Shown piece after piece: positions 1 through 64,000 of a DNA stretch of 64,000 nt (position 1 is its first letter; every line of letters begins with the position of its first letter). This DNA comes from Methanoregula sp. (lineage in GTDB: Archaea; Halobacteriota; Methanomicrobia; Methanomicrobiales; Methanospirillaceae): NCBI GenBank assembly GCA_039698055.1, contig JBDKTL010000010.1, positions 1 through 64,000 of the forward strand. The letters run 5' to 3'. A program made the position numbers and the translations under genes. The notes below the pieces were generated by a model. It did not search any database and was not told the origin of the DNA. It worked only from the letters and a program-made list of their open reading frames with translations.

Positions 1-135
1 CAGAAACCGGTTGATCTTGTCATGCGCTACCACTATCCCGTTCGCGGAATAGCATTCTGCGGCTTTGACGCACGACACATCGCATTGCGCAACTACAAGG
101 AAATTGATGTAATCCAAGTCGGTTATCTTCCGTGA
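1..135 (+). CDS. Possible 3' end of a gene entering the window (QKPVDLVMRYHYPVRGIAFCGFDARHIALRNYKEIDVIQVGYLP*)
   Basis: Frame 1 is open from base 1 to TGA at 133-135; product not recognised. Confidence 0.35.
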   Translation, partial: QKPVDLVMRYHYPVRGIAFCGFDARHIALRNYKEIDVIQVGYLP

Positions 136-352
136 CTTGTCCACGGTCTTTTCTTCTGTCGTTAAATTATTTTGATCTGCCGGTTTGATCCCGCTTTTGC
201 GTAAGTCCTAACCCAGATTTTTATCAGGCCGTTCACATGCCATTAAGGCATGGTGAAAACGAGTGCCCCTGCCAAACCAGAATTATTGTACAGAATCTGC
301 CTTTGACCCGCCGGGAAGAAAAAACCCATAAATCCGCAAATATAAAAAAAGA

Positions 353-859
353 TTAGTCGGTTTTGTAGGTATCAGAAAACAGGATCTTTTTGATTTCTTT
401 TTTTGGGGCAATGGAAATATCCGCAGGCAAGCCGGCAGGAACAAGCGATACGAGAGTATATTTTTCCGGCACATGGAGGAGTTTTCGTACATCCTCTGCA
501 TAGTCCTTCTTATCACCAGCAACCCAGCAGGAGCCCACCCCATGTGCATGAAGCCCGAGGATCAGGTTCTCTGTGGCCGCACAGCAATCCTCAAGATAGT
601 ATTTCGCCGTCCGCTCACCGAAGATTGCAAAACACACATTCGCATCTGCAATAAATTGTGCATGATCGGTCATTCCGGCAATTTTTAGCATCAGCGTTTT
701 ATCCCGAATTGTACCAATCAGCCATGGCTGGAGGTTCATTGCGGTTGGTGCATGTACGGCGCATTCGATGGCCTCGTGTATTGCCGCATCGTCAACCGGT
801 AAAGGTTTGAACTTCCGGATACTATGGCGTCCTTTAATGACGGCTGTTATAACATTCAT
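353..859 (-). CDS. Nitroreductase family protein
   Basis: RHSIRKF FMN-binding motif, APTAMNLQPW, GVGSCWV. Confidence 0.9.
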   Translation of the reverse strand: MNVITAVIKGRHSIRKFKPLPVDDAAIHEAIECAVHAPTAMNLQPWLIGTIRDKTLMLKIAGMTDHAQFIADANVCFAIFGERTAKYYLEDCCAATENLILGLHAHGVGSCWVAGDKKDYAEDVRKLLHVPEKYTLVSLVPAGLPADISIAPKKEIKKILFSDTYKTD

Positions 860-922
860 GCACCGGATATAGAAAACCGCTTGATAAATAAGTTATGGCT
901 TAATAAAAATGGGATCGCCGGA

Positions 923-1918
923 TTATAATCGCTTTCTTACAAGCACCACAGCACCGATGGAAAGCGAGATAATGGCGGCGAGGCTGCCAAATCCCGGGGT
1001 TTTTGTTGGAGTTGTCGCTGATGATTCAACTACGGTTGTTCCCGATGGAATGGGAGAAGTGGTGATCTCACTTGTTTTTGGGATCTGTGTTTGCGTCGGT
1101 GTTGGTGTCGATACAGCTGTTTTAGTCGTAGTGACCAGCGTTATGGATGTCGTCGGGACACTTACGCTGATCAGGGGATTCTGTTCCTGGTTGCGCATGC
1201 TTGTTTGCGTGCTGATGGTCTTTCCGGTTACCGGATAATTATCCTTCATCCGGTTCGCATTGCATTCTGCCCAAATCGTATAGGTTCCAGCAGAGTAGGC
1301 ACTATTTCCGGTATCCCATATCGGCCCGGTGTTCTGGGGACTTGTCGAAACCGGATAGGGATCAATAAGAGTGGCAAACCCACCATTTACAAGGGTGGAG
1401 TACACACCACCGTCGGGGGATTGCACTTTTATTGTGATCGGGACCGATGACGCACCAGCCCGCCGGGCGATTGCGTTCAGATTTGTCTCAATCCGGAATC
1501 CAACGGTGTCCCCGCGGTACACCCATTTGTTCTGGGTCACATCCACGCCGACAGTAGTATCTTCGACCCTGAGATCAAGATACGGGTCTGCAACAGTAAA
1601 CGCGGGCGTCTTTGCAGGAAGGATATACCATGCACCGATAGAGGGACCAAACTGGGAAGGAGAAACCGAGAACTGCCCTGCATTAGACATCACATAGGTA
1701 TCATCAGGAGAGGTCGTGGCGATTGCAGCCCCGGATGCCCACCATCCAATGGTCGTACCACTTGGAATAAATCCGCTGACATCCAAACCATCCTCTCCCA
1801 GAAAAACTGTGTCGCCCTGTGAGATTGTGGTAATGCCCGCGGTAACCGGAAGCACGGATAAAAAAAATACTGCCAGAAGGATCAGGCTCATTTTAGTCGT
1901 TTCACCCAATATAATCAT
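923..1918 (-). CDS. Cell-surface protein, DUF3821-like, with PGF-CTERM sorting signal
   Basis: Signal peptide, 'QGDTVFLGEDGLDVS' start, Thr-rich linker, C-terminal TPGF + TM helix + RKRL. Confidence 0.85.
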   Translation of the reverse strand: MIILGETTKMSLILLAVFFLSVLPVTAGITTISQGDTVFLGEDGLDVSGFIPSGTTIGWWASGAAIATTSPDDTYVMSNAGQFSVSPSQFGPSIGAWYILPAKTPAFTVADPYLDLRVEDTTVGVDVTQNKWVYRGDTVGFRIETNLNAIARRAGASSVPITIKVQSPDGGVYSTLVNGGFATLIDPYPVSTSPQNTGPIWDTGNSAYSAGTYTIWAECNANRMKDNYPVTGKTISTQTSMRNQEQNPLISVSVPTTSITLVTTTKTAVSTPTPTQTQIPKTSEITTSPIPSGTTVVESSATTPTKTPGFGSLAAIISLSIGAVVLVRKRL

Positions 1919-2045
1919 CTTTTCTGCGTAAGTTGTATAAAAACTGAAGGCTTGGTGATATAAATTGCAATGATTTTTTTCCGAATCAGCGCGAATTTAG
2001 CTATTAAATGTTACTTTACGAGGAAATATGAAGTCATATCAATAA

Positions 2046-2117
2046 CGGGGGACGTGTCGGGGGACCCCGGTCCCTTCGTGGAATACTACCCGATCCGCTC
2101 CCCCTGTGCCAGGAGGA
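2046..2117. repeat. GC-rich intergenic hairpin pair (REP-like)
   Basis: gggac-cccg-gtccc stem and imperfect ccgctccccct...aggaggagtgg stem in AT-rich intergenic DNA. Confidence 0.35.
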
Positions 2118-2212
2118 GTGGTCACATCCAAAAGAAATGATTGACTCTGACCTCTCCAGATCCTCACTGTTTCTCTGATTTGTGGGTATTGGCCAATGAA
2201 AACAATCTGCTT

Positions 2213-2773
2213 TTAATCCGAGTCCAGTGTAATAGCATTAAAATTTTCAAAGACACGTTTACCCTCAAACGTATGACTTACTTCCGGGTGCCACTGAAGC
2301 CCATAGATGTGCTTTTGCTCATGCGCAATTGCTTCATGGTTACAGATGGAGGAATGAGCAAGGACACGAAACCGTGCCGGCATGACAGATACTTCATCTG
2401 CATGCGATGCCCAGACAGGAATGGTATGCGGATATCCTTTCAGGATCTCGTCATGATCGGATATTTCCACTTCAACAAACCCATACCCCCCGCTTTTCCC
2501 CGGGCAAACTTCGCCGCCGAATTTCTGTGCGATGATATGGAGCCCCAGGCAGATGCCAAGCACCGGCAGACCAAGATCCAGGTAGTCAGCCGCATTTCCT
2601 GCCCGCTCGATTGTTGGTCCACCCCCGAGAATAATACCGCGGCATCCTTCTAAAACCTGTTCCGGTGAAGTGGTGTTTGGGATCATCGCAACATCGATAT
2701 CCAGATCCCGCAATGCCCGGTGGATGAGATGATTGAACTGCCCAAAATTATTGACCACGTAGATAGGAAGCAT
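2213..2773 (-). CDS. guaAA: GMP synthase subunit A (glutamine amidotransferase)
   Basis: NFGQFNHLI, PVLGICLGLH, SHADEV, LQWHPEV catalytic motifs. Confidence 0.93.
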   Translation of the reverse strand: MLPIYVVNNFGQFNHLIHRALRDLDIDVAMIPNTTSPEQVLEGCRGIILGGGPTIERAGNAADYLDLGLPVLGICLGLHIIAQKFGGEVCPGKSGGYGFVEVEISDHDEILKGYPHTIPVWASHADEVSVMPARFRVLAHSSICNHEAIAHEQKHIYGLQWHPEVSHTFEGKRVFENFNAITLDSD

Positions 2774-2809
2774 TATTCTCAGGTTTGTATCTGATGACTA
2801 TAAGGCTGA

Positions 2810-3820
2810 TCAACTATACTGGTTCACCGTTTCAAGAATTTTTCCCCGTATCTTATCGGGACTATGTCCCATCAGGTAGGCAAGGAACATCGAACCGCCG
2901 GCACCCATTCCTTCCTTGACTTCCCCGATACAGTACCGTGCAAGACCTGCATGCCCGAGATCACCGAATGCCGGATCAACATAATATACGGTCACCCCGA
3001 CCTGATGGACAATTTCCTGAACATTTGCCGTCGGATCGTCCCGGACATACGCGGTAGTCGCAATTATCGGCATACGTGCCTTCATCGCTTTAATCACTCC
3101 GCAGACGGCAAGCATCTGGGTTCCCCCGGCAAGCACGAGTGTGCCGGCATAGGAATCTGCAATACCCACCGCAACCGGCATCATGGGATCGCCAGTCACC
3201 CTTAAAATATCGAGAGGTTTGGTTACGTGTTCATTTTTAATCCGTGAAAGTACCTGGTCACAAATTTCTTCTTTCAGATTTACCGGATTATTCGCAAAAC
3301 TGCTGCTGACCGCCGCATGACATCCTAGAGCACGAAGAACACAGAGCGCAGTTGTCGTACCCCCGGGAACGCATTCACCAAGGACAAGCAGATCACTCAC
3401 AGATGACAGAAATTTCCCCACAATCCTGCCGCGCATATACAGGCCATCGACTGCCGGTACCGCATCGCCATATCGCGGATCGCCCCCGACCTGCCCAAGA
3501 ACGTCGAGGCAGGGAACTGTCGGTGGATGCCTGAGCCCGGCATTAATGAACAATGGTGTAATGCCCGTGAGTTCCATCATCGAACGGGTGATTGTTGCCG
3601 GAGTCGGGCAGCCAGTTGGCGTGTTGGGTTTAAAGGGCAGGCTGGTGATCTCACCGCAGGTAATAAATTCTGCATCAAGTATTGGCGTAAGGAGAGTTTT
3701 TTCCGGGGTCGGCCCCGCACCGGAGATTCCCGGAACGGTGGATATCAGGGTATTACCCAGTATGCCACAAAAAAGCGGTTTTGTAAAATGAATGGCGGGG
3801 GGTTCGGATATAAATGCCAT
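2810..3820 (-). CDS. cobT: Archaeal nicotinate-mononucleotide:base phosphoribosyltransferase (CobT-like)
   Basis: PGISGAG, PTPATIT, GECVPGGTTTA, LAGGTQM, VKEGMGAGG motifs; divergent from cobZ-cobS. Confidence 0.88.
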   Translation of the reverse strand: MAFISEPPAIHFTKPLFCGILGNTLISTVPGISGAGPTPEKTLLTPILDAEFITCGEITSLPFKPNTPTGCPTPATITRSMMELTGITPLFINAGLRHPPTVPCLDVLGQVGGDPRYGDAVPAVDGLYMRGRIVGKFLSSVSDLLVLGECVPGGTTTALCVLRALGCHAAVSSSFANNPVNLKEEICDQVLSRIKNEHVTKPLDILRVTGDPMMPVAVGIADSYAGTLVLAGGTQMLAVCGVIKAMKARMPIIATTAYVRDDPTANVQEIVHQVGVTVYYVDPAFGDLGHAGLARYCIGEVKEGMGAGGSMFLAYLMGHSPDKIRGKILETVNQYS

Positions 3821-3921
3821 AATCAATCCTGTAATGTTAGTCTCTTATCATTGTCGTTTGAACATATCGGTGCTTTACTTCACAACGAACTAATAGAGGA
3901 ATAACCACAATACATTTTCAG

Positions 3922-4356
3922 ATGTTTGAAATTGAAACCCGGCTCGAGGAGCATGGAATTACCATCGATGCCATTGTGGATGCTGCAATGGGTCTTTATG
4001 TGTCCCATGGCATGCCAGAAGCCCAGGCAGCCCTTGAAATAAAAAATAAGATCCGTAAATACCTCACGGATCCCAATGTATCGTCCCTGCTTCTTGGGGC
4101 AATCCTTCTTGAAGATGAACTCTATGTCAGACGAAAAAATTCCGAGATTGCTGATGATCCGGTCTTTTTGCTGAGCGATGAGATCATCGGTATGGCGATT
4201 GCGGAATGTATTGGCGGGACCTATGCCCGGTTTGAATTTACGAGATATGACCAGAAGAAGCCCGGGATCCTCTCAACGCTCGGCCCGTTCCTCGACGATG
4301 CGGTGGCCGGACTCATCGCCGGGTGCACGTCCCGGTTGTATAGCGAATGCATATGA
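3922..4356 (+). CDS. cobZ: Alpha-ribazole phosphatase CobZ (PgpA-like)
   Basis: DPNV, DDPVFLLSDEIIG, YDQKKPGIL, GPFLDD; coupled to cobS. Confidence 0.85.
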   Translation: MFEIETRLEEHGITIDAIVDAAMGLYVSHGMPEAQAALEIKNKIRKYLTDPNVSSLLLGAILLEDELYVRRKNSEIADDPVFLLSDEIIGMAIAECIGGTYARFEFTRYDQKKPGILSTLGPFLDDAVAGLIAGCTSRLYSECI

Positions 4357-5063
4357 AACCAATCCTGTCGCTCCTGCAGTTTACAACGATATTGCCGCTG
4401 GGAAAACTGCAGGATTTTGAAACGTTCGCGCGCCATTCATACATTTATCCCCTTGCAGGATACGTGATTGGTCTCATTGTAGCCATACCGGTTTTTTTTA
4501 TCGCCGACCGTACTATCGCCGCCGCAGTTGCCATCGCAGGAGTGATCCTGGTCTCCGGCGCGCATCATTTTGACGGGCTACTTGATTTCGGCGACGGATT
4601 GATGGCCCACGGCAGTCGTGAAAAACGGATCAATGCACTCACAGATCGACAAATTGGCGCGGGGGGAGTTGCTACCGGACTCGTGGTCACGCTACTTCTC
4701 TTTGCCGGACTCCATGGATCTCCATCCATCGTGGCTGCGATTATCATCGGAGAAGTCTGTGCGAAATTTTCCATGGTTTTTTTAACCGCGTACGGAACAC
4801 CATTCAGGGATGGGATCCACAGTTATCTCTACGGGTTTTCCCGCCCTATATTCCCCTTCTATGCCTTGATCCCGTGCATCCCCCTCATATTCCTGCCCGT
4901 TAAACCATTCGCGCTGGCAACTGCAGGGATTGTCATGATCGTCTGCCCGTTGATCCTGCTGAAGATTTCACAAAAATTGTTTGGCGGCGTCAATGGAGAT
5001 GTCGCAGGGGCAGCAAACGAGATTACCCGTGCGTGTGTCATTATTGCGATGGCGCTTGTGTAA
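4353..5063 (+). CDS. cobS: Adenosylcobinamide-GDP ribazoletransferase
   Basis: HFDGLLDFGDG and FGGVNGDVAGAANE motifs, multi-TM; ATGA overlap with cobZ. Confidence 0.92.
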   Translation: MKPILSLLQFTTILPLGKLQDFETFARHSYIYPLAGYVIGLIVAIPVFFIADRTIAAAVAIAGVILVSGAHHFDGLLDFGDGLMAHGSREKRINALTDRQIGAGGVATGLVVTLLLFAGLHGSPSIVAAIIIGEVCAKFSMVFLTAYGTPFRDGIHSYLYGFSRPIFPFYALIPCIPLIFLPVKPFALATAGIVMIVCPLILLKISQKLFGGVNGDVAGAANEITRACVIIAMALV

Positions 5064-5194
5064 TACAAAAAAATCCGCAAGGGGCATTTCCTTTTGCCGC
5101 GTGTGAGAAAACTCCGTCACCGGCATCGGTTCATTTTCGCTTTTTTAGTACCATATACCATATTTTATAATCGGTCTCCTCGCACTACTATTCG

Positions 5195-6061
5195 ATGAAG
5201 ATTGATTTTGGCGTACACATGAGAGGTGGCGTCATCACAGAGAGGGATGCGAATTTCTGTACTGTCCGCATACGCCTTCCCGCGGGCATTGCCACCGTGG
5301 AACAGATGCGGGGAATCAGCCGGATCGCAAAAAAATACGGAAAGGGATTTGTTCACTGCACCTCCCGCCAGACAATAGAAATTCCCCACGTGAATCCTGC
5401 CAAGCTCAAGATACTGGACAAAGCGCTTGCAAAAAACGGGACACCCATTGGATCTGAACGCGATGAAATTGTCAATGTGATCGCATGCCCGGGCATTGAA
5501 CGGTGCAAATTTGCCAATATCAATACTGCAAGTCTCGCGCAAAAAATCGATCAGAAACTCTTTGGCAAGGAAATGCCGGTGAAGGTCCGTATTGCGGTAT
5601 CCGGTTGCCCGAATGCCTGTACCAGCCCTATGCTCAACGAGATCGGTATCATCGGAAGGATACGCCCACTCCGGATTACCGGTCAGTGCACGGGATGCGG
5701 GACCTGCGTCAAATACTGTAAAGAAAATGCTATCATCATCCGGAACGGGATCTCCGAGCTGAATGAAGATACCTGTGTCCAGTGCGGCGTGTGCGTTCAA
5801 TCATGCCCATTCGATTTGCTCAAAGCTGAACACCTCCATTACCAGATCCTCGTAGGAGGCCGGCGCGGGCGACATCCGCACATCGCGCGGGAACTTGTCA
5901 CCATTGATGATGAAGATACGGTCGTTTTTGTTGTAGAAAAGATCGTGAACTGGGTATACCGGCGCGCATGGAGCGGCAGGATGTTGTCCGAACAGATGGA
6001 TGACCTGAAATTTGAAACGTTCCGGGACGAAATTAAACAGCAGATTGCAGCAAAAAAGTAA
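5195..6061 (+). CDS. Nitrite/sulfite reductase-like (Dsr-like) protein with ferredoxin domain
   Basis: RIRLPAG, TSRQTIEI, ACPGIERC (Cx5C), SGCPNAC (Cx3C), two CxxCxxCxxxC motifs. Confidence 0.85.
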   Translation: MKIDFGVHMRGGVITERDANFCTVRIRLPAGIATVEQMRGISRIAKKYGKGFVHCTSRQTIEIPHVNPAKLKILDKALAKNGTPIGSERDEIVNVIACPGIERCKFANINTASLAQKIDQKLFGKEMPVKVRIAVSGCPNACTSPMLNEIGIIGRIRPLRITGQCTGCGTCVKYCKENAIIIRNGISELNEDTCVQCGVCVQSCPFDLLKAEHLHYQILVGGRRGRHPHIARELVTIDDEDTVVFVVEKIVNWVYRRAWSGRMLSEQMDDLKFETFRDEIKQQIAAKK

Positions 6062-6065
6062 AGAA

Positions 6066-6374
6066 TCAAATATATTTTAAAAAAAGTTTCCGGTACCCTT
6101 CGTTTGCATCGTCATCGCATTCAACCGCGCTGCCATCCCTTACAAGGGAATTAAACATCATTGCAGCGTTCATCAGCACATCATCCCCTGCGCTGCCCCG
6201 CCTTACATCAGCAAGTGCCTGGACCTGTGGTGCAGGAGCCAGCCGTTTCCCGACACGGATTCCAATACAATGTTTGCAATAGGCGCATTGGCTGTATACC
6301 GAAACACTCCCATCTGCACAATCCACCATGACCCGGTTTTTCTTTTCATCCCGCTGAAACTGCAGTGTCTTCAT
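6066..6374 (-). CDS. Small Cys-containing hypothetical protein
   Basis: ORF from MKTLQF with CAYCKHC motif; fills the gap between the Dsr-like gene and tuf. Confidence 0.65.
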   Translation of the reverse strand: MKTLQFQRDEKKNRVMVDCADGSVSVYSQCAYCKHCIGIRVGKRLAPAPQVQALADVRRGSAGDDVLMNAAMMFNSLVRDGSAVECDDDANEGYRKLFLKYI

Positions 6375-6450
6375 GATGAGAAGATATTCAAACATCAGAT
6401 AAGAGAATATCGATGCGTTTTTTTCACCTGTAAAAACGGTCCTGCCAATC

Positions 6451-6465
6451 AAAATAATTTATATA
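6451..6465 (+). promoter_or_regulatory. BRE/TATA box upstream of EF-1alpha
   Basis: aaaataa-tttatata about 75 bp upstream of the ATG at 6539; GGAGG RBS present. Confidence 0.55.
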
Positions 6466-6538
6466 GATGGCTCTCATATATGGTATACTCGCATACACTG
6501 ACTGTAAGCGGACAGTCCCCATATTTGGAGGAACTTTA

Positions 6539-7819
6539 ATGGCATCTGACAAGCCCCATATGAATCTGGCTGTTATTGGACACATCGACCACGGAAAGTC
6601 AACTACCGTTGGTAGAATGATGTTCGAAACAGGTGCAGTACCTGCACACATTATCGAAGGCTACCGCAAGGAGGCTGAATCCAAGGGTAAGGCAACCTTT
6701 GAATTTGCATGGGTTATGGACAACTTAAAGGAAGAGCGTGAAAGAGGTATCACAATCGATATCGCTCACAAGCGGTTCGACACGGCGAAATTCTACTTCA
6801 CGGTCGTAGATTGTCCAGGACACAGAGACTTCGTCAAGAACATGATCACCGGTGCATCCCAGGCCGACGCTGCAATCCTCGTTGTTGCAGCACCCGATGG
6901 TGTCATGGAGCAGACAAAGGAACATGTTTTCCTTGCAAGAACTCTCGGGATTACCCAGATCATCATCGCCATCAACAAGATGGACGCAGTAAAATATGAT
7001 GAGAAACGTTTCAACGAAGTCAAGAAAGACATGTCGGATCTCATTAAAATGGTCGGATACAAACCAGAAGAGACTCTTTTTATCCCGATCAGCTCACTCC
7101 AGGGAGTTAACATCAAGGTAAACAGCCCCGAGACCCCATGGTACAAAGGACTTCCCCTTATTGCAGCACTCGACACATTTAAGGAACCGGCAAAACCGAC
7201 GGACAAGCCCCTTCGTCTCCCGATTCAGGACGTATACAGCATTAGCGGTATCGGAACCGTACCCGTTGGACGTGTTGAAACCGGTGTCATGAAGAAGGGA
7301 ATGAAAGTATCGTTCATGCCCGCAAACAAGGATGGAGAAATCAAATCCATTGAGATGCATCATGAAGAAATCCCCCAGGCAGTCCCCGGGGACAACGTAG
7401 GCTTTAACGTGCGTGGTATCGGCAAAGGCGATATCCGCCGTGGCGACGTTATGGGACCTGCAGAAGCACCGCCAACCGTTGCAGATGAATTCACTGCACA
7501 GATCGTCGTTCTCCAGCACCCAAGTGCAATCACTGTTGGATATACACCGGTCTTCCACTGCCACACCACCCAGACTGCCTGCACATTCGTCGAGCTCAAA
7601 AAGAAACTCGACCCGCGCTCAGGCCAGACCAAAGAGGAGAACCCGACATTCTTAAAGACCGGCGATGCAGCAATTGTGGTCGTCAAACCCACAAAGCCGA
7701 TGGTTATCGAGAATGTCAAGGAGCTCCCGCAGCTTGGCAGGTTTGCAGTCCGTGATATGGGCCAGACAATTGCCGCCGGTATGTGTATCGCTATTCAAGC
7801 AAAACAGATGATAAAATAA
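6539..7819 (+). CDS. tuf: Translation elongation factor EF-1alpha
   Basis: [18 protein letters not shown] GTPase motifs; RBS-supported start at 6539. Confidence 0.98.
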
Positions 7820-7838
7820 TTTTTTTTGGGTGACAAAC

Positions 7839-8147
7839 ATGCAAAAAGCCAGAATTCGCCTGTCCGGAACCGACTTTGATAAGGTTGAGATGGTCTGTGA
7901 CAGAATTAAAGAGATTGCTGAGCGCACAGGAGTGAATCTGGCTGGTCCGATACCGCTCCCGACAAAGAGGCTTGTTGTGCCGATTCGCAAGAGCCCTGAT
8001 GGGGAGGGAACTGCAACATGGGATCGCTGGCAGATGCGTATCCACAAACGGCTCATCGATATTGACGCAGACGAACGTGCACTGCGCCAGTTGATGCGTA
8101 TTCAGGTGCCAAAAGATATCGGCATTGAAATTGTATTAGAGAGTTGA
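7839..8147 (+). CDS. rps10: 30S ribosomal protein S10
   Basis: MQKARIRL...GPIPLPTK...RKSPDGEG...RIHKRLIDI. Confidence 0.97.
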
Positions 8148-8156
8148 AGGTGCGGC

Positions 8157-9788
8157 GTGCAGCAGGCCGCAGGCTTAATGGGGAAAGCCAAACAATTTTT
8201 TTCTTTTGAACGAGTTTTTCTATTAATTCTTGCCATAGCATGTATTGTACGGTTCTGGCAGTTGGATCTAAAGCTGCTTCATCACGATGAAGCGATCCAT
8301 TCATGGTTTTCCTTTGATCTCCTGACAAAAGGGACATGGATGTACGATCCAAGTTATCACGGACCGTTTTTGTATTATGTCACTGCTGGCATGTTCTCAA
8401 TCTTTGGAGCATCGGATCTGGTTGCGCGATTACTGCCGGCATTGTTCGGCCTGCTCCTGATACCCCTGGTCTATTGCATCTACCGGCTTGGCTACATCAA
8501 CAAGATACAAACGCTGGTTGCCTCACTGTTTATTGCGATATCACCGGATATGGTGTATTTCTCCCGGTTCCTCCGGCATGATATTTTCATGCTCTTTTTT
8601 ACCCTGCTTCTTCTTGTTGCCGCACTCTATTATCTCGAACGGCAGCAGACACGGTTTGCCATTATTGGTGCAATCGCTATGGCTGGTGCCCTCTGCTGTA
8701 AAGAAGAGATGCCGGTAATTATTCTCATTTTTGCCTCATTTTTGCTGTTTTGCCTCTGGAAAAGAAAACTGGTCCTGCCCCCTCAATGGAAAAAAGATCT
8801 GGTATTGTGCGTACTTATCGTAATCGGGATACTCAGTGTGATGTATTCAGCGTTTGGCATGCATCCCGAAACACTGATAGGTGAAAATTTCCAAATTGCA
8901 ACAACCGGATGGTACCAAGCGGTAAACCATTGGGTTGCAATGCACGAACAGCAGCGGTTGGGCGGCCCATGGTACTTCTATATCCCACTTTACCTTCTCT
9001 ATGAACTGCCGATATTCATCCTTGCCATTGTCGGCACGATCCAGTTCATCCTGAAAGATAACACAATTCTGCTGTTCTTCAAACGGGTAAAAAGCTGGTT
9101 AATAACCCGGCGTTTTGTGCTCTCAACCAGTGACCTTGCTACGGAAAGTCTTCAGCAGTTAAAAACGACAGCCCAAGGGTTATCAAAATCAGATGAGTTT
9201 TTCCGGTTCTGCATTTACTGGATGATCCTGTCCATGGCATTTTACGCTTATGTCGGGGAAAAAGTGCCATGGCTGCTCATCCACCAGCTGCTGCCGATGT
9301 GTTTTGTCGCGGTATACAAGCTGAACTGGCAGAAAATGTTGTTTGCACTCATCGGCTGCGCATTCCTCATTTTCATGACATGGCATGTAGCATTTATTCC
9401 GGCAGATATCAACGAACCAATCATCCAGGTACAGAATTCCGAAGATATGCGGGAAGTGATGCAGCTTATGGATGCATCCGACCGTGTCGTTATTGCTTCA
9501 AATTCTTACTGGCCGCTTCCCTGGTACTACCGGGGCGATCGCTGGAACAAGATTACGTTCTATGGAGAGAAGGAAGACGAGACGACCCTGACAAAAGATC
9601 ACCCGGGTGTTATCATCCTTCACGATGCCGAGAGCTACCCCTCACTGGCCGGGTATGATAAAACGACATATAAGCTGGCTTACTGGTTCTCGTTCTATGA
9701 CAATGAGAACCGGTTGATAGATTATTATATGCACCGGGATGGGAAGATGGGCAGTATCAATATTGATGTCTTTACCCCACACACATAA
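8157..9788 (+). CDS. GT-C/PMT-like membrane protein (TIGR03663 / Agl23-like)
   Basis: LHHDEAIH, YDPSYHGP, SRFLRHD, KEE, EKVPWL, YWPLPWY motifs; many TM helices. Confidence 0.82.
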   Translation: MQQAAGLMGKAKQFFSFERVFLLILAIACIVRFWQLDLKLLHHDEAIHSWFSFDLLTKGTWMYDPSYHGPFLYYVTAGMFSIFGASDLVARLLPALFGLLLIPLVYCIYRLGYINKIQTLVASLFIAISPDMVYFSRFLRHDIFMLFFTLLLLVAALYYLERQQTRFAIIGAIAMAGALCCKEEMPVIILIFASFLLFCLWKRKLVLPPQWKKDLVLCVLIVIGILSVMYSAFGMHPETLIGENFQIATTGWYQAVNHWVAMHEQQRLGGPWYFYIPLYLLYELPIFILAIVGTIQFILKDNTILLFFKRVKSWLITRRFVLSTSDLATESLQQLKTTAQGLSKSDEFFRFCIYWMILSMAFYAYVGEKVPWLLIHQLLPMCFVAVYKLNWQKMLFALIGCAFLIFMTWHVAFIPADINEPIIQVQNSEDMREVMQLMDASDRVVIASNSYWPLPWYYRGDRWNKITFYGEKEDETTLTKDHPGVIILHDAESYPSLAGYDKTTYKLAYWFSFYDNENRLIDYYMHRDGKMGSINIDVFTPHT

Positions 9789-10318
9789 TTCTTTCATCTT
9801 TTTTTAATGTGCTACCTCGTTGATTTTTTTGACAGGGAACGGGTCACATGATCCCAAACACCCTTGCAGACGGTAAAAACATTATGGGGGGTGAATTTTT
9901 TCTGATGCAGTTACGCACTCCGGGTATCGGAAAGTTTTAGGGGCATTTCAGTCTATCTGTTTTGTCTGGAAGGTGCCCGATTTATCCGGGAAAAATGAAA
10001 TGAAATAAGATTGCATTAACGGAATTGCACAGGGCTTGCCTGAAAATTCAGATACCATTGGGTTCATTGAGTCCGCAACCGTGTCCAAAATAATGTTAAC
10101 CTGCACGAATGTTCCTTTTCTTTTCTTTACATATCGCATCACCATGCAGCACACATCCCAAAAAAATTGTATCGACAATCAGGATATGAGACAATACAAC
10201 ATGCGTAAAGAAGCCCGGTCGCGTATGTGTCCAAAGGAAAAACCGGTTGGTAACCAACCTGCAGGTCATATCCAAAAATAAAAAAAAACAAAAATAGGAA
10301 AAAATGTTTTCTTACCGG

Positions 10319-11449
10319 TTAACCCAATTCATCCCAGCGGGAGCGTTTGCGGTAAATGATGACACCAACAACGATCAGTGCAACAGCAACCACACCGACA
10401 ACAATCACCAGCACGCTCGAACTGAACAAGCCCCCGATCCATCCAAATGGATTGAATCCCGATGTAACCTGTTTTTTAAAGGTCAATGCATCATTGTAGG
10501 ATTCATTTCCTTTGGTATAGGCATCAGTAGCTTTTGATCGGGCCAATACATAGTTCCCGGTTGAGATTGCATCGTTCGCGGCGGATATGTAGCTTGCAGC
10601 AACTTCACGCTTTGAGATAATGGGAGATAACTTTGAATCTTCGGCCGTACTCTTGTTTCCCTGGAAGTAATTGATCAGGCTATCCACATTATTGATCGGC
10701 ACCTGTGCATCAGTCACTTCTTTTTCTGCCCATGCCTTGTCTAACAGTGTCTCACCATCGGTGATACTGGTCTGGGCTGCGGTGATGTAACTCAGCGTGG
10801 TCGTGTACTGGCTTGTCGGAAGTGCCTGGGCAGCATCAATTTTTGATTTTGCGTCATTGTAATTTGCTTCAGCAGATGAAGTATCAACATCCATTGCCGC
10901 TTTCTCATCGATTTGGGTCCTGAACTCTGTCAGCTGCGAGTTGGCAGTCGCTATCGCATTTGACACATCTGCAGTGTTGATGACAAGTGCTGTTATTACA
11001 TATTGGGACGATGAGATTACACTGCCGGTCGTACCGAGTTCTGAGACCTGAAGCAATGTCTGGTTGGTTGTCTGTGTAACCGAGGGTGCATTTCCATCAA
11101 GGGTTACGCCGATTGCCACCACATCGGTGGATTTATAGGTGAGCAAAAAGCTGCTGATATCAAGCGTTTTAGTTGTTTCCTGCCCCGGAGCGGTCTGAAT
11201 ATCGTTTACAAAAATAACATACGACCACTTGGGTTGATCAAGTGAGGTATACAGTCTCATATCATTGATGGCAGTGCTTTCAAGCTGGATTTTAAATGCT
11301 ACATTCACCGGTGTACCGGGAAGGAGCGTTCCGCTTGGATTAACCTGCAATGAATTTATTGTAAATGCCGCGGATACGCCCTGAACAACCAGCAATAATA
11401 AAACAGCAAGTCCGATTACTTTTGTTAATTTCTTCATGGTAAACCTCAT
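10319..11449 (-). CDS. Exported protein with C-terminal membrane anchor, co-transcribed with cetZ
   Basis: Signal peptide, beta-rich N-domain, long helical region, TM + YRKRSRWDELG tail; ATGA overlap with cetZ. Confidence 0.8.
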   Translation of the reverse strand: MRFTMKKLTKVIGLAVLLLLVVQGVSAAFTINSLQVNPSGTLLPGTPVNVAFKIQLESTAINDMRLYTSLDQPKWSYVIFVNDIQTAPGQETTKTLDISSFLLTYKSTDVVAIGVTLDGNAPSVTQTTNQTLLQVSELGTTGSVISSSQYVITALVINTADVSNAIATANSQLTEFRTQIDEKAAMDVDTSSAEANYNDAKSKIDAAQALPTSQYTTTLSYITAAQTSITDGETLLDKAWAEKEVTDAQVPINNVDSLINYFQGNKSTAEDSKLSPIISKREVAASYISAANDAISTGNYVLARSKATDAYTKGNESYNDALTFKKQVTSGFNPFGWIGGLFSSSVLVIVVGVVAVALIVVGVIIYRKRSRWDELG

Positions 11450-12624
11450 TCGAACAAAGGCTCAATACCTTCCTCAAACATATTCGATTTTTTCTCCTTT
11501 GACTTAATAACATCTTCCTTTGTTTCTTTTGCAATATCGAGGAGCTCCTTGATTCTTGGCGCATTTCCGACCGTCGCAAGCATGACCACAGCAGCGACAT
11601 ACTCACTGTTGACCGGGTAATCTCCCCCACGAACCTCTACCCCGGCAATATTCTCTTCCACCCAGCTTTTTGCCTTCTCCACACCTTTGCGGTCCATTTC
11701 ATCGGGGGGTCCTGCAATGAGGACAAGCGCACGTTCCGCGGTGGAATAATCACAGGGAAGCGTCAGCCGGCCCAGCATCGCCCGTCGCACCAGTGCAACA
11801 ATCTTTGCTGACTTGTCTTCTCCCATGAGGACTTCTTCATTGGCTTCCCGTTTGGCACCAAAACGATCCTTGATTCCACCAATAATGCCTCGTTTCTGTT
11901 TGGAACGCTCGCTTAACACTTCACTGACCGCGTACCCGACAGAGGTGATCCCGCCGCCACGGAGCGTGTTGATAATTTCACTGGAATCAACCACCATCTC
12001 ACCGACACCCATCCGGCCTACTTCACCCGCACGGAAGAGAATGGCAAATCGTCTGACCACTTCATTGTTCAAGCGTGCGAACGCACTTTTAACACTTTCG
12101 CCCTCGTTTTTCCAGGCACTGTTATCAAAAATGAACGTATTGTCCGCTTCGTTTACAAGTGTTGTCAGGCTGCGGGCGGCATTATAAGAATACAAACGCC
12201 CTTCTTCGGGAGCCGGGATAATGCCAAGAGCGTAGACTGGTTCACGATAGATACGTTTGAGATGACGTGCCAGAACCGGTGAACCACCGGAGCCGGTTCC
12301 TCCACCCAGTCCTGCGACAATCACAAATGCATCCACATCATGGGTTCCCCGGCTGTCCACTGCATTGATGATACTGTCAATTTCATCTGCCGTAACCCGG
12401 GCACCGGTGACGTTGTCAGTTCCAACCCCATGGCCTTTGACCAGTGTCTGGCCGATCAGAATGCGATCTTTCATCTCGATATTTTTGAGACCCATAAGGT
12501 CAGTGCGTGCCGTATTTACTGCAATTCCGCGGAAGCTATGCGTCCCGAGCTTTTTGTCCTGCTCGATAAACATATCCACGATTTTGCCGCCCGCCTGACC
12601 AAATCCAATAAAAAATACCCGCAT
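11446..12624 (-). CDS. cetZ: CetZ-type tubulin/FtsZ family GTPase
   Basis: IGFGQAGGKI, AVNTARTDL, VKGHGVG, GLGGGTGSG signature, VVDSSEIINTL, VRGGDYP (CetZ-like, not FtsZ-like). Confidence 0.9.
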   Translation of the reverse strand: MRVFFIGFGQAGGKIVDMFIEQDKKLGTHSFRGIAVNTARTDLMGLKNIEMKDRILIGQTLVKGHGVGTDNVTGARVTADEIDSIINAVDSRGTHDVDAFVIVAGLGGGTGSGGSPVLARHLKRIYREPVYALGIIPAPEEGRLYSYNAARSLTTLVNEADNTFIFDNSAWKNEGESVKSAFARLNNEVVRRFAILFRAGEVGRMGVGEMVVDSSEIINTLRGGGITSVGYAVSEVLSERSKQKRGIIGGIKDRFGAKREANEEVLMGEDKSAKIVALVRRAMLGRLTLPCDYSTAERALVLIAGPPDEMDRKGVEKAKSWVEENIAGVEVRGGDYPVNSEYVAAVVMLATVGNAPRIKELLDIAKETKEDVIKSKEKKSNMFEEGIEPLFE

Positions 12625-12821
12625 CTGGTGACACCATCCAATGGGCTAACAGATAACTATTTTCTTTTAATTCTTTTAAGTCCTTCTGCTTTTAAGAGGT
12701 TTAATTCCTACAGTACAAAAACTTTCTTATAAATTACTCCGTAATCTCATCTTATTTTTTTAACAGGAGACATCCGGAGCCTTTTTCATTTCAATCTTGA
12801 TAATAATACAGGTACCAGATC

Positions 12822-14060
12822 ATGAAGATTGGAATAATCGGGGGAGGTCTCACCGGTCTTGTTGCTGCTCATGTCCTCGCACAGGAACATGAGGTGCACC
12901 TCTCAGAGAAGATGCCATTTCTCGGCGGGTGCCTGTCATCATACCATATCGATGATTACTGGATCGAGCGGTATTATCACCATTGCTTTTCCGATGACCG
13001 GCACTTGTTTTCTCTCCTCAAAGATCTCGGTTTGTCAGACCGGCTTGAGTGGCTTGCCAGTACGACCGGCAATTACAGCCGGGATACAATATACCCGCTC
13101 AACACCCCGGTGCAGATCCTGCGATGGCCCGAACTATCCATTATCGATAAGGCAAAACTGGCATGGCTGACCCTGCGGGCAAAAAAAATCGATCTCGCTC
13201 CGCTTGACGATATTACTGCCGAGACGTATATTCACGAAGAACTGGGACAGAACATTTATTCTTCATTTTTCGAACCGCTGCTCCGGAGTAAATTCGGGAA
13301 ACGGAGAAACGAGGTGTCGGCAGCGTGGTTGATCAGCCGGATTGCGATCCGGTCGAACCGGGGCATGGCCGGAGAGCGTCTCGGGTACATGAACGGCGGT
13401 TTTCACCAGATTATTGACCAGCTTGAGAAGTCTGTTCAGGCACACGGGGGCATTATCTCCATCCAGTCACCGGTGACCAGCCTCGCCCGTACAAACGGAC
13501 AGTGGGTGATGAACGGGGACGCGGTTGATGCAATTATCTCAACCATCCCCCCGCAGGAACTCGGAGCCATTGCTGGAATCCCGATGCCGGAGATTCCCTA
13601 CCAGGGAGCTGCGTGCATGACACTGGGCATTGCGCGGGATGTCTGTGAAGGCGTTTACTGGCTTAACATGAAAGATGAGTGCCCGTACGGGGCCGTGGTT
13701 ACGCACACAAATTTTGTCCCGCGTGAACGGTACGGTGAGGTGATCGTTTACCTTGCGTCGTACTTCAGCGGCAGTGTCCCGGCCCGGCTCGACCGGAAGA
13801 TGATTGCGGATTTCTGTTCCCGGTTTGGCATTCTGGAAAAAGATATCCACTGGCACCGTATGGCAATAGATCCGTGGGCTGGACCGGTATACACTACCGG
13901 CTACCGATCAATTATCCCCCCGTTCGAAAAACAGGGAATTTACCTCGCGGGGATGTTCTCTTCCGAGAATTACCCGGAGCGCAGCATGGAAGGGTCAATC
14001 AAGGCCGGGTTTGCGGTAGCAGAATGCATCAAAAACAGGACCCCTCATGATCGAACCTGA
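12822..14060 (+). CDS. FAD-dependent oxidoreductase (amine oxidase/protoporphyrinogen oxidase-like fold)
   Basis: IGIIGGGLTGL Rossmann motif, ERYYHH, YPERSMEGS. Confidence 0.85.
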   Translation: MKIGIIGGGLTGLVAAHVLAQEHEVHLSEKMPFLGGCLSSYHIDDYWIERYYHHCFSDDRHLFSLLKDLGLSDRLEWLASTTGNYSRDTIYPLNTPVQILRWPELSIIDKAKLAWLTLRAKKIDLAPLDDITAETYIHEELGQNIYSSFFEPLLRSKFGKRRNEVSAAWLISRIAIRSNRGMAGERLGYMNGGFHQIIDQLEKSVQAHGGIISIQSPVTSLARTNGQWVMNGDAVDAIISTIPPQELGAIAGIPMPEIPYQGAACMTLGIARDVCEGVYWLNMKDECPYGAVVTHTNFVPRERYGEVIVYLASYFSGSVPARLDRKMIADFCSRFGILEKDIHWHRMAIDPWAGPVYTTGYRSIIPPFEKQGIYLAGMFSSENYPERSMEGSIKAGFAVAECIKNRTPHDRT

Positions 14061-14763
14061 AGTTACTGCCATCATCCCGGTCTTTAATGATCGCCAGGCA
14101 CTTGAACGGGCAATTCCGGTATCCATCGATACATTGAGCGCGATTACGGGCTCGTTCGAACTGATTGTCGCTGAGGACGGGAGTACTGACGGAAGCGCAT
14201 TTTTTGTAAAAGATTATGAGAAACGCGATCCGCGAGTGCGCCTGTTACACAGCGATGACCGTCTTGGGCGTGGCAGGGCGCTCAACCGGGCGTTTCATGA
14301 AGCACGCGGATCGATCGTCTGTTATTATGACGTCGATCTTGCAACCGATATGCAGCACCTGTCCACCTTGATTCTCGCCATTCGGAACGGCGCGGATATT
14401 TCGACCGGTTCACGGCTTCTTCCGGATAGTGACATCGTGCGTACGGAAGGCCGCGAGATCGCAAGCCGGACCTATAATTTCCTTGTCCGGTTGTTCCTTG
14501 GCAGCCGGCTTTACGATCACCAGTGCGGGTTCAAGGGATTTAACAAAGAGCGCATTCTTGCCGTGCTTCCCCTTATTCACTCAAACCACTGGTTCTGGGA
14601 TACGGAACTGCTGGTGCGGGCACAACGGGCAGGATATACCGTCACGGAATTCCCCGTGCGCTGGCGTGCAGGCAAAGGAACAACGGTCCGGGTAAAGGAT
14701 ATTTTTGAGATGGGATCCTCGATCCTTCGTCTCTGGTGGCAGATCCATGTATCGAAAAATTAG
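14047..14763 (+). CDS. Family 2 glycosyltransferase, polyprenol-phosphate glycosyltransferase-like
   Basis: IIPVFN, EDGSTDG, DVD, DHQCGFK, WFWDTELL. Confidence 0.9.
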   Translation: MIEPEVTAIIPVFNDRQALERAIPVSIDTLSAITGSFELIVAEDGSTDGSAFFVKDYEKRDPRVRLLHSDDRLGRGRALNRAFHEARGSIVCYYDVDLATDMQHLSTLILAIRNGADISTGSRLLPDSDIVRTEGREIASRTYNFLVRLFLGSRLYDHQCGFKGFNKERILAVLPLIHSNHWFWDTELLVRAQRAGYTVTEFPVRWRAGKGTTVRVKDIFEMGSSILRLWWQIHVSKN

Positions 14764-15712
14764 CGCAATCCTTATCCCAACCCTGATTGCCATCGGGATT
14801 ATAGGGTATATGCTGTACCGTGTCTGGGGCGATCTGCTGATCGCACTCGAGCATATTATCCCTGAATATCTCCTGGTTGCCATCCTGATCTGCCTGTCTG
14901 CATGGTGGCTGCGCGGGTGGCGGTATCACTACATCCTCAAAAGCCTGAACTATCAGGTGAAAATTGTCGTTGCCACTGCGTGCGTCTTTGTCAGCCAGAC
15001 GGTAAACCTTGTCGTCCCTGCACGGCTTGGGGACATAGTCAGGATTTTTATCCTCAAGCACGATTACAATACGACCTATTCAGAGGGGATTTCCTCACTT
15101 GTTGTAGAAAGGGTCTTTGATATTTTTACCGTCGCCCTGCTTGGCGCATTATCCCTCCCGTTTGTAGTGAATGTGCCGTCATGGTTCTATACCGCGATTG
15201 TGATTCCGCTGATCGCCTGTTTCATTTTTTTTGCATTTCTGGTCTTTGTCGGAAAACTGACCACGCAGAACAAATATATCTCGCTGATCCTGACGATGCT
15301 TGACGAGATCCGGCGGGCATCGCTTTCCCTGCGCTCGATCGTCGTACTGGGAGCTTCATCGGTCGTGATCTGGCTTCTTGACGTGCTGGTCTGCGTAGCG
15401 GTCGTCACGATGTTTGAGCAGCAGATACCGTTAGCTGTCGTTGTTCTCGCAATTGTTATCGGCAACCTTGTAAAAGCGGTTCCCATCACTCCCGGAGGTA
15501 TCGGCACATATGAACTTGTAGTTGCGGGGGTCTTTGAGATCGCCGGCGTAGCACCGGCAATCGCGTTCCTGATCGCAGTAATCGACCATCTGATCAAGAA
15601 CCTGGTCACCCTTGCGGGGGGTATTGTCTCCATCTACTATCTTGGGGACTGGGTGATTCCCACCATCAAATCTGCGGTGGCTGAAAAATTCGATGGAGGA
15701 AAGAATACTTGA
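14747..15712 (+). CDS. Flippase-like membrane protein (LPG synthase TM / UPF0104)
   Basis: PARLGD, VVERVFD, PITPGGIGTYE motifs. Confidence 0.88.
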   Translation: MYRKISAILIPTLIAIGIIGYMLYRVWGDLLIALEHIIPEYLLVAILICLSAWWLRGWRYHYILKSLNYQVKIVVATACVFVSQTVNLVVPARLGDIVRIFILKHDYNTTYSEGISSLVVERVFDIFTVALLGALSLPFVVNVPSWFYTAIVIPLIACFIFFAFLVFVGKLTTQNKYISLILTMLDEIRRASLSLRSIVVLGASSVVIWLLDVLVCVAVVTMFEQQIPLAVVVLAIVIGNLVKAVPITPGGIGTYELVVAGVFEIAGVAPAIAFLIAVIDHLIKNLVTLAGGIVSIYYLGDWVIPTIKSAVAEKFDGGKNT

Positions 15713-17709
15713 GCCCCGAACAGCAAATCCTGTCGGTTGCAGGCTGGCTTCTTGTTCTTACGTTCCTGCAGTTGTCGCTTTACCCTGCGCTTAAAAAGAC
15801 TTTCAGGACGTATGCATTTCCTGCCTCATTTGCGGCATCCGTGCTGGTATTTACGTTTGTTTCCTGGTATTGCGGATTGTTTGTGCTTCCCATCCAGCTC
15901 GCGCTCGTGCCGTTCATCCTCCTTTTCTGCTATCATCTCTGGCGGCGGGAATATACCTGGGTGGATCTGAAAAAAGAATGGCGCTGGGAACTGGTGTTCC
16001 TGCTGTTTTTCTTTTTGATGCTGGACGTCCGGTTTGTCAACCCGACAATCTCCTATGCTGAAAAGTTCATGGATCATGCATTCCTCACTTCGGTGATGAG
16101 GACACCGGTTGTGCCGCCTCTCGATCCCTGGTTTGCCGGTGGTACCATGAACGTGTATTACTATCTTGGTTACTGGGTATTTGGCTGCCTCGGAATCGTG
16201 AGCGGGGTATCGTCCTCCGTGGTCTTTAACCTCGCATTGCCAACGGTGCTCGGCATTTCCGCAGTAACCCTGTACGCGATCGGGACCATTCTCCTCGACC
16301 GGTTCCGGTGGCTTCCGCTGTTAATTTTTTTCCTCCCGAACCCGTCATTCTTTTACCAGATTATTTTTGGAAAAGGCCTCAACGCGGTTCTCTGGGACAG
16401 CACCCGCACCATCACCAACACCATCAACGAATACCCGCTATTTTCGTTTATCTGGGGGGATGTCCATGCCCATGTCATCTCGATATTCAACCAGATTTTC
16501 CTGATTTTCGTGCTCCTGTACGCGTACAAATACTGGGAATCACTTGAAACCAAGGGTAAATGGCTGGTCTGTATTCTTGCCGCCCTCAGCCTCGGCTCCA
16601 TGCCCCTGATCAACACGTGGGATGTGCTCATCTATGCCCCCATCACCCTCGGGTTTGCTGCCATGATTGTCTGGAGGAACTGGAAAGGTAACCGGAATAA
16701 TTTTTCCTGGTGGCCCCTTGTTACGATTCCTCCCCTTGCAGTCCTTTCGTATATGCCCTTTTATATCGCACTCCGGACCCACACCGGGGGAGTTGCCATT
16801 GTCCACGCACCTTCCGATCCGGTCCAGTTCCTGCTCGTGAACGGGTGGTTTATCGCGATCTTCTTTGCACTCCTGTTCAAAGATATGCGTGAGCGGCCAT
16901 ACCTCCTTCTGGTTGCCGTGCCCTTTGTTGCGGCAGGCTATATGGCAGCAGCAATAGCGGTGATACCCCTGGTCTATTTCATCGCAAGAAAAAAATGGGA
17001 TCTTCCCGGCATTCTTGCCATTTCCGGCCTCCTGATTCTGCTGTGCACCGAATTGTTCTACTTAAAGGACAATATGGGGGACACCTATTTCCGGATGAAC
17101 ACGGTCTTCAAGTGCTATCTTCCCGCATGGATCCTTCTTGGCACGAGCGCATTTGCGATGGCCGGCGCGTGGCTTGCACAGCCCGGACGCTTGCCGGTAC
17201 TCCCCAGACAAAAGAGTACGGTCATCGCGGTACTAGTTATCGCCCTGCTGTTTGCCACACCATTTGTCGTTCCGCTCGATCTCAACTACGGAAGCAGGTC
17301 CCTTGACGGCCTGGCGTACCTCGACACTGCACACCCGGCCGATGCCGGGGCAGTTGCGTACCTGCGGACACTGGCCGGCAATGAACGCATCGTTGAGGCG
17401 GAAGGCGGGGATTATACCTATTACTCGCGGATATCGTCATTTACAGGTATTCCCGCCATCATCGGGATGCCGTTCCACGAGTTCATGTGGCGCGGGGACG
17501 ACACGGGCTGGTACAGCACCCGTATGGCAGATATCAAAACAATCTATGAAGAGCCGGCCCAGACGATCGCACTGATGCAGAAATACAATGCAACACTGCT
17601 CTATGTCGGGGATGCGGAGCGTGAACGTTACAACATTAACATTCCAGCGACCGGCCTTGTGCCGGTTTACTCCGGACAGGGAACTACCATTTATCGCCTC
17701 GAAGCGTGA
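15709..17709 (+). CDS. DUF2298 / YYY-motif membrane protein
   Basis: EKFMD, PPLDPWFAG, VYYYLG, TINEYPLFSF, NTWD, RMNTVFK. Confidence 0.85.
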   Translation: MSPEQQILSVAGWLLVLTFLQLSLYPALKKTFRTYAFPASFAASVLVFTFVSWYCGLFVLPIQLALVPFILLFCYHLWRREYTWVDLKKEWRWELVFLLFFFLMLDVRFVNPTISYAEKFMDHAFLTSVMRTPVVPPLDPWFAGGTMNVYYYLGYWVFGCLGIVSGVSSSVVFNLALPTVLGISAVTLYAIGTILLDRFRWLPLLIFFLPNPSFFYQIIFGKGLNAVLWDSTRTITNTINEYPLFSFIWGDVHAHVISIFNQIFLIFVLLYAYKYWESLETKGKWLVCILAALSLGSMPLINTWDVLIYAPITLGFAAMIVWRNWKGNRNNFSWWPLVTIPPLAVLSYMPFYIALRTHTGGVAIVHAPSDPVQFLLVNGWFIAIFFALLFKDMRERPYLLLVAVPFVAAGYMAAAIAVIPLVYFIARKKWDLPGILAISGLLILLCTELFYLKDNMGDTYFRMNTVFKCYLPAWILLGTSAFAMAGAWLAQPGRLPVLPRQKSTVIAVLVIALLFATPFVVPLDLNYGSRSLDGLAYLDTAHPADAGAVAYLRTLAGNERIVEAEGGDYTYYSRISSFTGIPAIIGMPFHEFMWRGDDTGWYSTRMADIKTIYEEPAQTIALMQKYNATLLYVGDAERERYNINIPATGLVPVYSGQGTTIYRLEA

Positions 17710-17825
17710 ACAGGTACCTGCGTATATACCCGTCCATCCACTTTTTTTAATTCGCCAGTGTCATGGCAATAATCACAAACCTTTATTTCTGCTCCTGATG
17801 AAATGATATGGCTACATCACTGCCA

Positions 17826-17868
17826 ACTGATGAGTAATGAAGGAGCATCAAACTCCTGAATGAGGTGA
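17826..17868 (+). promoter_or_regulatory. rpl7ae 5' leader with tandem kink-turns overlapping the Shine-Dalgarno
   Basis: Stem aggag(17841-45)/ctcct(17853-57); GA(17839-40)/GA(17858-59) with AAU bulge; second GA(17832-33)/GA(17862-63) with GAU bulge; outer stem pairs into GAGGUG. Confidence 0.72.
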
Positions 17869-17871
17869 ATT

Positions 17872-18240
17872 ATGGCAAAAGGATACGTAAAAACCGAGGC
17901 TCCCGAGGAGCTCCAGAACAAGGCGCTTGAAGCCCTTGAAGTTGCTAGAGATACGGGTAAGATCAAGAAAGGTTCAAACGAGGCCACCAAAGCCATTGAA
18001 CGCAGTGCGGCACTTCTTGTTTTAATCGGTGCTGATGTCGAACCGCAGGAAATCGTCATGCACCTTGCACCGCTCTGCGATGAGAAGAAGATTCCCTACA
18101 TCTTCATCAACAAGCAGAATGATATCGGTGCGGCAAGCGGCCTTGATGTTGGATCTGCGGCGGCAGCCATTGTCAAGCCCGGCAAGGCAAAGGAAGTTAT
18201 CGACGATCTTGCAAAGCAGCTGGTCGCCTTAAAGGCGTAA
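17872..18240 (+). CDS. rpl7ae: Ribosomal protein L7Ae
   Basis: [28 protein letters not shown]. Confidence 0.97.
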
Positions 18241-18252
18241 GGATCTGAAAAT

Positions 18253-18462
18253 ATGGCAGACGACGCAACGCCCGCTGAAGTTATCGAGGTAGTCGGTTCC
18301 ACCGGAATGCACGGGGAAGCGATGCAGGTCAAATGCCGTATCCTCGATGGCAACAACAAGGGGCGCATTATAACCCGCAACACGGTCGGCCCTATCCGTG
18401 AAGGAGACATCGTAATGCTCCTTGAGACCGAACGCGAAGCAAAGAAAATGTCGAGGCGGTGA
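18253..18462 (+). CDS. rps28e: 30S ribosomal protein S28e
   Basis: [17 protein letters not shown]...LLETEREA. Confidence 0.97.
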
Positions 18463-18467
18463 ACCCC

Positions 18468-18662
18468 ATGGTTGAACAGCATGTCTGCAACTTTTGTGGT
18501 TCCATGTTAGAGCCGGGTACCGGCAAGATGTACATCCGCAAAGACGGTGCCATCTACTACTTCTGCAGCTCAAAGTGCCAGAACAATTACAAACTCGGCA
18601 GGGTTCCCCGCAAAGTTGAGTGGACCGCCGCTGGCCAGAAGTCTGCAGCAAAGAAGGAGTGA
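18468..18662 (+). CDS. rpl24e: 50S ribosomal protein L24e
   Basis: CNFCG..LEPGTG...FCSSKC...PRKVEWT. Confidence 0.95.
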
Positions 18663-18669
18663 AGCAGCC

Positions 18670-19122
18670 ATGGACCGCACCTTTGTGATGGTCAAGCCCG
18701 ATGGCGTCCAGCGCGGTCTTGTCGGGGAGATTGTTTCCCGGCTTGAATCAAAAGGCCTAAAACTGGTTGCAGCACGGTTCGAGAAACTTCCCGAAGCCCG
18801 GGTAATCGAGCAGTACCAGGAACATCTCTCAAAACCATTCTTCCCCTCACTCAAGAAGTATATCATGGGAGGCCCCTGTTTCCTGATGGTCTGGGAAGGA
18901 AGAAACGTTGTCGCGATCGTCCGCAAGGTCATTGGCGCGACAAACCCGCAGGAAGCAACGCCGGGAACGATCCGTGGCGATTTCGGGATTGATATCGGCA
19001 GGAATGTAATCCATGCATCCGATTCGCCCGAGAGCGCATCCCGCGAGATCGCCATTCATTTCAAACCAGAAGAACTGTTCGCATATACCCGGATTGATGA
19101 ATCCGTCTTATACGAATACTAA
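18670..19122 (+). CDS. ndk: Nucleoside diphosphate kinase
   Basis: [28 protein letters not shown]. Confidence 0.97.
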
Positions 19123-19338
19123 TCTTTTTTTTTTAACAACGCCCTGCCAGTCAGGGGTCGGGAAATCCCGGTACCGCACCAGGTAACAAACCGGTTTATT
19201 GTTTATGCAGGAATTCCTCAACACTTTTTAAACCAGACAGCGACAGCCTGCTTCGTGGGATGCGACATTTTTTAGATTTTCCCTGCGGTGTCTTTGGCCA
19301 GTAATCCCAACGACTTTTTACCGGGTGAAAAAACCAGC

Positions 19339-19598
19339 GCAACAACCGTTTCTGGTGGATGAAGCCGCAGCAATGACACGCTTTGACAGCCCCGCAATCG
19401 TTCTTTTCACCATCATCGCGATGGTGATCACCTATTTCATGATGCGGAACGCAGATTATAGTACAAGCACAATCGGTCAGCAGGATTACCCGGCGATAAA
19501 ACCCCTTTCTGGGCAGGCTGCTCATCGCGATTGCTGCGCAGGTTGTTATCACGGGTATCAAAGCAGTGTTACCACGGGTGGAGAATCAAAATGTCTGA
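19339..19598 (+). pseudogene. Degenerate C-terminal fragment of a MarC-family membrane protein
   Basis: IVLFTIIAMVITYFMMRNADY...IGQQDYPAI, then a frameshift near 19507 into LGRLLIAIAAQVVITGIKAVLP, resembling the MarC terminal helix. Confidence 0.5.
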
Positions 19599-19782
19599 CT
19601 GGGATCTTACGTCAATTGGTCTGGTGCTTATCGGGAGCAGCATCACCGCTGCAGGAACTATCATTGCGGCAATGATTCTTGGGATCTCCATCACCATTGC
19701 GCCGTTCCTCCTGCTTACCACGGCGGTGCTGGTGGTGCTCAGCGCAATATTAATCCTGTTTGGCCGTAATCGCGAACAATAG
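19591..19782 (+). CDS. Small two-TM membrane protein
   Basis: MSDWDLTSIGLVLIG... hydrophobic ORF with GGAG RBS. Confidence 0.6.
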   Translation: MSDWDLTSIGLVLIGSSITAAGTIIAAMILGISITIAPFLLLTTAVLVVLSAILILFGRNREQ

Positions 19783-19815
19783 CAGGCCTGATTGTACCGG
19801 TTTTGGGGTTCATGA

Positions 19816-20610
19816 ATGAAATGCGGCAGTGCCCAGATTTCCAGTGTGTGGGATCAACCGGAAAAAACCCTGGTAAAAGCACAGTCATGTATCCGGACTG
19901 CGTCCTCTGCCGGTGCGTCAATCATCTGTTTTCCCGAGCAGTTCACGGCGGGATGGGACCCGTTGTCCCACACCAATATCGAATCATTGACGGGCACCAC
20001 CATAACAACGCTCCAGAAGTTTGCCCGGGAATATTCCATTGCTATTATCGGCTCGTTCAGGGAGGAGTATGTGCCGTCTCCCCGCAACACGGCAGTTGCC
20101 ATCGGGGCTGATGGCGAAATCCATGCGCTGTACGCAAAAATGCACCTTTTCACCCCTGCTCATGAAGAGCAGGCCTTTACCGCAGGAGACATGATCGCTA
20201 CGTTCTCTGTTGACGGGGTGAAATGCGGACTGGCAATCTGTTACGATCTCCGGTTCCCGTCGCTCTTCCGCATTTATGCAAAAGAGGGCGTGCAAGCGGT
20301 GTTTGTCCCGTCGGCATGGCCGGCAAGCCGTATCCGGCACTGGGAACTGTTCATCGCGGCGCGGGCAGCAGAGAACCAGATGTATGTGCTGGGGTGCACC
20401 ACCACCGGCACCAATCCTGTTGACGAGTATTGCGGTGCGTCCATGACAGCCGATCCGCACGGGACAATTGTCGCCCGGGCAGGAAACGGGGAAGAACTGC
20501 TATACTCGGAGATCGACCCGGTTCTTGTCGACACCGTCCGCAGGGAATTCCCGGTCGGGCACGACCAGAAGGACGCGCTGTACCAGTCGCTTCTCAACCG
20601 GAACAGATAA
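19816..20610 (+). CDS. Nitrilase/carbon-nitrogen hydrolase
   Basis: CFPEQ, YAKMHLF, ICYDLRFP, ARAAENQ (E-K-C triad). Confidence 0.92.
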   Translation: MKCGSAQISSVWDQPEKTLVKAQSCIRTASSAGASIICFPEQFTAGWDPLSHTNIESLTGTTITTLQKFAREYSIAIIGSFREEYVPSPRNTAVAIGADGEIHALYAKMHLFTPAHEEQAFTAGDMIATFSVDGVKCGLAICYDLRFPSLFRIYAKEGVQAVFVPSAWPASRIRHWELFIAARAAENQMYVLGCTTTGTNPVDEYCGASMTADPHGTIVARAGNGEELLYSEIDPVLVDTVRREFPVGHDQKDALYQSLLNRNR

Positions 20611-20718
20611 TCGTCCCGTCCCGGTCGTGCTTTCCTGTGCAGGCAAACGCGGCGCACCTCTGATGATGGGTTTTTTAGCACGCTTGCCTATATGTAGACG
20701 GAAAACCAACACTTCTGC

Positions 20719-21924
20719 ATGTACCATCTCGTGTGCGTCCATTGCGGAACAACGTATCCGGCTGACGAGATTATCTATAATTGTAAAAAATGTGGTCACC
20801 TTCTTGCGGTACAATACCCGTTCGATGAGATCAAGGTCTCCCGCGAGACATGGAACAAGCGCCCGCTGTCCGTCTGGAGGTACCGGGAACTCTTGCCCGT
20901 GACCATTGACCCGGTTACGCTCCAGGAAGGCGGTACCCCCCTGTATCACTTAAAACGCCTCGGTGAGGGGATGGGGCTTAAAAATCTCTACGCAAAACAC
21001 GAGGGCATGAACCCGTCCGGTTCGTTCAAGGACCGGGGTATGACCGTCGGGGTTTCCATGGCGATGCAGCTCGGGAAAAAGAGCGTTGCCTGCGCGAGCA
21101 CCGGCAATACCTCTGCGAGTCTTGCGGTCTATGCGGCAAAAGCAGGGATTCCTGCTGTCGTGCTGCTGCCCGCAGGAAAAGTCGCGGTCGGAAAAGTTGC
21201 ACAGGCATTGATACATGGCGCAAAAGTTATCTCCATCCGGGGAAATTTCGACCGGGCTCTTGAGATGGTCCACGAACTCTGTCTCACCCACGGCCTGTAC
21301 CTGTTAAACTCCATCAACCCTTACCGGCTGGAAGGCCAGAAGACGATCGGGTTTGAGGCGATCGACCAGCTCGGGGATGTGCCCGAACGAATCGTCCTGC
21401 CGGTCGGAAATGCAGGGAATATCTCGGCGGTCTACAAGGGACTTCTTGAACTCGAAGCCCTTGGGTTTATCGACCGGCTGCCGATGATGACCGGCATCCA
21501 GGCCGCGGGGTCGGCACCGATTGTCAGGGCAATCCATGACAACCTGCCGGTCGTTATCCCCGAAGAGAACCCGGAGACGGTCGCAACGGCGATCCGCATC
21601 GGTGCGCCCGTGAATGCAGAAAAAGCACTGGTCGCGATCCGGAAGACAGGCGGATTAGCGGAGACCGTCACCGACGATGAGATCCTGCAGATGCAGCGGG
21701 ATCTGGCACGCAAGGAAGGTATTGGTGTCGAACCGGCATCGGCAGCATCGGTTGCCGGTATACGCAAACTGGTGGAAATGGGCCTGATTGACCGGGATGA
21801 ACGGATTGTCTGCGTGGTGACCGGGCACCTCTTAAAAGATCCGGATACGGTGATTAAACAATGCGAACCTCCGACAGAGATCGATGCAGATCTGCCATCG
21901 CTGCTCTCTGCGCTGCACTTGTAA
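20719..21924 (+). CDS. thrC: Threonine synthase
   Basis: N-terminal CxxC pairs, NPSGSFKDRG, ASTGNTSAS, PVGNAGN, EPASA. Confidence 0.95.
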   Translation: MYHLVCVHCGTTYPADEIIYNCKKCGHLLAVQYPFDEIKVSRETWNKRPLSVWRYRELLPVTIDPVTLQEGGTPLYHLKRLGEGMGLKNLYAKHEGMNPSGSFKDRGMTVGVSMAMQLGKKSVACASTGNTSASLAVYAAKAGIPAVVLLPAGKVAVGKVAQALIHGAKVISIRGNFDRALEMVHELCLTHGLYLLNSINPYRLEGQKTIGFEAIDQLGDVPERIVLPVGNAGNISAVYKGLLELEALGFIDRLPMMTGIQAAGSAPIVRAIHDNLPVVIPEENPETVATAIRIGAPVNAEKALVAIRKTGGLAETVTDDEILQMQRDLARKEGIGVEPASAASVAGIRKLVEMGLIDRDERIVCVVTGHLLKDPDTVIKQCEPPTEIDADLPSLLSALHL

Positions 21925-22493
21925 TTGTGCTGATCGTGCCTCTGGCCGGGGCATTATCAGCGGATTACCAGGTTTTCCCGAATGGTACCGCGTACACCGC
22001 ATCCCTGGATATTACCGATGTGTCCCGGTATGAATTTTCAGATGTCGGTATGCTGGGAGAAAACGTGCCGTTAGCCGTAGACGGCGTCCGGTTGTTTGCC
22101 CGTAACGGTTCGGAGATCCCGTTCAACCGGACCACGAGCTGGAGCAGCCCCTCCACCATCACGTTTGACAAGGGCAATTATACCGTGACGTACATCGCGC
22201 CGCTCCGGGACAATCACCTGCAGGGCGCCTTTGACAAGCCCTACAACGTGAGCGTGCGGTTGCCTGCAGAGTTTGATGTCCGAAACCCGCTGCTTGCCAG
22301 CATGAGTTTAGGTGCAAATGTCACTCATCGGTCCGACAATACCACGTATCTTGTATGGAACAAGACTGCTTCATTTGATCTCCGGTTTTACGACCATAAC
22401 CGGGAGTCCCTGCTCTTTATGTTCGGAGAGTTCTGGCTCATCATCGCAGTTGTGCTGCTGATCCCGTTCCTGATGATACAAAAGCGGCAGTAA
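21861..22493 (+). CDS. Membrane-anchored exported protein (DUF5803-like)
   Basis: Signal peptide, DVRNPLL, C-terminal TM; start overlaps the thrC end. Confidence 0.72.
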   Translation: MRTSDRDRCRSAIAALCAALVIVLIVPLAGALSADYQVFPNGTAYTASLDITDVSRYEFSDVGMLGENVPLAVDGVRLFARNGSEIPFNRTTSWSSPSTITFDKGNYTVTYIAPLRDNHLQGAFDKPYNVSVRLPAEFDVRNPLLASMSLGANVTHRSDNTTYLVWNKTASFDLRFYDHNRESLLFMFGEFWLIIAVVLLIPFLMIQKRQ

Positions 22494-22675
22494 GGCATGT
22501 TCCCTTTTTTTAAAAAAATTGTCCCTGTTTTTTGATCACGCTACCGGAATGGCAAACCCATGCCAGCACGGGGAACTATCTTTGAAATAACAAAAGGGGG
22601 GATGTACCCCAATTACTGTCAGCCTTCCGCTCCAAATGGCAAAGTATAACCGAGTGGATTACCCTTTTCCGGAAT

Positions 22676-22951
22676 ATGGAGCGGATCACGGCGATTGCAA
22701 AAGGGCGGGTACAAGGTGTGGGGTACCGCCATTTCGTCACCGGATGCGCTCACCGCACAGGTGTCCACGGGTTTGTGCGGAACCTGCCGGATGGCACGGT
22801 ACATATTGTTGCCGAGAGTTCCCTGGCATCCCTTGATGAGTTTGTGCGGTTGATCCGGGCGACGGGGGACTCCATGATCCGGGTTGAGGAACTGATGGTG
22901 ACCCCGGGCAAGGCAAGCGAGGAGTTCAAGGGGTTCTGGGTGGAGTGGTAA
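22676..22951 (+). CDS. acyP: Acylphosphatase
   Basis: GRVQGVGYR and GFVRNLPDGTV motifs. Confidence 0.92.
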   Translation: MERITAIAKGRVQGVGYRHFVTGCAHRTGVHGFVRNLPDGTVHIVAESSLASLDEFVRLIRATGDSMIRVEELMVTPGKASEEFKGFWVEW

Positions 22952-23158
22952 TACCAGAGGCTTTTTCGCACATCGTACTTTTTTCCTCCACCGTTTGAGC
23001 GTTATCCACTCGTTTCTTAATAATCATCAGAAAGGTGATGCTCTCAAACATAATGGGGGATCACTCTCGTAATTATTGGAGAGATTTAGTAAATAACAGG
23101 AAAAAAAATCTGGCAGGTACTATCCCAGTTCTGCTGATTGCCTAAAGGGATTACACCC

Positions 23159-24169
23159 TCACTTCAGTTCAAGCGTTTTCTGCGGGTACTTCAGGTGTTT
23201 TTTTGCCGCCGGGGTAACTTCGCGTCCCTGCGGTGTTCGCTTGAGAAAACCGATCTGGATAAGGTAGGGTTCATACACGTCCTCAATCGTCCGCACTTCT
23301 TCACCGACCGAGATCGCAATTGTCTTTGCACCCACGGGGCCGCCATCAAAGTCCTTTGCGATGACCGAAAGGATGCGCCGGTCCAGTTCGTCAAGGCCAA
23401 GTTCATCGATCTGCATCATCGCAAGCGCAGTTCCGGTAATCTCGCGGGTGATTGTTCCGTCGCCTTTCACAATCGCAAAATCCCGCACCCGGCGCAGCAG
23501 CCGGTTCACAATACGCGGGGTGCCCCGGCTCCGTTTTGCGATTTCCTCTGCGCCTTCGGGCGTGATCGGGATCTTCAGGATGGATGCGCTTCGCGTGACA
23601 ATCTGCACGAGCTCGGGGGGAGCATACAGGTCAAGACGGGAGATAATGCCGAACCGGTCCCGGAACGGTGCGCCCAGCAATCCCTGTTTTGTCGTCGCTC
23701 CGATCAGCGTAAACTGCTCGAGGTTCAGTTTGATCGAGCGGGCGCTTGGGCCTTCACCAATCATCACATCGATGAAAAAATCCTCCATCGCCGGGTAGAG
23801 CACCTCCTCAACCACCGGGTTGATCCGGTGGATCTCATCGATGAACAGGATATCGCCTTTCTTTAACGGGGTGAGCAGCGCTGCTATATCCCCGGGCTTC
23901 TCAAGCACCGGGCCGGTTGTTGCCCGGATATCCGCTCCCATTTCATGCGCAATGATATGGGCAAGCGTCGTCTTCCCAAGACCCGGCGGGCCGGAGAACA
24001 GGACATGGTCAAGGGGTTCGCCGCGTTTCTGTGCCGACTCAATCGCAATATTTAACGATTCCTTGACTTGCTGCTGCCCGACAAATTCACCCATCCGCAC
24101 CGGCCGGATGCTTAAATCGTCCCCATCCTCTGCCGGTAAAGACTCTGGTGAAATTATCCGTTCGCTCAT
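23159..24169 (-). CDS. ruvB: Holliday junction branch migration helicase RuvB
   Basis: [41 protein letters not shown]. Confidence 0.97.
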
Positions 24170-24174
24170 GGCGC

Positions 24175-24771
24175 TTACCGCTCCTTCAGCCGTACAAGCG
24201 CTGCCTTGATCAGGTCCTGCACCGTCGGCGATTTTCGTGCGGACGCCGACGCAATAACCGCATCCCGGGATTCTTTTTCTGCAAACCCAAGCGAGATAAG
24301 CGCGCTGACTGCGTCATGAACCACCGGGCCGCCCTGGCTGGCATCGCCCATGACCATAGTCTCGCTGACCTTCTTCATCTTGTCCAGGAGTTCAAGGATC
24401 AGCCGCTTGGCACTCTTTGCCCCGATGCCGGAAATCCGGGTCAGCGCTTTCTCGTCCTCGTTTAAGATTGCCATCGCAAACTCTTCAAGGCCAATCTGGG
24501 AGAGCAGGTTCATCGCAGTCTGCGGGCCAATGCCCGAGACACCAATGAGGCATTTGAACATCTCCAGTTCGCTCCGGTGCATAAACCCGTACAGGGTGAT
24601 CGCATCCTCCCGGACTGCCATATACGTGAAGACTTTGACTTTCTCTTTGGTGTGCGCCAGCAGCAGGAGCGCCGGCTGGGTGACCTGAACCTGGTACCCG
24701 ATGCCCCCGACATCAATAACCACCCATTTGTCACCGATGAGAACCGGTTCACCATGGAGATGTGCGATCAT
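24175..24771 (-). CDS. ruvA: Holliday junction binding protein RuvA
   Basis: [35 protein letters not shown]. Confidence 0.95.
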
Positions 24772-24776
24772 GCTTA

Positions 24777-25250
24777 CTACCTCATAATATGGATATGACA
24801 TAAGGCAATCGAAAGTGCATCCGCCGCGTCATCGGGTTTGGGGATCTCATCAAGCCGGAGGAGGCGCTTGATCATTTCCTGCACCTGGCGCTTGTCCGCC
24901 CGGCCCGAACCCGTGATTGCCTGTTTTACCTGGTTTGGCGTGTACTCCGCAATCGGGATATGCCGCTGTTCTGCGGCGAGCAGGACAACTCCCCGCACTT
25001 CACTCACACCCATAGCCGAAGTAATGTTCTTTGAGAAGAATAATTTTTCAACCGAGATCTGGGCTGGCTGGTATTTTTCAAACATGGCTTCGATTTCAGT
25101 ATATATCCGGACCAGCCGCTCGGAAGCCCGCATATCCTTGCCGGACGTTTCAATACAGCCATAACACACCGGCCGGAGTTCTCCCCGGGTTACCTCAATA
25201 ACCCCGTATCCCAGCCGGGCAAGGCCGGGATCGATCCCGATAACAATCAT
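24777..25250 (-). CDS. ruvC: Crossover junction endodeoxyribonuclease RuvC
   Basis: IGIDPGL, EKLFF, EYTPNQVK, PDDAADAL. Confidence 0.96.
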   Translation of the reverse strand: MIVIGIDPGLARLGYGVIEVTRGELRPVCYGCIETSGKDMRASERLVRIYTEIEAMFEKYQPAQISVEKLFFSKNITSAMGVSEVRGVVLLAAEQRHIPIAEYTPNQVKQAITGSGRADKRQVQEMIKRLLRLDEIPKPDDAADALSIALCHIHIMR

Positions 25251-25570
25251 GTGTGCAGGCGCTCCTGATCAGATATGATCGCTCCAGTAATATACTGCGA
25301 ACGGTTTGCGGTGCGAAAGTGAACGAACGGGTTGTGGACAAGGGGCCAGCCCACCACAAAAATTCATGGTGAATGCCGGAGCGGTTGAGCGTCCGCACAC
25401 AAGGGACAGATCGCCGGGATTTATCGTTAACGCTCTGTGAATAATTTCCCCGTGCACGATGAGAGAAAAAAAATATTTTTCATTATTGTATTCTGGATAC
25501 AGGAAAAATCCACATCCAGGAGAAAACTGCGACAACCGGATAAGAAAACAATTAAAAAAATATTTTAAAA

Positions 25571-26518
25571 TTACTTCATCAGGCCAAACGACTTCAGAAC
25601 CACATCAGCGTTAACTGCACCAACGTGATACACAACACCTTCAGAGGTTTCGTTGATGATCACTTCTGCCGGTGAGAAGAGCGACGTATCGATCTTGTAG
25701 AAATCGTAGCCGGCTTCCTTGAATATGTCATTGAACGGCTTGCCGTATCCCTTGGACTTGTTGCTCGGGATCCTGTCGAGGTAGTCCTTGATCTCGGGAG
25801 CGTTCATCGTCAGGGTGATGCGCCCGTAATAGATCGTGGCGTCATTTGTCACACCCATTGCCATCTTCGGCCCCCGTACCGGCGGGATTGGTGCCGAACC
25901 CATCGCCGCATTGATCTTGCGGGTGTCAAAGCCCAGTTCGTTTAACTTGTAGATCGCGGTTTCAACACATCGTCCGGAAACCTGGATCGAGCCCACCATT
26001 GAGGACGTCGGCGCGACAACCGCACAGACATTGGCAACATCGATATGGCATTCCTGGGCGATCTTCTCCATCACTTCGCCATTGGGGAGGTGGTCGCTCT
26101 CAAGACAGATGACCGCACAGTCATAGTCATCCTCGTAATCGATCACTTCGTAGGTGTGCTTCGGCTTGAGGGAAAGCGCCCGGGCCGGGCCGCTGCCCAT
26201 CGCAAAGTAGTTCCCTACCTTGACCGTCCAGCCGGCTTTCTGTGCGCCAAGACATGAGATTGACGGGAAATCCGTGTTCACATCGATGAAGGGCATCGGG
26301 ATATCCTTAATGTGCCCGTTGCGGAAGTTGACCTCCCCAAGACCGCCCATGCAGATCTCGGTAAATGCCCTGCCTGCCGCATACCCACCCCGGGTGCTCA
26401 CACCACAATCGACAATACGTGCGCCATTGTCCAGTTCATGGTAGGCGGCATTGAATTCCTCTGCCAGATCGGCCAGATTGTCAAAAATCTCCAGTGCCAG
26501 TTCGTTAACACTTAACAT
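25571..26518 (-). CDS. mch: Methenyltetrahydromethanopterin cyclohydrolase
   Basis: MLSVNE, QKAGW, MGSGPARAL, GSIQVSGR, MGVTND, FYKID. Confidence 0.96.
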   Translation of the reverse strand: MLSVNELALEIFDNLADLAEEFNAAYHELDNGARIVDCGVSTRGGYAAGRAFTEICMGGLGEVNFRNGHIKDIPMPFIDVNTDFPSISCLGAQKAGWTVKVGNYFAMGSGPARALSLKPKHTYEVIDYEDDYDCAVICLESDHLPNGEVMEKIAQECHIDVANVCAVVAPTSSMVGSIQVSGRCVETAIYKLNELGFDTRKINAAMGSAPIPPVRGPKMAMGVTNDATIYYGRITLTMNAPEIKDYLDRIPSNKSKGYGKPFNDIFKEAGYDFYKIDTSLFSPAEVIINETSEGVVYHVGAVNADVVLKSFGLMK

Positions 26519-26601
26519 TATAAATTACCCCTGCATTATTAGAGAGGATCTGGGAATAGATAATATTTTTCAAACGCTGGCGACGTAAAGGAGACTTTAC
26601 A

Positions 26602-27726
26602 TCATGCCAGGTACTCAAGCACTTTCTCCGGCTCGTATCGCAGGGTAATCACCCGGGTCCTTCCCTTGCCGTCCCGGTACTGGAGGTTCACGAGACGCAT
26701 CGCGTCCATCTTTTTGATGATCTCGTAGAACCGGGTATACCCGATACCCACCTGTTCGTGCAGGGACTTGTACACTTCTCCTGCGTTCATCTCCTTTTCC
26801 TGCACGCTGATGCCGGCAAGGGTTTTGAGGATCTGCCGTTCCTCATCCTTGAGGGTCTTGACCGTATACGCGAGGTGGAGGTACCGGGATACTTCATACG
26901 CGCCGCAGATATCTGCACGGGTGATGCTCTTTCGTGCGTCACGCTCGGCGCTGAGTGCCGCCCGCTTCAGGAGGTCGATACCGACCCGGAGATCCCCGCT
27001 GTTCTGGGTCTGTTCCACGACAAGGTTCAGCATCTCATCGCTTAACACACCCGTATAGAACCCCTGCATCGCCCGGGCTTTCATAATCTCGTGCACCTCT
27101 TCATTCCCGTACGGGGCAAAATAGATCTCGGTGGGGCGGAACACCGACGCCACCCGTGCATCAACTACCTGCGAGAGGTCGACATCCATATCGCTGATGA
27201 TCACAATCACCCCGATACGGGTCCCTTCGTACGATTCATGGGAGCGCAGGAGCGTGTAGAGCACTTTGTTGATCTCGTTTTCATAGAGGAGATAGTTGGC
27301 ATCGTCGAGCGCCACGAGCAGCACTATTTCATCTTTGACAAGAATACGGGCAACGGCGTCAAAGACCTGCTTGAACGAGGTGCCGGATGCCGGGGGCAGG
27401 TGCCCGGAGAGTTTTTTATAGATCTGGGAGAGGATGGCAAACTTCGTGTTGTCGATCTGGCAGTTGATATAAACGGGAACGAGTTTTTTGGTGGATTCCT
27501 CGATCTCCGAGAAAAGTTTCCTGATACTGGTGGTCTTTCCCGTGCCCGGCAGCCCTTTGCAGATCGTGTTCATCGGCCTGCCGCCGCGAATCCCGGGCCG
27601 GATCTGGAATGCCAGTTCCCGCATCTGCGTATCACGGAACTCGAACTGCTCGGGAACGTAATCGATCTCCAGCACTTCCGGGTCCCGGAAAAGCGTCTCG
27701 TCCCACATCAGCAGGTTCTTTTTCAT
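26602..27726 (-). CDS. cdc6: Orc1/Cdc6-type replication initiation protein
   Basis: DYVPEQF..RD, GLPGTGKT Walker A, YINC, SGDLRVG, C-terminal wHTH ending GRTR. Confidence 0.9.
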   Translation of the reverse strand: MKKNLLMWDETLFRDPEVLEIDYVPEQFEFRDTQMRELAFQIRPGIRGGRPMNTICKGLPGTGKTTSIRKLFSEIEESTKKLVPVYINCQIDNTKFAILSQIYKKLSGHLPPASGTSFKQVFDAVARILVKDEIVLLVALDDANYLLYENEINKVLYTLLRSHESYEGTRIGVIVIISDMDVDLSQVVDARVASVFRPTEIYFAPYGNEEVHEIMKARAMQGFYTGVLSDEMLNLVVEQTQNSGDLRVGIDLLKRAALSAERDARKSITRADICGAYEVSRYLHLAYTVKTLKDEERQILKTLAGISVQEKEMNAGEVYKSLHEQVGIGYTRFYEIIKKMDAMRLVNLQYRDGKGRTRVITLRYEPEKVLEYLA

Positions 27727-27890
27727 CTCATTACACCTCTACGCGATGGATTATAACAGCATCTGAAATGATTGCCGGGCATTTTTCCTGACAGGGCTCT
27801 GTACGGGGAATACATCTCCATCATCATTTTTCTATTTTTTTTTTTAGCGATGCACCTGGTAAAACGATTCCTTCACCCAACCGGTGTCGT

Positions 27891-28853
27891 CTACCGGGAT
27901 CTCCGGGCATTATTCATCACGGTGCCGATGGTGTCATGGGGATCAGACATCATTGACTCGTACCGCTCCGAGGCGCTGGTCACACGGGATTCTCGTGGAT
28001 CAGTCTTGTTACTCGCTGGTGACGGGCCCTGTGCGCCGGAACTTTTCTCTTTGCGGACAGGAAAACCTAGTTGCGCCCTGACGTTCCCCTCATTATTCAT
28101 CGTTTTTACAGCATGAGTTTTTGAAAATGTGTTCCGTTCAGGGGGAGCATGGTTCTTCAGCGACTGCGAAATACCGGTAAATACTTCAAGGGCGCTCTTC
28201 CCGGAGTGGTTCCTGGTCTTAATGTTCCGGAGTTCGTCCCGTGAAAACACCTCCCTGACCGCGTCGAGGTCAGATTTACCCAGGTCGGTCAGGCTCAGGA
28301 TCGAAAAGATTGCCGGGATACCACGGCTGTCATAGACACAGAAGAGCAGCCGACCCGCCCGTCTGATAAGCGCCGGTCTCACTTTCTTGTCACATGCGTC
28401 CACAAGAAGGTGAATCGCGGTCGTGCCGTTGTGCTCAACGCCGGCAAGGTCCGCAAGGTCCGCTATCATTATCAGCGCTGCCCGATCAATGTTCCCTCCC
28501 TTTTTTATCACGTTCAGTACAAATGCGCCCCCGCCTGAGCAATCCACTTTGATAAACCCGCCCAGCATACGCTCATTATCCTTGCCCAGCCTGTGCTGTC
28601 CGCCCTTCATTTCGTCCACAAGTTCCTCAGCGGACAAAAACATATCAGAGAAAAGCGTCCCCCATGCATCCGACAGCTGGTTAATCTTCTGCTGACTGGA
28701 CCCCGTCTTTATGGAAGATGCAAAGAGGCCCAGCAGCTGCTCCGATCCACAGGTCTCGAGTCTCGACATTTCGGCATTTGGAGGGGGCGTCCGGAGCATT
28801 TTTTTAATTAACACCTTTGGTAATTTTTCTACGAAGGGAAGGATTTGTTGCAA
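27891..28853 (-). CDS. Hypothetical protein with degenerate ankyrin-like repeats
   Basis: GTTAIHLL, GIPAIFSI and GKSALEVF at roughly 35-40 aa spacing. Confidence 0.55.
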   Translation of the reverse strand: MQQILPFVEKLPKVLIKKMLRTPPPNAEMSRLETCGSEQLLGLFASSIKTGSSQQKINQLSDAWGTLFSDMFLSAEELVDEMKGGQHRLGKDNERMLGGFIKVDCSGGGAFVLNVIKKGGNIDRAALIMIADLADLAGVEHNGTTAIHLLVDACDKKVRPALIRRAGRLLFCVYDSRGIPAIFSILSLTDLGKSDLDAVREVFSRDELRNIKTRNHSGKSALEVFTGISQSLKNHAPPERNTFSKTHAVKTMNNEGNVRAQLGFPVRKEKSSGAQGPSPASNKTDPRESRVTSASERYESMMSDPHDTIGTVMNNARRSR

Positions 28854-29018
28854 AGCTTGTATTCAACGCGATGTTTTCCTTTTTTTTTACGAACAAAAGA
28901 GATATTTTGTAAATTGACATATATAGTTGCTTAAACAAATATAGTATAAAATTGCGGCAGATGATGAAAGTTACCCCCACTGAAAACGTGATGAAGCAGG
29001 GGACTGATGCCGCTTTGC

Positions 29019-30170
29019 TCAGCTAAACAAAAACGAGAGAAAGTCTGTCGCTTTTTTTATCCCGAACATCCCTGACCGTGCCTCGCGTTCAGAAAAATGC
29101 GTGGATGCGTCCTTTCCTTTTCCCACGATAACAAACGGCACCGGTTCTCGGGAATGCGTTTTGATCCGGATCGGTGTCGGGTGATCGGGCAGCACCGCAA
29201 TCACGCCGTCAAATTTGTCCCGGATCATGCCCACGACACGATCCACTCCTTCAATTGCCCGCACTTTCTCTTCCACGCTGCCAAGATGTCCCGCCTCGTC
29301 CGGCGCTTCGATGTGGATATAGATGAAATCGAGATGCTCAATAGCGGCAAGAGCATACCGGGCTTTCGCCGCATAATCGGTATCGAGATACCCGGTTGCA
29401 CCGGGCACCGTGATGATCTCCATTTTTGCGCACCGGGCTATCCCGTTGAGCAGGTCGACCGCGGAGATCATGCCGCCTTTCTTATGATATTTTTCCGAAA
29501 ACGTGGGAAATGCCGGGCGTTTGCCACCGCTCCACGGCCAGATCTGGGTCGCAGGGGGATTTCCTGCGTTTACCCGCGCCATGTTGACCGGGTGATCCCG
29601 GAAGACCTCGCGGCTTTTTGCCATGCAGTCCAGCAGGAGCGGGGCATCCCCGTTCTTTGGCACAAATCCTGCAATGGGCTGGCCGACAATATCGTGCGGG
29701 GGCGTTGATTCTGCACCCGCACCGTGGGGCACCACCAGCAGGTTCCGGTAACTGACACCGGGTCGTATGGCAACCTTTGGCAGGTGCGGGGCAAGGGAAC
29801 TAAAGAGCGCCGCTCCTTCCGAACTGGAGATATGCCCGGCAGAAAAATCAGCCATGATCTCATCGCGCACCGTCACGATATTGCAGCGATAGGCAACATC
29901 TGTCGGAGACAGATCTATACCCATGCTCATCGATTCGAGCGGACCTCTCCCGGTATAGTATTTTTCCGGCGCATACCCGAGAATGGACATGTTGGCAATA
30001 TCGCTGCCGGCCTCAAAGTTGTCAGGGATCGTGTGCAGAATCCCGCACGCACCTTCCTGTGCCATCCGGTCCATGTTCGGGGTCTTTGCAAATTCAAGCG
30101 GGGTCTTTCCCCCGAGTTCGGGGATGGGCTCGTCAGCCATCCCGTCTCCAAGAACAACGATATATTTCAT
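29019..30170 (-). CDS. apgM: Cofactor-independent phosphoglycerate mutase (archaeal type)
   Basis: LGDGMAD, GSDIAN, GRGPLE, APDEAGH, PDHPTP. Confidence 0.93.
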   Translation of the reverse strand: MKYIVVLGDGMADEPIPELGGKTPLEFAKTPNMDRMAQEGACGILHTIPDNFEAGSDIANMSILGYAPEKYYTGRGPLESMSMGIDLSPTDVAYRCNIVTVRDEIMADFSAGHISSSEGAALFSSLAPHLPKVAIRPGVSYRNLLVVPHGAGAESTPPHDIVGQPIAGFVPKNGDAPLLLDCMAKSREVFRDHPVNMARVNAGNPPATQIWPWSGGKRPAFPTFSEKYHKKGGMISAVDLLNGIARCAKMEIITVPGATGYLDTDYAAKARYALAAIEHLDFIYIHIEAPDEAGHLGSVEEKVRAIEGVDRVVGMIRDKFDGVIAVLPDHPTPIRIKTHSREPVPFVIVGKGKDASTHFSEREARSGMFGIKKATDFLSFLFS

Positions 30171-30179
30171 AAAAACCGC

Positions 30180-31115
30180 TCACCGCTCTTCGAGCATTGC
30201 CCTGACAGCGATCCTGACGCTTTCCTTTGAACCAAGCTGCGGTTTCCAGCGCAGCGCCTTGATCTTGTCGACAGCGAGCTGCATCTTTGGCACATCACCG
30301 ACCCACCCGCGTTCGCCGCCGGTGAACCTGAATTTCGTGTCGGGCAGGTGCATCTCTTCGGTCACAATCTCCGCGATGCTTTTTACATCGATCCAGTCCT
30401 CGGACCCGATATTGAACGTATTGACCCTGCCCCGGGCATGGCCGACAGCAAAGAGCATTGCCGCCACGCACTCGTGCACCTCAAGGTAGGATTTTGATTG
30501 TTTCCCGTCGCCAAGGATCTCCAGCTCGGCAGGGTTCTTCTCAAGTTTATGGATAAAATCGGTGATCACGCCATGCCCGCTCCGCGAGCCGATGATATTG
30601 GCAAACCGGAACATCCACGCGCTCATATCAAACGAGTGGCAGTACGCGGAGATCAGCGCCTCGCAGGCAAGTTTGCTTGCCCCGTACACGGAAATGGGTT
30701 CAAGCGGCGTATAACTCTCGGGCGTCGGGATGACCGTGGCGTCGCCATAGACGGTCGAAGTCGAGGTGAACACCAGTTCGGGAACTTTGTGGAGGCGCAT
30801 TGCTTCCAGCACCCGGTATGTCGCCATGATATTGTTCTGCATCGTCGGGTCCGGGTTGACCGCGCTCTGCCGGACATCGGGGTCTGCGGCAAGATGGAAG
30901 AGCCGGTCGGCCCCGTCAATGGCGTCCTGCCACCCGTCGCCCAGCAGGTCGGCCTGCACGAACCGGATATCGCAGGATTTAATGTGCCGGGCAATAGTCT
31001 CCCTGCGCCCGGCGCAGAGCGAATCAATAACCACGACCTCGTTCCCCTGGGCAACGAGAGTATCAACCAGGTGTGAGCCGATGAACCCGGCACCACCCGT
31101 TACGACATCAAACAT
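30180..31115 (-). CDS. NAD-dependent epimerase/dehydratase (GalE-like)
   Basis: TGGAGFIG, STSTVYG, YGASK. Confidence 0.92.
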   Translation of the reverse strand: MFDVVTGGAGFIGSHLVDTLVAQGNEVVVIDSLCAGRRETIARHIKSCDIRFVQADLLGDGWQDAIDGADRLFHLAADPDVRQSAVNPDPTMQNNIMATYRVLEAMRLHKVPELVFTSTSTVYGDATVIPTPESYTPLEPISVYGASKLACEALISAYCHSFDMSAWMFRFANIIGSRSGHGVITDFIHKLEKNPAELEILGDGKQSKSYLEVHECVAAMLFAVGHARGRVNTFNIGSEDWIDVKSIAEIVTEEMHLPDTKFRFTGGERGWVGDVPKMQLAVDKIKALRWKPQLGSKESVRIAVRAMLEER

Positions 31116-31154
31116 CACTACCTAATATGTTATCCATGCTATAGGATTACTGCT

Positions 31155-32027
31155 ATGTTCATCGGGATTGATCACGGCACGACCGCAATGCGGTTCGCCG
31201 GAGAAACCGGGCACTTTAAAATCACGCGCGAAGAGGCCACAACTTTTGCGATCACGGACCTTACGCAGATCTGTCCGCTTGAACAGGTCAACGGAATTGC
31301 GCTGTGCTATTCGATGGGCGATAACTTTTCTGCGATTACGGATATCCATAAAGTGAAAAACCGGGGCGTGGTCAGTCGCGACGGCGCTGGCAAACACATC
31401 GGAGGTGGCACGCATGTTTTTGATGAGGTGGCAAAAAGCGGCATCCCGGCGGTCGCCATGCCGGGACTGCACCGGGGCTCGCCGACCGATCCCCGTTTCA
31501 AGGCATATTCCCACCAGACCAGCCCGGAAAAGATCGGCATTGCCTACGAAGTATGCCACGATCTCGGTGACGATATTATCGTGTCGGACGTAAGTTCCAA
31601 CACCGTCTCGCTCCTTGTCACTGCCGGGAAAATCATCGGCGCATTCGATGCCTGCATTTTCGCGCCCGGCACACGGCATGGCGCCCTTGACGTGGATGCA
31701 ATCCGCCGCATCGATGCCGGTGAATGCACCGCAAACGAAGCGTTCCAGCAGGCCGGGGTGAACTTCAGCCAGCCGGAGAACGAACGGATGCGCACGGTTG
31801 CCATGTTCTCGGCGATGGAATGCGCCGCGCTTCTCCTGTTAAACCCCCGGGCAAAAGTAGCGCTTGCCGGTTCGCTTGCGCCCGCCATTGCACCCGAAGT
31901 TGAGCAGCTGCTTGGCTCTGAAGTGGCGGTGTACGACGAGTGGTGTGCTTCCGAGGGGCTGGCACGGATTGCCCGGGACGTGTTTACCGGCACCACCGAT
32001 ATCATCGGCATCGGCGTCGATGTGTAA
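31155..32027 (+). CDS. Methanogenesis marker 12 protein (ASKHA fold)
   Basis: MFIGIDHGTTAMRF, YSMGD, IGGGT, YSHQTSPEK, DVSSNTV. Confidence 0.88.
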   Translation: MFIGIDHGTTAMRFAGETGHFKITREEATTFAITDLTQICPLEQVNGIALCYSMGDNFSAITDIHKVKNRGVVSRDGAGKHIGGGTHVFDEVAKSGIPAVAMPGLHRGSPTDPRFKAYSHQTSPEKIGIAYEVCHDLGDDIIVSDVSSNTVSLLVTAGKIIGAFDACIFAPGTRHGALDVDAIRRIDAGECTANEAFQQAGVNFSQPENERMRTVAMFSAMECAALLLLNPRAKVALAGSLAPAIAPEVEQLLGSEVAVYDEWCASEGLARIARDVFTGTTDIIGIGVDV

Positions 32028-32165
32028 GGATAACGGGAAAAGGGGTTTTGTCACAATCGTGGCAGGTATCCATGAGTCTGCCTCGTAAAATGAACCAATT
32101 AAATATGCAAAAGGTTCTTCGCTGTTTTAAAAATGTAAGATAGGTTGCAAAATTTTTCTATTGAT

Positions 32166-32273
32166 GCTCCCCCGCCTCAGGGCCTCTCCGAGGCACGGCG
32201 GGGCAAATAAGTTTTTTTAAGATTTTTGTTAGTCACTAATCCGCCGCGGGGGCGTCCCTTCGGGGGCGGCGGC
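32166..32273. repeat. Two GC-rich intergenic hairpins (REP-like)
   Basis: ccccgcc..gcctc-tcc-gaggc..ggcgggg and ccgccgc..gtccc-TTCG-ggggc-ggcgg in AT-rich surroundings. Confidence 0.45.
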
Positions 32274-32542
32274 GTTCATCGTATTTTTCAGGTATTGGAG
32301 ATTAAATTGCCGTCTTTATAATTTTCTCATTCGTTCACAACCGATTCAAAACAGCAATAAGCCATAAAAAATTCATCGCGTTAAATCCACGCTAGAACTT
32401 TTTTGAGGTTTAATAAAATTGATCGAATCAACATTATTAATAGTGATGAATCCCAATCTTTAGACGGAAAAATTGAGGGTAGTGTAAGAGGACAACACAC
32501 GAAAACAGGGTGTGTCATGCAGACAAATCAGGGGATTTTTCT

Positions 32543-33085
32543 TTGAGAGAACTACGTATCCACGGCAGGGGTGGTCAGGGATCGGTTACCGCTGCGGAAT
32601 TAATTGCTGTTGCTGCATTTGAAGGCGGCGTCTTTTCACAGGCGTTTCCGGCGTTTGGCGTTGAGCGGCGCGGCGCCCCGGTCCAGGCATTCGTGCGGTT
32701 CGATGACAAAAAGATCCGGCTCCGCAGCCAGGTCTACGAACCGGATTACATCATCGTCCAGGACAGCACGCTCATCAAGGACGTGAACGTCTTTATGGGA
32801 GTCAGGCAGGGGGGAATTGTAATCGTCAATACAGAAAAGGCCCTCGATTACAAGGTTCCCGAAGGGGTCAAAGTGATTACCATCGACGCGACATCCATCG
32901 CACTCAGGGTTATCGGCCTGCCGATCACGAACACGTCGCTCATGGGAGCATTTGCCGCAGCGACCGGGGAAATAAAATTCTCGGCGCTCGAAAATGCACT
33001 CCGTCACCGGTTCCCAAAAGAACTGGCAGAAAAGAACATCCTTGCGGCGCGCCAGGCATTTGACGCGGTCAAGGGGGCGGCATAA
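32543..33085 (+). CDS. porG: Pyruvate:ferredoxin oxidoreductase gamma subunit
   Basis: RIHGRGGQG, FGVERRGAPV; TTG start. Confidence 0.93.
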   Translation: MRELRIHGRGGQGSVTAAELIAVAAFEGGVFSQAFPAFGVERRGAPVQAFVRFDDKKIRLRSQVYEPDYIIVQDSTLIKDVNVFMGVRQGGIVIVNTEKALDYKVPEGVKVITIDATSIALRVIGLPITNTSLMGAFAAATGEIKFSALENALRHRFPKELAEKNILAARQAFDAVKGAA

Positions 33086-33345
33086 TGGCGCTTGCTGTCG
33101 GGTGCCGGGCCCGCCCGGGCAAAGCCCGGGACAACAAAACCGGTTCATGGCGGGTGTTCAAACCCCTCTTTGACAATGACAAATGTTCAAAGTGCGGGAC
33201 CTGCAAAACGATCTGCCCGGAGGGGTGCATCAGTGAGAATGCCGAGGGATTTTTCGATCCCGATTACGCGTACTGCAAGGGATGCGGCCTGTGCGCAGAA
33301 GAGTGCCCAAAAGAAGCCATCACCATGAAACAGGAGGAGAAATAA
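33085..33345 (+). CDS. porD: Pyruvate:ferredoxin oxidoreductase delta subunit
   Basis: KTGSWR, two ferredoxin motifs including YCKGCGLCAEECP. Confidence 0.93.
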   Translation: MALAVGCRARPGKARDNKTGSWRVFKPLFDNDKCSKCGTCKTICPEGCISENAEGFFDPDYAYCKGCGLCAEECPKEAITMKQEEK

Positions 33346-34500
33346 ATGCTCAAAATTACCGAAGGTTCGTTTGCGGTTGCCGACGCAGTCCGGCTCTGCC
33401 GTCCCCAGGTGGTTGCCGCTTACCCGATTACCCCCCAGACCCATATTGTCGAAGCACTGGCAGACATGGTGGCTAACGCCACGCTCGATGCAGATTACAT
33501 AACGGTTGAAAGCGAGTTCTCCGCCCTGTCGGCCTGCCTTGGGGCAAGTGCCGCAGGTTCCCGGACGTATTCCGCAACCACCTCACAGGGTCTTGCCCTC
33601 ATGTTTGAAGTCTGTTTCAACGTCGCCGGTATGCGCCTGCCCATCGTGATGACAATAGCAAACCGTGCCCTTGGCGCACCGCTCTCCATCTGGAACGACC
33701 AGCAGGACTCCATCTCGCTTCGCGACTCCGGCTGGCTCCAGTTCTATGCCGAGGACAACCAGGAAGCAACCGATCTCCACTATATCGCCTACCGGGTGGC
33801 AGAAGACCCGGCGGTGCTCCTCCCGGCATTTGTCTGCTTTGACGGGTTTATCCTCTCCCATACTTACGAACCCATCGAGATGCTGACGCAGGAAGACGCA
33901 GACAAGTACCTGCCGAAGTTTGCGCCAGAAGACCGGCTCGATGCAAAGGACCCCATCAGTTTTGGGATGTATGCAACGCCGGAATATTATCTTGAATTCC
34001 GGTACGAGAACGACAAAGCCCTCAAGGATGCAAGGACTGCAATCCAGAAAGCCGGCAAAGAGTTTGGGAAAATGTTTGGCAGGGATTACAGCGCGATGGT
34101 CGAAGGCTACCAGATGGAAGATGCAGAAACCGTGATTGTCGCGATGGGGTCAATCTGCGGTACCGTCAAAGACACCATCGATGACATGCGGGCTGAAGGC
34201 AAAAAGGTCGGGCTCCTCAAAATCCGCGTGTTCCGCCCGTTCCCGACAGAGGACGTGGCAAAGGCACTCTCGAAAGCACAACGGGTTGCCGTCCTTGACA
34301 AGAACATCTCCCTTGGTGCAAAAGGCGCCGTTGCCCTCGAAATAAAGGACGCACTGTACGGTTCATCCATTCCTGTCTACGACTATATCATCGCTCTCGG
34401 CGGCAGGGATGTCCGCAAAAAGGATATCCGGGAAGTTGTCGCGCTCGCGGAGAAAGGAAAAGGCGACCTGTTCTATGGCCTGCGCACGGAGGTGCTCTGA
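33346..34500 (+). CDS. porA: Pyruvate:ferredoxin oxidoreductase alpha subunit
   Basis: [35 protein letters not shown]. Confidence 0.95.
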
Positions 34501-34502
34501 AA

Positions 34503-35399
34503 ATGGCTGACAAAAACTGCGAACTCTTTGATTGCGGGCACCGGGCATGCGGGGGATGCGGAGCGGCACTTGCAGCACGGCTGGTGTTGAAGGGAGCCGG
34601 AGAGAACTGCATTGTCGTCTCATCGACCGGCTGTATGGAAGTATTTTCCACACCGTACCCGGAGACGGCATGGAAAGTCCCGTGGATTCACTCGCTCTTT
34701 GAAAATGCCTCGGCCGTTGCTTCCGGCATTGAAGCATCGCTCAAAAAACAGGGGCGCACCGAGAAAGTCATTGTGATGGCCGGCGACGGCGCGACCTTTG
34801 ATATCGGCATGCTCTGTATCAGCGGGGCGTTCGAGCGCGGACACGATTTCACGTATATCTGCTACGATAACGAGGCCTACATGAACACCGGCATCCAGCG
34901 CTCCGGTGCAACACCCTACGACGCGAGCACAACCACAAGCCCGGCAGGGTCACATTCCTTTGGCAACAAGCGCCCGAAAAAGGATATGCCCATGATCCTC
35001 GCGGCGCACGGCGCACCCTACGTTGCAACCGCGTCCATCGCGTACCCGTCCGACCTTATGCAGAAAGTGGAAAAAGCGATCAACACCCCCGGTCCCAGTT
35101 ATATCCAGCTGCATGTTCCCTGCTGCACCGGCTGGGGATTTGAAGGCGACCAGACCATGGCAATTGCAAAACTTGCCATCGATACCGGTCTCTGGGTCAA
35201 CTACGAGATGATGAACGGAACCGTCACCAAGGTAAAAAAGGTTGTCAGGAAACCCGTCGAGGACTATCTCAAGGCGCAGAAAAGGTTCCGCCACCTGTTC
35301 AAGCCAAAAAGACAGGACGCCGAGATCGCCCTTATCCAGTCCATCGCAGACCGGAATGCAGAAAAATTCGGCATCGATATCAAACTCAAAAAAGAATAA
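34503..35399 (+). CDS. porB: Pyruvate:ferredoxin oxidoreductase beta subunit
   Basis: [12 protein letters not shown]...[17 protein letters not shown]-binding motif. Confidence 0.95.
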
Positions 35400-35500
35400 C
35401 CCCTATTTTTAATCGGCGATTTTTATAATTCTCGCCGACCATACGCTAAAATATGCCTTAAATCCCCATTATCTAAAGACCAGACTATCATGCGAGATGA

Positions 35501-38500
35501 ATGGCAGTGAAAACCGGAAGGGGAAGGCTGTTGCAGGCACCAATCCTGACGGTGAGATCGCACCGGTTCCTGTTCTGCATCCTTCTCATTCTTGTTGCCA
35601 TGCTGGCGGCGAGTGTTCCTGCCAGCGCACAGGGATCCCGGCATGAAGTCCTGTACATCAATTCCTATCACGAGGGCCTTGACTGGTCGGACCCCATCAC
35701 CCGGGCAATCGAGGACCGGTTCACCGGTTCCGGGCTCGACATCAACCTGCACGTCGAGTTCATGGACAGCAAACGGTACAGCGACGAAAATTACAAGAAG
35801 ATACTCTTTGACCTCTACAAAGACAAATACGCGAACAAAAAATTCGATGTCATTCTCTGTTCCGACGATGACGCGCTGGACTTCCTGCTCCAGTACGGGG
35901 ACCAGCTCTTTCCCGGGACGCCCATTATTTTTTCCGGCGTTAATTATTATACGGTCAACCGGCTCGAAGGGCACGCCAATATCACCGGGGTCGCTGAGCA
36001 CTACGATGTCCGCAGCACGCTGGACACGGCTCTTCTGCTCCACCCGGGCACCAGCCATGTATTCATCATCAACGATCTGACCACGGCAGGCCGTGCGAAT
36101 AAACAAAATATCGATACGATCATCCCAAAATATCCCCGCACCATCACATTTACGTACCTCGGGAATTATTCGATGCCGGAACTGGAGGAAACGGTTGGTT
36201 CGCTGCCCGACCACAGCATCATCCTCCTTATGACGTTCAACCGGGACCGGCTCGGCAGCGATTACTCGTATACGGACAGCATCCGGCTGATCCGTGGACA
36301 TACGACGGTTCCCATCTACGGCATCTGGGAAACGTACCTCGGGCAGGGGATCGTCGGGGGGATGCTCACCGGAAGTTACGAACAGGGAAATATTTCCGCA
36401 GGGATGGCCCTTCGCGTCCTCAACGGCGAGAACGTAAACGCCATCCCGGTCTTTACCGACCCGAAAAACCGGTATATGTTTGATGCACAGGAACTCAGGC
36501 GGTTCAACATTAACCCCGAGGATCTGCCAGAAGGCAGTATCATCATAAACCAGCCGCAGAACATCAGGCTGGTGCCCGAGAGCGAACTCTGGGTGATATT
36601 TATGGGGATTTCCGGCCTGATCGTCGGTATTGCCATCATGATCATTGCACTCCTGCGCATCCGCCGGACACGCGATGCACTGGATGCCAGCGAAAAAAGG
36701 TACCGCGCGGTTGTCGAAGACCAGACCGAACTCATCTCGCGGTTCCTCCCCGACGGCACGCACCTGTTTGCCAACGATGCGTATTGCCGGTTCTATCATA
36801 AAACCCGGGAGAGTATTATCGGCAAGAAGTTCTTCCCGCAAATACCGGACGAGGAAAAAATGCTCGTCCACAAACACTTACAATCCCTTACCCCGGAGAA
36901 CCCGATCCGCAGCATGACCAACCGCATCTGGCTGTCCAACGGGGAGAGCCGGTGGCTGTTCTGGAACAACCGGGCAATCTTTGACAAGGACGGAAACGTT
37001 GTCGAGTACCAGTCGGTCGGGCGCGATATTACTGACGTCAGGCTTGCAGAAGACAAGGTCCGGCAGTACAGTGAAAACCTTGAGTCTCTTATCGACCAGA
37101 GGACGCAGGAACTGGTGAACTCGAACGCCAAGCTCCAGCAGGAGGTGGCCGAACGGACCCTCACCGAGAACCTTCTGGCAACGGAAAAAGAACAGCTTGC
37201 CGTTACCCTCAAGTCAATCGGAGACGGCGTCATCACTACCGACACCGACGGGCAGGTGGTGCTGGTCAACCAGATCGCCGAACGTATCACCGGCTGGAAA
37301 CAGTCCGACGCGGAAAAACAGCCCCTCCAGAAAATACTGCCGCTCTATGACATTAAAGACAAAAAACCGCTGGCGACTCCCACCGACCGGATCATCCAGC
37401 ACCCGGAGATGCCCGATCTCCTGCACCGGGTCCTCCTGATAACCTCGGACGGCACCGAACGGATTCTTGAAGAGAGCGCGTCGGTCATCCGCGACAAGAA
37501 GAGTTCGATCATCGGGGTCGTCGTCGTATTCAGGGACATCACCGACCGCCAGAAGTTCGAGACCGAGATGCAGCGGACGCAGAAACTGGAGTCACTGGGA
37601 CTTCTTGCTGGCGGCATTGCCCACGATTTCAACAATATCCTGACGGCGATTTTTGGCAATATTATTCTTGCGAAGATGGAAGTCGACCATGAATCTCCCG
37701 GTTATAAGCGCCTTATCGAGGCGGAGAATGCCATGGTCCGGGCAAAAGAGCTGACCCAGCAGCTGCTGACCTTCTCCAAAGGCGGAGCGCCGGTCAAGGA
37801 AACGGCGGATATTTCCAACCTCATCATCGATTCCACGCAGTTCATGATGAGCGGTTCGCAGTCCCGGTGCGAATTCGATATTGCTCCCGAACTCTGGCCG
37901 ACCGACGTGGATACCGGGCAGATCAGCCAGGTGATCAACAATATCGTCATCAACGCCAACCATGCAATGCCCCATGGCGGGGTGCTCCACGTATCGGCGG
38001 CAAACGTAATCCTGACACCGGTGTCTGCCCTGCCACTGCCGACGGGACGGTACGTGAAGATCATGATACGCGACGAGGGAACAGGCATATCCAAGGAAAA
38101 CCTCGCACGGATTTTCGATCCCTATTATACGACAAAGAAGCAGGGCAGCGGCCTTGGGCTGTCCTCGGCATCCTCGATCATCCGCAAACACAACGGGTAT
38201 ATTGACGTGGAGTCGGAGATTGGCAAAGGGACCACCTTCTCCCTTTACCTCCCGGCTTCGGACAAAACGCTTGAACCGGTAGCGAAACTGGAAGCGTCGC
38301 CAAAAACCGGGTCCGGCTATATCCTGGTGATGGACGATGAAGAGGCGATACGGGATGTGGCGAGCCGGCTGCTCGAGCACATGGGATACCGGGTCGAAGT
38401 TGCCGGGTCCGGGGAAGATGCCATCGAGCTCTACCGGCAGGCGCTCGATGAAGGAGATCCTCTCGATGTGGTCATCATGGACCTGACAATTCCCGGCGGC

Positions 38501-38710
38501 ATGGGAGGCAAGGAAGCGATCGCGAAACTCAAGGAGATCGACAAAAACGTCAAGGTGATCGTCTCCAGCGGGTATTCAAACGATCCCATCATGGCAAACT
38601 TCCAGGATTACGGGTTTGTCGGCGTCCTCACCAAACCCTATTCCCGTAAAGAGATGGCAGCCGCGATTGAACGTGCGCTCCAGCACGATCCGGACCCTCA
38701 GGAGGATTAG
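35501..38710 (+). CDS. Hybrid sensor histidine kinase (extracellular binding domain, TM, 2 PAS, HisKA, HATPase, receiver)
   Basis: INSYH sensor start, GGIAHDFNNIL H-box, DEGTGI, GSGLGLS, VMDDE and MDLTIPGG receiver motifs. Confidence 0.92.
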   Translation: MAVKTGRGRLLQAPILTVRSHRFLFCILLILVAMLAASVPASAQGSRHEVLYINSYHEGLDWSDPITRAIEDRFTGSGLDINLHVEFMDSKRYSDENYKKILFDLYKDKYANKKFDVILCSDDDALDFLLQYGDQLFPGTPIIFSGVNYYTVNRLEGHANITGVAEHYDVRSTLDTALLLHPGTSHVFIINDLTTAGRANKQNIDTIIPKYPRTITFTYLGNYSMPELEETVGSLPDHSIILLMTFNRDRLGSDYSYTDSIRLIRGHTTVPIYGIWETYLGQGIVGGMLTGSYEQGNISAGMALRVLNGENVNAIPVFTDPKNRYMFDAQELRRFNINPEDLPEGSIIINQPQNIRLVPESELWVIFMGISGLIVGIAIMIIALLRIRRTRDALDASEKRYRAVVEDQTELISRFLPDGTHLFANDAYCRFYHKTRESIIGKKFFPQIPDEEKMLVHKHLQSLTPENPIRSMTNRIWLSNGESRWLFWNNRAIFDKDGNVVEYQSVGRDITDVRLAEDKVRQYSENLESLIDQRTQELVNSNAKLQQEVAERTLTENLLATEKEQLAVTLKSIGDGVITTDTDGQVVLVNQIAERITGWKQSDAEKQPLQKILPLYDIKDKKPLATPTDRIIQHPEMPDLLHRVLLITSDGTERILEESASVIRDKKSSIIGVVVVFRDITDRQKFETEMQRTQKLESLGLLAGGIAHDFNNILTAIFGNIILAKMEVDHESPGYKRLIEAENAMVRAKELTQQLLTFSKGGAPVKETADISNLIIDSTQFMMSGSQSRCEFDIAPELWPTDVDTGQISQVINNIVINANHAMPHGGVLHVSAANVILTPVSALPLPTGRYVKIMIRDEGTGISKENLARIFDPYYTTKKQGSGLGLSSASSIIRKHNGYIDVESEIGKGTTFSLYLPASDKTLEPVAKLEASPKTGSGYILVMDDEEAIRDVASRLLEHMGYRVEVAGSGEDAIELYRQALDEGDPLDVVIMDLTIPGGMGGKEAIAKLKEIDKNVKVIVSSGYSNDPIMANFQDYGFVGVLTKPYSRKEMAAAIERALQHDPDPQED

Positions 38711-38825
38711 CCCCGGTCACCGATTTTATGGGTCGGCGGGAATGCCGGCACATGCACGGTATCATTTTGCCGGGAAACGTGCCACGACAATTTTAATAGG
38801 TTCCAGTCTGACATTAGTAGGCTAC

Positions 38826-38899
38826 GGGCTCGTGGTCTAGTCGGTTATGACGTCGCCCTTACACGGCGGAGGTCGCCGGTTCGAATCCGGCCGGGCCCA
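38826..38899 (+). tRNA. tRNA-Val (anticodon TAC)
   Basis: Acceptor stem GGGCTCG/CGGGCCC, anticodon loop CT-TAC-AC, GGTTCGAATCC T-arm; TTTTAATA box at 38791. Confidence 0.96.
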
Positions 38900-39528
38900 T
38901 GTTTTGATTTTTTATTTTTTTTTTTTAAAGGGAGTTGTCATTATTTTTTATAATTCACTTAAAAAAATTCATGATTTTTTTACTGGTGAAAATTAAAAAA
39001 AACCAAAAAAGATAAAATCGAGCATATCAGGGTTATAATTTCCGTACACAAAAAAGATCCACCAGGTTTTTTTATACCTTTCCTTACCACGCTCAAAAGA
39101 GCATGAGTCGCGGCACACAATAAAAACTGTAAAATATCAAAGGATTTAACCAGACACCAGCCAAACAATAAATTATCGAGTGATTAATGACCTACAAAAC
39201 TCTTAAGGATTGCATGACCTGTCCGTATTTAATCAATTGCGATGCGCACGTTTCCGGAGGAACTCACAGGCACGAAGATGAGCCGGATCCTTGTGAATTG
39301 GATTTAAAGTCATCATCAAAGAGTGAGTGATTAAAAAAAATTTCTTTTTTATTTTTTTCACCGTCACCAGTGTGGTAATAAAAAAACATTTTTACCGTTT
39401 CCAATAAAAAAAGAGTTTTCTTTGAAAAGAGAGTATCACTGCTGGTTTTCAGGAGAATGATACTACAGACCCCATAAGGGGAATAATTTTTCATGTAAAA
39501 ACACATGAAAAAAAGTGGCGGGTTTCAT

Positions 39529-40263
39529 TTACCGTTGTCTCACAACAGACTGATCGGTCGTGATCTTGGTAGATTTGAGAATTTCGTAGACTTCAGGGAA
39601 ATTGAGAGTTGGATTATTAATTGTCACAATATAGAACGTCCCGTCGACTGCGACAAAATGGTACCATCGCTCTATCGTTTTTGATTTAAATTCAAGATTG
39701 TAATCTTTACAAACAGCCTTGGAAAGGGAGCATTCATCAATACCCTTTAATCCCGTTTGCGTAGTCTGGGTGATCGTGACTTCCCCATACGTGGTTAAAA
39801 CTGCCGCTGATGCCACATTGAAATAATGTTCATTATCCGACACAGGTTGTGGATCAACGTCAATGCTTATGGTCGTGTAGGGATGGCCGTCCGGATCTAA
39901 TTCTGGGCTGAGCACACCGGGTGCAACGGGAGAGAAGAAATTTGCAATATTAATTGTGGTACGCCCATAATCTCTCATTGCTGTTACTTGGGGCTGTTCC
40001 AAATTCCAGCCGCTGGGATAGGAAAGGGTGACGTCGTTACTAAGACTTACCGCAGTCATCGCCGGCTGACTCGTTGTTGTCGTTGCAGCAGGAACGGGAG
40101 TCTGGATAACGGTCTGTTCTGTCATGACGGGTGCTGGAACGGTTGTTTGTTGGGGGGGAGTCGCGGGTGTTGCCGGTGACGTACACCCTGCAATAATCAC
40201 CGCACCTACAAGAACCAGGACGATACTCACCGTTCCCATAAAAAAATTACTTCGCATATTCAT
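39529..40263 (-). CDS. Putative lipoprotein
   Basis: IIAGC lipobox, Thr/Pro-rich linker, globular C-domain. Confidence 0.75.
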   Translation of the reverse strand: MNMRSNFFMGTVSIVLVLVGAVIIAGCTSPATPATPPQQTTVPAPVMTEQTVIQTPVPAATTTTSQPAMTAVSLSNDVTLSYPSGWNLEQPQVTAMRDYGRTTINIANFFSPVAPGVLSPELDPDGHPYTTISIDVDPQPVSDNEHYFNVASAAVLTTYGEVTITQTTQTGLKGIDECSLSKAVCKDYNLEFKSKTIERWYHFVAVDGTFYIVTINNPTLNFPEVYEILKSTKITTDQSVVRQR

Positions 40264-40457
40264 TACAATCCCAGAGCAGAAAATGATTTTATCGGTTTAA
40301 TAAAATTCCGATTTAATTTTTTTTAATATATTCTTGCAAGGCGTATACCGGGAAAATGTTAAACAAAGAACTATCTCCGCTAAGAGGACTCCGGGCTTTG
40401 TATTCTCCACCAACACCTTTAAGGGAAAATACGTCGACTGATTCGGGGGTAATACCA

Positions 40458-40817
40458 ATGACGGATGAAATTATTATGGTAAGTACGCCGTATCTTCCCG
40501 GCTATAAGATCGCAAAAACCATCGGGTTTACCTGGGGGCTCATCGTGAGAAGCCGGGGGCTTGGCAGGAACATAACCGCCGGCCTCCGGTCTCTTGCCGG
40601 TGGAGAGATCCACGAATATACCGAACTATTGAACCAGTCGCGTGAACAGGCGCTGGGCCGGCTTAAGGATCATGCAAAAGAGCTGGGTGCAAATGCGGTC
40701 ATCGGCGTACAGTTCGATTCATCAGATATTGGCTACATGACCGAACTGCTCGCGTACGGAACGGCAGTTGTTGTTGAAAAAGAGAGCGAGAAAACAAGCC
40801 CGGTCAGGCTCGGGTAA
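40458..40817 (+). CDS. YbjQ/UPF0145 family protein
   Basis: GLRSLAGGEIHEYTELL..SREQA...GANAVIG...AYGTAV. Confidence 0.9.
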   Translation: MTDEIIMVSTPYLPGYKIAKTIGFTWGLIVRSRGLGRNITAGLRSLAGGEIHEYTELLNQSREQALGRLKDHAKELGANAVIGVQFDSSDIGYMTELLAYGTAVVVEKESEKTSPVRLG

Positions 40818-40988
40818 AAATCGCTTTTTTTGGTTCTTTCTTTTTTTAGTTGTCGATACCTGCGATACTTCAAAAAATTCTGATACGCTGACAGTTGATC
40901 TCGTATTTTTATTTTTAATTCCCTGTTCATCTACCAACGTACCAAAATCCAATATTTCATTATTAAAGGTGTGCTAAAAAAAAGATTC

Positions 40989-41555
40989 TTATTTTCTCGT
41001 AAACGAGACCAGCTTGATCGTATAGGTAAGGTTCTCTCCTGCCAGCGCATGGTTCTCATCCACGGTCACGGATGACTCCGTGATATTGATCACCTTGAAA
41101 ACGGTTGTCGCGCCATCGGACGCCCTGCTCGAAGTATAGGTCCCGCCCGGCACCAGCGACAGGTTGGCAGGGAAGAGCGATCGATCCACGACATGGATAA
41201 GCGAAGGCTGGTAAAGGCCGTAGGCTTTTTCAGCGGGAATATGAATGGTTTTTGTCTCGTTTGCACCCATACCAACAACAGCGGCCTCAAAACCCGGGAG
41301 GACCTTGCCCTCCCCGATGTTAAAAACAATCGGGGTCCCGTTCACATTTGAACCAAAAACCGTACCATTGTCAAGCATCCCGGTATAATAGACCGTAACC
41401 TGATCGCCGGCCCGGGCCACAAACGGGTTGAACAGGATAAACAAGATAATCGCAGCAACAATCACAATTGCCCCGGCAACAATACCCACAGTCCGGTACT
41501 GCCGCTTGCGGATGGCAACCTTCTCTTTTCCCTTGACCTTTTCCGATTTCTTCAT
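40989..41555 (-). CDS. FKBP-type peptidyl-prolyl isomerase (SlyD-like) with N-terminal TM anchor
   Basis: YTGMLDNGTVF, IPAEKAYG, VDENHALAG. Confidence 0.88.
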   Translation of the reverse strand: MKKSEKVKGKEKVAIRKRQYRTVGIVAGAIVIVAAIILFILFNPFVARAGDQVTVYYTGMLDNGTVFGSNVNGTPIVFNIGEGKVLPGFEAAVVGMGANETKTIHIPAEKAYGLYQPSLIHVVDRSLFPANLSLVPGGTYTSSRASDGATTVFKVINITESSVTVDENHALAGENLTYTIKLVSFTRK

Positions 41556-41664
41556 GATGTTCTTTAATTAGATATTCCGGTAAACCATATACAGTTGGTC
41601 ATAAAGAACTCACGAGTACCCCGCCCGGGAATTTTACAATAAAAAAAACGGTTTTGTGGACATC

Positions 41665-42762
41665 ATGGAGAGACAGGATAATGCCGGATTACTGGGAAAA
41701 GTATCAGCCCTGAGGCAGATGATCGCCGGGGAAATTCACACTGAGCGTGAACACCAGCGGGAATTGTGGGGCGGCGGGGCACGCGGCTGGCTCACCCTTT
41801 CCATTCTTGCCGCGTCCATCGTCTTCAACATCATGTTCCTGTTTGAGGATACATGGTATCCCATCTATTTCATCATCGCCAGTTTCTTTATCCTCATGTT
41901 CTATTTCATCACCCTCATCATCCCGTTTGGTATACTCCGGCAAAAAGGGGGATTTTCAAAACCCGAGATCGGTAAACTCTTTGCAAACCTCCAGAACCAG
42001 GGCATCATTAAAAGCGCCGAACGGTTCTCCCGGATATTCTTAAATGCGTTTTTTATCAACTGCCGGCCGCTGTTTGCCGGGTTTGCCCTTCTCTTTGCCA
42101 TCGACATTCTCTTTGTCATGTGGAAGCAATCGGATAACAGCCTGCCCGGGCCTACCGCTACCATCGTCCTTTTCCAGGCCATCACCATCATCGTCTTTTA
42201 TTTTCTTGTCTGGAAATGGCAGCAGTACTCGATGGATTTTTTCTCCGATGTCAAGGATATGCGCCAGCGGCTGATAACCCGTCAAATCCCCGCGTGGATC
42301 GTGACACTGGTGCTCTGGGTCAGCGTGGGGCTTGCGTTTTGCGGGGTTTTTTATTCCATCATCCTGCTTCCCGGGGTCACGGTAAGTTCTGTTATCTCCA
42401 TCTCGAGCCTTGAGCAGCTGAGCAACCGGTTTATCGCCATCGGCCTGATCCTTGTATCCCAGTATTTCATCTTCCGGTATATCCACGGCATCACCAGCAG
42501 GAAAATGATCGCCTCGTTTTCCGAGAGTAAAGCCCGCAGCCTTGCCCGGCAGGAAAACACGGCGGAGAAAATCTGTCGGGCAGAACAGGGCCTTGCACCG
42601 GGTACCGATATTGTCTGCGAGACAACGACGCTACTTTTAGAATCAAAAATTTACCAGATTGAGAAAAAGACCATTGCGGGAGCGTTTCCCGTCTATATCG
42701 TGAACCCGGATTTGTCGGTTGTTCTTGACCCGCAGGCACTGGATTCTATCGTTCCCCGGTAA
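41665..42762 (+). CDS. Uncharacterised multi-TM membrane protein
   Basis: Long ORF with about 6 hydrophobic segments. Confidence 0.75.
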   Translation: MERQDNAGLLGKVSALRQMIAGEIHTEREHQRELWGGGARGWLTLSILAASIVFNIMFLFEDTWYPIYFIIASFFILMFYFITLIIPFGILRQKGGFSKPEIGKLFANLQNQGIIKSAERFSRIFLNAFFINCRPLFAGFALLFAIDILFVMWKQSDNSLPGPTATIVLFQAITIIVFYFLVWKWQQYSMDFFSDVKDMRQRLITRQIPAWIVTLVLWVSVGLAFCGVFYSIILLPGVTVSSVISISSLEQLSNRFIAIGLILVSQYFIFRYIHGITSRKMIASFSESKARSLARQENTAEKICRAEQGLAPGTDIVCETTTLLLESKIYQIEKKTIAGAFPVYIVNPDLSVVLDPQALDSIVPR

Positions 42763-42918
42763 TCCGGCACGGCCATAAGAGGGGACGGGAAAAGTTTTAA
42801 CCGGAATACCGGTTTTAAGGTTTGTCCCGGCGAGACGCAAACCCGCCGGCCACCGTCCTGACCTTTAGCCATATTGTATTTTATTTATACCAAAACAACC
42901 CATTGGAGAGTAGTGCTT

Positions 42919-43809
42919 ATGTCTGAAGAATACAAGATCGCAGATGTCGCGGGGAAAAAAGTCCAGTGGGACCCTGAACAGATGCGTAAAATTCAGGAAC
43001 ACCCCTGTTTTTCTGAAAAAGCCTGTCATACCTTCGGCCGCTGCCATATTCCCGTCGCACCGAAATGCAATATCCAGTGCAATTACTGTATCCGGGATTT
43101 TGACTGCGTGAACGAGAGCCGGCCGGGCGTGACGACCCGTGTCCTGAACCCTGATGAGTCCATGGACATGGTAAAGAAGGTCGTCGAGAAATACAACTAT
43201 ATCAAGGTCGTGGGGATCGCCGGGCCCGGCGAGCCGCTGGCAAACGAAGAAACCTTTGAGACGCTCCGCCGGCTGCACGAACAATACCCGAACGTGATCA
43301 AGTGCATCAGCACCAACGGCCTGCTGCTGCCGGAAAAGATTGACCTGCTGCAGAAATACGATGTGGGCAATATCACCGTCACGCTCAACGCGATTGACCC
43401 GGAGATCGGCGCCAAGATCTACCAGTTCATCGATTACAAGGGCAAGCGGTACACCGGTCTTGAAGGCGCCAAACTCCTGCTCGCCCAGCAGATGAAAGGC
43501 ATCGAGATGGCAGTCGAGCGGCACATGATTGTGAAGATCAACACGGTCTATATCCCGGGCATCAACGAAGACCATATCCCCGCGATTGCAAAGAAAGTCG
43601 GCGAGATGGGCGTGTATACGTTCAACGTGATTCCGCTTATCGCCCAGTACAAATTCGCCAACATTACGCCGCCGACACCGGAGATGAAGCGGAAGATGCA
43701 GGACGAGTGCGGGAAATATGTCAAGCAGATGCGGCACTGCCAGCGCTGCCGTGCTGATGCTATCGGGAAACTCGGCCACGATGTGCAGTCGTGTATGTAC
43801 GAAAAGTGA
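42919..43809 (+). CDS. nifB: Nitrogenase cofactor biosynthesis radical SAM protein NifB (single-domain archaeal form)
   Basis: HPC, CNIQCNYC, ESRPG, AGPGE, TVTLN, CQRCRADA signature motifs. Confidence 0.93.
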   Translation: MSEEYKIADVAGKKVQWDPEQMRKIQEHPCFSEKACHTFGRCHIPVAPKCNIQCNYCIRDFDCVNESRPGVTTRVLNPDESMDMVKKVVEKYNYIKVVGIAGPGEPLANEETFETLRRLHEQYPNVIKCISTNGLLLPEKIDLLQKYDVGNITVTLNAIDPEIGAKIYQFIDYKGKRYTGLEGAKLLLAQQMKGIEMAVERHMIVKINTVYIPGINEDHIPAIAKKVGEMGVYTFNVIPLIAQYKFANITPPTPEMKRKMQDECGKYVKQMRHCQRCRADAIGKLGHDVQSCMYEK

Positions 43810-44092
43810 TAATCTTTTTTTTTTATAAACGATCTGGGCCGTCTCGCTCGATCTCTGCAATTCTGAATTAAGTGTCCATTGATTCTCAATATCTTTACCT
43901 CTAAAGAATGTTAAAACATCGAAATGGTTTGAGGTCTATTTTCAGGTCGCCCGGATATGATAATATTAAAACGTGGATGATGTTTGGTGGAGACAACGAG
44001 CAATTCGCCACACGGGAAAACCTGGAATTCGGCAAGAGACTTGATAAACCGATTATGGGATTTTAATCTCGATAAGTAAAGACACCTGATAA

Positions 44093-44662
44093 TCAATCTT
44101 CGAATTCGGTTAAGGTTCGATCTCTCCTAATTCCATCAAGCTCTTTACGGATGTCGATATAGAGAGGAACCGTATCACGCTCTTTTAATTTCTTAGGGTT
44201 TACAATAGCCTCATGAAAATCAAATTTTTTGTAGAACTCAGTGGCTTCCGGTTTTGCATCAACTGTAATAATCCTGCATCCAATATATTCAGAAAACTGA
44301 ATCCAGATGGCGAAAATCTTCATAAGCATATGCCGACCAATACCTTGCCGTTCATAATCATTGTGGGTAGCCAGTCGTGCGATTTTCAAGGCAGGATAGG
44401 TTGTGTGTGAAAAACCTGGATCTCCATCACCATCAGCAATTTCGATTTTTTTAATGACATCCGTTACCAGTGTGAAATATCCGACAAGTATCCCATCATA
44501 AAAAACAAGCCGTGTTACTGATACTCTCTCTATCTGATCCCGATATGCATTTTCAATTAAAAATCCTTTTAATTCAGAATTTTTACATTTAAACGTATCA
44601 AGAATGGGTAGATGATCTGCAGTAAGAACTAAAAAAGTAAGATCCTCAAAGTTAATGCTCAT
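44093..44662 (-). CDS. GNAT acetyltransferase, probable TA toxin
   Basis: FKC...L..FL, VGYFTL, YPALKIARLA, RQGIG, ITVDA, FYKKFDF. Confidence 0.85.
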   Translation of the reverse strand: MSINFEDLTFLVLTADHLPILDTFKCKNSELKGFLIENAYRDQIERVSVTRLVFYDGILVGYFTLVTDVIKKIEIADGDGDPGFSHTTYPALKIARLATHNDYERQGIGRHMLMKIFAIWIQFSEYIGCRIITVDAKPEATEFYKKFDFHEAIVNPKKLKERDTVPLYIDIRKELDGIRRDRTLTEFED

Positions 44663-44809
44663 TTAAAGTCGTGAGTTTTCAGCTAATTTCGCTGCATCCC
44701 GGATAAGCTGGCGACCTTCATGAGTATACTGTGGATTATCAATGTATTTTTGGAACCGTATGGACTCCTCTCTATCAAGGACAAGTCCCAATTCAATTTG
44801 TTTTGCCAT
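44663..44809 (-). CDS. 48-aa putative antitoxin (MAKQIELGLVLDREESIRFQKYIDNPQYTHEGRQLIRDAAKLAENSRL)
   Basis: Translated by hand; stop abuts the GNAT ATG; GGCGGT RBS; below the ORF track cutoff. Confidence 0.72.
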   Translation of the reverse strand: MAKQIELGLVLDREESIRFQKYIDNPQYTHEGRQLIRDAAKLAENSRL

Positions 44810-45068
44810 GTTTGACCGCCTTCTGCTTATTCTTCTTATGTTACTGTATAACTCGACTTTAGTTTATATATTTGTGTGTGTGTCAACGGCAAGGTTAATT
44901 TTTTACCACGGTTTACAGTCACTACATGGCCGGATGATTATAAACACAAAATCTCCGGATTGTATCAACAATCATGGAGCCCTGGTACGACAGGATCATT
45001 TTCAATGAATCCATCAGCTCCCACTAGAGAACCAGGAAAACCATCCCGGTGCAAAGAAAAAAGATTTT

Positions 45069-45155
45069 TCACGCCTTGATGCTGACCGTTGGATGTTCCA
45101 TCGTTGGAATCGATGTGTTGTCAAGGATGTGGTTCAGCCCGGAAATTGCCGGTTG
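45069..45155 (-). pseudogene. Diverged copy of the 3' end of the lipoprotein gene at 48798-49283
   Basis: QPAISGLNHILDNTSIPTMEHPTVSIKA* vs QPVLSALNHILDNTAIPVTEYPTLNIRT*; 63/87 nt identical by hand, no indels. Confidence 0.85.
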
Positions 45156-45172
45156 ACGCCGTGGGGTGAACG

Positions 45173-45285
45173 TGCAGGACGAGTGCGGGAAATATGTCAG
45201 GCAGATGCGGCACTGCCAGCGCTGCCGTGCCGACGCAATCGGGAAACTCGGCCACGATGTGCAGTCGTGCATGTACGAGAAGTGA
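45173..45285 (+). repeat. 113-bp direct repeat of the nifB 3' end (43697-43809)
   Basis: 107/113 identical by hand alignment; both copies followed by a poly-T tract. Confidence 0.95.
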
Positions 45286-45347
45286 GAATATTTTTTTTTA
45301 ATCGGTTTAACCAAAACGGATTTCTATCACTGGGAACACGCGATAAA

Positions 45348-48300
45348 TCACTCCCCCGCATCCTTCCACCGCCACGCCCCTGTCGGCACCGTAATCTCGA
45401 ACCGTGCCCCTTTACCCGGTTCACCGTTCTCAATAATCGTGATGCCCGTGATGGCGAGAATCTCCCGCGAGAGGAAAAGACCAAGACCCGTATGGTGCCC
45501 GAAGCCCCGGGTGAAAAGTTTCTTTTTGTCCTCGGCGGAAATACCCACACCGTCATCCTCGCAGACAATCAGGAGACTCCCCTCGATCTCCTGGGAAAAA
45601 ACCCGGATCGACTTCATCCCTGCCCCGCCGTAGTTGAGCGCATTGTCGATCAGGTTGTAAAAAACTTTCTCGAAAAGCCGGTCGGCAAAGATCTCCGGGT
45701 TTTTGGGATCGACCTCAACACGGACATCCCGCATCGGCAGCCCCAGCACGGCCTTTTCGATGTTGGCGTTCACGTTCTGCCATTCAGGCGACGCGGTACC
45801 CAGTTCCTGGTAATCCCGCGTGAACGTAATCTGGTGCTCGATGGCATTCGCCACCTGCTCCTCTTTTTCGATATAGCCGGCAAGGATCGCGGGATTGTTA
45901 ATCACCTCGTGCGAGAGGAAGAGATATCCTTTGAGCCCCATCAGCTGGTTGAGGATGTCGTGCCGGGTAATACTTGAGAGAATGTTTAACTGTTTGTTCA
46001 CCTGCCGCAACGCATCCTCCATCCGCTTGCGTTCCGAGATATCCACGTAAGCGCCCAGCACCCCGTTGATCCCGCCTGATGAATTTCGCAGCGGTGTTTT
46101 GCTGGTAAGCAGCCAGATAGTCCTGCCATCGGGAGTTGTCTGCGGTTCCTCGCTGAGTATTTTGGTTTTACCGGTATCTATCACCAGTTGATCGTCGGCC
46201 CGGTATAATTTTGCCTGATCGCGCCACCCCATCTGGTAATCGTCTTTTCCGATCAGTTCCTCCGGTTTATGGAATCCTGCATCCCGGGCAAACGGCTCAT
46301 TACATCCCAGGAATTTAAGGTTGCGATCTTTCCAGAAAACCCGCACCGGGATCGTGTCCAGCACACTCCGGAGGATCTGCTGCGAGTTGTAGAGCGCCTC
46401 TTCCATCCGCTTGCGTTCCGTGATATCCTGGTTGGCACCGTGGGTTTTAACCGTCCTGCCCTCAGCATCTTTGGTAATCCTGAACCGCACGATGATGTGG
46501 CGCACCTCGCCATCCCTGCGGATGATCCGGTGCTCGATCTGCGTCGTATAGTTCGGGTCAGGGGCAGCTATTGCCTTTTGCACTTCATCAAAGACAACGT
46601 TTGCATCATCCGGGTGAACGAATTCCCGTGTATATACTTCTGCCGGCATCTGGTACCCGCCTTCCCGCTCCGCCGTTGTGGCGAACAGGGCATAGAACCG
46701 GTCATTGAACGTGAAGATGCCCGTCAGGACGTCATACTCCCAGTGCGCTATGAGTGCGAGGTTCATTGCGTCGGTGAGCTGGATCTGGCTTGACCTCAGT
46801 GCCTCTTCTGCCCGTTTGCGATCCGTGATGTCCAGCGAGATGTTTGCCATGAACTGCGGTTTTCCGGTGGCAGGGTCGGCAATGGTGAACGTCATGGCAT
46901 GCACGTCAACCGGCTTACCGGTTTTTTGATTTTTATACTGGAGATCGCCGCTCCATGTGCCATGTTCGATAAGTGACGGCATGATTTCGTTCTGGATTTT
47001 CTCTTTGAGATGATCGGAGACATACCGGAAGAAATCCTCACCAATGGCATCTGCCGGCAGGATGCCCAGCATCCGGGCTCCCGCATCGTTGAGGAAAGAA
47101 ATCTTTTTATCAAGGGTTACAATACCGATAAGTTCGCCGGAGTACCGGACGACGGAAGCAAGTTCCTGGAGTTTTGCCTCTGCCCGTTTCAGTTCGGTAA
47201 TGTCCCGTATTGTCCCCTGGAATCCGATAAGATTGCCGTTTTGATCCCTTCGCGCAACGGTGGTAACGAGAGCATGGATAATTGTCCCGTCCTTTTTGCG
47301 CAGGTCAACCGGAAATTCCTTTGAGAATCCCAGTTCCGTAATAATTTTCAGGTGCGCAATCCGGTCATCGGGATGTGCATAGAGATCGGAGATCTTACCC
47401 TGCATCAGTTCTTCCCGGCTCTCGAACCCGAAAAACTCAGCCGCGGAGGTATTGGAATCAATCCAGTGCCCATCTGCCGACGTGATAAAAACACAGTCCT
47501 GCGATGTCGTAAAGAACGCCCGGAATTTCTCTTCACTTTCCAAAAGCGCCTTTTCAGCACGTTTTCGTCCGGTGATGTCCCGGATAAAAACGATAAACTG
47601 CTTTTTTTGCGACTGGAGGACTGCGCTTATTTCAACATCAATCGTCCCGCCGCTTTTTGTACGGTGCCGGGCATCAAACCGGTCGGAACCGGTGGCGAGA
47701 ATTTTCTGCAGGTGCGCCAGAGCGACGGTGTTGTTTTCATCCGCATCCAGTTCGGAAATGGATTTCCCCAGCAGTTCCTCGCGGGAAAACCCGGTCATCC
47801 TGCAGTAATTGTCATTTACTTCGATCAGCCTGCCACTGGCATCGACAAGATGGTAACCGTCCTGCGTGGTCCGGAGAAGGGTTGAGTACCAGTCCGCATA
47901 TTCCCGGGATATCTGCCCGATATTTTCGCGATCGGTGATATCGACCCCGATTGCGATATAACTGCCAACGACACCATCGTCAGGCAAACCCCGGGTATTC
48001 CAGACAATGGTTTTCTTTGTCCCGTCTTTGCTGACAATGGTGGTCTGCATGTTTTCGAGGTAATTGTCCTGTTTTATGATCGCTTTAATCTTTTCGGTGA
48101 TCTCACGCCGGTACATTTTCTCCGGGTAGAGACGTTTCCATATCCCGGTATCGCCGATCACCTCCGTTGCCGGATATCCGCTGATCTTCTCTGCTGCCCG
48201 GTTCCATCCAAGGACCTGCCCGTTGGAATCAAGCACCATCAGCCAGACATTGGCATTGTCGATGATGCTTTTTTCGTATTCGTGGGCAATCCGGTAACTC

Positions 48301-48644
48301 TCTTTCTTTTTTACCAGCCGCTCCGATAGTTCCGCAACCACAAGGCCAATCAGGATGAACATGCCGGTGCGAAGTATCGCCGCCTCGATCTCAATGGTTG
48401 AAGAGTACAAAAAAAACATCGCGAGGGCAAGGTAGAGAATTGCAAGGCCGGTGAAATACGGAATTCCGCGCCGGGAGTAAAAATAGGCGATCAGGATAAT
48501 GGGCAGGTAGTAGAGGTGCATGAAGACGGTGTTTATGCCCAGCAGAAAACAAACGAGCGTGAGTCCTATAGCAGCAATTGTCACAAACGTTATGATGGGG
48601 AGTACAAAAGACTCGGGGATTAAATCATCAGGTGCAGACCGCAT
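45348..48644 (-). CDS. Membrane-anchored multi-PAS sensor histidine kinase
   Basis: N-terminal TMs, repeated PAS/PAC (DITxRKRAE), SITRHDILNQL H-box, NLIDNA, DDGVGI, TGLGLFL. Confidence 0.92.
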   Translation of the reverse strand: MRSAPDDLIPESFVLPIITFVTIAAIGLTLVCFLLGINTVFMHLYYLPIILIAYFYSRRGIPYFTGLAILYLALAMFFLYSSTIEIEAAILRTGMFILIGLVVAELSERLVKKKESYRIAHEYEKSIIDNANVWLMVLDSNGQVLGWNRAAEKISGYPATEVIGDTGIWKRLYPEKMYRREITEKIKAIIKQDNYLENMQTTIVSKDGTKKTIVWNTRGLPDDGVVGSYIAIGVDITDRENIGQISREYADWYSTLLRTTQDGYHLVDASGRLIEVNDNYCRMTGFSREELLGKSISELDADENNTVALAHLQKILATGSDRFDARHRTKSGGTIDVEISAVLQSQKKQFIVFIRDITGRKRAEKALLESEEKFRAFFTTSQDCVFITSADGHWIDSNTSAAEFFGFESREELMQGKISDLYAHPDDRIAHLKIITELGFSKEFPVDLRKKDGTIIHALVTTVARRDQNGNLIGFQGTIRDITELKRAEAKLQELASVVRYSGELIGIVTLDKKISFLNDAGARMLGILPADAIGEDFFRYVSDHLKEKIQNEIMPSLIEHGTWSGDLQYKNQKTGKPVDVHAMTFTIADPATGKPQFMANISLDITDRKRAEEALRSSQIQLTDAMNLALIAHWEYDVLTGIFTFNDRFYALFATTAEREGGYQMPAEVYTREFVHPDDANVVFDEVQKAIAAPDPNYTTQIEHRIIRRDGEVRHIIVRFRITKDAEGRTVKTHGANQDITERKRMEEALYNSQQILRSVLDTIPVRVFWKDRNLKFLGCNEPFARDAGFHKPEELIGKDDYQMGWRDQAKLYRADDQLVIDTGKTKILSEEPQTTPDGRTIWLLTSKTPLRNSSGGINGVLGAYVDISERKRMEDALRQVNKQLNILSSITRHDILNQLMGLKGYLFLSHEVINNPAILAGYIEKEEQVANAIEHQITFTRDYQELGTASPEWQNVNANIEKAVLGLPMRDVRVEVDPKNPEIFADRLFEKVFYNLIDNALNYGGAGMKSIRVFSQEIEGSLLIVCEDDGVGISAEDKKKLFTRGFGHHTGLGLFLSREILAITGITIIENGEPGKGARFEITVPTGAWRWKDAGE

Positions 48645-48797
48645 AACGTATCGCTACTCAACATCTACCGACCGGATAATGTAAGTTGCGGTGCCAAAAT
48701 GTTAGTCATGCGAACATTTTTATAAATTTTGTATTTGCGGGCTGCCCCCACCGTAAAATCAGGAAAACTGTTCCGGGCAAAAAGAGGAAAAAAAATT

Positions 48798-49283
48798 TTA
48801 AGTTCTGATGTTGAGTGTCGGATATTCCGTAACGGGAATCGCAGTATTGTCAAGGATATGGTTCAACGCAGAAAGTACCGGTTGAAGCCCCGGGGGAATT
48901 GCCGTATCTTCCGTCGTAACGGTCTTGCCATGATAACTCACGGAGTACCCGATCAGGTCGGCACTGCCACGCGGTGCCGGGTAATTGGTCTGGAGCCCTG
49001 AGAACTCCGCCTTGTCAAACAATGCGGTTATGCGTGCAAGATCGGTTGCGTTGAGCTCGAGTTCGCTGCTGCCCGATTTGCCTGAGATCACCGCCATCCC
49101 GTTATCGAATACCACCAGCCGTTCGTCAAGGCCCGCGATCCCGCCGGTCCGGTGGTAGTCAACAAAGACTGCCGGCGGCACCGGTTTTGATACTGCGGGT
49201 ATTCTTGTCGTGATACACCCGGCAGACAGGACGATTGCCGCGATAATAAAAAGACACAGGAACATCCATTTTTTTATGATCAT
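48798..49283 (-). CDS. Putative lipoprotein
   Basis: LSAGC lipobox, YHRTGGIAG motif; GGAGGG RBS. Confidence 0.8.
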   Translation of the reverse strand: MIIKKWMFLCLFIIAAIVLSAGCITTRIPAVSKPVPPAVFVDYHRTGGIAGLDERLVVFDNGMAVISGKSGSSELELNATDLARITALFDKAEFSGLQTNYPAPRGSADLIGYSVSYHGKTVTTEDTAIPPGLQPVLSALNHILDNTAIPVTEYPTLNIRT

Positions 49284-49330
49284 CCCTCCGTTTTTTTTAC
49301 GTACTGCCACCCGTATTCCTGCCCGCCGGT

Positions 49331-49660
49331 TCAGATCTGGAGAACGTCAGCCTTTGCAGATTTCCCCGCCACCTTGCGCTCCGGGAGGACATCTTCAAGC
49401 GCCGTTATCAGGGCATCGACCTTTTCGTTGGAGAACGTTGTGCGGAATGCCGCCAGTTCAGCCCGGTTCATGATCATGATACCTTTCTTTTTCATCGGGA
49501 GACCTGCATCCCCGATCGGGTTGATATCGATGGCCAGGGACGCTGCACGGTTTTTTGTTGCGGGAAGCCGGATAATGGAGACGCCCTTTACCGAGGTTTG
49601 TTTGCGTTCCCAGTCCTGGCCTTCTTCAATAAATGTTTTGAGGGTTTCCGTCAATTCCAT
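49331..49660 (-). CDS. Conserved-looking hypothetical protein
   Basis: ORF MELTETLK...GQDWERK...IDINP...KKKGIMI. Confidence 0.7.
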   Translation of the reverse strand: MELTETLKTFIEEGQDWERKQTSVKGVSIIRLPATKNRAASLAIDINPIGDAGLPMKKKGIMIMNRAELAAFRTTFSNEKVDALITALEDVLPERKVAGKSAKADVLQI

Positions 49661-49834
49661 GAACAGAACTATGGATTTATATATTAAAATGCTATTCGTT
49701 CCGGGTTCATCCTCCAACCGGCTGTTGTGGTTTCATCGCCCGGCTCTTGTATTCCCTGAGCGGGATTTTGTCCTGCAAATATATCCTTAAGAGACCCGGT
49801 GACCCAAGCTTAGTTTACCCATAAGGAAAATCCC

Positions 49835-50686
49835 ATGTCCACGCTCGTTCTCCACGCCGACCAGCCCTTTTCCCTTGACCGGACGCTGGGGTGCGGGCAG
49901 GTGTTCCGTTGGGACAAAACGCCGGACGGGTGGTGGTACGGTGTTGTCGGGGGGCGGGTGATCAAATGCCGGCAGGACGGTTCCACGCTGACCTTCACGG
50001 GAGCCCCGGCATCGGTCATCCGGCACTATTTTTCGCTCGACATGGACCTTGATGCAATCACGGCGTCGTTTGACCATGACCCGTTTATCCATGCCGCAAT
50101 CGGACAGTGCCGGGGTTTGCGCCTGATCCGGCAGCCGGCATGGGAGTGCCTGTGCTCCTACATCTGTGCGACCAACTCCAACATTCCCACGATCCGGCGA
50201 CGGATTGCCGCCATCGCAAAGGAGTTTGGCAACGAGATCAGGTTTGAAGGCCGGCAGTACTCCACATTTCCCGAACCGGACAGTATTTCCTGCTGCGGTA
50301 ATGACGATGCCCTCGCGGGCTGCAAACTCGGGTACCGCACCCCGTACATCTTTAAAACGGCCTGCCGGATCGCGGGGATGAAGGACTGGGCACAGACCAT
50401 TACCTCACTCCCCTACGAGGACGCCCGGCGCGAACTGGTGAAATGTGCCGGTATCGGGCCAAAGGCGGCGGACTGCATCCTGCTTTTTGCGTTCCAGAAA
50501 TACGAATCGTTCCCGGTCGATGTCTGGATACGGCGGATCATGCGGGACCACTATATCCCGGCGTTACGCAGCGAGTCTGCCCTCACGGGACGGGAGTACG
50601 ATACCATCCGAAGGTTTGCACGCCGGAAGTTTGGGAACTATTGCGGGTATGCGCAGGAATACCTGTACGCCGCACGGGAAGGATAA
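49835..50686 (+). CDS. 8-oxoguanine DNA glycosylase (Ogg1-like HhH-GPD)
   Basis: TLGCGQVFRW, GIGPKAADC, FPVDVWI, GYAQEYLY. Confidence 0.9.
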   Translation: MSTLVLHADQPFSLDRTLGCGQVFRWDKTPDGWWYGVVGGRVIKCRQDGSTLTFTGAPASVIRHYFSLDMDLDAITASFDHDPFIHAAIGQCRGLRLIRQPAWECLCSYICATNSNIPTIRRRIAAIAKEFGNEIRFEGRQYSTFPEPDSISCCGNDDALAGCKLGYRTPYIFKTACRIAGMKDWAQTITSLPYEDARRELVKCAGIGPKAADCILLFAFQKYESFPVDVWIRRIMRDHYIPALRSESALTGREYDTIRRFARRKFGNYCGYAQEYLYAAREG

Positions 50687-50693
50687 AAAAAGT

Positions 50694-51920
50694 TTACGTG
50701 CCGATATCCCAGCTGCACAGGTATTTTTCCTGGGCGCCGCTGAGTTTGTCAATCGAAAGTCCCAGTGTCGATAATTTCAGCCGGGCAACCTGCTCGTCGA
50801 TCTCCCGGGGGACTTCGTACACGCCGCCTTTGAGGGTTTCCCCGTTTTCCGCAATATAGCGGGTGCAGAGCGCCTGCAGGGCGAAACTCAGGTCCATGAC
50901 CTCGATGGGGTGACCCATGCCCTTAGGTGTTGCAAGGTTCACGAGCCGGCCTTCCGCAAGCACGTGAACGGCTTTTCCTTTGATGACGTAGGTCATGATA
51001 CCGTCGCGCTCAACGGTGGAATCGGCATGTTTGCCAAGCCAGCCGATATCGATCTCCACGTTGAAGTGCCCGGCGTTTGCGAGGATTGCGCCCTCTTTCA
51101 TCTTGCCGAAATGCTGTTTACCGATCACGCTGGTGTTGCCGGTGGTGGTGACAAAGATATCGCCAATCGCGGCTGCGTCGTCCATCGTCATCACGAGGTA
51201 GCCGTCCATGTGGGCTTCCAGCGCACGGCGCGGGTCGATCTCCGTGACCACGACTTTTGCGCCAAGGCCGTGGGCTTTCCTTGCCAGGCCCCTGCCGCAG
51301 TACCCGTACCCGGCAACGACGAAATATTTGCCGGCAACGAGCGTGTTGGTGGTGATCATGATCGAGGACAGCACGCTCTCCCCGGTCCCGTGAACATTGT
51401 CAAAAAACCGTTTCATGGGCGTATCGTTGACCGCAACAACCGGGAACTCCAGTTTGTTCTCGGCGGCCATGGACCGGAGCCGGTGAATCCCGGTGGTGGT
51501 TTCCTCGCAGCCCCCGATAATATTCTTGAGCAGGTCGCGGCGCTTGGTGTGGAGGTAGTGGATTAAATCCATCCCGTCATCGATGGTAATGGACGGGGAC
51601 GCTTCGAGCACCTTGTCGATGGCTTCATAATATTCTTCGACCGAACAGGCACGCTTCGCGTAGCAGTGCACGTTTTTTACCGTGTTGAGCGCTTCTGCCA
51701 CATCGTCCTGTGTCGAGAGCGGGTTGCATCCCGTGATGTAGACCTTTGCCCCGCCGGCGGCAAGTGCCTTGACAAGGTTTGCAGTCTTTGCTTCGACATG
51801 GAGGGCCATGCCAATGGCCATGCCCTTGAATGGCTTATCCTTCTCAAACTGTTTTTTTATTGCGGCAAGCACCGGCATGTATTGTGCCGCCCACTCCATT
51901 TTCAGCGTTCCGGAACTCAT
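50694..51920 (-). CDS. ahcY: Adenosylhomocysteinase family protein
   Basis: LHVEAKT, CNPLSTQD, EETTTG, GYGYCGRG, NAGHF, EGRLVNL, GHP. Confidence 0.95.
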   Translation of the reverse strand: MSSGTLKMEWAAQYMPVLAAIKKQFEKDKPFKGMAIGMALHVEAKTANLVKALAAGGAKVYITGCNPLSTQDDVAEALNTVKNVHCYAKRACSVEEYYEAIDKVLEASPSITIDDGMDLIHYLHTKRRDLLKNIIGGCEETTTGIHRLRSMAAENKLEFPVVAVNDTPMKRFFDNVHGTGESVLSSIMITTNTLVAGKYFVVAGYGYCGRGLARKAHGLGAKVVVTEIDPRRALEAHMDGYLVMTMDDAAAIGDIFVTTTGNTSVIGKQHFGKMKEGAILANAGHFNVEIDIGWLGKHADSTVERDGIMTYVIKGKAVHVLAEGRLVNLATPKGMGHPIEVMDLSFALQALCTRYIAENGETLKGGVYEVPREIDEQVARLKLSTLGLSIDKLSGAQEKYLCSWDIGT

Positions 51921-52147
51921 GAAATGCTCCTGATGCGGTCAGGTGTTTTTGTGCACCCAATCACAAGCGTTCCCTATGATGTGGGTGACCGGATTACATA
52001 AAAACTCCCCGGTTTTTTTTTTGGAGCGCCATAAAAAGCCTTGTTCCGCAGGCGCAGGCTGACCCCATCGTGGGGCAGAAAAAACGGATGACAGACTTTT
52101 TACCCGTTGCATTAATATCCCGCCCCGGCAAATTCCTCTCATAGAGT

Positions 52148-52438
52148 ATGGACGTCTATGAGCTGATCGCCGCAAAAAGAGTGCAGATACTTACCATAGC
52201 TGAGCGGTTCGGCATAAAAAATATCCGTGTCTTTGGATCGGTCGCCCGCCGGGAAGCGCACGAAAAGAGCGATATCGATTTTCTTGTGGAATTCCCGCCG
52301 GGTTCATCGCTTCTCACGCACGCGGCATTCCAGCGTGAATTGTCAGAACTTCTCGGCCGCGACGTGGATGTTGCGTCCGTCAGGGGCCTCAAAGAGCGGA
52401 TCCGGTCCACGGTGATGCAGGAAGCTGTGCCGCTATGA
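52148..52438 (+). CDS. Minimal nucleotidyltransferase (MNT antitoxin)
   Basis: VFGSVAR...SDIDFLV; ATGA overlap with the HEPN gene. Confidence 0.9.
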   Translation: MDVYELIAAKRVQILTIAERFGIKNIRVFGSVARREAHEKSDIDFLVEFPPGSSLLTHAAFQRELSELLGRDVDVASVRGLKERIRSTVMQEAVPL

Positions 52439-52767
52439 GATCCGACCGTGACCGGTTGGACGATATCCTCGAAGCGATCCAGCGTATACAGGAAAAACTT
52501 CCTCATTCAAAGGACGAATTCGATGGATCGGATCTTGTGCAGATCTGGGTCCTGTACCATATCCAGATCATTGGCGAAGCGGCAAACGGGCTCTCCCCGG
52601 AATTCCGAATGCTTCATTCCTCTATTCCCTGGCAGGATATTATTGCGATGCGCCACCTTCTCGTCCACCAGTATTTCGGTATCGATCCGGGCGAAGTCTG
52701 GAGCACGGCAAAAACCGATCTGCCCCGGCTGGAAAAGGATATCCGGAAAATCCTTGGTCCGGCGTAA
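52435..52767 (+). CDS. HEPN/DUF86 RNase toxin
   Basis: IIGEAA, IPWQDI, RHLLVH (Rx4H), YFGID. Confidence 0.9.
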   Translation: MRSDRDRLDDILEAIQRIQEKLPHSKDEFDGSDLVQIWVLYHIQIIGEAANGLSPEFRMLHSSIPWQDIIAMRHLLVHQYFGIDPGEVWSTAKTDLPRLEKDIRKILGPA

Positions 52768-52775
52768 AAAAGGAT

Positions 52776-52806
52776 AAAAACACAGGGGATTTCTCCCCTG
52801 TTGTGT
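52776..52806 (-). terminator. Hairpin + T-tract terminator
   Basis: Minus strand acagggga-GAAA-tcccctgt followed by gttttt, just after the 45-aa ORF. Confidence 0.6.
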
Positions 52807-52811
52807 TAGAT

Positions 52812-52949
52812 CTACTTCGGGTTTGTCCCCCCGTCGCTTTCCATATGGTCGAGGACCCGGTCCCACATGACGAGAAGCCCGGGGATTATGACGTACGCGA
52901 GGAGTCCTGCGCCAAGGAATGCGCCGGTGATGATAAGTTCGATGTCCAT
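52812..52949 (-). CDS. 45-aa single-TM protein (MDIELIITGAFLGAGLLAYVIIPGLLVMWDRVLDHMESDGGTNPK)
   Basis: Translated by hand; GAGGCGG RBS overlaps the upstream stop codon. Confidence 0.65.
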   Translation of the reverse strand: MDIELIITGAFLGAGLLAYVIIPGLLVMWDRVLDHMESDGGTNPK

Positions 52950-52959
52950 TTCAACCGCC

Positions 52960-53463
52960 TCACGCGAGGGCTGCAACCGTGTCAGCCCATGTCTCGACTT
53001 TTGTCCGGATCGCGTCGTCGGAGTAGGAGGTGAGCGTTACCTGCTCCCGGCTGAAGGTGACGTAATACAATTCCCCGTTCTGGTCATGGCACCGGAGTGT
53101 CGCCGAGTACGTGTCGTTTGCATCGTCGTGGACTGCGGTGCCGCCATGAGCGGCAGTGGTTGCCGCGTCAGCGAGCCGTGCGGTGATCCCGGCGGTATAG
53201 CCGTCCATCGTGTCAAACGAGTCCGATCCCCTGCCGACGGCTTTTGCATCGACATTTTCATAGACAATCCTTGCGACATAGGATTCTTTGGTCTTTTCTA
53301 CCGGCGGGTGGGTGGTGCCGGCGGTCATATATGCTGCACAGGCAAACGGGTTTTCGGTAATTACCGACTGAACGATTGCATCGAAGGATGCCACGTCTGC
53401 GATGGGGTCCGCTAAAGTGCGGATCGCTGATTTTACATTGGTGTTCTGTACGAAATCTGCCAT
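52960..53463 (-). CDS. 167-aa uncharacterised protein (MADFVQN...VETWADTVAALA)
   Basis: Likely start at 53463 with AAGGA RBS; the longer ORF-track N-terminus reads as non-coding. Confidence 0.8.
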   Translation of the reverse strand: MADFVQNTNVKSAIRTLADPIADVASFDAIVQSVITENPFACAAYMTAGTTHPPVEKTKESYVARIVYENVDAKAVGRGSDSFDTMDGYTAGITARLADAATTAAHGGTAVHDDANDTYSATLRCHDQNGELYYVTFSREQVTLTSYSDDAIRTKVETWADTVAALA

Positions 53464-53811
53464 TTCTGGTTCCTTCTTGTCTGGTTTTTTCTTTTTGGGA
53501 GGTTTTAAACCTCGGCTGTTGGGAGAATTTTTTTGTTTCTCCGGGTGTCTTGGGGGCCCCTTTGACATACTATAATACGTCGCACAAGGGATTAGTCGTG
53601 GCTGAATCTTTTTTATTTTTGGGAAATGGTGCGGTATGCGTTGCCGGTTTGGGGATTTGCACGAGGATTGGGCGGCGTCAATTTGGGAAAAAACGGGAGG
53701 TGAAAAAAAGGATAAACGAACATAACCAAAATTGCCGTATAGCGATAGAATGAAAAGACCCTGACCTCTTTTTGAGGTTCCCGGATTGCCAATTACACAA
53801 GGAGGTGAAAA

Positions 53812-54435
53812 ATGACGCACTACCTGATCGATATCCGGCTGATGGGTTCGATGAGGCAGCAGATTTACCAGTTGAGCAATCGCCTGCAGGAGAAATTTAA
53901 TCCCGGGGAAAAACTGGTAACCCCGCATATCACGCTTGCCGGGCCGTTTTCGACAACCGATGAAGAAAAACTCATCGAAGATTTCACAACAGTATGTTCG
54001 GGCCAGGCGGCGATCCCGAAATACGAGGTCGGGGGTTACGGCTTTTTTGACGATACACGGGTTGTGTTTGTCACGATTACCCCCGATGAAACCTTAAGAC
54101 AATTCCGGTACCAGCTGGCACAGGCACTTTCCCCGTATTGCGGGTTGCGGGACTATGATTTGGATTCAGCTGACGAATTCAAATTCCACGCGACGCTCGC
54201 GATGAAACTTGACTGGCTCACCTTCCAGAGAATAAAATGGTATTTCCGGCGACAGGAGCGTATCGTTTACCGGCACCACCCGATCCGGGCAACCCTGCTC
54301 CGGAATGCAAAAATTCTCTGCGAATATGATTTTATCCAGGGCAGGATGCTGACCCGGTCACAGGCGCTGAGTAAGGCAACAAGGATGCGGGATTATGATA
54401 TTCTCAAGTCATGGGCGGACGGGAGCTGGGAGTGA
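53812..54435 (+). CDS. 2H phosphoesterase / 2'-5' RNA ligase family protein
   Basis: Two HxT motifs (PHITL, FHATL); GGAGGTG RBS. Confidence 0.85.
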   Translation: MTHYLIDIRLMGSMRQQIYQLSNRLQEKFNPGEKLVTPHITLAGPFSTTDEEKLIEDFTTVCSGQAAIPKYEVGGYGFFDDTRVVFVTITPDETLRQFRYQLAQALSPYCGLRDYDLDSADEFKFHATLAMKLDWLTFQRIKWYFRRQERIVYRHHPIRATLLRNAKILCEYDFIQGRMLTRSQALSKATRMRDYDILKSWADGSWE

Positions 54436-54720
54436 GACCGGACAGGCACAAGAACGGTTCGCAGAGATCCGTCAGAATTAACCCACGGACATAATACGAC
54501 AATGATTCTGATACGTCAAGCGTGTTCTGTTGCTTCCGCTCTTCCATTTCACAGGCTGGATCCTGCAGGGTTGGTTCACCGGGAAACTTGAGTATTTAGA
54601 TCGTGGATCACCACCATTCTCAAGAATGATGCACGGTTCACGCCTTTGGAGGAGAGAGGATGATCGATGGGGGCGTGGCCCGTTATTTCATCGATACCAT
54701 TACAACAACTTTATGCTATA

Positions 54721-55623
54721 ATGAGTTTATTTTTCATCATGCCACTAAAAAATCCTTTAAAACTTAAAATTTTTACCGGATTTCTGTCACTCCTGCTGCT
54801 ATCATCATTTTTTCTGGGATGCGTAAATTCTGATAATACCGCACCAATAACGGTGACCATTCATTCTGCTTATAAAACAGCAGAGATCAACGGGGTCACT
54901 GCAAAGCCCGGGACTCTTTTTCTTGTCGTCAATATGACCATTGCTAATCACGGGGGAAACGATTACACATTCAATGAAAAATCCGTTAATATTACCAATG
55001 GCAAGCTTATTGACGAGAGACTGTATACCCGGTTAACCGAAGGCTGGTACTGGGGTGCGATACCCCCCAATGAACAAAGGACCGGTGACATTATTTTCGG
55101 GGTCAATGAAAAGTCGAAGAATTTTTCCCTCAAATTCTTCTATGCCAAGGGAGAGAAAAGCTTCACCCAGGACCTCGGTACAGTTCCGAGGAGGGACGGT
55201 TCAGATCCATCAGCGACAAGCTCGGATACCGGGGATACGGCAACAGTTCTTCCCGCCCAATCCCTGAACGTGACCATTCATTCTGCATTCAAGATCCTGG
55301 AAATTAACGGAGCAAAACCCTATTCCGGAAAAATTTTTGTTGTGGTCAATATGACGATTGAAAATACCGGAGACGCGGATTATGCATTTAATGAAACCAG
55401 CGTCAGTATAAACGGGGGCGGCCCGCTGACTCAGAAACTGTATGCCCAGTTAAAAAATCCCCTGCACTGGGGTTCGATCCCATCTCATGAGAAGATAACA
55501 GGGGAGGTCGTATTCAGCGTCATGAACACCCCCGCACAATACACCGTCTCATTCCTTGATGCTGACAAGACGGTTATACTCAGGCAGGAAATCGGGGAGG
55601 TTCCGGAGAGGACAGTGTATTGA
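54721..55623 (+). CDS. Lipoprotein with two tandem DUF4352-like domains
   Basis: FFLGC lipobox; duplicated VTIHSA...INGxxx..G..FxVVNMTIxN.G..DY.FNE.SV.I unit. Confidence 0.78.
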   Translation: MSLFFIMPLKNPLKLKIFTGFLSLLLLSSFFLGCVNSDNTAPITVTIHSAYKTAEINGVTAKPGTLFLVVNMTIANHGGNDYTFNEKSVNITNGKLIDERLYTRLTEGWYWGAIPPNEQRTGDIIFGVNEKSKNFSLKFFYAKGEKSFTQDLGTVPRRDGSDPSATSSDTGDTATVLPAQSLNVTIHSAFKILEINGAKPYSGKIFVVVNMTIENTGDADYAFNETSVSINGGGPLTQKLYAQLKNPLHWGSIPSHEKITGEVVFSVMNTPAQYTVSFLDADKTVILRQEIGEVPERTVY

Positions 55624-56049
55624 TCGGCAACGTTCCTGTGCCGACTTTCTTCGACGACCGGGTATGCCAATCTCTGAATCGTCGGGTTCCCGGATTCGAA
55701 AGTCCCGATACTTTTTTCCCGGTTTGGCGGTTCGTTTTTTTCTTTTTAATTATTCAATATTTTTTAATTTCTTTTTCTTCCGTGCAGTCAGGATAAGTTC
55801 CGAAATATCCGGCGTCAATGTTTCATCATGCCATTGCCGTTTTTCTTCAACGGATTTACCGGAAAGTTTCACGGCTTAAAAAGTGCATATTCAGCAGCGC
55901 TGATTGAATGGTCAGAAGGGGAACGATCTGATCGTGCAGACCGGTTTCCCTGTATTTAAAAAAAATACCCGGAGACCAGCACACCAGCGCAAAAAAAAGG
56001 TGATGCATCAAGGGAAAAATAGAAATAATTAATATATATATTTCATTTT

Positions 56050-56499
56050 ATGCCTAACATAGCGGATATCGAGGGAATCTGGATCGCGGATAACCAGACT
56101 CCGTTTGAGGAGTGCGGTTGTCTGGTCGGGGATTTGAAAAGAAAACCGGGAGCGCCCCAGAAACAATTCGCACTGAAAAATAATGTGAATTTCAAACTCG
56201 TCGGCTGGGTGAAAGGAAATATGCCGGGGCGGCGGGTTTTCCTGAGGGGTGAACTGACCAAAACATTCCAGACGGGAAGCAAAAGCCCGCTGAATATGTC
56301 GCCGCCGGTTGACATCACCGGGAAAAACAAAGGTGTTCCTCAACCGGTCAAATGGATGTGGCCGAGGGCGGATAACTGGAAAATCCCCGGAGAGTATGCA
56401 GCCAGAATCGCGTTAGGCCATATTGAAGGGCCCAACAGCCAGGTTGAACCGGAATGGGATGAACCGGTTACGTTCACGTTTGAGGTCGTGAACAAATAA
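56050..56499 (+). CDS. Hypothetical protein (149 aa)
   Basis: ORF directly after an AT-rich TATA-like tract; 16 bp upstream of the next ORF. Confidence 0.65.
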   Translation: MPNIADIEGIWIADNQTPFEECGCLVGDLKRKPGAPQKQFALKNNVNFKLVGWVKGNMPGRRVFLRGELTKTFQTGSKSPLNMSPPVDITGKNKGVPQPVKWMWPRADNWKIPGEYAARIALGHIEGPNSQVEPEWDEPVTFTFEVVNK

Positions 56500-56515
56500 C
56501 AGGAGATGATGAACG

Positions 56516-57766
56516 ATGGAAAACGAAAAAATGCCACCCGTGGACAAGGATATACCGGAATACCCTGAGGGAAAGAGACCAGAAACACCCCTTTTGAAGA
56601 ATATTTCGATCCCTGCATTCGCCAGAGAGATTCCCGTTTTTACCCCTTCGAGCCAGCCTATTGGCACCGGTACCCGTGCACGAGAATCCGGCCCCTGCAA
56701 TAAAGACATGGAACGTTTGCGGGGATACCTGAATTACCTGAGAGCCTACTGCCAGGATCTCCGTGTATCCACCACGAAACTGAATAAAGTTATTTCCAAA
56801 CTCACAGACTATGATCCAGAAACCTGCGGAGAGATTCCGGAATTTTCGGAATTTCTCTACATGTGTCCAAATGATAGCGAGGCAGTCGATACGATTCTTG
56901 AACCGATCGACGAAGAGATCAGGAAAAAAAGTATCGTTGCTGACAATTGTGCCGATCAGATAGCAGATATCCGGTGCTGCTGGACACGCATCGGCTATTG
57001 CAAACAGGATATCCAGAAGCAGCCTCTTGCCAGACTCAAGGAATCTCTCAAGGAGATAGACAAGCAGTTATGCGATCTCATTGTGCTCTGCGACCAGGTT
57101 ACAATTCCCTGTCGCCTGAACCAACACCTGGAAAATATGCGAATCGGCCAGCAGCTGAATTTCTACGAGAGGTTCAAGGACGAAATTTGTTCCAAATCCA
57201 ACGCAAAGTATCTTCTTGACTACCTGAGCAACCAGCCCAATGCAGTCCATGGTCTCATCGATGTTGAGAGCGGGATCGTCTATAATGCGTCGAGTAACAA
57301 ATGGCGCCAGCGGTGGACATACATTGGTGCAGCCCTCATGATCCTTGGCGGTGCACTTGCTGTATTTTTTGTATTCCCCCTCTTTATGCAGTTTTTCCCC
57401 ATGGTCCAGAACTATGGGATTAATCATTCAACGTACCTTGCCGCGTATATTTTTGTGATTCTTGGCGGGTGCGTTCATATCCTCATCGATATTATCAAGG
57501 AAAAACAGTCTGCGGCCAGCAAATCACGGATATCCCTGACTGACTGGGTTATGTGGGGCCATATCAATGAATTTTCACTTATTATGGGTATCGTGATGCT
57601 CTGGGTTGGCTTTGCGGGTCTTGTCTGGATCAACCAGGTTGACATGGTGTCCGCAGTGGCTGTCGGGTACAGCATTGACAGCGTTTACGATGTTGTGGTA
57701 GGCCGGTTCGATAAAGGCGTGACGTCGCGTTCCAGTGAAATCGTCAAAGTCATGAAGGGCGAATAA
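56516..57766 (+). CDS. Hypothetical protein, Cys-rich helical N-domain + about 4 C-terminal TM helices
   Basis: 416-aa ORF, AGGAG RBS, T-tract after the stop. Confidence 0.78.
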   Translation: MENEKMPPVDKDIPEYPEGKRPETPLLKNISIPAFAREIPVFTPSSQPIGTGTRARESGPCNKDMERLRGYLNYLRAYCQDLRVSTTKLNKVISKLTDYDPETCGEIPEFSEFLYMCPNDSEAVDTILEPIDEEIRKKSIVADNCADQIADIRCCWTRIGYCKQDIQKQPLARLKESLKEIDKQLCDLIVLCDQVTIPCRLNQHLENMRIGQQLNFYERFKDEICSKSNAKYLLDYLSNQPNAVHGLIDVESGIVYNASSNKWRQRWTYIGAALMILGGALAVFFVFPLFMQFFPMVQNYGINHSTYLAAYIFVILGGCVHILIDIIKEKQSAASKSRISLTDWVMWGHINEFSLIMGIVMLWVGFAGLVWINQVDMVSAVAVGYSIDSVYDVVVGRFDKGVTSRSSEIVKVMKGE

Positions 57767-57992
57767 TTTTTTTTTGCCGGCAAGAGTGTCCGGTATTTCT
57801 GGAAGGGATGCATCAGATTTCGTTGCAGTCCGCTCTTCCCATGAGCCGATGATCCAACGCATTATTTTTGGAATTGTCACGGGCCGGACTTCCGGGATGG
57901 CGGTTGGAGATACAGGTTCTTGTCAGCCGTAGCGCTTGCCGGGTGCACCGGCAATGATGAGATGACATGAAACACCGGGCCAACAAACGAAC

Positions 57993-58027
57993 ATAACTTT
58001 TATATTGTAAATGCCCATACGTTTACA
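57993..58027 (+). promoter_or_regulatory. TATA box plus palindromic operator, copy 1
   Basis: ataacTTTTATATtgtaaatg-cccata-cgtttaca ending just before the ATG at 58029. Confidence 0.75.
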
Positions 58028-58028
58028 C

Positions 58029-58478
58029 ATGTTCCTCCCATTGAACGAAAAGCAGTTCGGGTTCTGGAAGATGCGGCGCAGCGGGATGTCAAATATCTCA
58101 ATAGCGAACCTTATCGGGATTACCCGGCAGGGAGTATCGCAGGCACTTCTCGCGATGGATGAGAAGATAGAATCATCGCTGCGCGAGATGGCACAGGCCA
58201 ACCGGATCCAGATCGAAAAGATCGATGTAGAGCGGGGAGTCCTGTTCGGGAAATCGATCCCGTTCCAGACCAATGCATATATCTTTGTCTCGGAGAAGCA
58301 TGGCCTGCAGGTCTGGTACGAGCATGACGGCGATTGTATTTCCTGCGACGAATTCACAAAATGCATCGAGTTCATCTGGGACTTTGCAGCCGAGATGGGA
58401 ATAAAACTCGAAAAGACCCAGGACCCGACAAAGATGGCAGAGGAACTGCTTGCAAAGATCCGGGGGAATCAGGAATGA
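58029..58478 (+). CDS. HTH DNA-binding protein with C-terminal Cys cluster
   Basis: GMSNISIANLIGITRQGVSQAL helix-turn-helix; HxGDCxxCxxxxxC motif. Confidence 0.82.
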   Translation: MFLPLNEKQFGFWKMRRSGMSNISIANLIGITRQGVSQALLAMDEKIESSLREMAQANRIQIEKIDVERGVLFGKSIPFQTNAYIFVSEKHGLQVWYEHDGDCISCDEFTKCIEFIWDFAAEMGIKLEKTQDPTKMAEELLAKIRGNQE

Positions 58479-59605
58479 GCCACGTATCTGAAATTGCCAA
58501 ACACTGGCTCGGCCTGTGCCCGAAAGCACCGGTGTTCCGTGCTTCAGAGACAGGGATTGTTTCTCAACCGGATCCCGCCTATGAGGGAAGCCCGGATGGT
58601 GGGGGTGGCGGATCGGGAGCGATCCGGCGGGGAGCCGGGGCCGCGCTGTCCGGCACGAAAACACTGATCCATAACCGGCATCTCCTCTGGTTCTCACTCA
58701 TGATCGGACTTGTGCTGGCCGCAAACCTCATCGCCCAGTCGCTGCTCAATCTCATGTACGTTAACAGGGAACCAAACGTTGTCGTATGGCATGTCCTGAC
58801 GTGTATGATCGAACTCGGAACGGTGTTCTGCCTGGTATTCCTGCTGGCAAGTCTTGTTTTGAGCGTCTCTTCAAAGAAAGACCGTCCGGTCTCATTTGTT
58901 CACGGACTCGCGATGGCCAGAAAATACCTCAAACCACTTGCCACGTGGTCTGTCGTCATGGCACTCACGGGCACCCTGCTCTTCAACGCAGGCATGAGCA
59001 TGAGTTCATTGATGCCCTACTCTTTCAATATCTTTGAGAATTTTCAGCTGATCCTGTCCCACGTTCTCATCCAGTTCCCCTTCAACTGGACCCTCAACCC
59101 GGGAGTCTTTATTATTCATCCGATGATTGAGGGCACTCTTACGCTACCTGAGATGATGGGAGAAATGATGTGGATATCATATGTCGATACCCTGACCTTT
59201 TTTGCAATCAACATACTTCTGTTTCTCCTGACCCTGTTTGTCGTGCCCCTCATCGTGCTTGAGAAAAAAAGCCTGAAGGAGGCTGTTTTGGGATCATGTA
59301 CCATGATGAGAAAGGTCTGGGGCGAAGTAGCTGCCTGCGTTTTTTGCCTGGGAACTATCGTATGTGCTGCTTTCCTCATGTACCTGCTCTTCAATATGGC
59401 GCATGCGATGGTCACACCTCCCCTGGAGATCACCTGGCGCCCCACTGATGCGTGGCTCGCGGCAGGCGTCCTGTACGATCTTGCCCTGTCCAGCCTTGCA
59501 TTCGTTGCGGCAACTATCGGGGGAATTGCAGCCCTGGATCTCTACGATTTCGCAAAGACCGGACAGATGCCTGGACCCGCTGAAACGATCGGCGAGGCGA
59601 GCTGA
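58475..59605 (+). CDS. Multi-TM membrane protein, paralog 1
   Basis: Start MSHVSE (ATGA overlap); WLGLC N-terminal motif; LTLFVVPLIVLEKKSLKEAV. Confidence 0.82.
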   Translation: MSHVSEIAKHWLGLCPKAPVFRASETGIVSQPDPAYEGSPDGGGGGSGAIRRGAGAALSGTKTLIHNRHLLWFSLMIGLVLAANLIAQSLLNLMYVNREPNVVVWHVLTCMIELGTVFCLVFLLASLVLSVSSKKDRPVSFVHGLAMARKYLKPLATWSVVMALTGTLLFNAGMSMSSLMPYSFNIFENFQLILSHVLIQFPFNWTLNPGVFIIHPMIEGTLTLPEMMGEMMWISYVDTLTFFAINILLFLLTLFVVPLIVLEKKSLKEAVLGSCTMMRKVWGEVAACVFCLGTIVCAAFLMYLLFNMAHAMVTPPLEITWRPTDAWLAAGVLYDLALSSLAFVAATIGGIAALDLYDFAKTGQMPGPAETIGEAS

Positions 59606-60756
59606 TGCATCTTAATTCAGGTATCGCCGGTTGGTGGCTCGGCCTGTGCCGGAAACCACCGGTAATCCGTGCCACTCATGCAGGGATTGATGATCGGCCT
59701 GAACCCGTCCATGAGGGAAGCCCAAACGGTGGATCAGGTGGCGTTGGAGCGATCCAACGGGGACTCGGCGCCGTGCTGTCCGGCACAAAAACGCTGATCC
59801 ATAACCGGCAGCTCTTCTGGTTCTCGCTCCTGGCCGGACTCGTGCTGGCCGGCCATTTCATCGCGCAGTGGGTGCTTTACTATCATTCCTACAATATCCA
59901 GTGGCTGCTCTTTGGTGATTCCCCCTATGGATATGTACTCTCATCGCTTGTCCAGACATTTGCCGTCGAGCTCCCAACGGTGTTCTGCCTGGTATTCCTG
60001 CTGGCGGGTCTTATCCTTGGCATCTCTTCAAAGAAAGACCGTCCGGTCTCATTTGTTCACGGACTTGCCATGGCAAAAAAAGTCCTGGTACCGCTTACCG
60101 GGTGGTCAGTGGTCGTGGCGCTCGCCGGCACCCTGCTCTTCATCGCCGGCCAAAATTCTGATGTGCTGTCAACGTGGTTCCAGCCGTTTACAATAATCCC
60201 GGACCTCTGGTCGGCTCTCTGGGATTTCATGTACTATGTGCTCGGCCAGAGCCCCTTTAATTACGTGTTCTACCATCCGGAATTCTACTTCATGCCACCG
60301 GGCGATTCGTGGGGAATTATGTGGGCGTTTAAGTCTGCGGTCACGCAAACACTGATCCTTTCAGCAATCAATGTGTTCCTGTTCGTCCTTACCCTGTTTG
60401 TCGTGCCCCTCATCGTGCTTGAGAAAGAGAGCCTGAAGGAGGCAGTTGCCGGATCGTTTGCCCTGACAAAGAAAATCCGGGGGGAAGTGGCGGCCTGCGT
60501 TCTTGGCCTTGGCATGGTATTATTCGCAGTCTCGCTTACGTACCTGCTCTTCCCGGTGGTAACCGGGATTCTCTCACACGATATTACCTGGCGCGCTGGT
60601 AACGAGTGGATCGCTGCCGGCTCCCTGTACATGCTTGCCCTGGCCGGTTTTGCGTTTGTCCTTGCAACGGTTGGAGGGATTGCAGCTCTTGACCTTTTCA
60701 CCTCAGCAAAGACCGGGCACATGCCAAAATCCACTGAAACGAAAATTCCCGGATAA
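59605..60756 (+). CDS. Multi-TM membrane protein, paralog 2
   Basis: Shares WLGLC, LSGTKTLIHNR, SSKKDRPVSFVHGLAMA and GGIAALDL blocks with paralog 1; TGATG overlap. Confidence 0.82.
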   Translation: MHLNSGIAGWWLGLCRKPPVIRATHAGIDDRPEPVHEGSPNGGSGGVGAIQRGLGAVLSGTKTLIHNRQLFWFSLLAGLVLAGHFIAQWVLYYHSYNIQWLLFGDSPYGYVLSSLVQTFAVELPTVFCLVFLLAGLILGISSKKDRPVSFVHGLAMAKKVLVPLTGWSVVVALAGTLLFIAGQNSDVLSTWFQPFTIIPDLWSALWDFMYYVLGQSPFNYVFYHPEFYFMPPGDSWGIMWAFKSAVTQTLILSAINVFLFVLTLFVVPLIVLEKESLKEAVAGSFALTKKIRGEVAACVLGLGMVLFAVSLTYLLFPVVTGILSHDITWRAGNEWIAAGSLYMLALAGFAFVLATVGGIAALDLFTSAKTGHMPKSTETKIPG

Positions 60757-61011
60757 TTTTTTTTCATCCCAGACCCCCGGGCAGGTCCCCCGGATTAAAA
60801 AATGGTGGTGAAAGAATATGCCCGGCTCCCAATCCCAAAAAGAGAAAATTCCTCTGCACACGACACGAGAGCCTGTACCGGGATTTTTTTATTTTTTTTT
60901 AGTTTCTTCCGCGCTTTTCCTGATTTACAAAAAAGAGAGAGCCAGATGGCAATTACCTGCGGACAATGCGGTTCCGGTGAGGGGGTTGCCGGATGAGAAC
61001 ATAAATCCGGG

Positions 61012-61046
61012 ATAACTTTTATATTGTAAATGTCCATACATTTACA
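61012..61046 (+). promoter_or_regulatory. TATA box plus palindromic operator, copy 2
   Basis: ataacTTTTATATtgtaaatg-tccata-catttaca; 33/35 identical to copy 1; ends just before the ATG at 61048. Confidence 0.78.
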
Positions 61047-61047
61047 T

Positions 61048-62061
61048 ATGGTACTCCAAGGCACCAACAACCAGTCCGGGTTCCGGCTATTGATCCTGCT
61101 GCTCCTCGTATCAGCTGCAGCAGCACTGCTGATATCTGCCGTATCAGCGGAAAAACCGTTTGTTACTATCGTAGCGCAAGGGAGCCAGTCTTATTATATG
61201 AATGAAGACGTGGTCTTCAGCGGAATGAATACGGATTCCAGTTCCACGTACCTCTTCATAGTCGGGCCGGGGATCTCCGCAAATGGCGGGAGCCTTCTTT
61301 TTCCCCACGGGGAAGTAGTCAGTGGAGATCCTGGTACATTTGTCAGGGTTGCAACAAAACCGGATAAGACCTGGGAATATACGTATACTACGCATAATCT
61401 TGGGCTCAATCCGGGGACGTATACCATCTATGTGGTGAGCCAGCCAAACGCAAAAGACCAGTTAGCGCAGACGCCCTATGGTACGGTCGATATTATCCTG
61501 AAAAAGCCCTTCATAACCGCCGGGATCACACCATCGCCCGTTACAAAAGGACAGCCTTTCACAATCACCGGATCTGCGGAAGGAAACCCCTCTGTGGTCC
61601 AGGTTTGGATTATTGGCGATAACTACGTGTATACTGCAGCAGTCCCGGTAAATCCTGATTCGACCTATACGTTCAATGGCGATACGCAACTCTCCGGAAA
61701 ACTCCCGGCAGGACAAAACTATCTTATTGTGCAGCACCCGATGGCAAACAGACAGTTCGATATAATTGCAAGCGGGGATTACGTCCGCACCCTGCAGGGT
61801 ACAAACGGGATGAATCTTTTCAGGATCGCCGGTACAGGAAGCCTTCAGGGCACCGACGCGGCAGAGGCGCTCATTGCTGCGATGGGCGACCAGAAGAATG
61901 GTGATGACAAGTATACGGAAATTCCCTTCATGGTCAGCGATGCAGGCACGATGCCCGGGGGAACCACTTCAGCACTTCCTGCACCGACATCTCCGCTCGT
62001 GTTTGCTCCTGTCGGAGCAATCGTCCTGATTTTCGGGATTGTCGTGTGGAAGCGAAGGTAG
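61048..62061 (+). CDS. Cell-surface protein with Ig-like/S-layer-like domains and C-terminal anchor
   Basis: Signal peptide, GTYTIYVVSQP, KKPFITA, IVQHPM, SLQGTDAAEAL; TM + WKRR. Confidence 0.82.
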   Translation: MVLQGTNNQSGFRLLILLLLVSAAAALLISAVSAEKPFVTIVAQGSQSYYMNEDVVFSGMNTDSSSTYLFIVGPGISANGGSLLFPHGEVVSGDPGTFVRVATKPDKTWEYTYTTHNLGLNPGTYTIYVVSQPNAKDQLAQTPYGTVDIILKKPFITAGITPSPVTKGQPFTITGSAEGNPSVVQVWIIGDNYVYTAAVPVNPDSTYTFNGDTQLSGKLPAGQNYLIVQHPMANRQFDIIASGDYVRTLQGTNGMNLFRIAGTGSLQGTDAAEALIAAMGDQKNGDDKYTEIPFMVSDAGTMPGGTTSALPAPTSPLVFAPVGAIVLIFGIVVWKRR

Positions 62062-62344
62062 GGGGCCATATTTTTTTTTAATTTTTTTTTTGTAATGTGC
62101 TATTTTAGCCCCTGACTTTTTACCCAAAAACTAATTTGAATCAATGTTTTCTAAGTTATTTTGAGACGTATACCAGCACTGATGAACCGATGAGAAAATA
62201 TGAGTTTGGGGATGAAGAAGGCATTACCTTACAGCAAATAAATTTTTCAAAAAAGAAAATTCTATTCAGAACCTGTCGATGAAATTATTACATTCTCAAC
62301 AAAGATTTTAGGCTCAAACGATCCAAAAAAATCAGGAGATAATC

Positions 62345-62557
62345 ATGTCAACATTCACCGCAGTGCTCCACAAAGAGGATGACCTGTACGTAGCAGAATG
62401 TCCCGAAGTGGGTACGGTAAGCCAGGGGAGCACCGTTGAAGAGGCCGTCAATAACCTTAAAGAAGCAACAGAACTTTACCGGGAAGAATTCCCGTTAACG
62501 AAAAAGAAGCGGGCGATCCTGACGACATTTGAGGTGTCATCGGTTGCCACATCATAA
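62345..62557 (+). CDS. hicB: HicB-family antitoxin
   Basis: YVAECPEVGTVSQGSTVEEAVNNLKEATELY. Confidence 0.88.
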   Translation: MSTFTAVLHKEDDLYVAECPEVGTVSQGSTVEEAVNNLKEATELYREEFPLTKKKRAILTTFEVSSVATS

Positions 62558-62775
62558 GCCGGTCTCTGGCGATATTACTATCAAAATTTTTATGCAATAA
62601 ATTTGGTTTTACCGTCACCGGGCGAGCGGGTAGCCATGTACGGCTGTCGAAAATGACAAACGTAGGCAAAGTTGGTACAGTTGACCCTGACCATGACGAG
62701 TTGAAACCGGGAACGCTCAAAGGAGTTCTCAAACTGGCCAAAGTCGATTCTGATGATTTTTACCGGTTTGTCTGA
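62544..62775 (+). pseudogene. hicA: HicA-family toxin with a +1 frameshift
   Basis: PVSG..IKI then, in a shifted frame, LCNKFGF...GSHVRL...HDELKPGTLKGVLK; extra T in the T5 run at 62587-62591. Confidence 0.78.
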
Positions 62776-62907
62776 TGAAATCTTTTTTTTTTAATTTGCT
62801 GAAAGGTTCCCTTTTTGTTTTCCTCGTGATCGATGAATTCTCCGGCGCCAGAATCCGGGTATCATTGACCGATAACACCTTGCGATCATCATGCCCATCT
62901 AACCTTC

Positions 62908-63225
62908 ATGCGCGGAAAAAAAAACAAAACCCAAAAGATTGAAAAAATTGTTGATCCGGAAGCAGTCTCCGACGCCATAGATATCGAAATAATATCCACA
63001 AAAATCTTCAGGGGCGGCCCGGCAGCCAGCACCCTCTCATCTCTCATCGTATACCGGGAGGATCTCAAACTTCCCGCTGAACCCATAGATTACGCGGCAC
63101 TGGTGATCACCTCCATTGAAGCACAAGAAGATGGATCGGTTGTCGTGCATCCTCTCGCGCTTGCCGCGACATCGATGGATCACGTCAGCCAGTTTTCCGG
63201 GATTCGTGAGTGGGTCCACCTCTGA
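62908..63225 (+). CDS. Hypothetical protein with TBP-like N-terminus (possible degenerate paralog)
   Basis: KIEKIVDPEAVSDAIDIEIISTKI vs KIENIVASGSIADSIDLEMLTSRL of the adjacent TBP. Confidence 0.45.
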   Translation: MRGKKNKTQKIEKIVDPEAVSDAIDIEIISTKIFRGGPAASTLSSLIVYREDLKLPAEPIDYAALVITSIEAQEDGSVVVHPLALAATSMDHVSQFSGIREWVHL

Positions 63226-63554
63226 TTCCCGGCACTCGCACTCATGGGGAATTTCCCGGGTTCCGATATTCGTTTCCGGTCGTGCGGGTCCCCCGGTTTT
63301 TTTGGTGCGATGAATTTTTAAAAATTTCAAGCGATGGAATCCGGAAAAATAGTTGTGCACATTGTAATTTTCTGCACAAACGTGCACCCGTCGCAGGGGT
63401 TTTTTGTCGATCCGATGCACGAAGTCTTTGGAGCAGCAGGTCATGACGTCGGACCGGACTTTTTATTTCGTCCCCCGTGAGATTTTTTTAACCCGGCAAG
63501 ACCCGGGACAATTGACCGATACTAACTTGCATTCATCCTGCCAATCTATCGCAC

Positions 63555-64000
63555 ATGAGTGAAAGAAAACCTCAGTCTCCCAAGATCGAGAATATCGTTG
63601 CTTCGGGATCGATCGCTGATTCAATCGATCTCGAAATGCTCACCTCCAGACTGAAAAACTACGACCTCAACAAAAAACGATTTCCGGGCGCAGTATTACG
63701 GCTTCTTGACCCAAAAATCGCCGTACTCATATTCTCTTCGGGAAAGGTCGTAATAACCGGCGCAAAAAGCCCGAAGGACTTGGCCCGTGGCCAGGATATT
63801 CTCATAGAGAAAATGAAAGACGCGGGAGTGACCTGTTATGATACGCCGAGGGTCGCCGTTACGAACATGGTCTGTTCGTATGATATCGGGAAGTACATCA
63901 ACCTCAACAAGGTGGTTCTCACGCTGAACATGGAAAATATCGAGTACGAACCGGAACAGTTTCCCGGGTTGGTATACCGTATCCCGGACCCAAAAATTGT
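63555..64000 (+). CDS. tbp: TATA-box binding protein (truncated by window end)
   Basis: KIENIVAS, FPGAVLR, LIFSSGKVVITGAKS, NMVCS, EYEPEQFPGLVYR. Confidence 0.95.
   Translation, partial: MSERKPQSPKIENIVASGSIADSIDLEMLTSRLKNYDLNKKRFPGAVLRLLDPKIAVLIFSSGKVVITGAKSPKDLARGQDILIEKMKDAGVTCYDTPRVAVTNMVCSYDIGKYINLNKVVLTLNMENIEYEPEQFPGLVYRIPDPKI

What the first reader, a model, noticed from the sequence alone, without database searches (positions are those of the whole stretch)
43697..49283. Integrase-free tandem cassette locus: two cargos, each framed by the 3' ends of the same two convergent genes
Seen: the order is nifB(+) > GNAT TA module > lipoprotein-gene 3' end (45069-45155, -) > 17-bp junction > nifB 3' end (45173-45285, +) > multi-PAS kinase > intact lipoprotein gene (-). 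The unit [nifB 3' end | cargo | lipoprotein 3' end] therefore occurs twice in tandem, with different cargo and with terminator T-tracts retained. The nifB copy has 6 mismatches in 113 bp (5 synonymous, 1 K/R). The lipoprotein copy is 63/87 nt identical with no indels and conservative substitutions (17/28 aa identical). That pattern fits alleles from a related lineage under purifying selection better than a decaying local duplicate. No integrase or transposase is in the window. Inference: the nifB-lipoprotein interval is a swappable slot. A foreign version, carrying about 100 bp of both flanking genes, was added rather than exchanged, via a circular intermediate with a single crossover or via homology-facilitated illegitimate recombination. 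If this recurs, it is a cassette-stacking mechanism that uses core-gene ends as attachment sites.
Basis: partly seen in the sequence, partly recalled or inferred. Interest (0 to 1): 0.85.

Follow-up and report, generated by a model that had tools for sequence, protein, structure and literature searches.

The report
Two slot alleles stacked in tandem
In a Methanoregula-like archaeon, the gap between two convergent core genes holds two different gene inserts in tandem, separated by spare copies of both gene ends; this looks like a one-off recombination scar from taking up a relative's version of the locus, not a new mobile-element system.

Summary
A second nifB 3' end (45173-45302, 93% identical) and a second lipoprotein-gene 3' end with its downstream spacer (45017-45166, 72%) lie back to back between a GNAT gene pair and a multi-PAS kinase. 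The "17-bp junction" is really 6 nt or less.

The inference that the spare ends come from a related lineage is supported.
- nifB copies differ by 5 synonymous changes and one K/R (dN/dS 0.04, p=0.006).
- The nifB and lipoprotein divergences (5.6% and 28%) fit between-species rates, not decay in place.
- The lipoprotein fragment matches another lineage's ortholog, P0002, at 22/32 residues against 18/32 for the resident gene.

The interval is variable across Methanoregulaceae: 11 of 57 loci carry about five other cargos.

No spare gene end occurs in 0 of 79 related loci. The window has no integrase, tRNA or terminal repeats.

Only the nifB repeat has exact runs long enough for homologous crossover: 27-32 nt against 11 nt at most.

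Most likely the ~1.5-kb GNAT unit was added by one homologous crossover in nifB plus one illegitimate joint. A general stacking mechanism is not supported.

The parts
42874..43809 (+). Intact nifB (311 aa, radical-SAM core only). Its last 113 nt (43697-43809) form repeat copy 1.
   Evidence: TIGR01290 at 351.6 bits against a cut-off of 343.65. 83-94% aa identity to 57 Methanoregulaceae-type loci.
43810..43826 (+). Spacer after the nifB stop with a T10 tract, shared with 45286-45302.
   Evidence: Similarity ends at 43826/45302.
43827..45016 (.). Cargo 1: low-GC insert (0.35-0.41, flanks 0.52-0.55) holding the GNAT gene pair.
   Evidence: for composition. No similarity to any of 80 related loci within +-10 kb of nifB. 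No terminal inverted repeats.
44093..44662 (-). GNAT acetyltransferase, 189 aa, a candidate toxin.
   Evidence: Pfam Acetyltransf_7/_10/_1. Weak full-length similarity to PDB chains 6gts, 6ajn, 6ajm and 6gtq (E 2e-4 to 7e-4); I recall these as AtaT-type toxins. Homologs at 65-73% identity are named Methanoregula sp..
44663..44809 (-). 48-aa gene abutting the GNAT start; a candidate antitoxin with no known family.
   Evidence: for the ORF. No Pfam or NCBIfam hit.
45017..45068 (-). Copy of the spacer downstream of the lipoprotein gene, with a T-tract on the minus strand.
   Evidence: About 70% identical to 48744-48797 with a 2-nt indel.
45069..45166 (-). Lipoprotein-gene 3' fragment: stop codon plus 32 codons, frame intact.
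   Evidence: 72% nt and 18/32 aa identity to the resident gene. 22/32 to ortholog P0002. 9/32 or fewer to 54 other species.
45167..45172 (.). Novel joint between the two gene-end fragments: 6 nt or less, with at most a 3-nt GAA microhomology.
   Evidence: Base-by-base reading.
45173..45302 (+). nifB 3' fragment (36 codons plus stop, 45175-45285) followed by a T9 tract.
   Evidence: 93% identical to 43697-43826. 5 synonymous changes plus K/R. Exact runs of 27, 30 and 32 nt.
45348..48644 (-). Cargo 2: membrane multi-PAS histidine kinase (1098 aa) with host-like GC.
   Evidence: Pfam PAS matched in 5 stretches plus HATPase_c. GC 0.49-0.57. No ortholog near nifB in 80 loci.
48744..48797 (-). Resident spacer downstream of the lipoprotein gene.
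48798..49310 (-). Intact lipoprotein-like gene (emfourin-like) with a hypervariable C-terminal tail.
   Evidence: Lipobox-like LSAGC in the N-terminus. Emfourin at 24.5 bits, below the cut-off of 27. Homolog clusters carry PF20242 and one is named protealysin inhibitor emfourin. Tail variability is shown.

Best explanation
The nifB-lipoprotein intergenic slot of a Methanoregula-like genome holds two alternative slot alleles at once.

The resident allele carries the PAS kinase. A second allele, from a related lineage in the same small clade, carries a low-GC GNAT gene pair. It was added rather than exchanged.

The added piece is about 1.48 kb (43697-45172). It consists of the donor's last 113 nt of nifB, its terminator, the GNAT pair, the donor's lipoprotein terminator and the last 32 codons of its lipoprotein gene.

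It entered through two joints:
- one homologous (homeologous) crossover inside the nifB 3' end;
- one illegitimate, near-blunt joint (45167-45172) between the donor's lipoprotein end and nifB codon ~275.

Two routes give this product. The fragment may first have closed into a circle and then integrated Campbell-style. Or a linear fragment may have been anchored by nifB homology and joined illegitimately at its other end (homology-facilitated illegitimate recombination).

Both flanking genes stay intact, and each unit keeps its own T-tract terminators.

Shown: the architecture, the foreign-allele nature of the spare ends, the lack of a recombinase gene, and the uniqueness of the arrangement among relatives.
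Inferred: the order of events, the circle, and which cargo arrived second.
For: 1. Permuted order. The order is spacer-B | lipoprotein 3' | nifB 3' | spacer-A, with native orientations and a single novel joint of 6 nt or less. This is the signature of an insertion-duplication.

2. Selection on nifB. The nifB copies differ by 5 synonymous changes plus one K/R. dN/dS is 0.04, and only 0.6% of neutral simulations do as well. All 6 variant states occur in functional orthologs of the 47 in-register loci.

3. Unequal divergence. 6/108 vs 27/96 differences (Fisher p=1.5e-5). Even allowing the lipoprotein gene twice the rate, p=0.02. Pairs of distinct species with lipoprotein-tail identity of 0.69-0.82 show nifB-tail identity of about 0.75-0.98, leaving out pairs that involve the misregistered loci L021 and L046. 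The window pair (0.72, 0.944) sits in that cloud.

4. Little decay since the event. If the nifB fragment had decayed neutrally by 6-8%, 5-7 non-synonymous changes would be expected. One is seen (P=0.03-0.007).

5. Donor affinity. The fragment's tail matches ortholog P0002 from another genome at 22/32, the resident at 18/32 and P0003 at 17/32, among 120 homologs examined. It matches 54 species in the related loci at 9/32 or fewer.

6. Polarity. Exact runs of 27, 30 and 32 nt in the nifB repeat, against 11 nt at most in the lipoprotein repeat. The GNAT cargo has GC 0.35-0.41 against 0.52-0.55 in the flanks, while the kinase is host-like.

7. Variable slot. 57 of 80 loci have both genes. In 45 the stop-to-stop gap is 32-410 bp. 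One (L001) is adjacent but frameshifted. 11 carry 549-2176 bp holding PhzF-like, TetR+DUF362, NUDIX, an unknown 245-aa protein or a small zinc-ribbon ORF.

8. No mobility machinery. No integrase or transposase in 64 ORFs, no tRNA, no Rfam match and no terminal inverted repeats.
Against: - Taken alone, the lipoprotein fragment is not distinguishable from neutral decay (p=0.14-0.21).
- The fragment carries more unique residues than either full-length relative, so some decay or a longer donor branch is needed.
- nifB 3' ends are so conserved that the two copies (6 differences) are no closer to each other than to the nearest other species (7-9 differences). nifB therefore cannot place the donor.
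- No donor genome with a GNAT pair in this slot was seen. 0 of 80 loci hold a GNAT homolog within +-10 kb of nifB.
- The window probably comes from a metagenome-scale contig: the cluster of its lipoprotein lists a longest contig of 71,743 bp. Read support for the joint is unknown.
- A 113-nt, 94%-identical anchor is short for homologous recombination.
- Whether this organism takes up DNA is unknown.
Confidence: 0.5

Rival explanations
1. Unequal illegitimate exchange between two co-resident chromosome copies carrying different slot alleles (heterozygous polyploid cell). One copy had first acquired the foreign nifB-GNAT-lipoprotein allele by ordinary two-sided replacement. A microhomology-level crossover between the lipoprotein 3' end of one copy and the nifB 3' end of the other then made a heterologous tandem duplication.
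For: - It gives exactly the observed product, with one novel joint.
- It needs no circle and no short-anchor crossover.
- Tandem duplications formed by unequal exchange between chromatids during DNA uptake are documented in bacteria (PMC3784515, abstract and section 9 read).
- The foreign-allele evidence fits equally well.
Against: - It needs two rare events and a persistent heterozygous state.
- Polyploidy of this organism is not known from any call.
- Nothing in the sequence separates this route from the best explanation.
Confidence: 0.15
2. In-situ history without a foreign donor. A ~285-bp tandem duplication of an empty slot (nifB end, spacer, lipoprotein end) was followed by separate insertions of the GNAT pair and the kinase into the two spacer copies, with divergence in place.
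For: - Tandem duplication gives the same permuted joint.
- Most relatives have an empty slot of 32-410 bp.
- The lipoprotein fragment alone is compatible with neutral decay.
- The fragment's nearest relatives are the resident gene and its two closest orthologs.
Against:
- The nifB fragment shows a selected substitution pattern (p=0.006).
- Both cargos sit at the same point of the spacer (after 17 nt on the nifB side and 52 nt on the lipoprotein side). That would need two independent hits at one site.
Confidence: 0.1
3. Assembly artefact. Two co-occurring strains or species with different slot alleles were stitched in series in a metagenome assembly.
For: - The source contig is probably metagenomic: longest contig of the own-protein cluster is 71,743 bp.
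- The two units look like alleles of one locus from two lineages.
- No independent sighting of the joint. The junction-spanning 81-aa ORF has no counterpart among 5.8 billion proteins; the single hit, P0226, is an antisense-nifB ORF from elsewhere.
Against: - The lipoprotein-nifB joint shares at most 3 nt, so graph or overlap assemblers have nothing to join on.
- Shared exact runs between the alleles are 32 nt or less, and they lie in nifB, not at the joint.
- A random chimeric read would not be expected to land within the allelic 100 bp in the correct orientation.
Confidence: 0.1
4. A dedicated, recurrent integrase-free or trans-acting cassette system. Small circles bounded by the ends of two convergent core genes act as mobile cassettes that stack at the slot, using the nifB 3' end as an attachment site.
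For: - The slot is variable across the family.
- The window's nifB 3' end, in both copies, is much closer at third codon positions to L054 than the rest of the gene is: 29/35 and 31/35 against 0.50 over 275 codons, Fisher p=2e-4 or lower.
- Among 703 pairs of 38 nifB sequences, the last 35 codons show such an excess in 4 pairs, against 0-1 pairs in each of seven internal windows.
- Three loci of another clade keep remnants of a divergent nifB around an intact one.
Against: - 0 of 79 related loci carry a spare nifB or lipoprotein end.
- No second such pair in the window.
- No recombinase, tRNA or conserved core site.
- Mismatches are spread over the whole repeat instead of flanking an identical core.
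- The other cargos follow clades (PhzF in Methanoregula-type loci, NUDIX in L044, L046 and L047), as expected for vertical inheritance with loss.
- The third-position excess is small in count, and the last window is slightly more constrained overall (0.588 vs ~0.54).
Confidence: 0.07

Closest known systems
Campbell-type insertion-duplication (single-crossover integration of a non-replicating circle) and homology-facilitated illegitimate recombination. Both recalled from textbook knowledge and from the work of de Vries and Wackernagel, not read here.
   Same: - The insert is flanked by direct repeats of the homologous segment.
- One intact and one truncated copy of the target gene.
- One homologous and one illegitimate joint.
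- No element-encoded recombinase.
   Different: - The inserted DNA is the allelic version of the same intergenic slot from a related lineage, so a fragment of the gene on the far side is carried in as well.
- The anchor is only 113 nt at 94% identity.
- It is seen in an archaeon, and as a natural product rather than a laboratory construct.
Tandem duplication / merodiploid formation, including duplication triggered by DNA uptake (Johnston et al. 2013, PMC3784515; abstract and section 9 read).
   Same: Head-to-tail units with a single novel joint, and a possible origin by unequal exchange between chromosome copies.
   Different: - The units here are 1.5 and 3.7 kb, not 100-900 kb.
- No flanking repeat such as an IS mediates the joint.
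- The two units carry entirely different genes and 6-28% diverged ends.
Replacement flexible genomic islands and additive gene transfer through homologous recombination in flanking genes. PMC4033161 seen as a search listing only. PMC11375855: passages read.
   Same: - One chromosomal position between conserved genes holds different genes in different lineages.
- Crossovers are expected inside the conserved flanking genes.
   Different: Those models exchange one allele for another. Here both alleles were kept, and the scars (spare gene ends) are still visible.
Prophages and islands that target the 3' end of a protein gene and bring a substitute end, such as phage 21 and e14 at icd. The attachment site within icd is stated in PMC12803456 (passages read). 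The substitute 3' end with mostly synonymous differences is recalled.
   Same: The displaced native 3' end persists as a fragment downstream. The two ends differ mostly at synonymous sites.
   Different: - No integrase here.
- No identical core flanked by divergent arms.
- Such elements do not explain a fragment of the neighbouring convergent gene at the far end of the insert.
GNAT-type toxin-antitoxin pairs (AtaT/TacT/KacT with DUF1778 antitoxins; names recalled).
   Same: A small upstream gene abuts a GNAT gene of about 190 aa. There is weak full-length similarity to PDB chains 6gts, 6ajn, 6ajm and 6gtq.
   Different: The 48-aa partner has no DUF1778 or any other family match. Toxicity is untested.

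Membership tests
Campbell-type insertion-duplication | Insert flanked by direct repeats of the segment shared with the target | tested here: met
   43697-43826 and 45173-45302 are 93% identical and flank the 1.3-kb GNAT unit.
Campbell-type insertion-duplication | Homology long and exact enough for a homologous crossover | tested here: inconclusive
   Exact runs of 27, 30 and 32 nt within 113 nt at 94% identity. The minimum length needed in this organism is unknown.
Campbell-type insertion-duplication | Circular intermediate | not testable with these tools
   Needs outward PCR or read evidence.
Simple tandem duplication | Two units of identical content at formation, diverging equally afterwards | tested here: not met
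   The cargos are unrelated. The ends differ by 5.6% and 28% (p=4e-5 for equal rates). The nifB pattern is selected.
Integrase-mediated island at a gene 3' end | Tyrosine or serine recombinase gene in or next to the element | tested here: not met
   0 of 64 ORFs in the 64-kb window match an integrase or transposase family. Elsewhere in the genome could not be tested.
Integrase-mediated island at a gene 3' end | Attachment repeats with an identical core | tested here: inconclusive
   Mismatches are spread along the repeat. The longest identical run is 32 nt.
Integron cassette array | IntI gene and attC sites bounding the cassettes | tested here: not met
   No integrase. No Rfam or structured repeat in 42500-49500. 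No inverted repeats at the cargo edges.
Replacement-type flexible island (variable slot between core genes) | The same flanking genes hold different content in related genomes | tested here: met
   57 of 80 loci keep nifB and the lipoprotein gene convergent. 11 of the 57 carry about five other cargos.
Replacement-type flexible island (variable slot between core genes) | One allele exchanged for another | tested here: not met
   Both alleles are present in series in the window.
GNAT toxin-antitoxin pair | GNAT toxin with a DUF1778/RHH antitoxin encoded upstream | tested here: inconclusive
   The GNAT domain is met and the gene order is met. The antitoxin family is not met. PDB similarity to AtaT-type chains is only E~1e-4.
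NifB | Match to the NifB equivalog model above its cut-off | tested here: met
   TIGR01290 at 351.6 bits against 343.65, covering model positions 3-280 of 441.

The most novel reading that the evidence does not exclude
Small circles bounded by the 3' ends of two convergent core genes act as recombinase-free mobile cassettes among Methanoregula lineages. They are cut out of one genome's slot and added to another's by a crossover in the conserved gene end, so slots can stack cargo. The window would be the first caught intermediate. The locally elevated synonymous similarity of nifB 3' ends between some species and the nifB remnants around intact nifB in L032, L034 and L035 would be older footprints of the same process.
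Probability: 0.08. Interest if true: 0.8.

Novelty: new variant of a known kind. Interest (0 to 1): 0.4.

Why it matters
How accessory genes such as toxin-antitoxin pairs reach the same intergenic position in different genomes without any mobility gene is usually inferred, not seen. Clean exchange by recombination in the flanking genes leaves no trace.

Here the trace survives. The incoming allele kept about 100 bp of both flanking genes, so three things can be read off:
- the donor was a related lineage;
- the entry point was the nifB end;
- one joint was illegitimate.

This is a concrete natural example of additive acquisition by flanking homology in a methanogen. It gives a testable prediction: single-allele relatives exist, and a 1.5-kb excision circle may be detectable.

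It does not show a new mobile-element class.

Tried and rejected
- Spare gene ends in relatives. Each locus's own nifB end and lipoprotein end was searched against the whole locus by blastn with word size 7. 0 of 79 loci had a second copy. The only hits were six short (18-38 nt) inverted matches in L010, L016, L035, L037, L039 and L050.
- Placing the fragments by blastn. Both nifB copies hit all 80 loci; the listed top hits are 85-94% identical, which is uninformative. Neither lipoprotein copy hit any locus.
- Junction-spanning ORF. The one hit, P0226, is an unrelated antisense-nifB ORF. This gives no independent sighting and no evidence either way.
- The listing of cluster members, to count contigs per protein. 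The database was switched off and the query was not made.
- Remnants of other loci's cargo in the window. The window has no trace of PhzF, NUDIX, TetR or DUF362 in the slot. The single weak hit lies at 20662-20763, outside the slot.
- Terminal inverted or direct repeats at the GNAT cargo edges: none convincing.
- tRNA and Rfam searches of the region: none.
- Imprecise excision of an integrated element picking up the lipoprotein end. Rejected on gene order: that route would give cargo | nifB 3' | spacers | lipoprotein 3', whereas the window has cargo | spacer | lipoprotein 3' | nifB 3'.
- General homogenisation of the nifB 3' end among species. Mean third-position identity is 0.588 in the last 36 codons and about 0.47-0.64 elsewhere, so any effect is slight.
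- Literature. Searches found no description of stacked heterologous slot alleles bounded by both flanking gene ends. These four word searches do not prove absence.

Full report
WHAT IS THERE

The window region reads as follows:
- nifB (+, 42874-43809)
- T-tract
- a low-GC block with a GNAT gene (44093-44662, -) and an abutting 48-aa gene (44663-44809, -)
- a 286-nt stretch with no gene of its own (45017-45302)
- a 1098-aa membrane multi-PAS histidine kinase (45348-48644, -)
- a lipoprotein-like, emfourin-like gene (48798-49310, -)

The 286-nt stretch is made of two pieces.
- 45017-45166 is 72% identical to 48744-48895. That region is the last 32 codons, the stop and about 52 nt of downstream spacer of the lipoprotein gene.
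- 45173-45302 is 93% identical to 43697-43826. That region is the last 36 codons, the stop and the T-tract of nifB.

The blastn E-values are 1.7e-16 and 2e-52. Both pieces keep the orientation of their parent genes, but their order is swapped relative to the native nifB-then-lipoprotein order.

The joint between them is 6 nt or less (45167-45172) and shares at most GAA with both parents.

WHERE IT COMES FROM

A scan of species-representative genomes with NifB returned 80 loci. Most are titled Methanoregula, Methanoregulaceae, Methanolinea or Methanoculleus, and NifB identity is 70-94%.

The order FKBP-isomerase gene (-), nifB (+), lipoprotein gene (-), a 128-aa gene (-), ogg (+) is widely kept.
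- 57 of 80 loci have both nifB and the lipoprotein gene.
- In 45 of these the stop-to-stop gap is 32-410 bp.
- One (L001) is adjacent but frameshifted.
- 11 have 549-2176 bp.
- Of the 23 loci without a lipoprotein-gene hit, several contigs end soon after nifB, and the Methanoculleus-type loci have ogg directly after nifB.

The larger gaps hold:
- a PhzF-like gene, intact in L003 and L064 and decayed in L006, L020 and L026;
- TetR plus DUF362 (L031);
- a NUDIX NADH-pyrophosphatase-like gene (L044, L046, L047);
- an unknown 245-aa protein (L053);
- a small zinc-ribbon ORF (L045).

None holds the kinase or the GNAT pair. The window's 4988-bp content is the largest seen.

IS THE DOUBLING SEEN ELSEWHERE?

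No. Each locus's own nifB end and lipoprotein end was searched against the whole locus. 0 of 79 loci had a second copy, while the same script recovers both repeats in the window.

A self-comparison of the window found no other pair of this kind. In 22 of the 80 loci (1.26 Mb searched in all) it found direct repeats away from the slot. Most have short spacing, which suggests tandem repeats or paralogs; I did not examine each one.

ARE THE SPARE ENDS FOREIGN ALLELES OR LOCAL DECAY?

nifB
- There are 6 differences in 108 nt: 5 synonymous and one K/R. dN/dS is 0.04.
- In 20,000 simulations placing the same numbers of transitions and transversions at random, 0.6% kept 35/36 residues or more without a stop.
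- All 6 variant states are found in functional orthologs of the 47 loci that align in register; R at the K/R site occurs in 9 of 47.

Lipoprotein
- There are 27 differences in 96 nt, and 18/32 residues are identical. dN/dS is 0.33.
- This is not significantly better than random: simulated mean 16/32; p=0.14 when absence of a stop codon is also required, 0.21 without that condition.

The two fragments together
- Under in-situ duplication both would be the same age and both would be neutral.
- 6/108 vs 27/96 rejects equal divergence (p=4e-5).
- If the nifB fragment had decayed neutrally by 6-8%, 5-7 non-synonymous changes would be expected against 1 seen (P=0.03 to 0.007).
- The pair of identities (0.72, 0.944) falls within the cloud formed by pairs of different species. 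Pairs with lipoprotein-tail identity of 0.69-0.82 show nifB-tail identity of about 0.75-0.98, leaving out pairs that involve L021 and L046, which my script misregistered.

Affinity of the lipoprotein tail
- The tail is hypervariable. The fragment matches 54 species from the loci at 9/32 or fewer, and the resident tail matches them at 13/32 or fewer.
- Among the 120 best of 195 homologs from the large protein collection, the fragment matches P0002 best. P0002 is an 80%-identical ortholog from another genome. The scores are 22/32 for P0002, 18/32 for the resident and 17/32 for P0003. The resident matches P0002 at 23/32.
- The fragment therefore represents a third lineage within one small clade.
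- This does not by itself exclude retention of ancestral residues. With the nifB evidence, however, it favours a donor from a related lineage and a recent event.

WHICH WAY DID IT GO IN?

The nifB repeat contains exact runs of 27, 30 and 32 nt. The lipoprotein repeat never exceeds 11 nt. A homologous crossover is therefore only plausible in nifB.

That makes 43697-45172 the added unit: the GNAT pair with both donor gene ends, 1476 bp from repeat to repeat. This fits its GC of 0.35-0.41 against 0.52-0.55 for the flanks, while the kinase is host-like.

Both cargos sit at the same point of the ancestral spacer, 17 nt after the nifB stop and about 52 nt after the lipoprotein stop. This is expected if they are alternative alleles of one slot.

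The second joint is illegitimate. The sequence cannot tell whether the fragment first closed into a circle, was anchored as a linear piece, or arose by unequal exchange between two chromosome copies with different alleles.

WHAT IS ABSENT

- No integrase or transposase family among 64 ORFs of the window.
- No tRNA in 40000-52000.
- No Rfam match in 42500-49500.
- No terminal repeats at the cargo edges.

Imprecise excision of an integrated element is rejected on gene order; it would place the nifB end before the lipoprotein end.

THE CARGO

The GNAT protein has weak full-length similarity to PDB chains 6gts, 6ajn, 6ajm and 6gtq (E 2e-4 to 7e-4). I recall these as AtaT-type toxins. The partner has no family. 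"Toxin-antitoxin" is therefore plausible but unproven.

Homologs at 65-73% identity are common, and several are named Methanoregula sp. One 99%-identical copy sits on a 958-bp contig. The pair circulates within this group of methanogens despite its low GC.

ARTEFACT?

The cluster of the window's own lipoprotein lists a longest contig of 71,743 bp, so the source is probably a metagenome contig.

A strain chimera would need an assembler to join two sequences sharing 3 nt or less at the joint. That is unlikely but cannot be excluded without reads.

The junction-spanning ORF has no counterpart in the protein collection, which is uninformative. The cluster look-up that might have counted contigs was unavailable.

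HINTS OF SOMETHING MORE GENERAL (WEAK)

- The window's nifB 3' end is far closer to L054 at third codon positions than the rest of the gene is: 29/35 for the full copy and 31/35 for the fragment, against 0.50 over 275 codons (Fisher p=2e-4 or lower among 39 comparisons).
- Across 703 pairs of 38 nifB sequences, such a local excess (p<0.001) occurs in 4 pairs in the last 35 codons. It occurs in 0-1 pairs in each of seven internal windows.
- This could reflect occasional recombination patches ending in the nifB 3' end. But counts are small, and that window is slightly more constrained overall (0.588 vs about 0.54).
- In L032, L034 and L035, an intact Methanoregula-type nifB is flanked by remnants of a much more divergent nifB. 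This is another case where a nifB-bearing piece was added, leaving scraps of a homolog around it. It is a different and older event.

COMPARISON WITH KNOWN THINGS

The product is what a Campbell-type single crossover or homology-facilitated illegitimate recombination would give (recalled textbook knowledge). It resembles small-scale merodiploid formation (PMC3784515, abstract and section 9 read).

It sits within the idea that added genes often enter by recombination in flanking genes (PMC11375855, passages read), and within the idea of replacement-type flexible islands (PMC4033161, search listing only).

It resembles prophages that bring a substitute 3' end for their target gene. The attachment site within icd is stated in PMC12803456 (passages read); the synonymous-difference detail is recalled. 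It lacks their integrase, and they cannot explain the lipoprotein fragment.

What is unusual is that two alleles of one slot were kept in series, with scars from both flanking genes, in an archaeon.

VERDICT

- The foreign-allele reading is supported.
- The slot is variable.
- The event is best read as a single additive recombination accident, not as evidence for a new stacking mechanism.
- Interest is moderate.

Noticed in passing
L032 10001-10111 and 11402-11650; L034 5006-5176; L035 3689-3784 and 5099-5343: In three loci of a clade that lacks the lipoprotein gene, the intact Methanoregula-type nifB is bracketed by remnants of a much more divergent nifB. A piece matching residues 198-234 (51% identical, with an in-frame stop in L032) lies upstream. 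A piece matching residues 238-303 (33%) lies 136-305 nt downstream. The remnants are 65-81% identical between the three species, so the event is old. It looks as if a complete nifB with its own promoter was inserted into a resident homolog near codon 235.
   Followed up: partly
window 23159-25250 (-): Bacterial-type RuvB, RuvA and RuvC genes lie in a row (Pfam RuvB_N 4.7e-77, RuvA_N 1e-20, RuvC 6.2e-53). This is unusual for archaea but already reported for Methanoregula boonei and Methanospirillum hungatei as a likely transfer from bacteria (PMC3403352, passages read). It fits the taxonomic placement and bears on how this organism resolves recombination intermediates.
   Followed up: partly
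window 48798-48895 and the lipoprotein tails of 54 loci: The last ~20 residues of the emfourin-like lipoprotein are hypervariable in sequence and length between species whose NifB is about 90% identical. The upstream motif (PP.LQPVI.ELN.I) is kept. This could reflect diversifying selection on a protease-inhibitor-like surface protein. It is not explained.
   Followed up: no
window 43699-43806 and 45175-45282 vs L054 10824-10932: Both window copies of the nifB 3' end share 83-89% of third codon positions with L054, while the first 275 codons share 50%. L054's lipoprotein is only 44% identical. This suggests a recombination patch confined to the nifB end.
   Followed up: partly
L006 10940-11798, L020 1888-2686, L026 10904-11897: The PhzF-like gene that fills the slot intact in L003 and L064 is broken into several short frames in these three loci. 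Cargo in this slot decays in place as well as being gained.
   Followed up: no
window 58334-60756 (+): Two adjacent paralogous genes (423 and 383 aa, DUF6159 C-terminal domain) are 70-74% identical at the DNA level over about 900 nt. This is an ordinary tandem gene duplication, unrelated to the finding.
   Followed up: no
window 42874-43809: The NifB here is the short form: 311 aa matching positions 3-280 of the 441-position model. No nitrogenase family appeared among the Pfam hits for the 64 scanned ORFs of the window.
   Followed up: no
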